A stretch of 64,000 nt of DNA from Podarcis vaucheri (Eukaryota): the NCBI GenBank assembly GCA_965113315.1, contig OZ220370.1. The stretch is one strand, 5' to 3'. The notes under the pieces are model-generated. The model saw nothing but the letters and a program-made list of their open reading frames with translations. It was not told where the DNA came from and did no database searches. Position numbers and translations under genes: made by a program. Below are positions 1 through 64,000 of this stretch, piece after piece. Each line of letters starts with the position of its first letter. Position 1 is the first letter of the stretch.

Positions 1-1084
1 ACAAGACATTTTGTTCTTTTTATGGGCTTCTCTTGAATCATCAAATCACATGTGTAATTTTGTATCAGGACCAACTTTTTGATATAAAGGCGAGCCACTT
101 AAAAATGGCAGGCAAAAGGAGACATTTGGCAGCCAAGTTTGGGTGTTACTCAGTTGATCCTAAGATAAATGTGAGTCATCAGTTGCTGCAACAGTGGACA
201 AATAGAGGTGGCAGCTTAACACAGGATGATGCTTTCTGACTGAACATGTTTTAAAATGCTTCTCAGATTTTGGCAGGAACTACGGGCAATCAATTTCTAA
301 AGTTATATCTACAATGGTAAATTAGCATTTACTGAATGGCCTGTTGTTGTTAAAATTTGTATACCACCCTTCATCTGAAAGATCACAAGTTGGTTTAATT
401 AAAACCACTCTGCAAAGAATAATGGAATATGATACCAAAGGCATGAAAAGCAAACTAGTGGATTCCTGATATATTTGTTATTATCTCTTCTATGTAGCTG
501 AGAATTCACATAGAAAATGTTCTTCTCTCTAGCTTACTCCAGAATGTCAGCAGTTTTTTGTTTGTTGCAGCAAAACCCACAATGACTACCTTAGAGGTTT
601 ATTGTGGCATACAGGTTGTGTATTTTATTGCTTCAGTTGAGGCTATGTTCTTATCCCTATGCAAAGCATGGGTAGAGAGCGAATTTCCCCCTACCTCTCA
701 TCTCATAATTCAAGGTCTTCAAAGAAGTGGTCTGCATACAGTTCAAGGCTGACATAAGAAAATACTTCTGTACAAAGTTCATAATTAACTCAGCATCCTA
801 AGATGTGATGAGATTGCTTTATGAAAAATGGTTGAACCTACATAGATGAAGGCAGTATACCTCAAAGGAACAGCTGGTGCCTTTCATTTCTATGCCTTGC
901 TTGACAGCTTGCAGAGGTCTTTGCTTTCTGATATTAACAGCAGAATGCTGATATAGATGGATTTTGCTTTGATTCAGCAAGGCAACTCTTGATCTTAGGT
1001 ACCCCAAGTGACTTGTGAATGTTCCAGGGAAATGAACATTTTTATTATGAATTATTATTATGCACACAGGTGTAAAACAAGATA

Positions 1085-1500
1085 CCGTATTTTTCCGTGT
1101 ATTGGACGAGGGTTTTTGACTCAAAAATCACTTCAGAAAACTGAGGTCGTCCAATACATGGATAGTAGCATGGCAGCGGGGAGAAGGGTGGTGTAACGCC
1201 AGCCATTCGGTGGGCTGGAGAGCGGCTTCCCCCGATGCTGCAGCGAGCGGGGAGCGATCTGGGGGGTGTTTACTGCCCACAGATGCGTGGTGGGGAGAAG
1301 CAGCGTGCTGCCAGCCAGCTCTTTGACGGGGGCGCAAATTCACCCAATGCCGTTGCGTGTGGGAAATGATCTAGGGAGTGTTTTCTGCCCACAGCTGCGT
1401 GGGGGAAGAGGCTGAACAACTTTGGGCCATCTCCCCTCATTTTCTTAAACGGAGGTGTGTGTCTTATACAAGGGGACGTCTTATAGACAGAAAAGTACAG
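1085..1500. mobile_element. Non-autonomous Tc1/mariner-pogo-type MITE
   Basis: Imperfect TIRs (CCGTATTTTTCCGTGTATTGGACG ... CGTCTTATAGACAGAAAAGTACAG) flanked by TA on both sides. The ends are related to those of the copy at 13819-14077. Confidence 0.75.
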
Positions 1501-2456
1501 TAACTTGGTCAGCGATAAACTAGAAAATTGAAAAAGCCACCAGGTGATTCTGAAACTATTGTAGTCATTAGTTGGGTAATAGCCTAATCCTATACATGTT
1601 TACTTGGAAGTAAGGGTGAAAATAGACACAATGGTGTTCAATTTGTAAACAGCTGCTGGGGGCAGTGATCTGGATCAGGACCACAACAGGAGCAAAGGCT
1701 TGAATCTTCTCTCTCTCCCAGCCCCGGTATGGATTGGGCTTTCCTATACTTGTTATTTAGTAAACAAGAAACAATCATGAACATGCCATTGTCGTTCTCT
1801 CCACAAGTGCAACGGATTTTACTCCCAACAGCAAATGTCCACAGGATTGCAACCTTACAGCCCTGTTTTGTAAAGTTCAATGTACTTATCGACATACAGC
1901 CTGTGCAGAATCTATGCAGGATTTGGCTGTTAACCACTTAAAGCTAGCTATAATGCACTTTACATATAAGCTATTGAGAGAGGTTTTGTCAATCGTGGGC
2001 CTAAGAACTATGGTCTTAGCCCACAAAAGGCAAGAGGGCAAAGGATGTGATGATACTACTTCATATGAACAGGTTTTTGGCTGGTAGTTGATGTGACTGA
2101 CTTTTGCTGTGCTCTGAGTTGCATTTTGTGTGGGATGTATATGACTATAAATCCAATCCAACCTTCAGCAGAAAATGATGGGGCAGGACAGTGGTGAGAT
2201 GAATGATATATACTGCATCATTTTAAGGCAACGTTAAACCATGTGCTGAGCCTCAAAGTATGCATGGTGGTTTGGTCTGAAGATTTTGTTTTGTTAGGGA
2301 AATGCGGTCAAAGGACTAAAAGTTGATTGCAGGAAAGAGACTTAGGAGGAAGGAGTGATTAACATTCTCCCTTCTAATTCTTTTTGTAATCAAAATCGCC
2401 CCCCTCCCACAGCACTCCCCCTATTGTCTCATGTGGTGGGGGGAAGAAGTTAGTGT

Positions 2457-2760
2457 CATACCCTCCAATATACCTCTGATGAAAATAGGGACGTCCTATT
2501 TAATATTCTTTCCATATTCTGTGGGTCATTAGACTAAAATCAGTCATGTTAAAAGGTCTGTGTGGGTGTGCAGCAAATATCCTTTGGAAACATATGCTTG
2601 AGGAATATCCCAAATCTGATGCAACAACAAAACAACAACAAAACAACAACAACAATTGACTGGGTTGCCCTAGCAACTCTGGCGGCTTCCAATATATATA
2701 AAAACATATACAACATAAAAAATACTTCACTATGCAGGGCTGCCTTCAGATATCTTCTAA
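2457..2760 (+). repeat. Interspersed repeat copy (same family as 13755-14180 and 45460-45738), interrupted by a 118-bp insert
   Basis: Shares ATACCCTCCAA...GATGAAAATAGGGACGTCC and CTGGGTTGCCC...GGCTTCCAATATATATAAAAAC...GCCTTCAGAT with the other two copies. Confidence 0.65.
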
Positions 2761-3661
2761 AGGTTGTATAAATGGGTGGCCATATTTCAAGAGGTAAAAA
2801 TCCGGACCCAAAAAGTTGTTGAGCATTTTACGGCAATAACCAGATAGCCTCTCCCCCTTCGCAGAGCCTAAGCCACCCATGCCAGAGCCAGAACCCCATT
2901 CAGTGAGGACTAGAGACTTGTTTCTTTATTTTAAATTGAAATTTGGGAAACATGGCCAGTTAAGGATTCAAACAGACAATGGGTGGCATGTCTAGAATCC
3001 AGGAAAACCTGACAGATAAGGCTACAGAGACAACCTTATTTTGACTTCAGTCGGAGAGATTAAACATACGCTTACCTTTCCCATCCAAAGTGCTTAATTT
3101 TTTCTAAGACTGTTTCTACTGCATATTACTGTGTCTTTAGAATTCATTCAAAATTTTGGTTTTATCATTTCCTTCTAAATAATCTTGAGGTTGTTAAAAT
3201 TTGCCTGTGTGGCCAAAAAGCTGTTCATAAATCACAAAAATATTAATAAAATAGATATGATTGACACTATTTTTAGAAAGAAGACAATGAAAATCCACTT
3301 TAAATTGTGAAAGAAATGTCATTTGTGAGTGCTGAGGTGGGGGCTCATGTCTCCATAGGAAAAAGCAAAGGCAAAGATCCCTTGCAGCGCAGAAAATAGT
3401 GCGCTCCTCCCTGCTACCAGCTGCATATATAGGGAGAAGCTGTACGTAGGTAGATGCTTGCTTGTCACCCAGGAGGCTCTCTCTCACACAATCCAGAGAG
3501 ACTAGGTAAGAAGTCAAGAGCTAATCATGAATAGATTTGCATGGTTGCATCAGATTTGGGATATTCCTCAAGCATATGTTTCCAAAGGATATTTGCTGCA
3601 CACCCACACAGACCTTTTAACATGACTGATTTTAGTCTAATGACCCATAGAATATGGAAAG
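2508..3661. repeat. 118-bp near-perfect inverted repeat pair (2508-2625 / 3544-3661)
   Basis: 2508-2625 equals the reverse complement of 3544-3661 with one mismatch. The spacer is about 920 bp. Confidence 0.92.
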
Positions 3662-3807
3662 ATATTTTAGCCTGTGGTGTTTTCCTGATATAAATTTCCT
3701 CCCCGGCTAGCAACTTGTTATATTTTCAGTAGCTGTTCCTCCATTACTTCTTTGCCTTCTATGCAGCCTGATACATTTGCACAAGGCAAAGGTCCATTCA
3801 AGACTGT

Positions 3808-3810
<3 letters not shown>

Positions 3811-3846
<36 letters not shown>
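3811..3846. repeat. (AC)n microsatellite
   Basis: Direct dinucleotide run. Confidence 0.95.
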
Positions 3847-3849
<3 letters not shown>

Positions 3850-5512
3850 CTATTTCTCAATTAAGACTGAAATAAATTGCAGTCAGAGATCAACACTATG
3901 TGCCTCATTCAGAAACATAAAAAGTAGCCTGATGAAGAATTTGGCTCAGTTCAAAGGTTTGTGAGCAGCACTGGTGGAATTATTGTTGTTCTTATATTAG
4001 TAATTTACAATATGAAAACAGCACCAAAAAAATAGAATAAATAATCCAAGTCACAGCAGCAGCAGCAACCTGTCATAATGCAGACAATAAAACCCCTCAG
4101 CATAAGCCACAGCTCCTGCAATAAGCATAGTCATAAAAACAATGCAAAAGTAAGAGCAATGGCCAATAAAAGCAGAGAGTGTGCGTGGCATTAAGGCTGC
4201 TAACCAAAACTGCAGTGCCAGCTGCCAACAAAGGCCTTTTGGAACAAATATATATGGGGCACTCATGAAGGTAGCATGTGGGCTTCCTTGGTAAGGGGTT
4301 CAATAGGATAGGTGCCCCACAGTGGTGCTTTAAAGACCTAGCATTTATCTTGCAAGCAAACAGTGCCTAGGGCAACTGAGACAGAACTGAAGGGCCTCAT
4401 TCCTTTTCAGGAGACAAGCCACATGGTTCTGCTGTGGCTTTAAGGATAGGCCTGCATAGAACTCGCTGCAGTGGTGATGGGAATCAGATGCTTAGGGTTT
4501 GCTCGCAGTGTGATAGGAGTGTGACTGGTTGTCACCAATAAATTTACTGGCCTAGGTCAGCGGGGGTGGGGTGGGGACATTTGGATCAGAGCCAGTAGCC
4601 AAGCTGCCAGTAACCAAAGAGGGGGAAAGCATGCTGTCATAATAAAGCAGTTCCAGGAAGGCAAGTTTGAGTAGAGCCATAAGGCCACAATAAAGATTTT
4701 TAGGTCTTGCTCCCATTCTGTGGCACTGATCCAAACTAGGAAAAGCAAAGTGTATGGGGTGATCCAATCACAGATCTCCCATTGAATTCTCAGTTTGGCT
4801 AGTCATATGCTATCACTATTGCTTGCTAATTTTTTCCATTGTTGTTGACCTTCAATTCAGAATCAACAGGCTGGGGTACATAGAAGCACATCCGCTGCAA
4901 AAAGTCTTATCTGGTGGCCTTGTGGGGGGAAAGTAACATTTTTGCCTTGTCATGGAACTTGGATAGCCAAGCTGTTAGCATTAACATTTCCTCTGTGCTG
5001 AATATTTACCCCCTGCTGCACCATTCTGTTCTTTCCACGTGCTTTCTGTGCGCTCTCTCTTGTATTATGCTGGGTGTACATTCCATCCTTTTAAGTGTAT
5101 GCCACCTTGGGGGTTCTTATTTGGGTCAGAAGGTGGACAGTTTTTTGTTTGTTGTTTAAAGCAGAAGAGAGTGAGAAAATGTTTAAAAAGGGAGAAGATG
5201 TGAAAATAACAGTCATTCTGGTACTGTCCAGTGTGGTGTGGAATGCCCACAGACACAAGCTCTTTTACACCATTAACATGGTGCAGCCTCAATTGATTTT
5301 CAGACTTTATATCTTTGAACTGTCCATCCTTCGATGTGCCTTATGAAATTGCTGCACTTCAAATAATCTGTCTTTCAGCTCCATTTTCTGCGCTATTAAT
5401 GTTTATAAAGAAGCTTCTCCATTCCTGTATTTAGCATTGGCATTAACGCCTATGCCATTTTCTGGCCATTTAATTTTGTTCTTTAGAAGCTAGGCCTTTG
5501 GTGGGAAATTCT

Positions 5513-5740
5513 TTTTTATATATATAAGATATTTATTAAGATTTTCAAAAGATTACAAAATAGTAAGAAAAAAAGGGGGGAAAGAAAAAAAGAAAAATAC
5601 AAAAAATAAAAATAGCTAAAAACAATTCAGTCTTTCCATCACATGTTTTTCATTTACTTATTTCCCGGACCTCCTCACGCCTCCCTTTTCTGTATTCCAG
5701 TTCAAATTGTTAATTCAGCAAACCCCTCCCCTCTTCATTC
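5513..5740 (-). mobile_element. 5'-truncated non-LTR retroposon (L1-like 3' end) with 14-bp TSD
   Basis: TGGTGGGAAATTCT is duplicated at 5499-5512 and 5741-5754. A T-rich tail and TTTATT (AATAAA on the minus strand) sit at the left end. Confidence 0.7.
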
Positions 5741-5979
5741 TGGTGGGAAATTCTGTCAAAGTGGGATTTGGAAGAGTATCGCATTAAGCAAGTACAAACT
5801 TGCTTTCTTTGAGGCTATAAAAAAGCATCCCTGAATAGACATTTAATCTGACCAAAGTACAACTTTCCTGGTTTTCCTGCTGGTGGATAGGAAGAAATAT
5901 GGGATCTTTGGTGCTTTTTATATAGAAGGTCCTCAATTCGTATTCCTCCCACTGCCAGCTAAAGAGGTTGTTGTGGCTC

Positions 5980-6040
5980 CTGCTTTGCAGGGGGTTGGAC
6001 TAGATGACCATTTGGGTCCCCTCCAGCTCTACAATTCTTA
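5980..6040 (+). mobile_element. CR1-type 3' tail fragment (CR1 LINE or CR1-dependent SINE)
   Basis: GCAGGGGGTTGGACTAGATGACC...CCCTCCAGCTCTACAATTCT matches the tails at 41730-41802 and 45210-45258. Confidence 0.65.
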
Positions 6041-6464
6041 GAGGTCTTACACTTGCTGTCTGTTGGAGTAGTCAATGATGGGCTAATGGTCTGATACACT
6101 GTCAGCCAGTTTTACATATTCCAGCAATTATTTAACTGATAGGCACTCTACTGTTGCATAATGGAAACAGCTACCTGTGATCATAAATGGGATGTATATA
6201 ATATTTCCAATACCAGCTGCTAAGAACTCCCATTGGCAGGGAAGCAGGATAGGAAGGTGATCAGTTGCCTTGAGTGCTGGCCAGTTGAACAGGGTGGGTA
6301 GAGATGCAGGAGTGAGCAGGTAGGAGCAAGCAGGAGCAAGAGCAATGCTTCAAGACTGTTGCTCAACCCGTTGGAGGGTAAATCTATGATTTAGCTGCAG
6401 CTGAAGAAGGGAAGGGTTCAACTTAAGCACTGCTCCATCCTAGAAATTGTTGTACATCAGTGTA

Positions 6465-6706
6465 CAGTGGTACCTCGGGTTACATACGCTTCAGGATACA
6501 GACGCTTCAGGTTACAGACTCCGCTAACCCAGAAATAGTACCTCGGGTTAAGAACTTTGCTTCAGGATGAGGACAGAAATTGTGCTCTGGTGGCGCAGCA
6601 GCAGCAGGAGGCCCCATTAGCTAAAGTGGTGCTTCAGGTTAAGAACAGTTTCGGGTTAAGAACGGACCTCCAGAACGAATTAAGTTATTAACCCAAGGTA
6701 ACACTG
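6465..6706 (+). mobile_element. Tc1/mariner (Tigger-like) MITE
   Basis: TIR CAGTGGTACCTCGGGTTA ... TAACCCAAGGTAACACTG with TA TSD. A near-identical inverted copy is at 50942-51175. Confidence 0.88.
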
Positions 6707-8121
6707 TACCTCCCAACACTGTTTAATGGTTTGCATCATATAACACCAAATTTGCATCCTTTTTACTTCAGGTTCATTCATCTGGAATAACTACTATTCC
6801 TGTCCCATAGTCACAAACCTAGACTGAAGCTACTTGTTCTATCAGCAACACAGGGAAAGAAAAGGAAGTATCCTGAGATTTGGCTCTTCTGACCCCACTT
6901 GTCTGAGAAGAACAGCTCTCTGTCTACTTACAGTCTCTAGCTGGTGCAGCTTGGCTGCCCCAGTCTTCACAGTGTCCAGACTCAGAGCAGAAATGTGGAA
7001 GTGGTTGCTCATATCAGAAGCAGCCTCCTCTTCCTTTCATTAACTCCCCTGTACTCTGTGGGATGGTGCAATGCTGGAGATTGGAGCCAATCCTCCCCAT
7101 TGTGCCATCTAGATCAAGAGGAAGGGTAAGCAAGCAAGTACAGGCCCCCACCAGAGGTGGCCCATCTCAGTTTGCCCCTACATATGTGCCACCTGCTGCC
7201 CCCACCCAAGGCTCACTTATGGGGTTGCGTAGCTGTGGCTTCTGGGTTCCAGCCAGGGGCGGACTTTGATAATATGGTGCCCTGAGCAAGTACAAAATTT
7301 GGGGGGTGTCTCTCCACCCCACCCCCAAGAAAAAAATATTTCTTATCTTCACAATAATTCCTTTTTGTATTTTTTTACTGATCTTCTTAGTAGGAACCCA
7401 TATAAATAAATAGAGAACTGCTTGCACTGCCCTAATCTGGCACTGCTCTAGTGAGAGCCCCATGAGAAGGCCTCCGGAGGCCTCTGTGGGCTCTTGCGAT
7501 ACCTCACTGGAACTTGGAAGACACTGCCGCCACTTCTCCTAACTACTCTGGTGGCAACGGGGGGGGGGGGGCGTCTCTTCAGGGATTCCACCACCTGAGG
7601 TGACTTCTTTAGACTGTCTCATGCCCTGGCTCCCACTCATTCTCTTCTAGGGTGGGGTTTGCAGGTGAGCAAACTGAAGCAGCAGTGGCTTCTCCTTGTG
7701 ATGATCACTGGCCTAAACCTTCTTGCCATACTCCTAAGAGAGAGAGAGAGAGAGAGCTAAGCAAGCTTTGGTGCAGGGTAATGGTTGCTTCTGCACTTTG
7801 CCTGTGCTCTCCCTGTGGAGCCAAACCCCACCATCTATGGTGAGAGCAAAGGCAAGTGAGAGGAGCAGACACTACTTCCCCAGGTCCCCTCACCTTCTGT
7901 CTCTGGCCAGTGTAGCAGGGAGTTGAGAGCAAGCAGCAATTGTAAGTTTAGCTTAGCATCAATGATCTGTACTCTGATATCTTCCAGGTTCATAGGAGCC
8001 AACTCCTAGGGACTGAGGTCCCTTAGGCTCCCCTAAAATATTTGAGGGGACTGGGCCCCTCAAAGGCATTGTCATTGAAATGGTGTGTGTGTGCCATGTC
8101 TTGTGACTGATTGTGCTGTAC

Positions 8122-8530
8122 CAGGTTAGACTACTGTGATATAGTCTCTGTGGGGTTGCCTCTGAAATATGGCTTGGAAATTGCTGCGAGTTCAGAATGC
8201 AGCTGCTGGATCACCAACTGGGGTAGCTTATTAGGATAGTGTAACATTGGTGCTATATGCCCGTTGCATTGGCTCCCAATTTCTCAGCCCAAGTGCTGGC
8301 TTTGACTTTTAAAGCCTTTTCCAGCTTAGGACCCAGGATACTTTATGTGTCAGCCGAGACATTCAGAACTTCAACAGAACGTCTTCTGGGGGTGCCCCCA
8401 CAAACTGAAACAAGTCAGCTGCTCCCCAAAGAAAGGGCCTTCTCAGTGGTGGTGCCTCAGTTGTGAAGTGCAATCTGTAGAGGGGTCCACTTGGTACCTA
8501 TTTTGTCATCCTTCCAGCACCAGGTAGACT
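8122..8530 (+). mobile_element. Degenerate L2-clade LINE ORF2 3' fragment
   Basis: Frameshifted remnants RLDYC, VQNAAA, LHWLP and VLALTFKA..LGP, typical of the C-terminal part of L2/CR1-group RTs. Confidence 0.65.
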
Positions 8531-8781
8531 TTTCCATTTCCCCAGCCCTTTTAGAGCTGATTTTAGCCCTGTGGATTCTTTGCTTGCTTGCATAAGATCC
8601 CTGGCTTTTATTACTGTTCTGCTGTATATTGCCTGTACTTTAATCCATGCACACGCACACACAAACTATCCTGGGGGTTTCCAATGAAGGTTAGTATAGA
8701 AATTCCTGTAACAAAATCATAATAAAATAACCTGCCCTCTTCCTGCTCACCCCTTTCCTTTTGAGCAGCAGATTGGGGAGC

Positions 8782-8908
8782 CAGTGGCGTAGCGTGGGTT
8801 GTCAGCACCCGGGGCAAGGCAAGTAATTTGCGCCCCCTAACCCTAACCCCCAGATGTTGCGCCCGGTGAGGCCGGCCCCCCTGCACCCCAACCCACGCTA
8901 CGCCACTG
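8782..8908. mobile_element. hAT-type MITE with 8-bp TSD
   Basis: Perfect TIR CAGTGGCGTAGCGTGGG ... CCCACGCTACGCCACTG. TSD TGGGGAGC at 8774-8781 and 8909-8916. Confidence 0.9.
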
Positions 8909-8929
8909 TGGGGAGCAGAGGGAGAGGGC

Positions 8930-10400
8930 AAGCTTACACCGCCTTGGGGGGCTTGCGGGTTCTCCCTGAGCAGTGCCGTGCATGGGGAGCACTGGGCTGC
9001 CCCACAGAGCCGCCACGCCGGGAGAGCGTAAGCGAGGGAGCCAGAGGCGGAGGCACCGGAGGCAGGCAGGCAGGCAGGCATCTCTCTCCCGATCCCTCGG
9101 AAGCGTCCGGGGTCCAGCCCTTCCTCCACGCTCCCCAGCGAGAACAATGAGCCCTCGCTGCCTCCTCGGTCCGCGCTTCCCTTCGCTCCTTCTCGCGGCG
9201 GCGGAGCGGGGAGGGCTGTGCAGCCTAGGGGGCAGCCTCCGCAAGCCTTTCACCGAGGAACACCCCCGCCCCACCCCACCCCCCAAAAAAGAAGTCAGCG
9301 GGCCCCGCCGGCCCAGCTTGGATGGAGCCGTGCGCCTCGTGCCTCGGAGTCCCGGCGGCGAGCCGGGGAGGCGGAGCGGGAGCGGCCTCTCCTGCAGTTA
9401 ATGGTCGCGACTCTGCGCGCCGCTGTTGACCCGGCGATGCTGGCGGCGAAGCAGCGCGAAGTGGGACGCTGCCGCCGCCGCCGCCGCGAGTTGAGCGCCA
9501 GCAACAGACGGAGCGCAGTCCCGCCGCCGGAGCGCCGCGCCGCCGAGCAATGCCCGACCCCCAAAGTCCGCGCGAGGCGAGCCTGGAGCGGGCAGGGTCG
9601 CGGCCGCATGGAAGGGACGGCTGAAAACTTTTAGAGGGACCTCCCCGCCGCTCCCGCAAAAAGAAAGAAACTTTGCGAGGCCGGGAGATGAGAGGCGCCG
9701 CGGGAAGGAGCCGGCCGAGAGCGCGATGGCTGCCCGTCGTGGGCTTCTGGCTGTGGCTGGGCGTCTCGGAGCGGGCGCTCGCCGCCACGCGCTACGCCAT
9801 CCCCGAGGAGATGCCCAGGGGCTCCTCGGTGGGCAACGTGGTGGGCGACCTGGGCCTGGATCTCGCCCAGCTGCCCGCCAGGAACCTCCGCGTGGTGTCG
9901 GGCGGCGGACGAAAGTACTTCGAGGTGGACCTGGGCAGCGGGAAGTTGCTGGTGAGCGAGCGCATCGACCGCGAGGAACTTTGCGGGGCCCTCTCGCCGT
10001 GCGCGCTGAGCCTGGAGGTGGTGGCCGAGAGCCCGCTGGTGCTGTACGGCGTGACGGTGGAGATCCAGGACGTCAACGACAACGACCCGGCTTTCCAGAG
10101 CAAGCAGATGAAGCTGGAGATCAGCGAGTCGGTGACCCCCGGAGCGCGTTTCCCCTTGGAGAGCGCGCAGGACCCCGACGTGGGAAGCAACTCTCTGCAG
10201 ACCTACCAGCTCAGCGCCAACCCGCACTTCGTGCTGGACGTGCAGACGCGAGGCGACGGGACGAAGTATGCGGAGCTGGTGCTGGAGAAAGAGCTGGACC
10301 GGGAGCAGCAGCGGGAAGTGCAGCTGCTTCTCACGGCGATGGATGGAGGGACCCCACCCCGATCGGCCAGCTTGCAGGTGCTGGTTGACGTCCTGGATGC
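8930..10400. promoter_or_regulatory. CpG island over the PCDHGC3 promoter and the 5' part of the exon
   Basis: Very high GC and CpG density that falls off at about 10.4 kb inside the exon. Confidence 0.85.
9409..9431 (+). promoter_or_regulatory. Pcdh conserved sequence element (CSE, CGCT box; CTCF site) of PCDHGC3
   Basis: GACTCTGCGCGCCGCTGTTGACC, about 270 bp upstream of the ATG, matches the gamma-type CSE pattern (ACTCTGNGCGCCGCTGTT). Confidence 0.75.
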
Positions 10401-12132
10401 AAATGACAACGCCCCTGTCTTCAACCAGTCCATCTACAGAGCCAGCGTGAAAGAAGACACACCCTTGAACACCCTGGTTGTCCAAACCAGAGCTTTCGAC
10501 CTGGATGAAGGTCCCAATGGGGAGATTGTGTACTCTTTCAGCAGTCACACCCCTGCCAGAATCCGACAGCTCTTTGCCCTAGACTCTGCCACTGGAGAAC
10601 TGAGGCTGAAGGGGTTGCTGGATTTTGAAGAAGCCAAATTTTATGAGATTTATATCCAGGCAAAAGATAAGGGTTCAAATCCTGGTGTCGCTCATTGCAA
10701 AGTGCTGGTAGAGATTGTGGATGTGAACGACAACACCCCAGAAATAACAGTGACGTCGGTGTACAGCCCAATACCAGAAGACGCGGCTCCAGGGACTGTG
10801 ATTGCCTTGCTGAGTGTCACGGATCAGGACTCTGGTGATAATGGCCTAGTAAATTGCTTTATACCTTCTGGGATCCCTTTTGCCCTCAGCTCTTCCCTTA
10901 AAAACTATTATACCTTACAGACCAAAGGACCCTTGGACAGGGAACTTGTTTCTGAGTACAACATCACCATCACAGCTCAGGATGCAGGCACACCCTCACT
11001 CATGGCAGAAAAGCAAATACTGGTTAAAGTATCTGATGTAAATGACAACCCTCCTAAATTTCCACAATCCTCCTATGATGTGTATGTGGAGGAAAACAAC
11101 CTTCCAGGGACCCTGATATTTAACATCAGTGCCTCTGACCCGGATCTGAACCGGAATTCCCACCTTTCCTACTCCATCCTGGATAGTCCCATGTCCTCGG
11201 GAGACTTGGCGGGCAGGTATTTTTCTATTAACCGGGAAAATGGCAGCATATATGTCCTAGTCCCCTTGGACCATGAGGGGACCATGGAGTTCAGGCTAGT
11301 GGTCCAGGTTCGTGATGCTGGCCTCCCGCCTCTCGCCACTAACATCACTGTCAATGTTTTTGTCACAGATCAGAATGACAATGCACCCAGGCTCTTATAC
11401 CCAAACTCAAACAACAGTTCTTCGCTCTCAGAAGTCATCTCACCCACAGTCAGCCCTGGTTACATGGTCACAAAAATTGTGGCCTGGGATGCAGATTCTG
11501 GTTACAATGCCTGGCTCTCGTATTCCTTCCTTCAGGTCACTGACCCAGGGCTGTTCACTGTGGGGCTGCATTCTGGGGAGATAAGCACAGCTCGTTCTCT
11601 GCAAGAGGAAGATTCTCGCAAGCAAACATTGCTCATCTTAATAAAAGACAATGGGGAGCCTGCCTTGTCTTCCACAGTGACCCTTGCTGTAGATGTAGCA
11701 GAGACATCTAGGGAGACACTGACAGATTTGACTGCTGTGTCCACTACACCCCAAACAAAGAAGCACTTGACTTTCTATTTAATCATTGCTGTCATCTTGA
11801 TCTCAGTGGCCTTCTTTGTCACCGTGGTTGGGGTGGGGATTTATAAATTTTACAAGTGGAGGCAATCCAAGGATATATTCAAAGCCTCCAGAAGCTCCCT
11901 TTATAGAACCCCGGGGCCTTTCAACCACATAGACACTGTGCGGAGTGGATTTACTCCTCCAAACTTCTACCAGCAGGTCCTCACCACGGACTCTCGCCAG
12001 AGTGAACTTCTGTACAAAATGCCCTTTGCTCCCAGCCCTATGGGGAGCCGCCAGAGCACTATCACAAGATGTGACCCTGCAATATATAACCAGCTAATAA
12101 GCACAAATAAGAGGCTTCTGGTGTCCTCTGAG
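9688..12132 (+). CDS. PCDHGC3: Protocadherin gamma-C3 variable exon (815 aa; splices to constant exons)
   Basis: Signal peptide, six EC repeats (DRE, DxNDN) and TM. gC3-diagnostic motifs EIYIQAKDKG, VTSVYSP, SSLKNYY, KFYKWRQSKD and SSLYRTPGP. Donor GAG|GTAATG at 12132/12133, phase 0. Confidence 0.93.
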
Positions 12133-13754
12133 GTAATGTATGCTTGTTGTCCTTCTCCAGCAAAGTTGGGAAATCCCAGCTCTGAGCTTAAGTTGACTTA
12201 AAGGCAGACCACTCAATGTCTTTCTATCCGGAAACAGGGTAGTTCCTGTAGAACACATTCTTTTTCCTGTTTTCTGTCTCCATCTAGTGCTGTGTCATTT
12301 AATAGCATGATTAAGAGCCCCACCTGTTTAACTCCTGTGCATGTGTTGTTTCCTTCCGACATTACATGGAGTTGGGTGGTTTGTTCTTTCTGCTCTGGGC
12401 CAGATCAATGTGGTCAGCTGTTGTTGGGTTGCATAGTCATTGCCTCTGAAGAATGATAGCTCCCAGTAAGTTTATGTTTTACGAAAAACCATACGTAAGG
12501 AAACAGTAATGCTGTGTAAATAATGGGTTGGATATGTATTGGGAGGCCTTTTGGCTTGGGTGCTTCTTCAAGACGCTAAAGGGAGATCACCTTCAACATT
12601 TCCTTGGGGGCCTAGCCTCTGATGTATGTCTGTTCGATATTCATCTATGATGGGGTGGAAATGTAAGACTTATTCCTTTTCCTTATGTGTATGGTGGAAT
12701 TGAACCTATTCTCTATGTAGCCAAACATGAGTAGGAGTAGGGGTAGGAGTAGGAGTAGCAGAAGAAGAGACATTAGAACAGCGCTCTGATGGCTTCTCAT
12801 TCAGACTAATTTGGTAGGGGGAAATGGCACTTTCTATGGAAGCAATGGCAGCAGCCTTCCAGGGAAGATGCTCTTCTATACAAAAGAGACTTCTGGGAAA
12901 GAGCCTGAGCATAGATGCCTTTCAGAAGGAGGCCTACACACAGGACCAGCCACCAGGTGTGCACCCCCAAATTAGTTTACCTGGAGGCCGCAGCAGGTGG
13001 AGGCAAGGATGGGCAGCAGCATGGGGGTGGTGAGGAGAGATGGTGCTCCCTTGCCCTGATGCTGAGAAATGCCGTTTTCATTTCCCCTCAGTGCTTCTGG
13101 GCCTCAATATAGCACCACTATGTTGAGGCCCTGGGACCGTTGGAGAAGGTGGCAGCTGTTGCCACTTGGTTTGGTGCTTCTGTTCCCAATGAAGGGCCCT
13201 GTGCTTGTTATTTTAAGTAATCGAGGGGGTTGCGGATATTGCTCTGGGGCCTATGCTTGTCAGAGGACCCAGACTTTGAGTTTTCATTGAAAAAATGTGA
13301 GAGCCTAGCCCTTCTAGAAATGAAGTTATCAAGCAAAATGTGTGAGTACCCTTCTAAGTGAGTGAGTGAGCCAGCCCAGCTATCCCCACCTTTTCAGTGT
13401 TTTTAGCAAATGAGTGACGTCTGAGCTGTGGTTGATGAGTAAGTGGTTTGGACACCAGGCTAAAGAATAACTGGTCTCTTAAAGAGCTGCCATTTCCCTC
13501 TTCCATCCAGTGCACTTTCTGCCCTGCTTGTTTCATTTTCTAGTCCTTGGAATTTCTGTTATTTAGCCAATCTGTTCTTTCTACAAAACAGGATGCATCT
13601 TTCCTGTGGTGAGTTGGTCTAAGATCAGGTACTCACTATAAGTTATTTTCTGTAAATATTATTACACAATAAGTGTGGGTAGATGTTAAAGAATACCCCA
13701 CCCTACAGCAAGTGCAAAATGTGAAAAGTATGCAAAGAGGCTTGGGCATTCTGT

Positions 13755-14180
13755 CATACCAACATTTCTCCAATGAAAATAGGGATGTCCCATTCCATAA
13801 TGATAATTTTACTATTTACCATATTTTTTGCTCTATAAGACTCACTTTTTCCCTCCTAAAAAGTAAGGGGAAATGTGTGTGCGTCTTATGGAGCGAATGC
13901 AGGCTGTGCAGCTATCCCAGAAGCCAGAACAGCAAGAGGGATTGCTTTTTTTACTGCGCAGCGATCCCTCTTGCTGTTCTGGCTTCTGAGATTCAAAATA
14001 TTTTGTTTCTTGTTTTCCTCCCCCAAAAACTAGGTGCATCTTGTGGTCTGGTGCGTCTTATAGAGCGAAAAATATGGTATATCCACACATCTTACTGAGT
14101 TGCCCCAGCCACTCTGGGCAGCTTCCAACATATATAAAAAACTTCCCTTCCCTATACAGGATTGCCTTCTGATGGCTTGC
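13755..14180 (+). repeat. Interspersed repeat copy hosting a nested MITE
   Basis: The flanks match the reverse complement of 45500-45738 once 13819-14077 is removed. Confidence 0.7.
13819..14077. mobile_element. Tc1/mariner-pogo-type MITE nested in an older repeat
   Basis: TIR CCATATTTTTTGCTCTATAAGAC ... GTCTTATAGAGCGAAAAATATGG with TA TSD. Confidence 0.85.
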
Positions 14181-17100
14181 AGGCTGCATAAAATTGAGGG
14201 GGCCCAGTCCCCTGCTTAATTGGAGGGGCTCAGCCCCCCCATGTTGACCCTGATCAGGTGGGAGATAGTAGAGATGCTACGATACTAAGATAATGTGTTC
14301 CCTGTTGAATGTCCAGGAAAACATAGGCAGCCCCATCATAGAGTTCATATCAAAAGTCAATAAGTGAAAAGATAATGCAATATGTTATTGTATGAAAGTG
14401 AATATTAACTAGAGATTTTGCCTGCAATCCAGAAAAGCTACTGTGTAGAGAGGAGAAGGAGGAGTAACAACAACAACAATAGCCAGGTTCTTTCTCACAG
14501 TGCCCACAAAGCACACCGGTCAACACCTACATAGGTAAGCTTTTTTTCTGACTCATCCACCAGCTGCACAAAGCTATTGTGCTTTAGGGTTTCTGAGTCT
14601 CAAGGTTTTACCTAAAGTTTCAGGCTTCAGCTTTCTTTTGGGAATCACAAGTGGCAGGCTACTTTCAGCTTGACTTAAATGTTGTTGTCTTGCACCCCAT
14701 CCCATTCTGTCCAACAGTCTTCCCCCCCAAAATACCAGGCATAGGCAAACTGCCCAGGAGGCATCAAATTCCCTTCATTCCCAGGCTCCTCTCATATTCT
14801 GATCACTGATAACATTAGGTAGCACTCGTGTGACACTCATTTTATCTTGTTATTGTGTAACAGCAGAAGGCTGGCAGTGAATATGTTAATTGCTGGAATT
14901 GTATGTACATGCTAGTTTCCTTTGAAATATTCATGAACATTTTCACTCTGAAGAGAGCACGTTGTGTGTCTTGTTTGTAAGATTTCCTCACAGAGGCCCA
15001 GTTCTCACCAAGATGGTTAATCTGTTTCTAGGCTGTACCATTTCAGATTGCAGATGAAACCCACATCTTTGAATGTTCCTGCGTACAAAGAATTCAGAGC
15101 TCTGTCAAAGCTAGATGTCAGGAAGATGGATCCTAACCGTGGGGTGGCTGGCATGGAGGAGCATACAGCCATCTTGAGTCCCCACCTGCAGTCTGAAGTG
15201 GTACAGCCCAGACTCAGGTGTACAACCTCATTGAGAACTGAGCCAGAAGCACAATTCCTATAATTCCTTGGGAATGATTGCTGCAGTGTAGATACATGCT
15301 CAGGGTGCATTCTGCTACACAATTAGATGCTATAGGCAGGATGTTGTTTTAGGGTACAGTGATAAACTGCGGCTTTATGTGGAGAGGGTGCTGGAAGAAG
15401 GACCAGGAAGCCCAGAGATTGCAAGAGTAAAGGAGAGGTTGCCAGAAAGCATCTGGCTCCAGGCCAGTTCTCACCCCTGATAGTTTATGAATAGCTTTCA
15501 GGGCCATCATTTCAGTAACTGGTTTTGAGTCTTTGTACCTGGTTAATTTGGCATTTAGTATTTGGCATCTGATATCCGAACATGTTTTAGAGCAATGTGG
15601 TACCTAACCTTTCGGTTGTGTGGGAAATATATATACACATTCTCAACAGTAATTGATATTTTGTATGTAGCTTCCTTTTATCTTATACCTTGAGTTTTAA
15701 ATTGTGCATCAACTTTTAATTAATTCATCATAGGTTTTTAATATGCTGTATTTTACTGCTTGGTTTGGTTTGTGAGCCACCCAGAAAACTGCTATAGGGC
15801 AGCCTTATAAATGTAATAATGATGATGATGATGATGTTAATTAATTGATAACTGATTAGTGATTTCATCTGTACTTTTAATTTGTTGTTGAGATTTAAAT
15901 TATTATTGTTTATTAGTACTATTTTGATGCCAAAAGGGTTGCATTGCTGTTATCAATTCATAATTAGGCTTTCTTAACTGCCATACGTGTTGCTTTGCTT
16001 GAAATGGTTGACATGTGAACCCTGAGATCCTTGGAAATTGTTTTAGCTACGTTTTCCTACCCAAAATTACATAGTCTGGGAGATTGTTAAGAAAATGACT
16101 ATGATCAGAAAAATAAGGCGGGCAAAAGAGACAGCGGAAGAGAGGTGTGTTTGTGTGTCCGTGTGTGTCCTGTCAATAGACATAAGCAATTCCAGCACAA
16201 TATGATGACCCTAAGCTGATGTACTCTTAAAGCTGCACCAGATCCCACACTTAATCTGTACAGGCAGAACCATTAGTTTCTTTAGTGTTTTTAACAAAAG
16301 TTAGAATGATGCACAGATGCTTTTCATTAGTAGGCCATCTGGCTCTAAAATATGCAAAACCAGGGCAGACTCTCACCAAATATAATCAGGGCTCCTTCAC
16401 ATATTACTGAAACAATGTGAACATTTAGTGTGTTCATTACATTTTCAGTTGAGGAGGCTGTACTTATTAAAATCATATGTGCTTGAAAATATGTTGCAAG
16501 AGGCCAGGACCTGCTGCGCTTTGTGCACGGAAATAAATGCAGGCGACAGCTTCATATGCTGTGGGTTTTACTGCCAAACACACTGGTCTTCTAGTTTGTA
16601 ACAAGCATCCCTGAATTATAGAACATTGAGATTGGAAAGAAGAAATCTCACTTTGAAAATTAAGATGAGCATATATGCAGCCAAAGCAACACAGGAGAAT
16701 CCAAGATCAGAAACTTTATCATCTAATCTAGAGCGATGCAAGAAAGTAACCATATTTGTTTTTCTGTAAAGATAATGGAAGACAAAGAGTGGAAAGAGCT
16801 GGCTAACATCACGCTGTCTAGCCATCTGCCACTGGATGAGATTTGACAGCAATAAACATACACAATCCCTGCCCAGAGACCCCACTCAAGATCTTATGGT
16901 GCCTTTCACAAATGAGTTTAGTGTAGGGGGATGGGAGCATGTAATGAAACTTACTGTATGTTGACCCCCAACATTTAAAATTTCCCTCTTGCTTTCTTGT
17001 CTACAATCTTGAACCTAGAAAATAGTCATCAACTGTCCAAAAAGTCTAAAGCAATCAAACTCAATCACATTTCAGATTTTGAAGTGAGATTTCAGTCTCC

Positions 17101-17749
17101 CCACTCCTCTCAAATCCTAATTACAAGGTTTCCCATTTCCATTGTTGAAATGTTTTCCTGTGCACCAAATATTTATTGTGATTTCATTAAACACAAGGGT
17201 TTAGAATACAGAATTTCTTTTCCATTCCATTAAGTTAAATGGCACAAGTGCGCATTAGGAACTGATTTGAATGCTTCTCATCAAATACTGTTTCCTGTGA
17301 AGTTTAGCACAGTGTCATGTAGTATAATTCATGTGTGTTAGTTAAACCAAGCCAAGTGGCTTTGCATCTTTCAAAGCCACTTAGCTTGGTATGGAGCGTT
17401 CGTAGCTCTGTGAACCAAGACTGTATATAACTAGTTAGAAATATTTGTACAGTATGTGTGCTATTTGCGACTAAATGGATTCTGAAAATAAATAGGATTG
17501 CAAAGTTGAAAGTTATGTGCAGGTGAATTCAAGAGAAGCAAGAGTGTATAAAGACATTGGTATTATCAAGATAAGAACATTCATTATAAAGAATAGTATC
17601 CTTAAGTTTTTTTAATGTGTATTCTCAGGCATTAGAAAAGGCAGAATCAGTAAGTCAAGGAATGTATTTGATATTGTGATTTTTGGTGTTGTAATATACA
17701 AATACAAACTTTTGAGCTGAAGAAAATTGCTCTTGATGTAGCCTGAGTC

Positions 17750-19160
17750 CAGAATCTCAAGGTACTTCCAACCTGCAGGAGTTTTGTGGGTGCTGCTAAT
17801 TGTTCTGCGCTCTCTGCCCAGGCACTGTGCCAATCCCTGACCATCACTAGTCCAAGTGGACTAGAAGGGTGAGTTTAGGTTACATAGAAATCATAGCAAA
17901 GAACGGGAAATTGCATCCCCAAACAACTGCTATATAATAGTTGATTAGTGAGATGATAACTGTGGAAATAGATTTTTACTTCTTTTAAGGAACCTGTAAA
18001 CTGTGAGTCCCTGTGTACATGTGAGTCAAGCTCCTTCATGGAGTCAAAATGGATGTAAGAAGATCCATGGAAATGTATCAGGCAGAAGTGGGAAATGCAG
18101 GTGTTGATGATTCCTACCATCTCCAGGGCCTGTGACACAGAGAGATATTTAGAATCAGAGAAATTAACATTCCTTGGTTAGTAGAACAAGTAGCAGTTCC
18201 ATCATCACTTACTTGTTAAGACTTTCTTGTCTGTTGATGTGAAGAGATCTGAACTTGCGTCTTTGAAAAACATTGCCCGGGAATTAAGGAAGTTGAGCAT
18301 TGCTTGGTCCTGAAAGCTCTATATTAGAGCAACACCTTACTTAGTATGGCAATTCCGTATATAGGGGGACTCCACCCAATGCAACTATACTCCAGCTGGG
18401 TCATATGTGACTATTGGGAAGTCACAGCTGTGGTGAAAAGGAGGCTTGCCTATAAAATAGAAGCTATAAGTTTAATGATAAAATGAGGTGGATGTCTTTG
18501 CCATGGAACATATGGTGGTGCACATTTTTTATGTCCCCAAATACCCAAAAGATTGTACCTTGGTCAAAACAAACTTTGTCCGTGCCAGAGAGCATGTCTC
18601 TGCACATAGCAAGCAGCTCACTCCAGAGGCAGTGGAGCAGCAGTGATTGCCAGTATTCCCAGATGCCATGGGCCGTGTTTCAAAACCAGGTTTTAGTCAC
18701 AAATACTCCTCTGGACAGTGAAGACCAATCTAGCTAACAGAATAACAAATGCAATACGAACAACCTGTGATCATTGCCCTATATTATCTGCACAGTACTC
18801 CTGGAGAAGAACCATCACCGTAAATACATTCTGTCTGTTTCATTTCTACTGTGAAATCTCACACACGGGAGGTGCCCAGCTTCTCATCCACACATGATGC
18901 CACTAGGAGCAAATCCAGGTGCTTCCAGTGCAAGCACATAAGACAGAGGACACCACTTTTTCAACAGCAGTGTACCTCATCTACCTCTTCACTGAAGTCT
19001 ACCATGACAACATTCAGAAGGCATTGTCTACCTTTAGGGGAGAGAAAATACTTCTATTCATAGATTTCTTTCATCTTTTCCAGGAAGTCCATGAATCTCC
19101 TTGACCTGACCCCTTCCCTAACTATTATCTTAGTTGTCTCCACTATGGAAGCTGTTTGTT
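17750..19160 (+). pseudogene. PCDHGC4: Decayed protocadherin gamma-C4-like variable exon (many deletions, frameshifts and stops)
   Basis: Collinear remnants in shifting frames: GVLWVLLIVL (signal, 17778), IEIIAKN, KEPVNCESLC (17987-18016), EDP/MEMYQAEV (to 18090), SSSIITYLL (18192), VDVKRSE, EHCLVLKAL (18295), EVDVFAMEH (18485), SVPES, FQNQVLVTNTPLDSEDQSS* (18678-18737), ATRS/EQIQVL..VQA (18899), IYLF..HDN (18979-19011), DLTPSLTIILVV (TM, 19103). These match human gC4 as recalled: KNPIDREALC, EGPLEMYRAEV, SNSISSYRL, LDVKKRSD, AMEQH, TLPES, FRNQFSLVTAGPLDREAKSSY, HATRSFDYEQTQTL. It lies directly after gC3. Confidence 0.8.
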
Positions 19161-19897
19161 GGGAACATCAGGGACCAGGTTCTTGCTCATAAAACTCTTT
19201 TTAACCTTGCTCCTCCTAACCTTTGACTCCAGAGGCTTAAAAATTTCCTTTGTGATGTCATGGTTTATTCTGTTTTGTGCACTGGCTGCAAAACTCCTGA
19301 AATTTAGGAAAGGGTATATGGAGAGACTCTTAGTATACTCCATTTGGAGAACAAAGGCCATAGTGGGAATGAGTTTTGAAGAGCTCTCCTGCATCGGTTA
19401 TTGAATGCCATTCATTTAAAGGAAATTCAGGCAGACAATCAATGGGTCTTTTAACGTGATCTTATATCCAGCAAATGGCAGTATATCACTTAATTGTGCA
19501 GCCACTGGTGTTTGTTGCATTCTGTTTTTTAAAAAATCTGCAAAATATGCAGTTTGCTGGTTTAGCTTATAACCCCAACCATTCCAAACAAAGAGTGTTC
19601 ATTATTGAATTTAAATGCTTGTGACATTCATTAATGAATTCAAAAGCTTGTAATGACATAGGATTTATTGTTCATATAATTATCTTGGGAAATCCAGTAA
19701 CTGACAGCTGGCGAATGGGCTCCCAGCTCTTCTTCAACATTTGCACTGGCGCTTTAAGACCTCCCCCACCCCATTGCTGGAGCTGGGGAGGGGGAGAATG
19801 GGTGGTCCATTGCAAACAGCCAGGCGCTTCCTTGATTCCAGGAGCCCTGTATCTGCTTTGATGGACAACAAAGCTCCTCCCCTCTTGATTCCGATAC

Positions 19898-19918
19898 GGA
19901 CTAGGCACCGCCGCTGTT
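19898..19918 (+). promoter_or_regulatory. CSE-like CGCT box upstream of the second intact C-type exon
   Basis: GGACTAGGCACCGCCGCTGTT, about 160 bp upstream of ATG 20073, shares CGCCGCTGTT with the gC3 CSE. Confidence 0.5.
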
Positions 19919-20072
19919 TTCTGTGGAAGAAAAACAGAGAAAAGATGCAGATGGTGCGCCGCTTTCTCATCCCTTGCGCGATCTAACCCGGGATTCTGTG
20001 TTGTTTCCTTGGCTGTGCTGGAATCAGAGAGGACAGAGGTCCAGCAAAGGAAGAGGAAATTTTGGCGACATT

Positions 20073-22523
20073 ATGCTGTCTCTGGAAGAAAGACTACTCC
20101 TGCCATGGCAAGTAAGAGCTTTGCTTTTGGTTTCTGTCTCTCTCCAGAGTGCTGGAGAGATGACCCAGCTCCGTTATTCGATTCCTGAGGAGTTAGCTCC
20201 TGGGGCCTTTGTTGGGGATGTGGCTAAAGACTTGGGTCTAGATGCTGCCCGGGTGGTCTCCCGACAGCTGCAGATCATGGCTGGCTCTGCTGAAAAGTAC
20301 TTCGAAGCCAAGGTGCCAAATGGTGTCTTGGTCGTGAAAGAACGGCTTGACCGAGAGCAGCTTTGTGGGCCCAGCTTACACTGCCTGCTCTATCTGGAGC
20401 TCCTACTTGCAAACCCAACAGCCTCCCATCGTGTGGAAGTTGAGCTCTTGGATGTGAATGACAACGACCCAGTTTTTCTTACCAGTCTCACCCATTTGGA
20501 GATAGCAGAGTCTGCAATGCCAGGGGCCCGCTTCCCCCTGGAAAGTGCTGAAGATTTGGACGTTGGCATGAATTCAGTCAGCACCTACCAGCTGAGTCCA
20601 CGTGGACAATTCAGCCTCAGTGTTAAGTCACATAAAGGCGGCAGCAAACCTGAGCTGGTGTTAGAGAAGGCGCTGGATAGAGAACAGCAGCAGCGCTACC
20701 CCCTGGTGCTTACAGCCCTGGATGGAGGAGTTCCTGCTAAATCCGGGACAGCAAAGATTCTCGTGTCAGTCATAGACGCCAATGACAATCCACCTGTCTT
20801 TAACCAGTCGGTGTACAAAGTTAGCCTACTAGAAAATGCCCCAGTGGGGGCCCTTGTGATACATTTACAAGCTACAGACAGTGATGAGGGGGCAAATGGG
20901 AAAGTTTCCTACTCCTTCAGCAGCCACACTCCACAGAAAATCCGGAAAATGTTCAGCCTTAATGAGGAGACTGGGGAGATAAGAGTCCTGGGAAGTGTGG
21001 ATTACGAAGATGACACATTGTATGAAATTGATGTGAGGGCCAAAGACCAAGGGTCACCTTCCATGGATGCACACTGCAACATCTTAATGGAGGTAGTGGA
21101 TCTGAATGACAATGAGCCTATCATTAGGTTCACTTCCCTCACCACCACCATACCAGAAGATGCTCCCCCAGGTACCACAGCAGGGCTCCTCAGAGTCAGT
21201 GATGCAGATTCTGGGGAAAATGGAGAAGTACAGCTTCATCTCCCTGCAGATGTCCCCTTCCAGCTTGTACCTTCCTTTAAGAACCACTACTCTTTGATCA
21301 CCAGTGGCCCCCTAGATCGGGAGGAAATCTCACAGTACAAAGTTATGATCACAGCTACGGATTCTGGTTCTCCGCCTCTCTCCAGTCAAAGAAACTTCCT
21401 TGTAAATATATCTGACCTGAACGATAACCCACCCCACTTCTCACAGCCTGCATATGAGACCCTCGTAACTGAGAACAATGCTCTGGGGCTGCCAATCATT
21501 TCTATATCTGCCTTTGACCCTGATCTGGGGCAGAACTCACACCTGTCTTATTCGTTAGTGGAGCATATCATAAATGGAATGCCCATTTCCTCCTATGTCT
21601 ATGTTATGGAGAACGGTACTATCTACAGTGGCTGCTCATTTGACTATGAGCAAACCCAGCAACTGGTCTTCCAGATTCAAGCTAAGGATAATGGTTCTCC
21701 TCCACTCTGTGCCAATGTGACTGTCTCCATCTTCATCATAGACCAGAATGATAATGCTCCTCTCGTTGTATACCCTGTAACCAAGAAGGGGGTCCTAGCC
21801 CAGCAGCCAGTTCCTTTTTCTGCACAAGGAGGTTACCTGGTAACCAAAGTCACAGCTGTGGATGCAGACTCTGGGCAGAACGCATGGGTTTCTTATAAGC
21901 TGCAGCAAGCCACAGACCCAAGCCTTTTCCAAGTCTCGGCGTTCACAGGAGAGATCCGAACCGTCCGAGCCCTCCTGGAACAAGACGCCCCTTCCCAAGA
22001 GTTGGTTGTTGAGATCTTGGACAATGGGAAACCACCTCTGTCTGCCACAGCCACTCTGATTCTTAATCTAGAGCATGAGCATGAGTTGGGCACAGCAGAC
22101 CTCAGAGAGTCCAGCATGGAACAAGAAGGGCTGTCTCACCTGACCTTGCAACTCATTATTGCTCTAATCACAATCTCAGGACTTTCTGCTCTGGCCTTTG
22201 TGTTTTTAGCTATGAAGTGTCTTAAAAGATTGAAAGGAAGACACTCAGAAGTGGGTTGGACCAGCGACCTGAAGGGTAGGAACTCTATTTCTGTGGGAGG
22301 ACACTTTGACACGTTCTCAGTACGCTTGAGCCAGGAGGAAAAAATGGAATTCCCTACAGCCTTCATTGGGGGAGATGTTGTTACTCCTTTTACCCTCCTA
22401 AGGCCTGGCCAGACCCACTTTTCAGAAGGGAGGAATTTCAGGATAGCTACACCAGTCACTCAGCAGGATATCAACAGCACAGGCACACTTCTGGCCTGCA
22501 GCCTTTCCCGAGAGCCAAACGAG
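20073..22523 (+). CDS. Protocadherin gamma C-type variable exon (817 aa), gC4/gC5-related paralog
   Basis: Intact signal peptide, six EC repeats and TM. Donor GAG|GTGAGG at 22523/22524, phase 0. EC5-TM motifs are gC4-like (FDYEQTQ, NAWVSY, DLRESS..EG.S.LTL), but EC1-EC4 lack the gC4-diagnostic residues. Confidence 0.9.
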
Positions 22524-24052
22524 GTGAGGCATGAAATACTGTTCTATAACTATGTCGTGTAGCACCCTGTGATTCTGTAACAATCTCCAGGGATAGAGGT
22601 CACAGATGCAATGGCAATGTCAGGCAGCCTTTGTGTTAAGGTGGTCAGTTTGTAAATTAAAAAGCATTTTGTTGGATTTGAGATTCTTCAAGGAGATAGG
22701 CTATTTTAGAAGAAGCTTGGGAAGATTAGCAGTTGTTCACCCTGTGGATATTTGGCAAGAAGTAATGCTTTTAAACTACTGGTACTTAGATTTAGGTTAA
22801 CAAGCAGCAAAAAGTTTCTAACCGAAAAATAAATCCAGCAGTTAAATGATTTTCCAGGGGAGGTTGTCAAATATTTGTTTTTCTGATGTTTTTGAAAGCT
22901 TGGTGGAAAGAGGGGAAAGAAAAAGTGCTGAGGATCATAAGTCGGGAGTGCATCACGAATGAGGCACCCCATCTTAAGAAAAATGGTCCACTCACTGAGT
23001 CCATCACAGTTCTGTGAATCTGCACTTGGGTGTCTCGTTATTGGAAAGTGCCTTAACACCACAGCTTAAAAACTACTTGGTATGTGGGTCCCTGACATTC
23101 AAAGCCACACCATGGTCTTTGGGTTACAATGGTTCTACTTAGAAATACTGCTGCATTGATTGTGGTGTTCTAATTTTGGAAAGGCCAATGAATAGAGCTG
23201 GGAGGCCTTAAGCAATTTTGAAGATTGTGCATTCTTCACTGTGTGGTGGAGGTTCCCATGTCTGCATTTGAAAATGAACATTCTGAAAGGGTCTGTTTTG
23301 CCTTGGTAATGACTAAGAGTTTTAAATGCATTTATTGAAGCTGCGTTGCAAAATGCTAAAGCACTTTCTGTGAGAGTTTCTCCCTATCTTTCGTCTTTTC
23401 GACTGTAACAAATACCTTTTTCACTGCAAGTGAAAAATCGGACCAGTTGTTTGCCAGAGAGACTATGGTTCTGTATCCCCTACAGCTGAGAGTTTGTCTT
23501 TTGTTCAGATGAGATGGAATGAATCTAGCTAATGTGAACAATGAGGATTTGTACCGTTCATGCTTCCCGGACGTGCTGTTTCCTTGAGAACAAGAATCTG
23601 AGCTGCTAAACTTAGCTGCCAAAACCAGTGGCAAACCAGCCTCTTGGTTACATTTAGGGTTGAGGTATGGGGGTGATCAGTCCTGGTCTCCCAACTTCAT
23701 GTGCTGCAGCAGCTTTAAGAGTGTAGGTGGACTTGTCACTGGTGGAAAGTGGATGGAGCTGTCATCTAGTCAGGTGCTGATCCAGATTTTGGGGGGAGGG
23801 GGGATCAGCTCTTTCTGCCTTGACTTTCCTCCTCCGTCGCTATGGCTGTAATTCAGCTTCCCTCCCCCAATCCACCCCCTCAACTCTCTGACTAACATTC
23901 TGTTGCTGCAGCTAGGCAAGCTCAAAAGCTACTTTAACTCATTTGGAAGGAAATACCGAGGGATTTGAAAAACAGCATTCATCCAGGTCCTGGAGCCTCC
24001 TTATCCCTGGGATATCACAAAGACTCCTTCTGGAAGGGGACTTTTTTCTGAA

Positions 24053-26503
24053 ATGGAGCCACATTTGTCCCGGCAACCCTCTTTCAAATGGCAAGTACTG
24101 GGTTTGTTTTTGCTGTTCAGCCGGGCGTTGGTTACAGGACAGATCCACTATGCCGTGGTGGAGGAATCGGAGCTGGGCACCGTGGTGGGAAAGGTGGCTC
24201 AGGACTTGGGCTTAACGGTGGCAGACCTTTCCCGTCGCAGGCTGAGGCTGGGCTCTGAGGAGAGCAAGAGGTACTTTGCAGTTAACTTGGCCAACGGTGC
24301 TCTGATAGTGAATGAAAAGATAGACCGAGAGACCCTGTGTGGAGCAAGCTCAGGGTGCATTTTGCCAGTCCAAGTAGTTATAGAAAATCCCTTGGAGCTC
24401 TTTCACCTGGAGGTAGAGATCCTGGACTTAAATGACAATTCCCCCGGTTTCCTCACCCCCAAGCTTGTGCTGAGGATAGCAGAGTCTGCCGCCACAGGGT
24501 CTCGCTTTCCGCTGGAGAGCGCTCATGATGCGGACGTGGGGACCAATGCAGTCAGTGTCTACCGACTCAGCCCCAACCCCCACTTCTCACTTAATGTAAA
24601 GAATGTGAACGATGGCAAGCTTTTACCTGAGCTGGTGCTAGAGCAACCTTTGGACCGAGAGCAACAATCGGAACACCAGCTCATCCTGACTGCCTGTGAT
24701 GGGGGGGACCCTGTACTGTCAGGAACAGCTCTGATCACCATTGTGGTCCTGGATAATAATGATAATGAGCCTGCATTTGACCTTCCTTTGTACAAGATAA
24801 GATTTTCGGAGAACATCCCTGTAGGCTCTTTGCTTTTCAGACTTAATGCAACCGACCCTGATGCAGGTTCCAATGGGGAAATACAGTATTCCTTTGGAAT
24901 CCACACACCTGATTCCATCCAGAAGTTGTTTGGCTTGGATCCCCACACAGGTGAGATCCGTGTCCAAGGAGTTGTGGATTTCGAAGAATCTCATTTTTAT
25001 GAGCTTCATGTAAGGGCCAGGGACAAGGGCATTCCTCAAATGGAAGGCCATTGTGTAATCCAAATGGAAGTTGAAGATGAGAACGACCACCCCCCAGAGG
25101 TTCTCCTTACCTCTCTGGTAAACCCCGTGCCAGAAAACACCCCTTTAGAGACAGTGGTAGGGCTTTTCAATGTGCGAGACCAAGATTCAGGTGCCAATGG
25201 AAAGGTGAGCTTACAAATATCACCAAACTTGCCCTTTAAAATTAAATCTTTTGAAAACCACTATTCTTTGATTACCTCTGAGAAACTGGATAGAGAAACA
25301 GTTTCTCGATACATTATCAAGTTGACGGCCCAAGATTCAGGGTCCCCACCTCTAACCACAGATGTCACCATCTTGCTGAACATTTCAGATGTTAATGACA
25401 ATGCCCCGTACTTCTCTCAGCCCTTCTACAACTCCTTCTTGAAGGAGAACAATCCACCTGGCTCTCTGCTATGCACTGTGGCGGCCTCTGACCCTGACGA
25501 GGGGGACAATTCCCGGCTCACGTACTCGGTGGCAGGAAGCCCCATTCAAGATGCTCCAGTCTCTTCTTTCATTTACGTCAACCCAGACAATGGGAATGTC
25601 TATGCCCAGCACTCTTTTGACTATGAAACGCTGCAGGTGCTGCAAATCCCCATCATGGTGCACGATGCTGGGTCACCCCAACTGAGCTCCAGTGTCACTG
25701 TCTACCTCTTCATAATGGATCAGAATGATAACACGCCTGTTGTTTTGCACCCAGTGACTGGTCGGGAACTGTCTGCAATCCAGAGGATCCCTCAGTCTGC
25801 ATCGGCAGGCTATGTGGTCACCAAAGTCACTGCCGTGGATGCAGACTCTGGCCACAATGCCTGGCTGTCTTACTCCTTGCTTTCCCAGTCTACTGACCCC
25901 TCCTTGTTCCGAGTGGCTCCCTACACTGGGGAAATCTGGACTGTTCGGGAGTTCCAGGAAACAGATCTCCCGGCACAGAAAATCCTTGTACTAGTGAAGG
26001 ACAATGGAGAACCGCCTTTGTCTACCACCGTCACCATCGTGGTCTCATTGGAGGATAAAGTAACTGAGGAAAGGCCCCAGTCTCGTGATTTCCTGACTCA
26101 CCCCAAAGAAAAATCTGACCTGACCCTCTATCTGATTATTGCGCTGGTGGCAGTTAGCATTGTGTCCCTCGTTACGTTCATCATCTTGTCTGCAAAATGC
26201 TTTCGGAATAAAAAAGCCAGGGGTTCTTCTTGCTGCAGCCTGAGTGGTGCTCCTGCCAGGGATGTTTTCAAACAATCCAGCCCTAAGCTTCAACTGAACT
26301 CAGATGGCACATTGAAATACATGGAGGTCACACTCAGGCCCACAGACTCCCAGAGCCAGGGCTATAGAGCCAGCTATTCTCCCGGCTCGGACAGAAGTGA
26401 TTTCACCTTTATGAGGCCTGTGGATTATCCTCAACCAAGTACTCTGACGAGAGACTTTGACACTTTCTTATCTCGTACTGATACACTGAACCATCCCAGG
26501 CAG
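24053..26503 (+). CDS. PCDHGC5: Protocadherin gamma-C5 variable exon (817 aa)
   Basis: gC5-diagnostic motifs KWQVL, VVEESE, LGSEE, TVVGLFNVRD, SDLTLYLI and KQSSP..Q..SDGTLKYMEVTLRPTDSQS. Donor CAG|GTGAGG at 26503/26504, phase 0. Confidence 0.93.
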
Positions 26504-27384
26504 GTGAGGTAGCATTTTGTCCTTTTTCTCCTTTCCCACATGAAACTGGTGTCTCCAGTAACACTTTGAAACTTGACTGAGGGCTGATTCATCGGTTATC
26601 GGAATAGGGTGGGGCCTCCTTCTTCATAACCTAACCCTGCACCACATAGTCATAACGCCTTGGGAAAGAGAGAGCAGGAGAGGGGGGGGAATTACATTGA
26701 TTTCTTCCCACAAATTGCTGCCTTTTAATGAGAGAAAGTGGGTAGGGGAGCAGGGACTGGAACTAGGATGTGAACAATAAGAAAATGATAATTTAAAATC
26801 ATCCTTCAAATGCTGCCTGTCACAAAGTTAGCTCTTCATATTTTTGCAACTGCTAAGTCCCCCCCCCCCATACAATTAGATTTCTTTCCCTGAGAAAAAC
26901 CAAGCACTCCCTTCAGTTTTTACATTGGAAGGGTGGAGTCTAAGGCTTCTGAAATACTGGTAAATAAAGCTAGATATTAATTTGGTAGCCTAGAAATAAC
27001 TAAAAGAGATTGATCTGGAAGCTTAGGATGGGGTAAGAGGAACTATTGTTTCCTAGAATTCATTGAATTATCTTTGTTCATAAAAATGACAAATCAGCTG
27101 TTCTGTTGTGGATGTAATACGTGAGGAGTCAGTGTGCTTTTAGAGCAAAGATTTCTTTGCAGCGTATGCTTCTAAGAGTCCTATAGCTAGCACAGAAGCC
27201 AAAACCAGACAAGATTTTGGGCTTTGTTTTCCATTGTCTGCCGTTTAGCCTGGTGTCTCTAGGTTAAAAACAGCAGGTTACGCGGTCCTTTTTCACACAG
27301 TAGCAACTTCCAGACTTGGATTGGTGCGTGTGTTGCTGTCCTGGGAAGGAGGCTGCTGATTGGATAAATAGAAAGGCAGTCTCA

Positions 27385-27394
27385 GCCAATGAGC
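27385..27394 (+). promoter_or_regulatory. CCAAT (NF-Y-type) box upstream of the fourth intact exon
   Basis: GCCAATGAGC, about 245 bp upstream of ATG 27630. Additional inverted ATTGG boxes at about 27320 and 27359. Confidence 0.45.
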
Positions 27395-27629
27395 AGGAGG
27401 TTAGCATTGAAGATCTGCGGTGTGTACCACTCCCCTCCTGTGTCAATCTCTCTCAAACCAAAACAATGAATGAGAGAGGTAAACACTGACCACAGACCCT
27501 TTTCCTCTCATATATTTCATATTTCTTCGAGATAGGTGGTGAATCCTCCAGAGGTTTAAAGAGATACTGCCTGCTATATTTAGCTCCTGTTTTGCAGTTT
27601 TAGAGCTTCCTGCTGTGGATTTCAGAAAG

Positions 27630-30068
27630 ATGCTCAGAACAGAAAACTCTGCCTGGCGTTTGGGACTCGTGCATGCCTTTGCCTTCTGTCTGTTTCTGAG
27701 TGACTGTTTTGCACAGATCCGTTACTCTGTCCCAGAGGAACTCACTCGAGGAGCCTTTGTAGGAAATGTTGCTAAGGACTTAGGAATGGATGTGACAAAG
27801 CTTGCAGCTGCCAATCTGCAGGTGCTTTCTGATTCTGACTCCCAGTACTTCTCTGTGAATGTGAACACTGGAATCATAATAGTCAATGACAGAATAGACA
27901 GGGAGCAGCTCTGTGGGCAGAACCTGCGCTGTTTCTTGCATCTCAAACTTGCTATTGAAAACCCAGTGGAGTTCTATCGCATCGAAGTGGAGATTCTGGA
28001 TATCAACGACAATGCGCCTGTGTTCTCAAGTAGCACAATATCTCTGCAGATCTATGAACTGGCTGCACTGGGTGCCCGTTTCCCCATCCCACACGCACAG
28101 GATTCAGATGTAGGAACTAACACTTTACAGACCTACCACCTGAGCGCCAATGAGAACTTCAACCTCAACGTCAAGGCACGTACAGATGGCACCAAATTCC
28201 CAGAGCTAGTACTGGAGAAACCCCTGGACAGGGAGCACATCGCTGTCCACCACTTGGTCCTGACAGCTGAAGATGGGGGCATATCCCCCAAATCTAGCGC
28301 TATTCGAATTGCTGTCCACATTCTGGATGCCAATGATAATCATCCGGTTTTTGACAAACCTACTTATTATACCCGCTTAGTAGAAAACTCTCCTCCAGGA
28401 ACCCTGGTGATTAAGCTGAACGCAACAGACTTGGACGAAGGGCCTAATGGAGAGGTTCAGTATTCCCTCAGCAGCCATAACTCAGAAGCCTTGCGCAGGA
28501 TATTTGCTATCAATGAGACTACGGGAGAGATCCGTGTCCAAGGGAGCCTGGATTTTGAAGAGGCTAATGTCTATGAGATCGAAGTGGAGGCTAAGGACAT
28601 GGGCTCCCCTACTATGGAGGAACACTGCAGTGTTATGGTAGAAGTCACGGATGTCAACGACAATGCACCTGAAGTTATTCTCACCTCTTTCTCCAGCTCT
28701 ATGGGTGAAGATGCGCCTCCTGGCACTGTAGTTGCTGTGATACATGTCAAGGATAGAGACTCTGGGGATCAAGGGAAAGTCCGGTGTGATCTGCCCAGAA
28801 ACCTTCCTTTCAAACTTCGGAAAGACTTTGAGCACCAGTATTCCTTGCTCACCAGCGAGCAGCTAGATCGTGAGAGCACTCCGCAATACAACGTCACCAT
28901 CTATGCCTTTGACCTGGGGAATCCACCTCTTTCTGAGCACACCTCTTTCTCCATAACTCTGGCAGATGTCAATGACAACCCACCTCATTTTGACAGGCCA
29001 TTTTATGAAGCCGTCATAGAAGAGAACAATCCAGTGGGGGTGGTACTGCTTAGAGTTTCTGCAACAGATTCTGATAAGGACCAGAACTCCCGTTTGTCTT
29101 ATTCTGTTTTGGCGAGCCCAGGGCAAGGATTGATTGAGGACATCACCTCTTATGTCTCCATCAACCCAACAAATGGAGATGTCTTTGCAGAGAGCCCTTT
29201 TGATTACGAGCATACGAATCATTTTCAGTTCCTGGTGGAGGCGTGTGATGGTGGCTCCCCTCCTCTCTGCAACAGAATCATGGTGCACATCTACCTCCTA
29301 GATCAGAATGACAATGCACCCTGGATTCGATTCCCCTTTACTGGGAAAGATTCTGTTGTGCAGTTCAGAATTCCACGATCTACTGCAGCCAATGCCTTAA
29401 TCACAAAAATTATGGCAGTGGACTTGGACTCTGGGCGAAATGCTTGGCTCTCTTACCATGTAGAGCAAGCCACAGACCCTGGTATTTTCAGCATGGCCCT
29501 CCGTAGCGGGGAGGTGAGGACCACGCGAGCATTACAGGACATAGACAATCCTACCCAGGACCTTGTCCTGGTTGTCAAAGACTCAGGTGATCCTTCCTTG
29601 TCCACCTCAGTCACTGTGATGGTGCTCTTGGAGGAGAGCAGCCCTGAAACCTTTCTGGGGTTAACAGCTCACTCAGTGGAAACTGAGGGACCTCCCACAT
29701 TGACTGTGTACCTTATCATCTCCTTGGCAGCAATTTCCACCATCTCGCTGATGGCTTTGGTGGCCTTGGGAGTTCGATGCCTCCGCCGTGATTCACGTGC
29801 AACATCTACCATCTTTGGATGCTGTGGAAGCAAAGCTGGTGGGCTTCAAGATGCTTCGGATCACGTGATGGGACATTGCCATTATCAGCTGAGCCCTGGA
29901 GATGCCATGATAGGAGTGCAAGTGGCCACTTCTGGACCCCCGGCCCGTAGATACAGATCCTGCTTTTCTCCTGTCTCAGACATTAGCGAATTTGTATTCA
30001 TGAAACCTAATCTGACACTTAGGACAGCTTCTTGCAGCAATCTCACTGAACCCAGCTTCTTTGGCAAG
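27630..30068 (+). CDS. Additional protocadherin gamma C-type variable exon (813 aa), downstream of gC5
   Basis: Intact signal peptide (..CFAQIRYSVPEE), six EC repeats, TM and the gC5-like cytoplasmic motif YRSCFSPVSDISEFVFMKP. Donor AAG|GTGAGA at 30068/30069, phase 0. Confidence 0.9.
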
Positions 30069-30549
30069 GTGAGAATTTTCCATGTAGTGTCCCTATTTTG
30101 TTCCAGCCATGGCACCACCTTTCTTTTCTTTTGAGTTTCCCTGCACCTAGGAGTGCCTGGGGTGGGGGTGAGGAATCAATGCGTGGTCTCAAGCATAGGC
30201 ATTGCACCTATCTGCTCCAAAGCTTTGTGTGCCTAATTTTCCTCTCTTTCTTTATGAGCGGGGGGAGGGGGAGGGGAGGGGGGAGGGGATTGAAGTGAAG
30301 AGGTTGCAGGAGGGTAGAGTAGCCCCCTCCCCCCTCCTGGAGTTACAGCTGCCGTCAGCATCTCACCCTGTCTGCGTTCTGCACCTTCGATTCCTGCTTT
30401 TCCACCAAGAGGGGCATCAAGGGAGCTCTTCTGGCCAATGGCTCCCTTGGGTCAGCCCTCCAAATCTCTCTGCTGCGCTGGGAAAGGAATGGGAAGCGCA
30501 GGGAGGGAAAACTGGTGGCAAGAGAGATTGGGGAGGGGGGAGCAGCTGG

Positions 30550-31430
30550 GTGTGTGTGCGTTTCGGGGAAGGGGCTTCTCTGCTGCTGCTGCTGCCGCCG
30601 CCGCCGCCGAGGAGGGAATTGCCGCTTGTCTGTATCCATTTCACAGCCCCTTTTCTCTGCTGCTCCTTTTGCCAATGAGCTGCTGCTGATCCGAGCGCTT
30701 TAAAATCCCCCCGCTCCCCCCTCCCGCCTCTCCAGCTGCAGCCCGCGCCTTTCCGCTGCACAGCACCTCTCAGGTCACCCCGGAGCCGCCAGGAGCAGAC
30801 CTGGGGGGCGGGGCGGGGGGCACCGGACTGCGGCGGGGTCCGGAGGCAGCAGCGGCCACCCCCGGGCTGGATACCTGGAGCAGAGGCAGCCGCTGGAGAC
30901 GGCCATCCTTGCGCGCAAAGGAGCCAGGCATGGGCGGCGGGCAGAGCTGGTCGTGGCAGCTGCTGGCGCTGGTGGCTGCCGTCTTGTCCCTGCCAGGGCT
31001 CATCCCCGCGCAGATTCGCTACTCCATCCCAGAGGACCGGGACCCAGGCTCTTCCGTGGGGAACGTGGCGAAGGACCTAGGCGTGGACGTGCGGAGCTTG
31101 TCCGCTCGCCGCCTGCAGCTGGTCAGCGACGGGATGCGCCACTACTTCCATGTCAACCTCGCCGACGGCATGTTGCTGGTCCACGAGAGGCTGGACCGCG
31201 AAGCTCTGTGCAGCTCCAGCCCCACGTGCTCCTTCCCTCTCCAGCTGGTGTTGGAGAACCCCCTGCAGCTACACCGGGTGGAGGTGGAGATCCTGGACGT
31301 GAACGACAACGCCCCCAAGTTCCCGAAAGACAGGGTTTCCTTGGAAATCACCGAAGTGGCCAACCCGGGCACCCGCTTGCGCCTGGAAGCCGCCGAAGAC
31401 CCGGACACGGGCTCCAACTCCATTGCCACC
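30550..31430. promoter_or_regulatory. CpG island promoter of the last variable exon, with CCAAT box and TATA-like TTTAAAA
   Basis: High CpG density. (CTG)5(CCG)5 at 30580-30609, GCCAATGAGC at 30671-30680, TTTAAAA at about 30699. Confidence 0.75.
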
Positions 31431-33365
31431 TATGAGCTTAGCCCAAGCGAACATTTTGCCTTGAGCATTAACGTCAGGGGGGACGGGGTCAAAATGCCCG
31501 AAATTGTGCTGGAGAAGCTTCTAGACAGGGAAAAAGCCGCTGTCCATCACTTAGTCCTGACAGCTCTGGATAGTGGGAATCCTGTTCAGTCTGGGACTGC
31601 CCAGGTGACAGTCCACGTCCTGGATGCAAATGACAACCCCCCTGTGTGTGACCCGCCAGTGTCCAAAGTTTATTTGGAGGAAAACGTCCAGGTGGGGACT
31701 GTTGTAACGAAGCTCAATGTTACGGACTTAGATGAAGGTCCCAATGGAGAGATGGAGTATTTCCTCAAAGCCAGCAATAGCGCACCTCTCAAGCTCCTTG
31801 ACTTGTTTAGCTTGGATCCCCAGACAGGGGAGATCAGGACCAAAGCTCTGCTGGACTACGAAGAAGCCAATGCTTACGAGATAGCTATCTACATAAAAGA
31901 CAAGGGGTCCCCTGCCATGGAGGGTCACTGCAACATCAGAGTAGAACTTGTTGATGTCAATGACAACCGCCCAGAGATTATGCTGACCTCCCTCTCTAGC
32001 CCAGTGCAAGAAGATGCACCCACGGGAACAGTCATTGCCCTGATCCAAGCAAAGGACAACGACTCTGAGGAAAATGGGCAAGTCCACTTGGAGATTACCA
32101 GGCACATCCCATTCAAACTGGTGTCTTCCTTTAAGGGACATTATTCACTGGTGACCAATGGGCCCCTGGACCGAGAGAAGGCTGCTGGATATAATATCAC
32201 AATTAAAGCAACAGATTCTGGAATGCCTCAAAAATCCACCCACAAAAACATATTTATTCAGGTCTCAGATGTTAATGACAATGCACCCACTTTCTCCATC
32301 CCTTCATACACTGCCCATGTGGAGGAAAATACTTCCCCTGGGACTCTAGTTTTTTCTCTGTCAGCCTCAGATCCGGATGCAGGTGTCAACTCCAAGCTGT
32401 CTTATTCCATTGTGGACAATGGAAATCATGGCTTACCCATTTCGACCTATTTCCACATCAACCAAGAGAATGGCAGCATTTACACATCCAGGATGCTTGA
32501 CTATGAGCAAGAGAAAGTCTTTCAAGTTGCAGTGGAGGTGAAGGATTCGGGTTTCCCACCCCTGAGCAGCACAGCCACTCTTCACTTGTTTGTTGTGGAC
32601 CAGAATGACAACGCCCCGGTGATTGTGCACCCGCAAGTCTCCAAGGGCTCTGCCTTTCACCAGCCAGTTCTGCTCCCGGTGGAACCTGGATTCCTGGTGA
32701 CCAAAGTGGTGGCTGTGGATGCCGACAGTGGCCACAATGCTTGGCTGTCATATAGTTTGCTTCAGGATGCCAATGAAGCCACCCCGTTCAAAGTGGAACG
32801 CCACTCAGGAGAGATCCGGGCTGTTCGGGCATTGAGGGAGCCTGGGGTGTCCCACAGGTTGGTGATAGAAGTAAGAGACAATGGAGTGCCGTCTCTCTCA
32901 GCCTCACTGGTTCTTGTGATTTCCTCAGAGGATAATGCTGTGCAGGACTTTTCCAAGTCCTTGGACCTTCTCCCCAAATCACCTTCCAGAGCCCCCAGCC
33001 TAACTCTCTACCTTATCATCTCTCTTGTGGCCATCTCTCTGGTCTCTTGTGTAATGTTGGTTATTGTGGGGGCCAGGTGCTTCAGATCTGGCCTCTGTGT
33101 CCCCAGCTGGTTCATGTCACACTGCTGTAGTAAGAGGACAGACAGGAAATCCACCATAAATTTCACTGGGCGCCCACATCCCGAAGGCTTTATCAGATAC
33201 CTTGAAGTGGGCGGAGCTGGAGCTCAGCACTACAAGTCTTGTCTCTCTCCAATGTCTGAACAGGGCGAATTCTTTTTTGTTAAACCTTTCAGTCATTCCA
33301 CTACAGCAGAAAGCATGCTTGCCTTTGAGCAGGCAGGCAGTGTTTTGCAGAGTCCCTCTGATGGG
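30930..33365 (+). CDS. Additional protocadherin gamma C-type variable exon (812 aa), last variable exon
   Basis: Intact signal peptide (..IPAQIRYSIPED), six EC repeats, TM and cytoplasmic YKSCLSPMSEQGEFFFVKP. Donor GGG|GTAAGA at 33365/33366, phase 0. Confidence 0.9.
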
Positions 33366-35844
33366 GTAAGATACACTAAAGTGATTCTTAAAACATTTCT
33401 GCTTGCAATCCATAAATCCATATTTATCTACCATATTTATCTACCATAGACTTCCATCTGCTAGGTGTAAAGAGGTAAATGAGGTGTGTATGCATGCGTG
33501 TGTATGTTGTGGAGGGTGACATCCCGGGGTTCCTTCATTTTGCAGCTGTTATGCTTTTTACAAGGTGCATGTAGGGCTTTCATTTCTTTCCATGCTACAC
33601 TCTCTCCAGCTGCCTCCCCCCACCCCACGATGTTCTGTGGTAAATTGGGGTGAGAGGAGAATGCATGTGCAGTGGTTGCTCTTGACTGGGATTCCTGGGA
33701 ATATGATTAAAGGGTGGTATAATAAAACAAATATATAGGGTGGTAATCCAACACATGCATCCAATCCGTGCAAGGATTTCTGCTTGTGAAATGGGGTCTG
33801 CCCCCTTCCCTCCCCCATTCTTACTCTCCACATGCTCCACAAACTCTCCCCAAATCTGCTCCAGAGAGTTGAGGAACCTCCAGACAGAGTTAGGTGTCAC
33901 AGCAGGAGGGGGAGGGGGGAGGCAAGAGGCAAGAGGAGTCCTGTTGTGCAAGAGGAAACCCATGCACTGATGGGACGTTTAGGTAGCCCTATGCTGGACA
34001 TAAGTTCAGGTGGATCCACAGTCCTGTTTGGGTTGCTACTGTTGCTTGTCAGTTAGGCTTTTTAAAACTCAGTAGAATTATTATTATGCCACCCGTGTGC
34101 ACAGCACTTTACAGAGTAAAGAAGAGCACAAGCCATGGCCCTGCCACAAGCAGCTCTCGACCTAAATGTAGTCAGAGAAAAGGGGGAGGCAAGTTTAGCG
34201 AAGGATGAATGAGAGCAGATGCAGCTACAAACGAGCTCTGTTCCAGACCTTCTCTACATGTGCAGCAAACATTTGGGGAAGAAGCCAGATCTGAACAGAC
34301 TTTGACTCCACTCTCATCTCGGCTGGAGAGGAAAGCCAGAGGTTGAAACCAAAGGCTTTATGGAAGAAGTTAGTTCTGAGCAGAGGTTCAAAGAGACTGA
34401 AATGGGACCACATGGGTGTATATGTTGAGGCATCTTTAGCTGCATCGTTTTGCACATATGTGCTTAATGGATCCTTTAGCAAAAGAGACTGTGATGGTGG
34501 TGGTGAGGAGATGGGTCAAAAGGTGAGGGTTGCTGGATTCATTTTAAAAAGTACTCCCTACTCACCTCACTGCTACCATTATCAGAGTTCTGTAAAACTG
34601 TCAGGCAAATCCAGATCTATCACCATCTTAAAGTAATATTGTGGAAAAACTGTGAAGCTGCTAGTGTTACTTTGCCATTTTGAGCATGTTTTAATTTTGA
34701 CATGTTGCGTCAGTGGTCTTTGCCCCAAAAGCAGCCTGCAAGCGTTTAAAACAAGTACGTCCTATAAATACATGATTCAGTGACATCACAGTTACACTTA
34801 AGTAGCACCTTAGGGGAAACATCTCATGACCATTCACTGGGAAGTTCTTCTGTGTAAGTCCCATTGAAGTGAATGGGCATTTCAGTGCACAGGAGGGCAT
34901 CATCAAGCCCTTTCCATAAGAGTGGAAGGAGCTAGGAGTGACTGCAAATGAGACGGTATATTTTTAACTGAATTACTTGGATGTGTTATAATGTGAGCAA
35001 GAATACATTTTAAAATATAAATTAAAAAATAGAAAAAAATGAAAAAATTCCCATTGGTAACACAAGGGACAGGAAGCAGTGAGCCCTTGGTGAAAGGGGC
35101 AGGCTCAGCTTATTTAAGAAAAAGCAACAACACAAAATTTACATATCAGTAATTTTAACAAACTGTTCTTACTTCATTTTTGCTTCTTTCCTGCTTCTAA
35201 ATTTTGCTGGCGCTATGAAGATACTATGTGCAGAAAGAATGCAGTATTTTGCAACACATGACACTCTGTTTTGCAATCCTTATCGTACACAGCTTTCACA
35301 TTCCAGCTTTTGCCACCTCGTAAAGAAATATAGCTGAAATTTGAGCTTTTTGAGACTTGGGGACATGAACTTAACCATTTTAGGAATGTCTAAATCCACA
35401 TTTAGAAACTTAAATAAACAGGTGCCTTTTTCTAAACTTCAGAAAAACCACAGGTTGTGTGTGAGGGGTTTTTTTAATTCAGTGTGTGCTGAAGATGCTC
35501 AAAATATATTTAAAGAACTGCCTGTATTTAGGTGTTTAAATTTAGGATTCAAGGTTTGATTATTGTAGCCTCTGGCTCTGCAAATTATAGAAGCAACTGA
35601 GGAAGTAAGTGTTCACAATGAATAACTCAAAGGAGGAGGCTTGTTTCTGCATATTTAGTCTGCAGAGAAATATATGTATATTTATACATGCTATATACTG
35701 TCATATATGATAATTTTACACATACACATACATAAATAGATTTACAAACTTGTTTAACTGACACAAGTAGTATATTTTAATCCTCTAGTGTTTACAGGTC
35801 AATAATCAGAAAAGCTGGAATCCTATTGTAGTAGGACACATTGT

Positions 35845-35930
35845 CTCAACCCTAGCTTTGTCTACTCAGAAATGAGTCCTATTGGATTTAATTGGGCTTA
35901 CTCTCAGGCAAGTGGGGTTTGGATTGCAGG
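35845..35930. repeat. Short palindromic squamate interspersed repeat (MITE-like); related copies near 1588, 34855, 44492 and 60500
   Basis: Recurrent imperfect hairpin core of the type GTAAGTCCCATTGA..TCAATGGGRCTTAC. Confidence 0.5.
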
Positions 35931-36855
35931 CATATAGTTTTTTATTTGCAGGATCCTAGGAGTCCAGATTCACCTGAATCAATTCTAATTTTGACGTTGC
36001 TTGAATAAGATGTCGATTACACCCTTGTATCCTGATCTTAAAACATGTCTGTCCATTTTGTTTAAGGAAAAAACACATAAACAACGGTTCGGGTGCAAAT
36101 CTCTCTAATGGTGTGGAATATTATTACTGAAGGATTAATGGAGGAGACTGACAGGATATCTGGAGTTTTGCAGCATGCATCAACCACACTGTGTCTTTCA
36201 GCTGTGATCACAAAGAGCCATTCAGACATGCTGCTCATAGTGGCATTTTATGTACTCCTTTATTTACAAAATGTCCATTGTTCTAATAATACAACAATGT
36301 GGGTGGAAAGTAATACATGGCTCAGTCTATTCTGATATAGTGTCTTCTGTTGCGCCTTCAAAGAAATCATTATTGTTGTGGGAAATGGAATTTTTAATCT
36401 CAGTGGGCGAAAAAGATTGCAAAGCTCCAAAGATCAAAGGAAACAGAAGACATTAAATCAAAGCCCTAACACTGACCTGTTTCAGAAAAGATTATAAATT
36501 AGGAAATTCTATTAGCATTTCAGATGTTGGTATTCTCTCAGTACCAATTAATTCTGTTCTTCTCCCCCCCAAAAAAAAAAAATATTCCTGATGTTCTGGT
36601 GTTCTCCGGTTTAAATGATGCCCCTTCAAGCTTATTTCATGCTTCATTTATTCATGGATAGTTTCTGACTGTCTTATCTTCTACAAGATTATTTAGATTA
36701 CTTTCTTATCATGTTAACCAATCACGCTTCTTTAGAAGTATTTTGGAACATATAATGGTGTTCTCTGCTTGTGTGTGCATGTGTGTGTATATTTAATAGC
36801 TGAGCTTCATTTTAGGAATAGAAGCATTAAACCTCTCTTTGTGTTTCTCTTGCAG

Positions 36856-36914
36856 CAAGCACAACCTAACACAGACTGGCGTTTCTCTCAGGCCCAGAGA
36901 CCAGGAACCAGTGG
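36856..36914 (+). CDS. PCDHG: PCDHG constant exon 1 (59 bp; [20 protein letters not shown])
   Basis: Polypyrimidine tract and TTGCAG acceptor, GG|GTGAGT donor. Peptide and length match the gamma constant exon 1. Confidence 0.95.
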
Positions 36915-37182
36915 GTGAGTTATTTATTTTCTCATCTTCTGCAAAGCTGCTCCAAAGTTCCAACTATGGGTTTTAGTTCTGTGCTGTTGTGGAAATGCAC
37001 TGGATATATGGATGCGTAGCTGAGGCAGCAGCAGCCTGATCTTTCTCTACAGCTGTTCTGCCACCATTTCTATAATACATTGTGCTAAAAAAAAATTGAA
37101 AAGGGTTGTGTGAGTTTGAGTCTATGTTATCTCACACTTCAGTTTTCCATATGCAGTGAATAAACCAACCTATGGATTAAGG

Positions 37183-37307
37183 CAGGAATGGGGAACCCAT
37201 GGTCCTCCAGATGTGTCCTATCATCCCTGACTGTTGGCCACCCTGGCTGAGACTGATGGGAGTTGGAGTCCAACAACATCTGGAGGGTCACAGACACCCT
37301 ATCCCTG
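37183..37307. mobile_element. hAT-type MITE
   Basis: CAGG...CCCTG termini with internal CCTCCAGATG/CATCTGGAGG inverted arms. 8-bp TSD GATTAAGG/GGTTAAGG. Confidence 0.7.
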
Positions 37308-38224
37308 GGTTAAGGCATATTCCTGAGCTTCTTATTATACTGCTTGTCTGGTTCTACCTATTGTTACCAAAAAAGAAGAAGCTGGGTTGTAAATGAGAGG
37401 GCTAAATGACTTACCAACAATCTCTTGTCAAGATATTAAGCAAATGCAACTGAGCTGAATTGGTTATTATTAAAATAGGGCCAAAAAAGGAAGCTCTCAC
37501 CCCTGTGCCTTCAAAAGTCATCAAGTGGTAGTATGGAGCAAGGTGTTTCACCATTAATTTGCTGCAGAACAAATTGCAGTTAAAGGGGCTAGCCAAAACT
37601 TGGAATACAGAGTCATGTAGATTGGAGGAGGGTGCTGGATGATGAAAACATGGTCTGATAGCACTTTCTGCCTCCCTCAGATAATGAATATCTGAGATAG
37701 CTGTGGAGAAAGCCAGGAGGACCCCAAACCACAGACTGTGCTAGAATGAAGCAACACCTTGAAAACTCCTTGACATTGTCGCCATGTGATAAAGTTGGGC
37801 TCTGGCCTGCAAAAGATTCTGCCATTAACATACACAATAGCTTTTAAAGGTGCCACAGGACTCCTTTTGTAGGTTTTGCTTCCCTCTATGGACCCGGCAC
37901 ACTTATAGTTCTGAAAACTGTCCTCTTTTTAATCAAGCATGTCAAGTTCAATATTGTCCAAAATAAATTGAATATATAGAATATGAATAGCCTTGGGGTG
38001 TTGTAACAAATGAGCAAAAGTTCCAAAGGAAAGAGTGGTGACAATATAGTAGCTTTGTAAATAGAAGCTATTATCCCCTTATTGAAAGTTGCATGTGAGT
38101 GTGTGACTCAGGTGACTGTAATTGATCGATTTAGCAAAATTTATATACTGCTTGTTTATAAACAAAACTTCTAAGCGGTTTACAAAAAATATTGTTATTT
38201 ATTAAATTTCTATACCCACAGTGC

Positions 38225-38625
38225 CTCTGTCTTGCCAGGATTCAAGCTCAGTTTATTTTCCCTCATGTAGTCTACCATTGTATTCAGGCCTGCATGACCT
38301 CCCCTGATTCAGATGTTTTCAAAAAATAGACCTGAGCATCATCAGCATACAAATGGCATCCTGCCCCCAAACGCCTAATGACTACTCCCAGTGGTTTCAG
38401 AGCACTGGGGATAAAACAGTGGCCTGTGGCATAACTGCCAGGGAGCCAAAAAGCACTTTTCCAGTGCTCCTTTCTGGACTTGGTCCCATAGGTGGGACCA
38501 GGACAACTGTAGTACAATTGCCCCCAGATTCCCACTTCACAGAGCCAGTCCAGGAGGATTCCATAGTCCAGAGGTATTCATAGTCCAGTGTGCCATGGCA
38601 CCCCAGGGGTGCTGTGGGCAACACT
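38225..38625 (-). mobile_element. L2-clade LINE reverse transcriptase fragment
   Basis: Minus-strand translation KPLGVVIRRLGAGCHLYADDAQVYF contains the RT YADD motif. Confidence 0.75.
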
Positions 38626-38629
38626 GGCC

Positions 38630-38685
<56 letters not shown>

Positions 38686-38686
38686 T
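38630..38686. repeat. (TTTC)n microsatellite
   Basis: Direct tetranucleotide run. Confidence 0.95.
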
Positions 38687-41032
38687 CCCTCCCTCCTTTG
38701 ATGCCTTCTCAAGTCTCAGCCTCCCAAAGATTTGCACAGCTGTTTGTTGCAGCAGCCCGGGCTATAAACCCTGCAGGTGAATGGTGCCTCTGGGAGACAC
38801 CTCTCTTTGGGGCAGGGGGGCCAAGGGTGGCAGCAGTGGCTGCCCAGAGGACTCCAAGGAGAGGGGAGGGGGTGACACAACTGGGCAAGGAGTGACACAA
38901 CTGGGCTCCTGAGCCTCACAGGGGTGCTGCAGAAAGAATGTGGTTGGTTAAGGGAGTTGTGGACTCCAAAAGGTTGAAAACCTCTGCCATAGTCAATGGT
39001 ATTGAAAGCTGTAGCAATACGGAGAAGTGGGAGCAAAGTTGCACTGCTCTCATCCCATTCTCTTTGGAGTACCCCTGGACACCTCCATCCATAGGCACCA
39101 GCTCCTAAGGGCTGAGGCACTTTGCCCCCCCCCCCCAAAAAAAATATGTTTGGGTTTTCTGCAGATTGATGTTTGTTCTGATTAAGCAGTAAGCAACGGG
39201 TTTTCCTGGGGAAAACAGCAGGACCAAATAAACCCTCTCTGACACTTGAAATCATGAGACAAAGGGAAGGGCAGATGGACCCTGAGCCACAAATGTCTTA
39301 ACTCTAGAACCAGGCACTTGTTTTTCAAGTTGCCAATAGCAGGGTTGCGTACTTTTTAAAAAGGGTTCTGCTCCAGTGTCTTTTACTAGGGTAACCAGAA
39401 GCTTTTTTAAAAAAAAAAGCTGATGTAGAGCCATGGCAAAGAGACAGAGTGCTGACTCAGGAAGACCCTGGTTCAAATCTCACCTCTGCCATGAAGTCAT
39501 AATAAAGTAGCCCCAGGCAAGCCATCCTTGCTCTCATCCTCTGCCTTCCCACCCACCTGCCACTGCAATCTGGAGGCTAACACTTACAGACGTGTTGGAA
39601 GGATTACATCAAAACAATGTAGGTGGAGCACTGGTACAGATGTCTCTTATCTCTGCCCCTACTCTTTGTACCTTTAACATCAACCTGACACAGAAATATC
39701 TGGCATAAATATTCATGGTGGGGTGAGCTTTACCAATTGTGGTCACCCTAGTTATCAGAACGCACCTTGTACCCAATTACATTGGAAGAAGTAACTTGGG
39801 CCATTAAAAATAATAATTATGGCAATATGCCTACTTTTGTCATTCAGAAAACTCTGCATTTAGTAGCAGATGTTTAAGCATCTATTGGCCAATTGAACTT
39901 GACAGTCCTTTGATTGCGAAACCAACAATGGAGACACACCTGAGCAGAGTTTTTTAGAACTTCCAGAGCAGGAGAACAGACAAAGTAGATCTACTGGATA
40001 TACATTCTGATACATTCTTATTTTGCTTAGGGAATTGACACAAGAAAGCTGGTGTCCACCAGAGTTGTGTTGCGCCCCCTGCCCACCCAACTCATAAAAA
40101 TACTGCAAATTGGATAAATCACCTGGCTGTTTTTAGTAATAATAATAATAATATCCTTAAAAAGATGGAATATATTAAAGAGGTAGCTTAGGGTAAAAAA
40201 GGAGGCACGTAATGCCTGCATCTGAATAGATCTGAGATGCTTGTCCCAGCAGGCTTCTGCAAAGTGAACTGCAGCTGTGCAAGCAGGAATACATTATGTG
40301 AAACCTTTTGCACTCATCACCACATCTGCATAATTGGGGAAAGTGCCAGTAGTTGAAACTTTTCCCAATTGCACAGATGCCTAATGAGAGGGAAAGGCTT
40401 CACTTGCAGAAATCTTCTTACACACCTGTTAAAGGCTCAGAAAATCTGCCAGAAAATGTTGGCAACTCCAATCCAGAATGCAGTAAATATACTGTACTGT
40501 AGTAAAATAGGTCACTGAGTGTTTGATAAAGGGCTTTTTGTTCCTAGATTAGAAGCAACATCATCATAGAAGGCAGCATTCTTCAGCCCTCAAGGAAAAG
40601 CTCAGTTTGAGCTTCCTGGTTGTCCAGACTTGCTGCTGCTGCAGCAGCAGAGCTGCCAACTTTTCAACCAGTCCCTTTAGCTCTTCCTTAACCGTTTGAG
40701 CTACAGCAGTGAACAGGTGATTTGCTCCATGGCATGAAAAGCTTCGCTTCTTATTTCTTCCAGTCAGAGCCCTGTTAATGGCACAGGAGGATTTTTCCCC
40801 CTGAGCAGTTGCACATATGGCCAGTTCCAAATTTTAGATCAGTGTTTGGCACGATCAATGTATATTCTCAGTGGTTTAATTTCATTTCGTCTTGGTCTAC
40901 TGTTTCTGCCTCCAGTTCAGCAAAGCTTGTAGATAAAAATGGGGAGGGGGAGGCTCATGATACTCAGGGGTTTGTCTGTTGACTTTTTGGTTGGGAGAGG
41001 CAGTGGAGATTGGACAAGATGGGCCCACATCC

Positions 41033-41475
41033 CAGTGGCGTAGCATGGGTTCTCAGCACCCGGGGCAAGGCAAGTAATTTACGCACCCTAACCCATGGAT
41101 TTTAGCACTCGAGTCTCTTCCGTGCGCCCCCCAGATGTTGCGCCAGGTGCGGCAGGCCCCCCCTGCACCCCCACGCTACGCCACTGCTCCCACCACAAGT
41201 CTTCAGGACAGCCATCCGAAGGCTGGCACGGGGAGAAGGTCTCTCCGCCCCACCGCCAGGCTTCGGAGGAGCCTTCCAAAGCCTGGCGGTGGGGCGGAGA
41301 GCCCTCCTCCCGCCACCAGCCTTCAGAGCATCCTTCCGAAGCCTGGCGGCGGGAGGAGGTCTCTCCCGCCTTGGAGAGGTTCCCGCTTCCTCGAGGGGGG
41401 GCCGGCCAAACGCGCCCCCCCAAATGTTGCGCCCGGTGCGGCCGGCACCCCTGGCACCCCTACGCTATGCCACTG
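41033..41475. mobile_element. hAT-type non-autonomous element (same family as 8782-8908) with a duplicated right end
   Basis: TIR CAGTGGCGTAGC ... GCTATGCCACTG. 8-bp TSD CCACATCC at 41025-41032 and 41476-41483. A second right end lies internally at about 41130-41186. Confidence 0.88.
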
Positions 41476-41659
41476 CCACATCCTCTCTGGTGGCATCTGT
41501 GCTGCCCATTTGCTTGCTCTCCTCCTTTGGGTCCAGCCCCACACTACTGCTGAAAGAGAGAGGTGGGGGTGGCTGCTGTTTCTGTGAATTCACCTCCTCC
41601 TTGCTCTTGCTCCTGCTCACACGCTTGGAGTAGCAGGTTCAGCTCCTGTTGATTTGTGG

Positions 41660-41802
41660 TGGTGGTTAGATCATGGTGCTGATAATGCCAGGGTTGCCAT
41701 TTCAGTCTTCATAGGGGCAGCTGCATAATCCTGCACTGCAGGGGGTTGGACTAGATGACCCTCAGGGTCTCTTCCAACTCTACAAGTCTACGATTCTATG
41801 AT
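41660..41802 (+). mobile_element. tRNA-derived SINE with CR1-type tail
   Basis: Degenerate tRNA-like head (GGTTAGA..TGGTGCTGATAATGCC) followed by GGGGGTTGGACTAGATGACC...ATTCTATGATT. Confidence 0.65.
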
Positions 41803-44800
41803 TCCTTCACATCACTGGATGCTTCCTGGGGTTGTGTGTTTCCTAGAGTGGCAGAGGACCGGACAGCAACAGCCAGACAGGACCTTCTCACTTGTAGCAC
41901 CCCTGGTGGGGCTCTCTCCTAGGGAGGCTTGCCTAGTGCCTGCGTTAATATATTCTAGGCGCCAGACAAATACCTTTTTATTCCCCAAGGTTTTTAACTT
42001 CTGGTGCATTTTTATATATCCGCTTGGATATATGTTTGTTGTGCTCTCTCAACCATTTTATTGGTGATTTGTGTTTTGCAGTCTGCAAGCTGTTGTAATA
42101 CTTCCTTGGAAACTCTTAACTGAAGAGCAGTATAGAAATTGGTTTTAAGCCAATGAATAGGATTTAGCGTGGACCCTCTTCTGTTGGGGCTTCGGTCTCT
42201 GTGGGTGCCTAGTAATGCTGATCCATGGCACCGGCCCTTGTCCTCGAGTCCTCGACTAGTTCCACTGCATTTTCTAAGCATTTGCTTAAGTAGTAACTAG
42301 GACCTAAGACCTCTTTCTCCAGTCTTATGCTCCCTTTAAATGGAAATAAATCTGCAATTTTTAGCTTTCTTACACAATTGTCTGCAGTCCTGTTCTCCCA
42401 AATAAGTGATCTCCTGCAGATTTGATAACTGTGTAGTAATCTGTGCGATTGTCCGTATGTTTTATAGCGAATCACCTGTGCCTTTTAAGCATATGAAAGC
42501 AGAAATTCTGCAAGTGAAGTTTTTCCCCCCTTGCATGGAGTGATAATGAAAGCCTCCAATAACTGTGATGAGGCAGAGGAGCACTGCTAGGGGGGGAAAT
42601 GTGGCGATCCTAATTGTCTATAATCGCCTGCAATCTACTGTCTATATTTAAATCAGCTTCTTATCATTGGGACAGTGCTAATGAGGGATTTTACTAGAAG
42701 CTTAGCAGCAGCTGTCCATTAGTGTCCCTGGGCAAAGGTGACCAATTGTATCCTTACAACCTGTAGGGTTGCCACCTTTCTCACTGGCACTGCTTCTCCA
42801 CCTTTAATAGCAGGTGGAGCTTCTCTTGGCAGGAAGAGAAAATTATGGGGAAAGCTCCACCCAATACTACTTTTGAAGGTACAGAAACAGTATTGGTGTT
42901 TTTAAAGTAGCAGTCCATTCCTCCCTGCCCCCACACATACACACATTTTCCCCTTCACACAACTGCATTTTAATAAATCAGTCCAACATGATATTTCTTG
43001 AAATCTGATTGCAAATGGTGTCTGTGGCTCACAGTGCAGTTCAGAGATTTTTTTTCCCGGGGCAAGAGAAACACAGTGGATACTGAGAGACATAATTAGC
43101 AGGCAGGTGCTTGAAATCATTTGTGTCATACCAGAATTCTCTGGAGTTACCAATGAAGTACTCCAGGAGTAGGGCTGCCACCTTGTCTTACTTGCCTTTA
43201 ATGACCAACCTTGCACTAGATTTGCCCATTTTTCAACTGGCCGATGTAGCTGTGCTATGTGTCTGTATGCAAGCTCATTGGGGTCAGAGTCTTTTCTTCA
43301 CAGTCATTAGCCCAAGAGTTTGTAGGTGGCATCTCCAGAGGTACTTGCAATTCAAGATCTGCTCAGTGTTTGAAATTGCTCTCTTCCCTCCCTCCCTACC
43401 ATCCACTGCCACTCCATTGCCTTTCTGTTCTGAAAGGTGCCCCCCCCCCATATATGCAAACATAGACAATGAAGGACCTTGGCTAGAAAGCCTCGCTTCC
43501 TTTTCCGATCCCTGCCTTGCCCTGGGTGAGGGGGCCATTGATCCACTGAGCTCACCCTAACTGGCAGTGGCTCCCCAAGGTTCTCAGGCAAAGGTTTTCT
43601 GTCCTTCTGGCCAACATCCTTTTAATGAAAACATTGAACCAGGGACCTTCAGCACAACAGCACATCCTCCGCCATGGCCTCTCCTCTTCTCTCGCAAAAG
43701 AAAATCCAGCGGAACTAACACATTCCATAGAAAATGCCAGTTAAATGCAGCACAGACATACAGTGGTTTAATGGAAGAAGTGTTTGTGATGCAATTGATG
43801 TAGCACGCATACACAGCAGGTTGCCATAGAAACTGCCCGTGTGCTAGATACAGGAGGGCCTTCGGAAGATGCTGAGCTGTAATGGCTCTGCCAAATCAGG
43901 AAGCATTTCTTGGTTTTATTTAAGCCGAAGAGCGGATTAATTCATGCCAGTACTTTGCATTCCTGTTCTCGCCCCCCTCTGTCTTTCACACCAAGTATGT
44001 GAAAATAACACAGTGACAGAGGAAGGCAGGGTTGTACTTTACATTATAGCATAACTGCATAACCTAACATATAATATTTTCTAGTTTGTTCTAATTCTGT
44101 CTGCTAACTAGCCTGACAGCTTCTTCCTTTTCTGGGTTGCCCCCACTGTGTGAGGAGACACAGCTTTTTTGGTTTGAGCACCCCAACGGGGAGACATTTG
44201 CCTATGCAGGAAACATAGTCAAGAGTGCTGCCTATGTGCCAAGCTTCTTTGTCATATCCTGCAATTTTTGGCACAGTAACTGATTTGCTGTTCCACCCTT
44301 TTTGAACGTAGGATGATTCTGAAGAATACAAGGCAGTATACACTCTCATACAAAGCAGCCTTATATTTTTATTCTGCTTTCCCACTTGTTTATTAGATCC
44401 TCTCCTTTTATTGATTGCACTATTTCTATTGGTTTCATTTAAGCCTCCCTAGGTACTTGGCTGGCTGAAAGGCAGAGTAAAAATGTATGGCAGTAAGTCC
44501 CATTGAGGTCAACAGGGCTTTCTCCCGGGTAACTGGGCATAGAATTACACCCTAAAAAAGACAAGAAATTACTCTGGTAGCTGGCAGTCTGTTTTATGTT
44601 CAGACTTTTCTACTATCTTCTAAACAAACTTAAGATGGCAAGTTTTATTTCCTGGTTTTTAATTAGAAACTATCTCAGTTAAGTTTGCTCTTTTTTAGAA
44701 CAATACGGATTATTTTCTTGATAAATGGTCCTTTGGGAATAACTGTAAATATCATTTCAGCCAACAGCATATATGGTGTTCAAAACGTAGACATTGCATT

Positions 44801-44954
44801 ATTCTCAGCAAAAAAAACCAGCACTATTCCTGGTGTTGAGCCAAAGAAATAGATGGGGGATACTGCTGGTGTACAGTTGTCATGGCCAGACTACCTTCTG
44901 GTGAGGCTTTGGCCTCATAGCAATAGTTATCTCCTGTGAACTCATTAAGATGAT

Positions 44955-45258
44955 ATTGACAAACTGGAACGTGTATAGAGGAGGGCAGCCAAGATGGTTA
45001 AGGGTCTGGAAACCAAGCCTTATGAGGAATGGTTGAGAGAGTTGGGTATGTTTAGCCTAGAGAAGAGGAGACTGAGAGGAGAAAGGTTAGCCATTTTCAA
45101 ATCTCCCTCGGGAGGTTGTGGACTCTCCTTCCTTGGAGGTTTTTAAGTAGAGTTTGGATGGCAATCTGTCATGGATGTTTTAGCTGAGATTCCTGCTGGG
45201 TTTATAGGGAATTGGACTAGATGCCCCTTGGGTCCCTTCCAACTCTATGATTCTATGA
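44955..45258 (+). mobile_element. CR1 LINE 3' fragment
   Basis: Translation [39 protein letters not shown], and a terminal ATTCTATGA-type repeat. Confidence 0.85.
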
Positions 45259-45459
45259 AATATCTAAAGGGCAGTAGTGTGCCCATTCTTGAAGGATCCT
45301 ACCCTGGACCCAGAGTTTTTAGCAATACTGCTTTGTCACAAACACCCTGTTTTAGGTGAAGGTTCTAGAGAAGCTAGTGACAGCTCAGCTCCAGGTACTA
45401 TTGGAAGAAGCAGATTATCTGGACCCGTTCCAGTCTGGGTTTGGGAAATGAACTGGCCT

Positions 45460-45738
45460 CATTTGATCCCGGAATGTCCCACTTTTCCTCAGAATGTCCC
45501 TATTTTCATTGGAGAAATGTTGGAGGTTGTGGAGTTATCTGACCCCTGAGCCATCTGAAGGCAATCCTGTATAGGGAAGGTTTTTTTTAATGTTTCATGT
45601 TTTATTATGTTTTTTTATATGTTGGAAGCTGCCCAGAGTGCCTGAGGCAACCCTGTAAGATGTGTGGGGTATAAATAGTAAAATTATCATTATGGAATGG
45701 AACGTCCCTGTTCTCATCGGAGAAATTTTGGAGGGTAT
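45460..45738 (-). repeat. Interspersed repeat with two ~40-bp direct sub-repeats (family of 2457-2760 and 13755-14180)
   Basis: GTCCCTRTTYTCATYGGAGAAAT.TTGGAGG occurs at about 45496 and about 45704. Confidence 0.65.
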
Positions 45739-45751
45739 TACCACATAATGT

Positions 45752-46123
45752 GGGACGCGGGTGGCGCTGTGGGTAAAACCTCAGCACCTAGGACTTGCCG
45801 ATCGCATGGTCGGCAGTTCGAATCCCCGCGGCAGGGTGAGCTCCCATCGTTCGGTCCCAGCTCCTGCCCACCCAGCAGTTCGAAAGCCCCCCTAAGTGCA
45901 AGTAGATAAATAGGTACCGCTTTATAGCGGGAAGGTAAATGGCGTTCTGTGTGCTGTTCTGGTGCCGGTTCGCCAAAGCAGCTTCGTCACGCTGGCCACG
46001 TGACCCGGAAGTGTCTCTGGACAGCGCTGGCTCCCGGCCTCTAGAGTGAGATGAGCGCACAACCCTAGAGTCTGTCAAGACTGGCCCGTACGGGCAGGGG
46101 TACCTTTACCTTTACCTTTACCT
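45752..46123 (+). mobile_element. Sauria SINE, full length, with 14-bp TSD
   Basis: tRNA-like head GGGACGCGGGTGGCGCTGTGG...GTTCGAATCCC and (ACCTTT)n tail. TSD TTACCACATAATGT at 45738-45751 and 46124-46137. Confidence 0.9.
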
Positions 46124-46760
46124 TTACCACATAATGTGTAACTTATGTGTTGAGCTTCTTAACTGTGTTCAGCAAGTTATTGTCAGTATCCTAAGTACAC
46201 TAAGGAGGCAGCATGCCCAGTTATTGGGGATTGGGGCTCCAATAACAGTAAATTCCAGAGGGGTAGACCTGTGAGCAGCAAAAATAACAGATGTTTTTGT
46301 CATTATTGCGGCATGTGCTTTGTGAATCATGAGTTGCATGAAATACTGAGGAGAAAACTTCAAGCATCTGCCAAAGTAGGCTCTAGTCCACAAAAGCTAA
46401 TGTCACAATAAATCTGTTTTAATGTGCCATAAGACACTGTTGTGTACTAGAGAGAATGTCTGTAGGAAAAGTTTTTTCTTTTCCTTGCATAACAAGCACT
46501 CTTGCACAACTTTTAAAGGGACAGTAGGTTTGCTTTGCAGTAGGTTCCCAGTAAAGAGTACACCCATGAAGAAATTAGTCCCTCAAAAAAGGATACCTCC
46601 CTTGTACCATGTGCTTTCTCCCCCACCCCACCCACCCCCAAAAAATACTAAGAATAGACTGTGCTGTGTGTGCTTTGTGGAGGAAGTGATCCCTTAGATT
46701 GTTAACACTGTGTCTACTCTGCCTCTTTTTAATGTTTCATTTGCTCTGTTTTCTCCTTAG

Positions 46761-46849
46761 GTCTCAGAATGGGGATGAGAATGGGACTTGGCCAAACAAC
46801 CAGTTTGATACAGAAATGCTTCAAGCCATGATTCTTGCATCAGCAAATG
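46761..46849 (+). CDS. PCDHG: PCDHG constant exon 2 (89 bp; [29 protein letters not shown])
   Basis: CTCCTTAG acceptor and G|GTCAGT donor. Conserved peptide, in frame with constant exon 1. Confidence 0.95.
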
Positions 46850-47716
46850 GTCAGTTGCAGCTAACATGTTCACTAATGTTATTACTTTCAGCTATGCTGG
46901 GAGTGAGCGGAGGGTGTGGGGGGGGGAAGGATATTTAATGTACATGCCTGTAAAAGTTTATACAGAAAGCTTGTACTAAAACAGCTTCAGGGTTATGGCA
47001 AGAGAGCCAAGGTTTGCGTGCTTCCTGAATAACTGTGCCGCTATTTATCACCATACAGAATTCCATGGCAAATGGGCAGCTGGCTGGTTTGCAACTCTTT
47101 GTAGATTAAAGGGCTTCTTTGTTCTTAGAAGAACTCTAATCTCTTAGTCAATTAATGTTTGTATACAGGATTTTTTCTTTAAAAAAAAAGCTCAACACAA
47201 AAATAGCTGGAGGCGGGTTCCCAAATATTGTTCACATAGCTGCCCACACATCTTAAACAGTCCTGGTTAACAGTTGCTCAGGCTGGTTTAGGACACTGAC
47301 ACGCAACTTTGGAATTAAAGCATTTACATTTTAAAACAGAGAGGGTTAGAATGCGGAAGTTCAGTTCAGCTCTGAAATGTGTCTTGGTAAAAATAGCTTT
47401 AAGGGGGTCCATATGTTCACCACTGTCTCTCAGCAAATCCAGATCCAATTTCCTTGCTTTGCGAATTAAAGGATTGCTTTTGAGCTGTCTTCTGCACAGT
47501 TCCAGGGACCAGGAAGTCGGAAGCTGCCCCACAAATTGCAGATTGCCTGATGAGCAGTGGCAGACAAGCCAGCGTTTAACTTTATAAAGAGAATCTCAGA
47601 CAAAAGTCTCACAATTTATTTTTGTTGTTGTTAATGTTTATTTGTCACTTTTCTAACACAGAAGAGTGTCCCAAAGCAACTTAACTGGATAAGACATTAA
47701 AACTCTGTATAAAATA

Positions 47717-47962
47717 CAGTCATACCTCGGGTTGAAGTCGCTTCAGGTTAAGCCTTTTCGGGTTGTGCTCCGCGGCGACCCGGAAGTAATGGAGTGTGTT
47801 ACTTCCGGGTTTCGCTGCTCGCGCATGTGCAGACGCCCAAAATGACGTCATGTGCCTGTGCAGAAGTGGTGAATCGCAAGACGTGTGGACGCTGGTTGCG
47901 TTCGCTTCAGGATGTGAATGGGGCTCCGGAACAGAACTCGTTCGCATCCAGAGGTACCACTG
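47717..47962. mobile_element. Tc1/mariner (Tigger-like) MITE, related subfamily
   Basis: TIR CAGTCATACCTCGGGTTG ... CATCCAGAGGTACCACTG with TA TSD. Confidence 0.8.
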
Positions 47963-47984
47963 TACAATACCTTAGCATGCTGAC

Positions 47985-48850
47985 CTATGAATATGAAAGC
48001 ATCACTTACTATCCTCCCAATTAATAGTCACAGCCCTGGGTAAACAAACAGGTTTTAGTCTGGTGCCTAAAAACAAACAACAGTGGTACCTGGTGAACTT
48101 CCCAGGTGCATTACACAAACGGGGAGCCACCACCCTCCACACCTCCCTCAGAGAAAGCACACCAAGAAGGACCTCTGTTGATATTCATGTGGGGTCACAT
48201 GAGGAGTGGTGGTTCTTGAGGTACAGAGGTCCTGAGCCACATATGGCTGTGTTAGCAAAAACCAGCACTTTGAATTGAGCCCAGAAACCAGCCAGGCCAG
48301 AATTGGTGTTATATACTCAGATTGCCTTATCCCAATCAGCAATCTGGCTGCCAGCTTCTGAACTAGCTGCAGTTTCCAAACCATCTTCAAAGACAGCCCT
48401 GTGCGTAACACATTAATCTAATTTAGAGGTTACCAGAGTGTGGATAACAGAAGTTATCACTGTCCAGAGGTTATCACTTGTGCCTCAAGTGACACTAAAA
48501 GATCCAGAAGTAGCCCCAAACTGTGTACCTGCTCCTTCAGGAGGAGTGTTAACCCCATGCAGAACAGAGTGAACCCCAGCCATCCGGTTTAGTGAAGCAT
48601 CCAGTAGCAGCACCATAGTCTTATCTAAATCAAGGTTGTTGGCTCCCATCTAATCCATTTATCAGTGCTAGGCACTTGTCTAGCATATCCATCACAACTC
48701 CTACAGCTGCAAAGAGGGAAACAGAGCTGCATATCATCAGCACAGGGCTAGCAACGCACTCCAAAATGCAAAGGGACCTTACTCAGAGGTTTCATGTAGA
48801 TGCTAAATTGCACGGGGGGATACAACTGACCCCTGTGGAACCCCACTTTG
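47985..48850 (-). mobile_element. Degenerate L2-clade LINE ORF2 fragment
   Basis: Minus-strand remnants FSIYMKPL, ADDMQL and KLQLVQKLAARLLIG...ITPILAWL. Confidence 0.75.
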
Positions 48851-50015
48851 GAGGCTCCATGGGGACAAACAACAATCCACAGGCATTCCATTCTGTAAAT
48901 GCAACACATTCCCATCCACACTGGATCCAAAACACCACAAAATTAGGCAATCACTTCACAAACTGGCTGTTATCTGAATGTTGAAATCCCAGACAATTGC
49001 TTATTTAATTACGTAGTTAAAATTGCAAAATGCACATAAAACTAATACTTCTGAAGACAATGTGTTTTCTGGATCAGGTTATTCAGAGGCTGACCTCAGT
49101 GGGACTTACTGTCAAGGAAATGTGGAGAATTGCAGCATGCTTGCAAGTTTTAGATGTGATATCTTGCCTGGGGGTAAACACAGCTAGCTAATCATCACAT
49201 TTATCCTTGCTGAGCTGACATCTCCAAGTGGTTTGTCCACACGGAGCATTATTCAGCTGTTAATCCGCTTTCCCCATGCTCATAGGGCCAGCAGCATTGC
49301 CTCTGCCCATGGAGCTAACTCCCACGGGAGCCAAGGCACCCAAAGGTCTCTTTAGCTTCCTCCCACCCAGTGAGACCAGCCAGGAGGAAGTGATCTAGCA
49401 GCTGCTTGTTCTGTGGGCAAGTCCAGACACAGACAATGAGGAATAAGTTGTGTAAGGAAAGAACACTGCCAAAGCCTCTCTTCCTTTGGCACCTTAGAGA
49501 GGATGGAGGTAAAGGACCTGCATGTCAGGAGGCAAAGAGCAGGACCAATGCTTTGCTGGGACCAAATGGGTGGCAAGGCTGGACAGATCTCCCAGGCGGG
49601 TCACCTGTTTTCTACCAGACAGATCCCACTCTGGATCTACAAAGGGGATCTGGTAGAAAGGGAAACAGAGAAGCTGTAGCAGTTCCTGGGGGGAAGGCAG
49701 GCTCTAGCTGCCTGTGCAGCACACACATTTAAGAGATTTCGGTGCCTGCTATTTGCGGAACCTCTCTCCCAAGCCACATAATGGGCTTAGTTCAGCAAAG
49801 CACACAAGCAAGCATTCAAGCAATCCTGCTGTTCACGTCAGTGCTTTCTAATGGCCATTTAAGCAGATTTCCCCCATTATTTTTGCCAAATGGAGGTGGG
49901 AGGGGTTTATTAAGCATTCCCCTCTTGTCTTAGCTGTAGCCTCTGCAAATCAACACGGATAGTGGTTAACGTCTGCTCCAACAGGCCCTGTTTGCCAAGT
50001 CCCTGTGCACAGTCA

Positions 50016-50333
50016 GGGTTCATCCAGACACTTTATTTGGTGCTGTGCTTCTAGGCACAGGTCTGCGCTTCAAAGCTCTGTGTCCAAGCAGTTTTGTTTT
50101 GGGTCCTGGTGCTTACCCCACAGAAACCTGCTCTTCACCGCTGAATCAGAGCAAAAGGCAATCGGAGTTTCTATGGATTGACATTTAATCTGATTCAGTG
50201 GTAAAGCGTGGGTTTTTCCCAGGGAAAGTGCCAGGACAAAAAAAACCAAAACAAAACGCTTCTTGACTACGGAGCTTTAGAGTGCGGACATATGCCTGGA
50301 AAGTGCAACACAAAAGAAAGCCTGGATGAGCCC
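50016..50333. mobile_element. PIF/Harbinger-type foldback MITE
   Basis: TIR GGGTTCATCCAGAC / GCCTGGATGAGCCC, 3-bp TCA/TAA flanks and long internal imperfect inverted arms. Confidence 0.65.
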
Positions 50334-50941
50334 TAAATCACTGTCCTGAGTTTGTAGTCCAGGGAGCGTGGCTTTAAAAAAATAGGTTACTGTGTCTATA
50401 CATTCACTGGATTTGCTGCTTTCTTTAGCTCCCCCCACCAAAGGCTCTGGAGATCACATCTCTGCCAAGCGACTGATGCCTAGCCAAATGCTTCCAAATG
50501 TATTTGAGTTGCAGCTATTCTGCAGTAACTACAAGCAGATGCATTTGTCTAATAAAACAGTCTGTAATGTTGGGATGTTGTTTTTTTCAAAGGAAAGCTA
50601 TTTTTGTTGCGCAGTTTTAGCCCAACGTAACGCCAGTACTGAATAGTGGATGTGAACAGCCATTCAGTCCATGGTGTGAGAATAGGGTCTGTATTTTTAT
50701 CTTTTAAGGCCATGGGGTTAATCTATTAGTTTCAAATGAAACTGCATTGAAATATTGACAATGCTGATTAAAATGCAGCTGTTTATATTTGACTCAGCTA
50801 CAAACGCAGATCAATTTTTTATTTTCACCTTATCCTTCAAAAAAATGTGAGGGTGCTGTGAGCTACCCTTCTATGTGCAGGGAGGTTTTGGCAGCGGAGC
50901 ATTCAAAAAACAAATAAACAATAATGGTTGTTTCCCCCATA

Positions 50942-51175
50942 CAGTGGTACCTCGGGTTAAGTACTTAATTCGTTCCGGAGGTCCGTTCTTAACCTGAAAC
51001 TGTTCTTAACCTGAAGCACCACTTTAGCTAATGGGGCCTCCTGCTGCTGCCAGAGCACGATTTCTGTTCTCATACTGAAGCAAAGTTCTTAACCCGAGGT
51101 ACTATTTCTGGGTTAGCGGAGTCCGTAACCTGAAGCGTCTGTAACCTGAAGCGTATGTAACCCGAGGTACCACTG
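50942..51175 (-). mobile_element. Tc1/mariner (Tigger-like) MITE, inverted copy of 6465-6706
   Basis: TIR CAGTGGTACCTCGGGTTA ... TAACCCGAGGTACCACTG with TA TSD. Confidence 0.9.
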
Positions 51176-54100
51176 TATTTTGAAAATACAAAAATATGAA
51201 GTGGCTGCTACATTTTATATTTACAAAATATGGGGGGAGGGCAGCTATGGTTGTTTTCTTGTCCCAGTAGCTGTTGGTGCAACCTGAAATCTGTTTTGCA
51301 CCCAACGGAGACTAATCTAAACATTCCCTGCACTCAAAAGTAGCATTTTAGTTTATCCTAAGAAAACTAACGTACTATGGATGATATCCAGCTAAGACAG
51401 GGTAGATCCATTAAAATCAATAGACCTAGTTAATCCACTGATTTCGCTGAGTCTAATCTGAGAATGACTAATGTTGGCTATCACCCTTTCCTTACAAGCG
51501 TTGTGCAGGATCCCATCATCTTCTAAGCCAGTGTTTGTCACACGGTGGCCCTTGGGCCGCTTTCAGGGGGCCTCATTGCCACAGTCTGCCCTGGCCCCTA
51601 GCCATGCCACAGCCTTTGGGCTGGACCAACACCTCCATTTGTGCTGAGTAAAGGTAACCAAGAAATTGGAGAGGGGGAGCAGGGAGGAGAGGAGGTTTCC
51701 TTCCTCTGAAGGGAAAAGGCTAGAGGAGGTGTTGAATGAAATTAGAAAGCAAGATAACTGGGAATAGAAAGGAGGAAAAAGGAAAGAAGCTGGCAAGGGA
51801 AGAGGGGAGAGTTAAGTTGCAAGTTGTCTGTGAAAGGAGAATGGGGAGATGAAATTAGAGGAGATGGCTGGGAAGGAAAATATATAAAAGCAAAGCCTTC
51901 TCCACCTAGAACCTCTGGACCAGCAAATTCTACCTAAAATGGGGAGGTTGAGTCATAATACCTCCAGTGTCAGTCCTTAGCCTGAGTAGAGCTGAGTTTT
52001 GAAGCATCTTGCCACAAGGAAAGGGCTTTGGTAAAGAATCTAGCAGTTTCCAAAGATGGATAAGATATCAGTAGAAAATATCAGTCTCTACCTTCATCTG
52101 CCACCACATTGTGACTGGCTCTGCCTGTACTGCCATTTTGTGACTGGTGGGCCTCAGTAATTTTCAGCCATCTCAAGGGGGTCCTGGGCACAAAAAGTTT
52201 GAGAAGCCTTGTTCTAAACACTTTCTATGGTCACTTGGAAAAACTGTGCTTAACTACAGAGACTGGGGTGACATCCATCATTAGCCATATTCTGAGGTCA
52301 TTCATAGATTGCATGTTTAATGAAGCACAATGGAATGGTCAATCCATGTTTCTCTTTTTAGTAAGTCTCGTCCTCATCCATTAGCATGGTAGTTGAGAGA
52401 GAGAGAGAGCTCTGTGAGAAACTATTATTTGCAAAGGTTCTGAAGAGCTTCGGAATCTCTTCAATTAGTTTTAAAAACGAGTTCTTTTGAAGCATCAAAG
52501 AGAAACCCTCTGGGTCCATATCCTAGGGCAGGCAGATAGGGAAGTACAGCACAGATTAGAATTAAAGCACTGTAGAAAATTAGAAATTCCAAAGGGCCTA
52601 ATTTTTACATCCTGAGTAGATATTTTAGAGATAGATAGATTATTTATTTGGTTGGTTAAAGAAAAAAAGAACTTTAAGAGGATGTAAGCAGATGAGCTAA
52701 GATTGCATGGGGCAGATGGGAGCGAACCTGGCTTCTGTGCACATTGGAGACTTGCATTCTGTGATAAAAGGAAACTGCCTTGTGGAATGTTGTTGCATGG
52801 ATTTTTAGACACCACCTGTCTGCAGGCCCCAGCAGGTCTCCCTGAACTGAACTGTCTGCTGTTAAATAAAGGTCCGAGCATTTGTGGTGGTCAAAGCTCA
52901 GGCAACAGACATAAGTGTCCATAGCGCCAGTGATAAGCCCTTGAGCTCTCTGGGCAGGTTCTGTTTCGGAAACAAGCAGAGACACAAGCTCATTTATTTT
53001 TGCCTGTTCTAAGATTTGCTTTCCTAGCCTCCTGTTGGCCATAAGAGGTGAGACACAAAAATTCAGGTCAATGTGAGCATGAAATAAATCAGAGTCTACC
53101 TGGGAGGAGGAGGAGAGGAGGAGGAGGAAGACTTCTTAACCCTTTCATCTGCTCTAAATCGCTTCCCTAGTCTTCTGCTCCACAGCTTCTCAGGCTGTTT
53201 CTCCCCACAGGGAGCCACAGGAGGAAGAGAGGCCACGACTTGCTTCCAATAGGCGAGGAAGGCAGCTTGAGTAAAGGATTAGACAGTCCCTTTCCCCTTG
53301 GGACCCTGCCTGTGGTCCTCTCAAGATTTTAGCCTCTCACAGGTGCTTTCCCTTCAAATCAAACTGTTGTATGAAAAAAGATCTGCAACTGTAGGAGTAT
53401 AGAAAGCAGTCAGCGTAAAAACCAGAACAAGAAGCTAAGGCGCTGCAAACAAGAAAACAAAAGAAAGTTAAGTTTTCAAGGTGCCCCATAAAAGTTTATT
53501 GTGGTGATTGATTCTCAGCACATTTCTGAAAAAGTTTGCATATTTTTAGGGGCATTTATTTTTGTTGGAACACTGGTGAAACATAATGTTGAGGCCAAAT
53601 GCAGCTTATTAGAAAGCTGGAGTGTATATGTGCATCATATGCATATAAGATACAATAATTGCTAATATTTTTAAGCAGAACTGTGGGGGAAGCTGGTTTC
53701 CCATTGAGATTAAGGAGGGAAACAAGAATTTTTTTGGGGGGGGGACCTGTGCATATTGAAAATCAAGACTCCATCCATACCCAAGGTCCACCAACTGAAG
53801 CCAGGCACAACAGGGATTTACGGAAAGGAGCTAAATAGAATTAAGAAATAGAGCCTCTCTTAGTCATCTCAGGAGTATTATTATTTTTTTCGTACCAGAA
53901 CTGAGCTCACAGTTCTGTCACAGAAAAATCTACTCTGGGTCCTGCCCTCTGCCTAAACATTCTTCCCCTTCGCAGCCAAATTGAGAAAGAAAACAACAGC
54001 TGCTTATTAAACAATTGGGAGTCAGGAACCCTCCCCAGACAATCTACTGCAAATAACCCAGAGGTCTGCCAGTAGATCTTGACATACCTTCTGCCCACCT

Positions 54101-55755
54101 CAGAGCTAGAGCAAGGCTAGGCAGAAGGCGAATGGTGAGTGACTGGCAGAGTTACTGCAGACCCTCTGTTGCCTGGTAGTTGCTGGACTTACGTGGGTCT
54201 TGATCTGGTACAGGAAAGCACTTCTCACGTTCTTAAGCAAGAGGGCATAGAGGGGTTCAATCATGCGATTGACACAGACTGATCACTCAATATTTTTTAA
54301 CAGTTAAAGTATATGTGCTCTCTTTCTTTATAAATTTAATCTTCTGTGTGGGGCAACTGACGTTTGACTTAATAAATAAATTAACCAAAGACCATACAAA
54401 ACTAGAGTCTGCCATTCCATGCACTTGGATGTTATTCTGGCAGCCGGCTGCTATTCTTCATTTGAGGAGCCTGCTGTGCATAATAATCAAAGCCCATCTC
54501 ATGCCAGAGGGCAGAAAAGCTTTACCAGGGCAGCTCTATTGGATGGTCTTTTCTCATTCGAGTTCCTCGGTCAAATTACAGCACAGAAGTGGGTTGGTAG
54601 GTCACTAAGAAGAGATAAGGCAGCGGAGAAGACAGATTGTCCTTTCCCGTTTTAAAAACACAACATGTTTAGGGGTATGTGTACCCCTGCATCCCCCCCA
54701 GAAAAAAGCACTATTTTAATCCCATTATTAAAAACCCATTCATAACTGCTAACTCCGGGCCAGAATGTCTCTCCTCTAGCCAAAATCAAAATAGTTAAGT
54801 CCATTGGCACAATTTTAATACCTCTTCCTGTTCCTCCTTGCTCTATTGTTGCTACACATTCAGTAGTTTCATAGCTTCTTCATATTTTGGGAAGTCAGAT
54901 GAAAAGGAAACTCCAGAAATAAGCATGGCACAAAGAAGTCCATAGAAGGGTATACAGGCAAATGTATTCATCATCAACAAAAGCTGAGTTTCAGGCCACA
55001 GATGGCTCATCTTCAGTGAATCTAAAATAAGTAGAAGCATTTGTATTTTATAAAATACAAATATGTCATTGTTTACTGTAAAAGGAGTGTTTATCTCTCA
55101 TTAAAGCCAACTGTTAAAAAATGGAAAACTTAAGTCTGTAGTGCAAAAATTACAGGGACACACCCCTAACCCACACGCCTGCACACACGCACCACTGCTG
55201 CAGTAACACAGCCGATTGCAATGCAAGGCATACAAATGAGAGGTCACAGAAGACACACAACACAGCACCCATGTGGCTCCCTGGCCATGCGGTTCCCTGC
55301 AAAAAGCACACAGCCTTTTTGGGATGAGGATTTAACACCCACCTTTTTGCCAAGCAGCCCAGGCATGCAACAAGGGCATAGTAAGATTGCTCCTAAGAGC
55401 TCTGAGTGTGCTAGCAAGCCTCTATTTGTTCTTGCCTAGAGTTTTCCCTTCCTCTCCTCTGGGCTTCAGGGAAAAGCAGGGATTTATTTTTGCCGGACTG
55501 CAGGATGCCACTTCTTCAAACCAGAGCTTTCTGCCTTATCACTCCCAAGCCTTGTGCACATGCCAAAGAGCTTGCTGTTCATAAGAATTCTGGGGGTGGG
55601 GAGGTGGGCTGAGTGCATCTTCCCTAGATGATGTGTAGTCGAGACCCTAAATTATACATTTACATCTAGCAACGACTATGCTAAGAATTCGCCCTTCTGA
55701 CTTTTCTCCCCCTTCCAATCTCCTTCTCTCAATCCCCCTCTCTGTGGTGGTGTAG

Positions 55756-56012
55756 AAGCCGCTGCTGCCGCCGCTGCAAATCCTGATGGGAATTCTACTC
55801 TGGGAGGAGGAGCAACAGCAGCAGGCACAATGGGCCTCAGCACCAGGTATGGCCCCCAGTTCACCCTGCAGCACGTCCCTGACTACAGACAGAACGTGTA
55901 CATCCCTGGCAGCACAGCCACTCTCTCCAATTCTGCAGCCAAGCGGGATGGGAAGCCTGCAGCCTCCGGAGGTGGAAACAAGAAGAAGTCAGGGAAGAAG
56001 GAGAAGAAGTAA
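55756..56012 (+). CDS. PCDHG: PCDHG constant exon 3, coding part (E)[15 protein letters not shown]...[11 protein letters not shown]
   Basis: TGTAG acceptor after a pyrimidine tract. Conserved [28 protein letters not shown] and Lys-rich C-terminus. TAA at 56010-56012. Confidence 0.95.
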
Positions 56013-58661
56013 GATTCGCAGGATGACACATCGCTGCCACCTTAGATCTAAAGGGCAGACTCTTCCAGCATTCCCCCAATTCATAGCCTAGGATGGAGGA
56101 TGAATGTGAATTTGTGGTTAACCATTTTTAAAAAAATAAAAAAGTGTGGAACATGGCGAATGTACATTGCTGTCATCAGAGCTAGGAGAAAGTCTCCTAC
56201 TGTTAGTCCTCCTGATGTAAAAGTATCTGGAAACAAAACAAAACAAAAAAAGCCCTGTGGATAGTGATGAATTATAGCTTATACTCTCATGCGGATGATC
56301 TAATATGCAAGGGTGTCAGATCTTTGGAATATTTTTCTCTCCCATTGCTTTGCTCCAGAGGGATCTGCACAACATACAAGGCTTGGGGTGGGCCCTGTCC
56401 ATTGTAAATAATTCTTCTAAACAGGGGTTTTGATTTATACATTTTTCCATTTAAAGAACATTCTCACTTCCCCCAAATTTTGATGAATGCTTTCTGTCCC
56501 CACAAAAATATCTCGGTTGGAATCCTTGTTATGAAATTGATGAGGGGATGCTTTAGTTTCTGCTTTTTTATTTTAAAACAGTGTCCATCCTGCGTTATTA
56601 GAAGGGAATGAGTTTCAACAGCATTTTTAAAAGTTAACCAATGATGGTTGAAAAAATAAAACTGAAATGGTTATACCTAAGAGGCAAGGCGCACAAACAC
56701 ATTGCTATGGGAAGCCTCCCAGAGGCAGAGAATGCCTCACATGGCAGGAAGATGGAGAATTTTGCCTGTGTTGATTGATTTACAGTGGCCTCTGAAGAGA
56801 CAACACATCTCATCTACACTTTGATCCATAAATATTTATGTGTACAGTAATTGTTTTCTGGAATAAGTTTAAGGAAGTCGAAGTCAATCGCTTGTGAGTA
56901 TAGTGAGCTGCCGCTCCTCCTTTAAGCACTGAAATAGCTCTGTTAGTTCCACAGGCAGACGCCTTCTGTCAGTGAATGGGCTCTGGTGGCCTTGTAGGTA
57001 GAGAATTAAAACAAAAATGGAATGCTTCATATTTTCTGCACATCAAGCTGCATGCAAAACATTCACTTCACATCTACGGTAGGCCAGCTGCCGCCTCCCA
57101 ACCTAGAATAGAGAAGTCATTGCATGCCATATACAGCATGATGTAAATATGCTGTGAAGTGCCCACATCCTGGTGGAACCTGAGCATTGTCTGTCTGTGA
57201 GTAGAGTTCAGTAACAAGATGCATTGCCCTGGATCAGAGCAGTAGGAAAGTTTCCACACGCCTAGGCAAGCACAGCTAAGGAAGGCCCTTGATTTGCTGG
57301 CCTTCTTCACGTGCTGATATTAAGCGGACAACAATTGGTCTGAGGACGCATGGGGCCAGGCACAGATCAGGGATGCCGGAGCTGGAGCTGGGCAGGGATT
57401 TCTGATACCAAGCCCCCAAGGCCAAGTTCTGAACGTTAGAGAAGTGAGTAACCATTGGTGCACTGAAGGTCCTTGGGACCTCTGCTATCACCCCCACTTG
57501 GATATAAATCCACTGGATTTAAAGTGAATAGTCATAAATCCCTTCGCTGTGTTTCGAAATGACTTGTTTTAGGGTTTTTAGCCACATTGTTTCATAGCCT
57601 AGTATGGAGAGGAAGTGAGCGTTTCCTGCTCCCTGTGCATTTTATCGGCCTGTGTTCTCATCTCTTTCCTCGCTCAAGCGCAGCACAGACTAGCAGGGAG
57701 CTTCGGCCTGCTGCTGGCAAACTCAGGTTGCCTTTCTATAGAGGCACTGACCAGCCGAGGGCAGAGAAGCAGCATATTTCCAACATGGAGGGCTAATCAC
57801 TAGGCCAGAAATATATTACTCTTTCTTAAACCTTTGATAAGGAGCTTGTCTGAGATGGTCTGGCCTTCTATGATCACCTCAGGTTAAACATCTGACGACT
57901 TTTCAAAACATTGCGGACCACTCTCATTGGCTGTGTAGTATTGCACTGCTAGAGCGTATCTGCTGCCTCCTGTGTGTCTAGAAAGCGGGGTTTGTCTGTG
58001 GGAAGAAACTTCAGTCGACGTATGGTTTTTGTACTGATCCCAGTCACCCACCCACCCCTTGTGTTTGGTGACTGCACTAGAAACAGTTTACATAGTTAGT
58101 TAAAACAGAGCGCAATCCGTTGGGAAGTTCTCCTGCACAAGCTCGGCTGGAATCATCAGAAGCCACACAAGCGCATGGCAGTTCTGTCCTGCAGCCTCTC
58201 TCCATCTTAACGGGGCTGATGCAGGTGAGCTTCCCCACAGGATTGGGCCTGGGGCTTATTATGTACTGAAGTAGTTATTATGTGACTCTTCTCAAAGTAC
58301 TGTAGATTAATCTTAGTCATTCTCTTTTTCCTTTTAATCAATAAGCTGAAAGTAGTGTAGTAGTGCTGAAAACCTAGTGATGTGTAGGTTTCTTACTTCT
58401 TTTTTAATCTTAGTAATTGAGTTGTGGACATCAGTATTTTTTTTATTCCTTTGTATCTTCTTTACGTGTGCTCTTTGTGCTTTTAAATGTATGTGAATTG
58501 AAACACACTTACTGTCCTTTCAATGTGTCTAATATTGAACTATACTTATATATTATATATATGCTTATATCCTTCTTATATCCATATAGACTGACGTCAA
58601 TGTGTTACACGCAAGTTTTATACTCTAATATTTATATTGCTCTTTTTTCTTTGGGGAAAAT

Positions 58662-58667
58662 AATAAA
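58662..58667 (+). terminator. Probable polyadenylation signal of PCDHG transcripts (3'UTR about 2.6 kb)
   Basis: AATAAA preceded by an AU-rich block and followed by a GU-rich TTTGTTGTG element about 20 nt downstream. Confidence 0.65.
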
Positions 58668-59869
58668 ATCTTTTCTGCTGATGCGTTTGTTGTGATTGCT
58701 TCTGAAGGACGAAAAGGAGGGGAGAGCAAGATTATGGGAGTGCTAGACTGGAAACCCCACCCCCAAAGTATTGAAGGCAATGTGGCAAAGGCAACAAGGC
58801 CATACTTCTTTCCAGCAGCGCCTCTGGTAGACAGGTTTTGCTGGCTTTTGCAGCGTTCCGAATCTTTCAAACATGGAAACCTATTTTCTTTACCAAGAAA
58901 CTGCTGCTGCTAACAGATGAGAACTTGCCTCTGGGAGGGAGAGAGCAATGGGCACCTGGTTTAACCTATACATTAGCCATTGGGAGTGGAACCCATTCTG
59001 ACTGGACCATCTGCCCTTTTCACCGGCTCGTTTGCATTTGTGCTCTGAATAATAGATAAATAGGGCACACCTGCAGCACTGCCTCCTCAGCTATCAGTGA
59101 TCCTGATCTGTTTCCACAGAAAACAAGAAAGCCTGGCTTAAGCCTATGGTAAACAATTCATGGACAATGTAAAGCAGGTGTAAATAATGCAGAGAGATGT
59201 GTCATATGCCCACTAGGGATGACTGGCATGATGCCACCCCAGTGGTAAGGGCAAGGGGAAAAGAGAATGGCACAAGAACCCGGCCCCTTGGGAAATAGGG
59301 AACTTCCCTAGTCCCTGTGAAGGGATTTGTTGCAGGTTTTACGACCCAGCTTTCTTCATTTCCTGTCTTGGGTGCTTTTCCAATTAGTGCCACCATATTG
59401 ATTCTCTTTAGAACCTCCTTGTGGTATTCATGGGGCTACAGAGAACATGAACACCTTGTCCAAGGATGAATTGGGATAGACAATGTGACTAAACCAATCT
59501 CACTCCAACAAACAGGGATGGAAGGGATGCATGTCTGTGTGCAAGAAAGATGACAGAAAAGGAAATGAAGCCCCCTCTAGAAATACCACGCTGAGCCTTA
59601 GGCCTAGCCCTCAATTAGGCAGGAGGTGCTTGGTGTGTACCAATTAAGAGGGCGGGTGAAGATTCACATGATTGACTGCTTCTCTATATTGCAAGGAAGG
59701 GGGAACTTTCCATTAAAAAAAATATAATGGCTGGGAGAAGATTCTAGTGTAGCTTCGTCATAAAACCGGCCAGTTTTATTTGTTACGGACATTGTAGAAG
59801 CATTCCTGAATGCCCTTAGCTACATTCTGAGGTGGTACAGTGCAGGCATAAATTTACCTCAGCAGAAAT

Positions 59870-60025
59870 GTTTGCTTGTTTTGAACACTTATATCCTGCC
59901 TTTCCGCCACTGAGTTGAAGGAGGCATACATCCCCATAACAACTCTGTGAGGTACATTAAGTGGGAAGAGTGACTGGCCCAAGGTCCACCCAGTGGGGAC
60001 ATGAACCCGGGTCTCTCCAGTCCTG
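59870..60025 (-). mobile_element. Degenerate tRNA-derived (MIR/Squam3-like) SINE
   Basis: ACAACTCTGTGAGGTA...GACTGGCCCAAGGTC...GAACCCGGGTCTC, the usual minus-strand layout of CORE-type SINEs. Confidence 0.55.
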
Positions 60026-62449
60026 CAACATTATAGCAGGACTTCCTTTCTTGGACAGCTTTCATTTTTGGTCAGAGTGCTGGGTTGCTTGGAACTAGCC
60101 TGTCAAACTTGGTGGACTGCGTGGGAGGAGAAGGAAGGTGATCCATCTAGGCAAAGCCTGCGCTTCTTTCTAAGAAATAAGACTGTCAACTTACGTTTCT
60201 TTGACTTACCCTGTTCCTGTGCCTCACACATAGACACTAAGCAGCCAAGGTCTTTCCTGACATGGAAATAAGGTCCTGAGAAAAGTGTCACCTACTAAAC
60301 TTCCCTTTGCCAGCTTCTGTAAAGAGAACTGCAGGAGCAGGACGCATTGTTCACAAGGGAGGATAGCCCAAAATACTGAGGCAAGGAAGCCTAAGAGGGT
60401 AGGAAGGGGGAGTTTGGTACAGAACAGCCAGAGCTTAAATATAGATAGTATGGCCTACTGGGTCTAAAATTATTTCACTGTAAACTTAGTCATAACTACT
60501 TGCATCCTATGCATATTTACAGTGTTATGCACATTTAACTTGGAGTAAGTTCAACTGAATTCAATAGGACTTAATACTGAACAAACGTAGGGTTGTGCTG
60601 TCAGTCAATTAAGCAAATGATTAAATTTGCATGAGAGTGAAACCAGTATTTCCACAACCAAAACTGCATTAATAGGTTTTGGGTGATGTGTGCCAGGCAT
60701 TGCCGGCTTTGAGGAAGCATTCCCACTGTTGTTTGAGGGCAATTGTTGTTTGAGGGCAACGTGATGTGGACTTTGCAAATGAAATGGGAACACACCCTAC
60801 ACTCTGGTGAGCATAAACCCCATGTCTATTCCCGCAGTTCCTTTACATGAGAAGCTTCCGAAATGCACAGTACTGAATTTTTCCTCGCCTTGTTGCTGGC
60901 TAGAGCCATCCTGGGCAATCTGCAGATGTCAGGAGTGCTACAGGAGGGGGGGCTTGGACCTAAAAGAAGTGGGAGGGGCCTGTGGGCTAATTACGGTAAA
61001 GACTCAGGTCAGACGTCACACAAAACCACAACTCTGAGATTCTCAATGTACAATCAGCTAATCATGGGGTGGAGAGCATCCAGCCCACAGACCAAATTTA
61101 GGTCTAAACTTCAGATCTTTTCGTTTTTGCTTTGTTTACTTGGCCACTAAATGCTGAGGCCCCCAGGTGTAGAAGCAGTTTGTCAATTTAGACACCATGC
61201 TAGGCCAACCATGATTATTTATATTTGCAATATTTTAAGCTACATATATATATAAAACAGTTGGCTAACAGCATCTGTGTTTTTTTTTTAAAAAAGAAAC
61301 ATTGGTTTTTTTAAAAAAAGTCTAAAACAGCAGCACCTAATCATGGCCAGGGGGGGAGGTATTAATGATCCACTGAAAGACAAGCAGCAACAGGACGAGA
61401 AAAGCTTCTCTGGGCTTGGTGCCTCCCTGCCGTCACAGAAGACGTCACCATGCCAGCCTGTAGTACTTCTGGTGGTAGCGGAAGTACATGAAGCAGAGGC
61501 CTCCAAGAATATCTTCAGGATCAGGCAGTTCCATAATAGTGTCTGCAAACCCATTTCACAGTATGGCTTCTGATTCTGTTCTACAAACTGATCTTCAATC
61601 ACTGTGAGTCTGGATATTGCAAAGGCCTCCCTTGGCCTCTGGTCCATAAGCAATGGAATTTTTGCATCTGTGGAAGGTTTATACATATGAAATTGGCATG
61701 CCCGATAACTAAGCCATCTAGCATAGATAGCTTTTTGCTATGGCAAAGCTCCACTAAGATGGCAGCAGTTCTGTCTTTATTTTTCAGTACCAACCTCAAC
61801 CACATAGAAAGAGCTCAGTGGTGGTGAGTAGGAAACCCCCTCCCTTTTGTGTTAATTGTTCTATATTTACTTATTTGGTCCATTTATTATCTACATAACA
61901 ACAAAAATCAGCACAGATAATTAAAAATACATACAAACGCTTCCTGCTAAGTGCTGCCTTTACTCAGCGGAAGCCCATCCCGTTTTGCTGCCTGAGGCAA
62001 AATTGGGAAAGTGACCCCCTGTGCAGTGTGTGCCCACCCCTTGCCACCCCTGCTGAAGCCTTGCTTCCTGGGGTCACGCGGCAGCAGTGGCAGGTTCCAA
62101 GTTCTGGTGACATCTTGCACCACCTTTGCAAGGTCCTGGAAGCCACTGCCATTTGTCCCCACTTCTTTGACGTCAGTGGCTGCGTCCCTTGGATTTTGCT
62201 GTCTAAGGTAGCTGTCTGAGTCTGCCCCACAGACCGCCAGGTCTTTACTCCTAGTTTGGTCCTTTATCAAGCTAGTCCTAAAGAAGCGGGGGAGGGGAAC
62301 TGCCTATCAGCACCATCTTAATTCATAAAATGTCAGACATGCACCAGGTGCTAGCTTCCCTGCAGGCCTCCAGCCTCCCTCCACCATTTGCTCAAACTAT
62401 TTCCCCCCACCCCCACCCTCCAAAAACCCCCAGCAGGCTAAGCTCCTGG

Positions 62450-63445
62450 GCGGCTGGTTCCCTTCGCTCCTGCCTAGCGCCTTTCAGCAGAAGGCCTTTG
62501 CTTAGGACAGTCCAAAAGGGGGCAGGGAGCATAATGGGGGGGGGCGAAAGAGAAGACCCCGCCCCTCGCCCCTTCCAAGAATGCCGTTTGCCGACAGCAA
62601 CAAAGGAAGCAAAAGGAAAACAGGTAAGATTAATGGTGGGGGCGGAGTGAAGAGCACAAGAAGCCAGAGGTGCCAACTTGAATAACATATTGGGGGGAGG
62701 CATAATTCCTCACTCTCCCTCTGTCCGCACGCTTCCTCGAGGCTCAGCCCCCAGAAGGCTCGCTGGGTGCGGAGCGAGGGCACCCCAGGGTGCCGCGTCG
62801 GGGCAGAGGAAAGCCGCCAGGCATCTCGCGTCGCCAGGGAGAGATCTCAAGCCGGAGTCCCTTGCAGCCTCCTCGCGAGGAGAGGTGCGCGAGAGAGAGA
62901 GAGGGGCCCCGGGATACGACGCTCCTCTCCCAGGGCGGTCTGCGCCTCGGGCGCCGAAGGAGGTGTCCGGGTGTGCGGAGGAGGGGCGGGCGCGAGAGAA
63001 GTCCGGGCAGCCGAGAGAAGGAAGAGGGGGCGGCAAGAGGGAGGACGCGCACTCTTCTTCCTCTTCTTCTTGCAAGCCCCTGTTGCCATAGTGACGAGGT
63101 CTTCCTCGGGCTCTGGCGCCGATGCGGGAGTCGGCCGCCTCGAGGGGCGCGCGGGCTGAGCGCTGCCTGCTGGAGCCCCCGAGCAGGAGGCAACCCGGAA
63201 AGGAGGGGGCGAAACGCCGCTCCCCCCCCCCCCGAGAATTGACCCAAACAGGCGCCTCGCCGCCGTCGGCGCGGCTTTTTCTCCCCGCCAGCGCACAGCG
63301 ATGTGATCTTGGCTGTTCTATAATAAATGCGCCGTTTCCGAAGGGCGACTTGTCTTATCTGCTTATGAACATTAAATAATATTGGGGTTCGGGCAAGGGA
63401 AGCTGATGTGAGAGGGCGGTGGTGAGAACTCACACCTCGGCTCTG

Positions 63446-63476
<31 letters not shown>

Positions 63477-64000
63477 CACACAGTACATATAACCAGCTAC
63501 TGCGCCTTGAACAGCCCCTCGACAGGGCAGAAATTCCGCAGAAGCATTTCCTCTCCGTGCCAAGACGGGCTTTTCCTGCCGAATTTCTCCCCGTTCGGGT
63601 ACAGGTTCCGTTAGGATGTGGCGCATTTTCCCATCCCACCCAAAAAGGGAATTCCGCAGCCAGATCAAAGGTTTAATCTCTCTCTTTTTTTAAACAGACC
63701 AACACAGACCAGATCCGAAACGGTAACAGAAGAGCAGCTCTTTGTCCGTGAGAGCGCGGCTGGCTGGCAAGTCGGGGGCTGCAGCGCCCGGGGAGGGAGG
63801 GAGGGAGGGGGGCAGAGAGAAGGCGCGCACCTCCCTCGGGCAAGCGGGCGGGGATGAGCATCTCTGAATGGATGCTCTGTGCCGGGAAAGGCGGGGGGGG
63901 ACCCCCTTTGTGTGGGCGGCAGATTAGATCAAGCGCCACGTGCGCTGGGAGCCCCATATTTCCCCGATGGGATCATCCCGCAATCTGCCCCTCGTGACCA
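62450..64000. promoter_or_regulatory. CpG island downstream of the PCDHG 3' end (promoter or enhancer of unidentified target)
   Basis: High CpG density, GC boxes, RFX X-box-like GTTGCCATAGTGAC at 63082-63095, CCTCGCGAGG palindrome at 62871-62880 and CCGGAA at about 63195. Confidence 0.75.
63446..63470. repeat. (TG)n microsatellite
   Basis: Direct dinucleotide run. Confidence 0.9.

What the first reader, a model, noticed from the sequence alone, without database searches (positions are those of the whole stretch)
17750..19160. Hidden fossil of PCDHGC4: the isoform essential in mammals appears dead in this lizard
Seen: between gC3 and the next intact exon, the + strand encodes a collinear series of cadherin motifs in shifting frames, from a signal peptide to a TM remnant (KEPVNCESLC, EDP/MEMYQAEV, SSSIITYLL, VDVKRSE, EHCLVLKAL, EVDVFAMEH, SVPES, FQNQVLVTNTPLDSEDQSS*, ATRS, EQIQVL, IYLF..HDN). 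Several residues are gC4-specific as I recall human gC4 (KNPIDRE, EMYRAEV, LPES, FRNQF, AKSSY, ATRS), and none of the five intact exons has them. The position right after gC3 is the mammalian gC4 position. Established: in mouse, gC4 is the single gamma isoform required for neuronal survival and postnatal viability, and biallelic PCDHGC4 variants cause a human neurodevelopmental disorder. Inference: this lineage tolerates loss of gC4, so the survival function was either transferred to another C-type exon or tied to gC4 only in mammals.
Basis: partly seen in the sequence, partly recalled or inferred. Interest (0 to 1): 0.9.

Follow-up and report, generated by a model that had tools for sequence, protein, structure and literature searches.

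The report
Claimed dead gamma-C4 exon: unproven
The stretch between two lizard protocadherin exons does contain short peptide look-alikes of mammalian gamma-C4 in the right order, but they are barely better than chance. That lizards lack a gamma-C4 counterpart was already published for the anole in 2009.

Summary
The window is the C-type end of a lacertid protocadherin-gamma cluster: five intact variable exons and three constant exons. Eight of them match residues of a solved gamma-C4 EC1-4 chain (7jgz) in collinear order.

The match is not shown to exceed chance:
- tblastn with the five paralogous exons, a profile HMM, Pfam, nhmmer and PDB searches of the best pieces find no cadherin signal.
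- Other protocadherins used as decoys give equally good collinear chains elsewhere in the same spacer.
- A family profile puts its best island at 17987-18100 and its third-best segment at 18693-18734, with P about 0.03-0.08 against shuffles.
- The DNA between, before and after these two anchors shows no excess signal.
- Some "gamma-C4-specific" motifs are family consensus or are shared with the next exon.

I put a genuine, very old exon relic at about 0.35. The decisive test, full-length gamma-C4 against this DNA with frameshifts allowed, could not be run because no gamma-C4 sequence was available by reference.

The second half of the reading holds but is not new. None of the five exons is a one-to-one gamma-C4 counterpart, as Jiang et al. 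reported for anole in 2009.

The parts
17750..19160 (+). The claimed fossil region. It is ordinary AT-rich spacer (GC 0.37-0.46) with stops in all frames. As a whole it is not shown to be cadherin-derived.
   Evidence: No Pfam, PDB, HMM, tblastn or nhmmer signal. No repeat copy elsewhere in the window.
17987..18120 (+). Island 1, a candidate remnant of the end of EC1. Frame A reads KEPVNCESLC...EDP. One base out of frame it reads MEMYQAEVGNAGVDD.
   Evidence: It is the top ungapped family-profile segment of the whole spacer: 40.2 half-bits, profile columns 82-119. The frameshift-aware profile score is 44.5-45.5, P 0.035-0.065 against 200 shuffles. Against 7jgz residues 58-72 and 85-99 the BLOSUM62 scores are 34 and 38 (by hand).
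18678..18737 (+). Island 2, a candidate remnant of the end of EC4. It reads FQNQV-LVTNTPLDSEDQSS followed by a stop where the family has Tyr.
   Evidence: It is the third-best profile segment: 36.4 half-bits, columns 402-415. It is also the only + strand hmmsearch hit, at -6.6 bits, which is noise level. It matches 7jgz residues 371-391 at 12/21. A close relative has a 13-nt indel at 18664, T>C at 18678 and A>G at 18732.
12202..19922 (.). The 7.7-kb spacer between the gamma-C3 exon and the next exon. It is far longer than the 0.8-1.5 kb spacers between the other C-type exons.
   Evidence: ORF table. It contains a MITE-like repeat at 13759-14177.
9688..12201 (+). E1, the intact variable exon that is the gamma-C3 orthologue. 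The end coordinate is that of the ORF, not the splice donor.
   Evidence: 431.6 bits to mouse Pcdhgc3 EC1-3, 4zi8. It groups with bird gamma-C3.
20073..22523 (+). E2, an intact variable exon (anole 'gamma-c4' by position). It has squamate and turtle orthologues but no mammalian one-to-one partner.
24053..26512 (+). E3, the intact variable exon that is the gamma-C5 orthologue (ORF end).
   Evidence: 458 bits to gamma-C5 EC1-3, 4zpo. 74% identity to the gamma-C5-type representative P0234.
27630..30068 (+). E4, an intact variable exon with squamate, turtle, crocodilian and bird orthologues. No mammalian orthologue was found.
30930..33449 (+). E5, an intact variable exon (ORF end) with Varanus, turtle and bird orthologues. 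No mammalian orthologue was found.
36853..36915 (+). Gamma constant exon 1.
   Evidence: tblastn with P0001. Positive control of the profile tests, 64.8.
46762..46848 (+). Gamma constant exon 2.
55740..56012 (+). Gamma constant exon 3.

Best explanation
Positions 17750-19160 are ordinary non-coding spacer. The stretch is an intron for upstream gamma isoforms and lies between the gamma-C3 exon and the next C-type exon. The listed peptides are real translations. Most are the short, weak, collinear matches that any protocadherin query yields by chance in 7.7 kb read in three frames, helped by cadherin motifs that recur six times per protein.

No exon relic can be demonstrated with the sequences available here. 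The lizard does lack a one-to-one counterpart of mammalian gamma-C4. That fits the differential loss of ancient C-type paralogues already described for anole. It does not need this stretch as evidence.
For: Searches of the spacer find no significant cadherin signal:
- tblastn of the five exons gives only noise, with the best hit on the minus strand at E 0.077.
- hmmsearch gives scores of -6.4 and -6.6, inside the range of shuffled sequence, -3.6 to -8.5.
- Pfam finds no cadherin family in the ten best pieces.
- PDB searches, which include gamma-C4 7jgz, return nothing for the FQNQ piece. For the EMYQAEV piece they return only a Sel1-repeat protein.
- nhmmer and blastn with the paralogous exon DNA find no significant match.

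Decoy and null tests show that chains of this kind arise by chance:
- E1-E4 give collinear chains of segments scoring at least 30 (T = 106-134) at other places in the spacer, against T = 109 for gamma-C4 by hand.
- P(T >= 109) over 162 decoys is 0.006-0.28, depending on thresholds chosen after the fact.
- The frameshift-aware BLOSUM null has a median of 43 and a 90th percentile of 50. The gamma-C4 island scores about 45-47.
- At profile threshold 26 the best chain is not the fossil chain.
- The rectangles between, after and before the two anchors give z = 0.8-1.1, -0.4 to 0.1 and 1.1-1.8.

A close relative differs by a 13-nt indel and by changes in 'matching' codons, at a density similar to the neighbouring spacer.
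Against: The best profile island and the third-best segment of the whole spacer both lie on the + strand. P values are 0.03 for the threshold-22 chain and 0.035-0.065 for the frameshift-aware local score. Eight natural control stretches stay at null level.

The position directly after gamma-C3, and a spacer five to ten times longer than the others, are what a lost exon would leave. The profile lacks gamma-C4, so its power against a gamma-C4-type relic is low.
Confidence: 0.6

Rival explanations
1. A genuine but very old unitary pseudogene. A sixth C-type variable exon of the gamma-C4 type once stood after gamma-C3 on the + strand. It died before squamates radiated and has decayed in place by substitutions, frameshifts and net deletion. 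Only two or three short islands are still recognisable: the end of EC1 at 17987-18120 and the end of EC4 at 18678-18737.
For: - The matches to the solved gamma-C4 chain are collinear. Three segments have BLOSUM62 scores of 34, 38 and 37. The first pair is 83 nt apart in the DNA against 84 expected, which implies a single 1-nt frameshift between them.
- The family profile independently picks the same two islands as first and third best in the spacer. The threshold-22 chain runs from 17987 to 19284, covering profile columns 82 to 709. P is 0.03-0.065.
- The syntenic position fits, and the spacer is 7.7 kb.
- EMY.AEV, FRNQF and DVK(K)RS(D/E) are absent from 450 other cadherin-family proteins in hand.
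- The published model is differential loss of ancient C-type paralogues.
Against: - Significance is marginal and shrinks once the number of statistics tried is allowed for.
- Decoys do as well elsewhere in the spacer.
- There is no excess signal between or beyond the anchors.
- PDB searches of the pieces do not retrieve gamma-C4.
- Part of the supposed specificity is family consensus or is shared with E2.
- No sauropsid gamma-C4-type protein turned up in three homologue searches. Any loss would therefore be very old and the relic near the limit of detection.
Confidence: 0.33
2. There was never a lost exon here. Mammalian gamma-C4 is the fast-diverged positional orthologue of E2, the exon between gamma-C3 and gamma-C5 in both lineages. 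On this view the lizard still has 'its gamma-C4' and the spacer holds nothing.
For: - The order is the same in both lineages: C3, then X, then C5.
- Among the 450 proteins in hand plus the window's five exons, only the E2 clade shares the gamma-C4-like EC4 motif: F(K/R)NHY in E2 against FRNQF in gamma-C4, both followed by SL(I/V)T.GPLDRE.
- NCBI names some E2 orthologues 'gamma-C4-like'.
Against: - E2 scores no better against gamma-C4 EC1-4 (459.8 bits) than E1 (464) or E3 (466.9), far below the orthologue level of about 1.4 bits per residue.
- Jiang et al. 2009 place the anole counterpart with coelacanth gamma-22, not with human gamma-c4.
- No tree including a mammalian gamma-C4 could be built here.
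Confidence: 0.07

Closest known systems
Differential loss of C-type gamma-protocadherin paralogues (Jiang et al. 2009, anole cluster, PMC2764143)
   Same: There are five gamma-c exons in the same order. The c3 and c5 exons are orthologous to the human ones, the other three have no human counterpart, and human gamma-c4 has no lizard orthologue. My comparisons with solved structures and my tree agree with this.
   Different: The species is a lacertid, not an anole. In the text I could read, the paper does not describe a relic between gamma-c3 and the next exon. Its figure showing 14 pseudogenes was not available to me.
Mammalian PCDHGC4 (solved EC1-4 chain 7jgz)
   Same: Eight short peptides of the spacer match it collinearly. 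The position after gamma-C3 is the mammalian gamma-C4 position.
   Different: No search tool gives a significant alignment. EC5, EC6, the transmembrane segment and the cytoplasmic part could not be compared. Stops and frameshifts occur throughout.
Protocadherin variable-exon pseudogenes in clustered Pcdh loci (14 in anole, at various stages of decay)
   Same: If real, this would be one more such pseudogene, on the same strand, between functional exons.
   Different: The known examples are recognisable by ordinary homology search. This one is not.

Membership tests
Relic (pseudogene) of a clustered-protocadherin variable exon | Statistically significant protein-to-DNA or profile-to-DNA similarity to cadherin repeats | tested here: inconclusive
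   tblastn, hmmsearch, Pfam, PDB and nhmmer give noise or nothing. The frameshift-aware family-profile score has P 0.035-0.065. The chain statistics have P 0.03 and 0.076, and the maximum segment 0.14.
Relic (pseudogene) of a clustered-protocadherin variable exon | Signal spread along the exon in domain order (EC1 to EC6, then the transmembrane segment), not only at one or two motifs | tested here: not met
   The rectangles between, after and before the two best islands give z = 0.8-1.1, -0.4 to 0.1 and 1.1-1.8 against 500 dinucleotide shuffles.
Relic (pseudogene) of a clustered-protocadherin variable exon | Lies inside the cluster on the strand of the functional exons | tested here: met
   It is on the + strand between E1 and E2, upstream of the constant exons.
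PCDHGC4 orthology of the putative relic | Groups one-to-one with mammalian gamma-C4 rather than with other C-types, by tree or reciprocal best alignment | not testable with these tools
The sequence printed was not retyped, under the rule on long sequences.
PCDHGC4 orthology of the putative relic | Carries residues specific to gamma-C4 | tested here: inconclusive
   The motifs exist in 7jgz, and exact forms are absent from 450 other proteins. However, E(M/L)(Y/F)x(V/A)EV is the family consensus. The gamma-C4 EC4 motif also has a close counterpart, FKNHY / FRNHY, in the E2 clade.
PCDHGC4 orthology of the putative relic | Syntenic position directly after gamma-C3 | tested here: met
   E1 is the gamma-C3 orthologue, and the region lies in the next spacer.
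PCDHGC4 orthology of any intact exon in the window | Similarity to gamma-C4 clearly above paralogue level | tested here: not met
   Bits against 7jgz EC1-4 are E1 464.0, E2 459.8, E3 466.9, E4 441.8 and E5 435.1, about 1.0-1.1 bits per residue. True orthologue pairs reach about 1.4 (E1 with gamma-C3, E3 with gamma-C5).

The most novel reading that the evidence does not exclude
A relic of a gamma-C4-type variable exon, more than 250 million years old, survives between gamma-C3 and the next exon of a lacertid. That would show that sauropsids once had, and then lost, the one gamma isoform that mice and humans cannot do without. The neuronal-survival role would then have to be carried by another isoform in lizards, or have arisen only in mammals.
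Probability: 0.3. Interest if true: 0.55.

Novelty: already known. Interest (0 to 1): 0.25.

Why it matters
[quoted passage not shown] Whether other amniotes ever had it bears on how old that dependence is.

The solid part of this finding is that lizards have five C-type exons, none of them a gamma-C4 counterpart. That has been in print since 2009. A proven relic would add the direction of the event (loss rather than mammalian gain) and a minimum age. The evidence here does not reach that standard.

Tried and rejected
Attempts that did not work:
- **Obtaining a mammalian gamma-C4 by reference.** Homologue searches with E2, E4 and a 560-residue piece of E2, and a representative search with E3, returned squamate, turtle, bird and fish relatives and giant cadherins, but no gamma-C4.
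- **Candidate stand-ins for gamma-C4.** The bird protein P0401 is an A/B-type chimera. The fish/shark 'protocadherin-10-like' group (for example P0395) is closest to Pcdh10, at 820 bits, and is probably the delta-subcluster type.
- **Chain scoring with cheap jumps.** It ran in the linear regime (546 against 537 on the reverse strand) and was useless.
- **Transposon origin of the region.** There is no other copy in the window and no tandem repeats in 17750-19160.
- **Expression.** Bulk and single-cell RNA runs of a close relative laid 1-7 reads on 5.9 kb, with no joints. This is uninformative.

Full report
**Setting.** The window is the 3' end of a protocadherin-gamma cluster of a lacertid lizard. 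E4 is 99% identical to a Zootoca vivipara protein and E2 is 98% identical to a Podarcis raffonei protein. It holds five intact variable exons on the + strand:
- E1: 9673-12201
- E2: 20073-22523
- E3: 24053-26512
- E4: 27630-30068
- E5: 30909-33449

The three gamma constant exons lie at 36853-36915, 46762-46848 and about 55740-56012. The finding concerns the 7.7-kb spacer between E1 and E2. The other spacers are 0.8-1.5 kb.

**What is known.** Jiang et al. 2009 (PMC2764143) described exactly this layout in the green anole:
- There are five gamma-c genes, c3 to c7.
- c3 and c5 are orthologous to the human genes.
- c4, c6 and c7 have no human orthologue.
- Human gamma-c4 has no anole orthologue.
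- The authors explain this by differential loss of ancient C-type paralogues.

[quoted passage not shown] Human PCDHGC4 variants cause a neurodevelopmental syndrome (PMC13096477).

**Identity of the intact exons.** I compared each exon with solved C-type structures:

| Exon | gamma-C4 EC1-4 (7jgz), bits | Orthologue-level match |
|---|---|---|
| E1 | 464.0 | gamma-C3 EC1-3 (4zi8): 431.6 bits over 312 residues |
| E2 | 459.8 | none |
| E3 | 466.9 | gamma-C5 EC1-3 (4zpo): 458 bits over 317 residues |
| E4 | 441.8 | none |
| E5 | 435.1 | none |

The two orthologue-level matches run at about 1.4 bits per residue. Against gamma-C4 all five exons run at about 1.0-1.1 bits per residue. None is therefore a one-to-one gamma-C4 counterpart.

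A tree of 191 variable-exon units places each of E1-E5 in its own clade with other sauropsids:
- E2 groups with squamates and turtles.
- E4 groups with squamates, a turtle, a gharial and birds.
- E5 groups with Varanus, turtles and birds.

**The observation.** All the listed peptides are literal translations at the stated places. I first took them for pareidolia, because no standard search found any significant cadherin signal:
- tblastn of E1-E5 on the spacer gave only noise on both strands. The best hit had E 0.077, on the minus strand.
- A profile HMM gave -6.4 and -6.6 bits, within the range of shuffled sequence.
- Pfam found no cadherin family in the ten best pieces.
- nhmmer and blastn with the paralogous exon DNA found no significant match.

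One search then printed the solved gamma-C4 chain aligned to E2. Eight window peptides match it in order:

| Window position | gamma-C4 residues | Identities |
|---|---|---|
| 17987 | 58-67 | 5/10 |
| 18070 | 86-102 | 8/17 |
| 18192 | 135-143 | 5/9 |
| 18233 | 151-158 | 5/8 |
| 18295 | 178-186 | 4/9 |
| 18485 | 287-295 | 4/9 |
| 18579 | 328-332 | 3/5 |
| 18678 | 371-391 | 12/21 |

The DNA spacing is always equal to or shorter than expected, and the first pair is off by a single base. Exact forms of EMY.AEV, FRNQF and DVK(K)RS(D/E) occur in none of the 450 cadherin-family proteins I had fetched. That made the claim worth a proper test.

**Is it more than chance?** A full-length gamma-C4 could not be used in scripts. 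That step is left out. I therefore calibrated with sequences I could reference.

(a) *Pairwise decoys.*
- The three gamma-C4 segments scoring at least 30 by BLOSUM62 are 34, 38 and 37 (by hand), so the chain sum T is 109.
- E1-E5 give chains with T = 106-134 in the same spacer. Four of the five lie at unrelated places.
- Over 162 protocadherin units on the + strand, the minus strand and shuffled spacer, P(T >= 109) ranges from 0.28 to 0.006. The small values appear only with the threshold and spacing limits tuned to the gamma-C4 hits.
- A frameshift-aware local alignment has a null median of 43 and a 90th percentile of 50. The joined EC1 island scores about 45-47.

(b) *Family profile (891 columns, no gamma-C4 in it).*
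- The best ungapped segment of the whole spacer is 17987-18100, at 40.2 half-bits on columns 82-119.
- The third best is 18693-18734, at 36.4 half-bits on columns 402-415.
- Against 302 shuffles, P is 0.030 at threshold 22, 0.076 at threshold 30 and 0.14 for the maximum segment.
- The P of 0.017 at threshold 26 belongs to a different, plainly random chain.
- The minus strand gives 213 against 224 at threshold 22.
- The frameshift-aware profile score is 44.5-45.5 (41.6 with the fourth, most jump-friendly parameter set), with P 0.035-0.065 across the four parameter sets. Natural control stretches sit at the null level. Constant exon 1 stands out as a positive control at 64.8.

(c) *An independent test.* The profile sub-rectangles between, after and before the two anchors, each against 500 dinucleotide shuffles, give z = 0.8-1.1, -0.4 to 0.1 and 1.1-1.8. 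The "collinear series" between and beyond the two islands is therefore at chance level.

(d) *Direct searches of the three best pieces against the PDB, which contains gamma-C4.*
- The two searches covering the FQNQ island returned nothing.
- The EMYQAEV piece returned only a Sel1-repeat protein, at E 0.94.

(e) *Specificity is weaker than claimed.*
- The family consensus at the end of EC1 is mEmYrVEVEI, and E4 has VEFYRIEVEI.
- The fish/shark group has ELYRVEV.
- The E2 clade has FKNHY-SLITSGPLDRE where gamma-C4 has FRNQF-SLVTAGPLDRE.

**Other evidence.**
- The region has no other copy in the window and no tandem repeats, so it is not an obvious transposon.
- Contigs of a close relative differ in the region by 12 substitutions, a 13-nt indel at 18664, a change in the "F" codon at 18678 and one in an "S" codon at 18732. 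This is about the density seen in the neighbouring spacer, and there is no sign of coding constraint.
- RNA runs laid almost no reads.

**Weighing.** In favour of a relic:
- The position after gamma-C3 fits, and the spacer is unusually long.

Against a relic:
- Every significance estimate is marginal, about 0.03-0.08 once the tuned variants are set aside.
- Decoys do as well elsewhere in the spacer.
- Nothing supports the parts of the "fossil" other than those two islands.

My simulation shows that the per-frame profile search loses a decayed exon at about 0.4-0.6 substitutions per site even when the profile contains its own clade. A gamma-C4-type relic of amniote age could therefore well be at or beyond the limit of detection.

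I put a genuine relic at about 0.33-0.35, chance resemblance at about 0.6, and "E2 is the diverged gamma-C4" at about 0.07.

**Verdict.**
- The title claim, a dead PCDHGC4, is unproven.
- The absence of a gamma-C4 counterpart among the intact exons is real and already published.
- No human sequence or contig was used.
- The species of chain 7jgz is not given by the tool. I believe it is mouse, from memory.

Noticed in passing
window 13759-14177, 45497-45731 and 2659-2704: A short repeated element with 32-33 nt inverted arms (MITE-like) sits in the gamma-C3 to E2 spacer. Copies at 73-100% identity lie in the constant-region intron and upstream of E1.
   Followed up: partly
window 9000-10499 and 30500-31499: Only E1 (gamma-C3) and E5 begin in very GC-rich DNA (GC 0.62-0.72), which looks like CpG-island promoters. 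E2, E3 and E4 start in DNA of ordinary composition (GC 0.45-0.53).
   Followed up: no
window 20073-22523 (E2) and relatives P0033, P0054: In these searches the E2 clade was found in squamates and turtles only, with a coelacanth 'gamma-C5 isoform X10' protein (P0119) as its neighbour in the tree. No bird, crocodilian or mammalian member turned up. Its EC4 motif FKNHY-SLITSGPLDRE is the closest thing in the data to the gamma-C4 motif FRNQF-SLVTAGPLDRE.
   Followed up: partly
proteins P0363-P0450 (fish and sharks; not in the window): A well-conserved fish/shark 'protocadherin-10-like / gamma-C3' group is 51-54% identical to E2. It is closest to solved Pcdh10 (820 bits for the gar protein P0395) and may be the delta-subcluster gene of the clustered locus.
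   Followed up: partly
window 18664, 18403, 15470 and 15516: Contigs of a closely related species (organism D) differ from the window by a 13-nt insertion behind 18664 and by single-base indels at the other three places. This shows free indel turnover in the spacer.
   Followed up: no
window 22562-24053, 26512-27615 and 30134-30909: The spacers between E2, E3, E4 and E5 are only 0.8-1.5 kb, so each promoter must sit almost against the preceding exon's splice donor.
   Followed up: no
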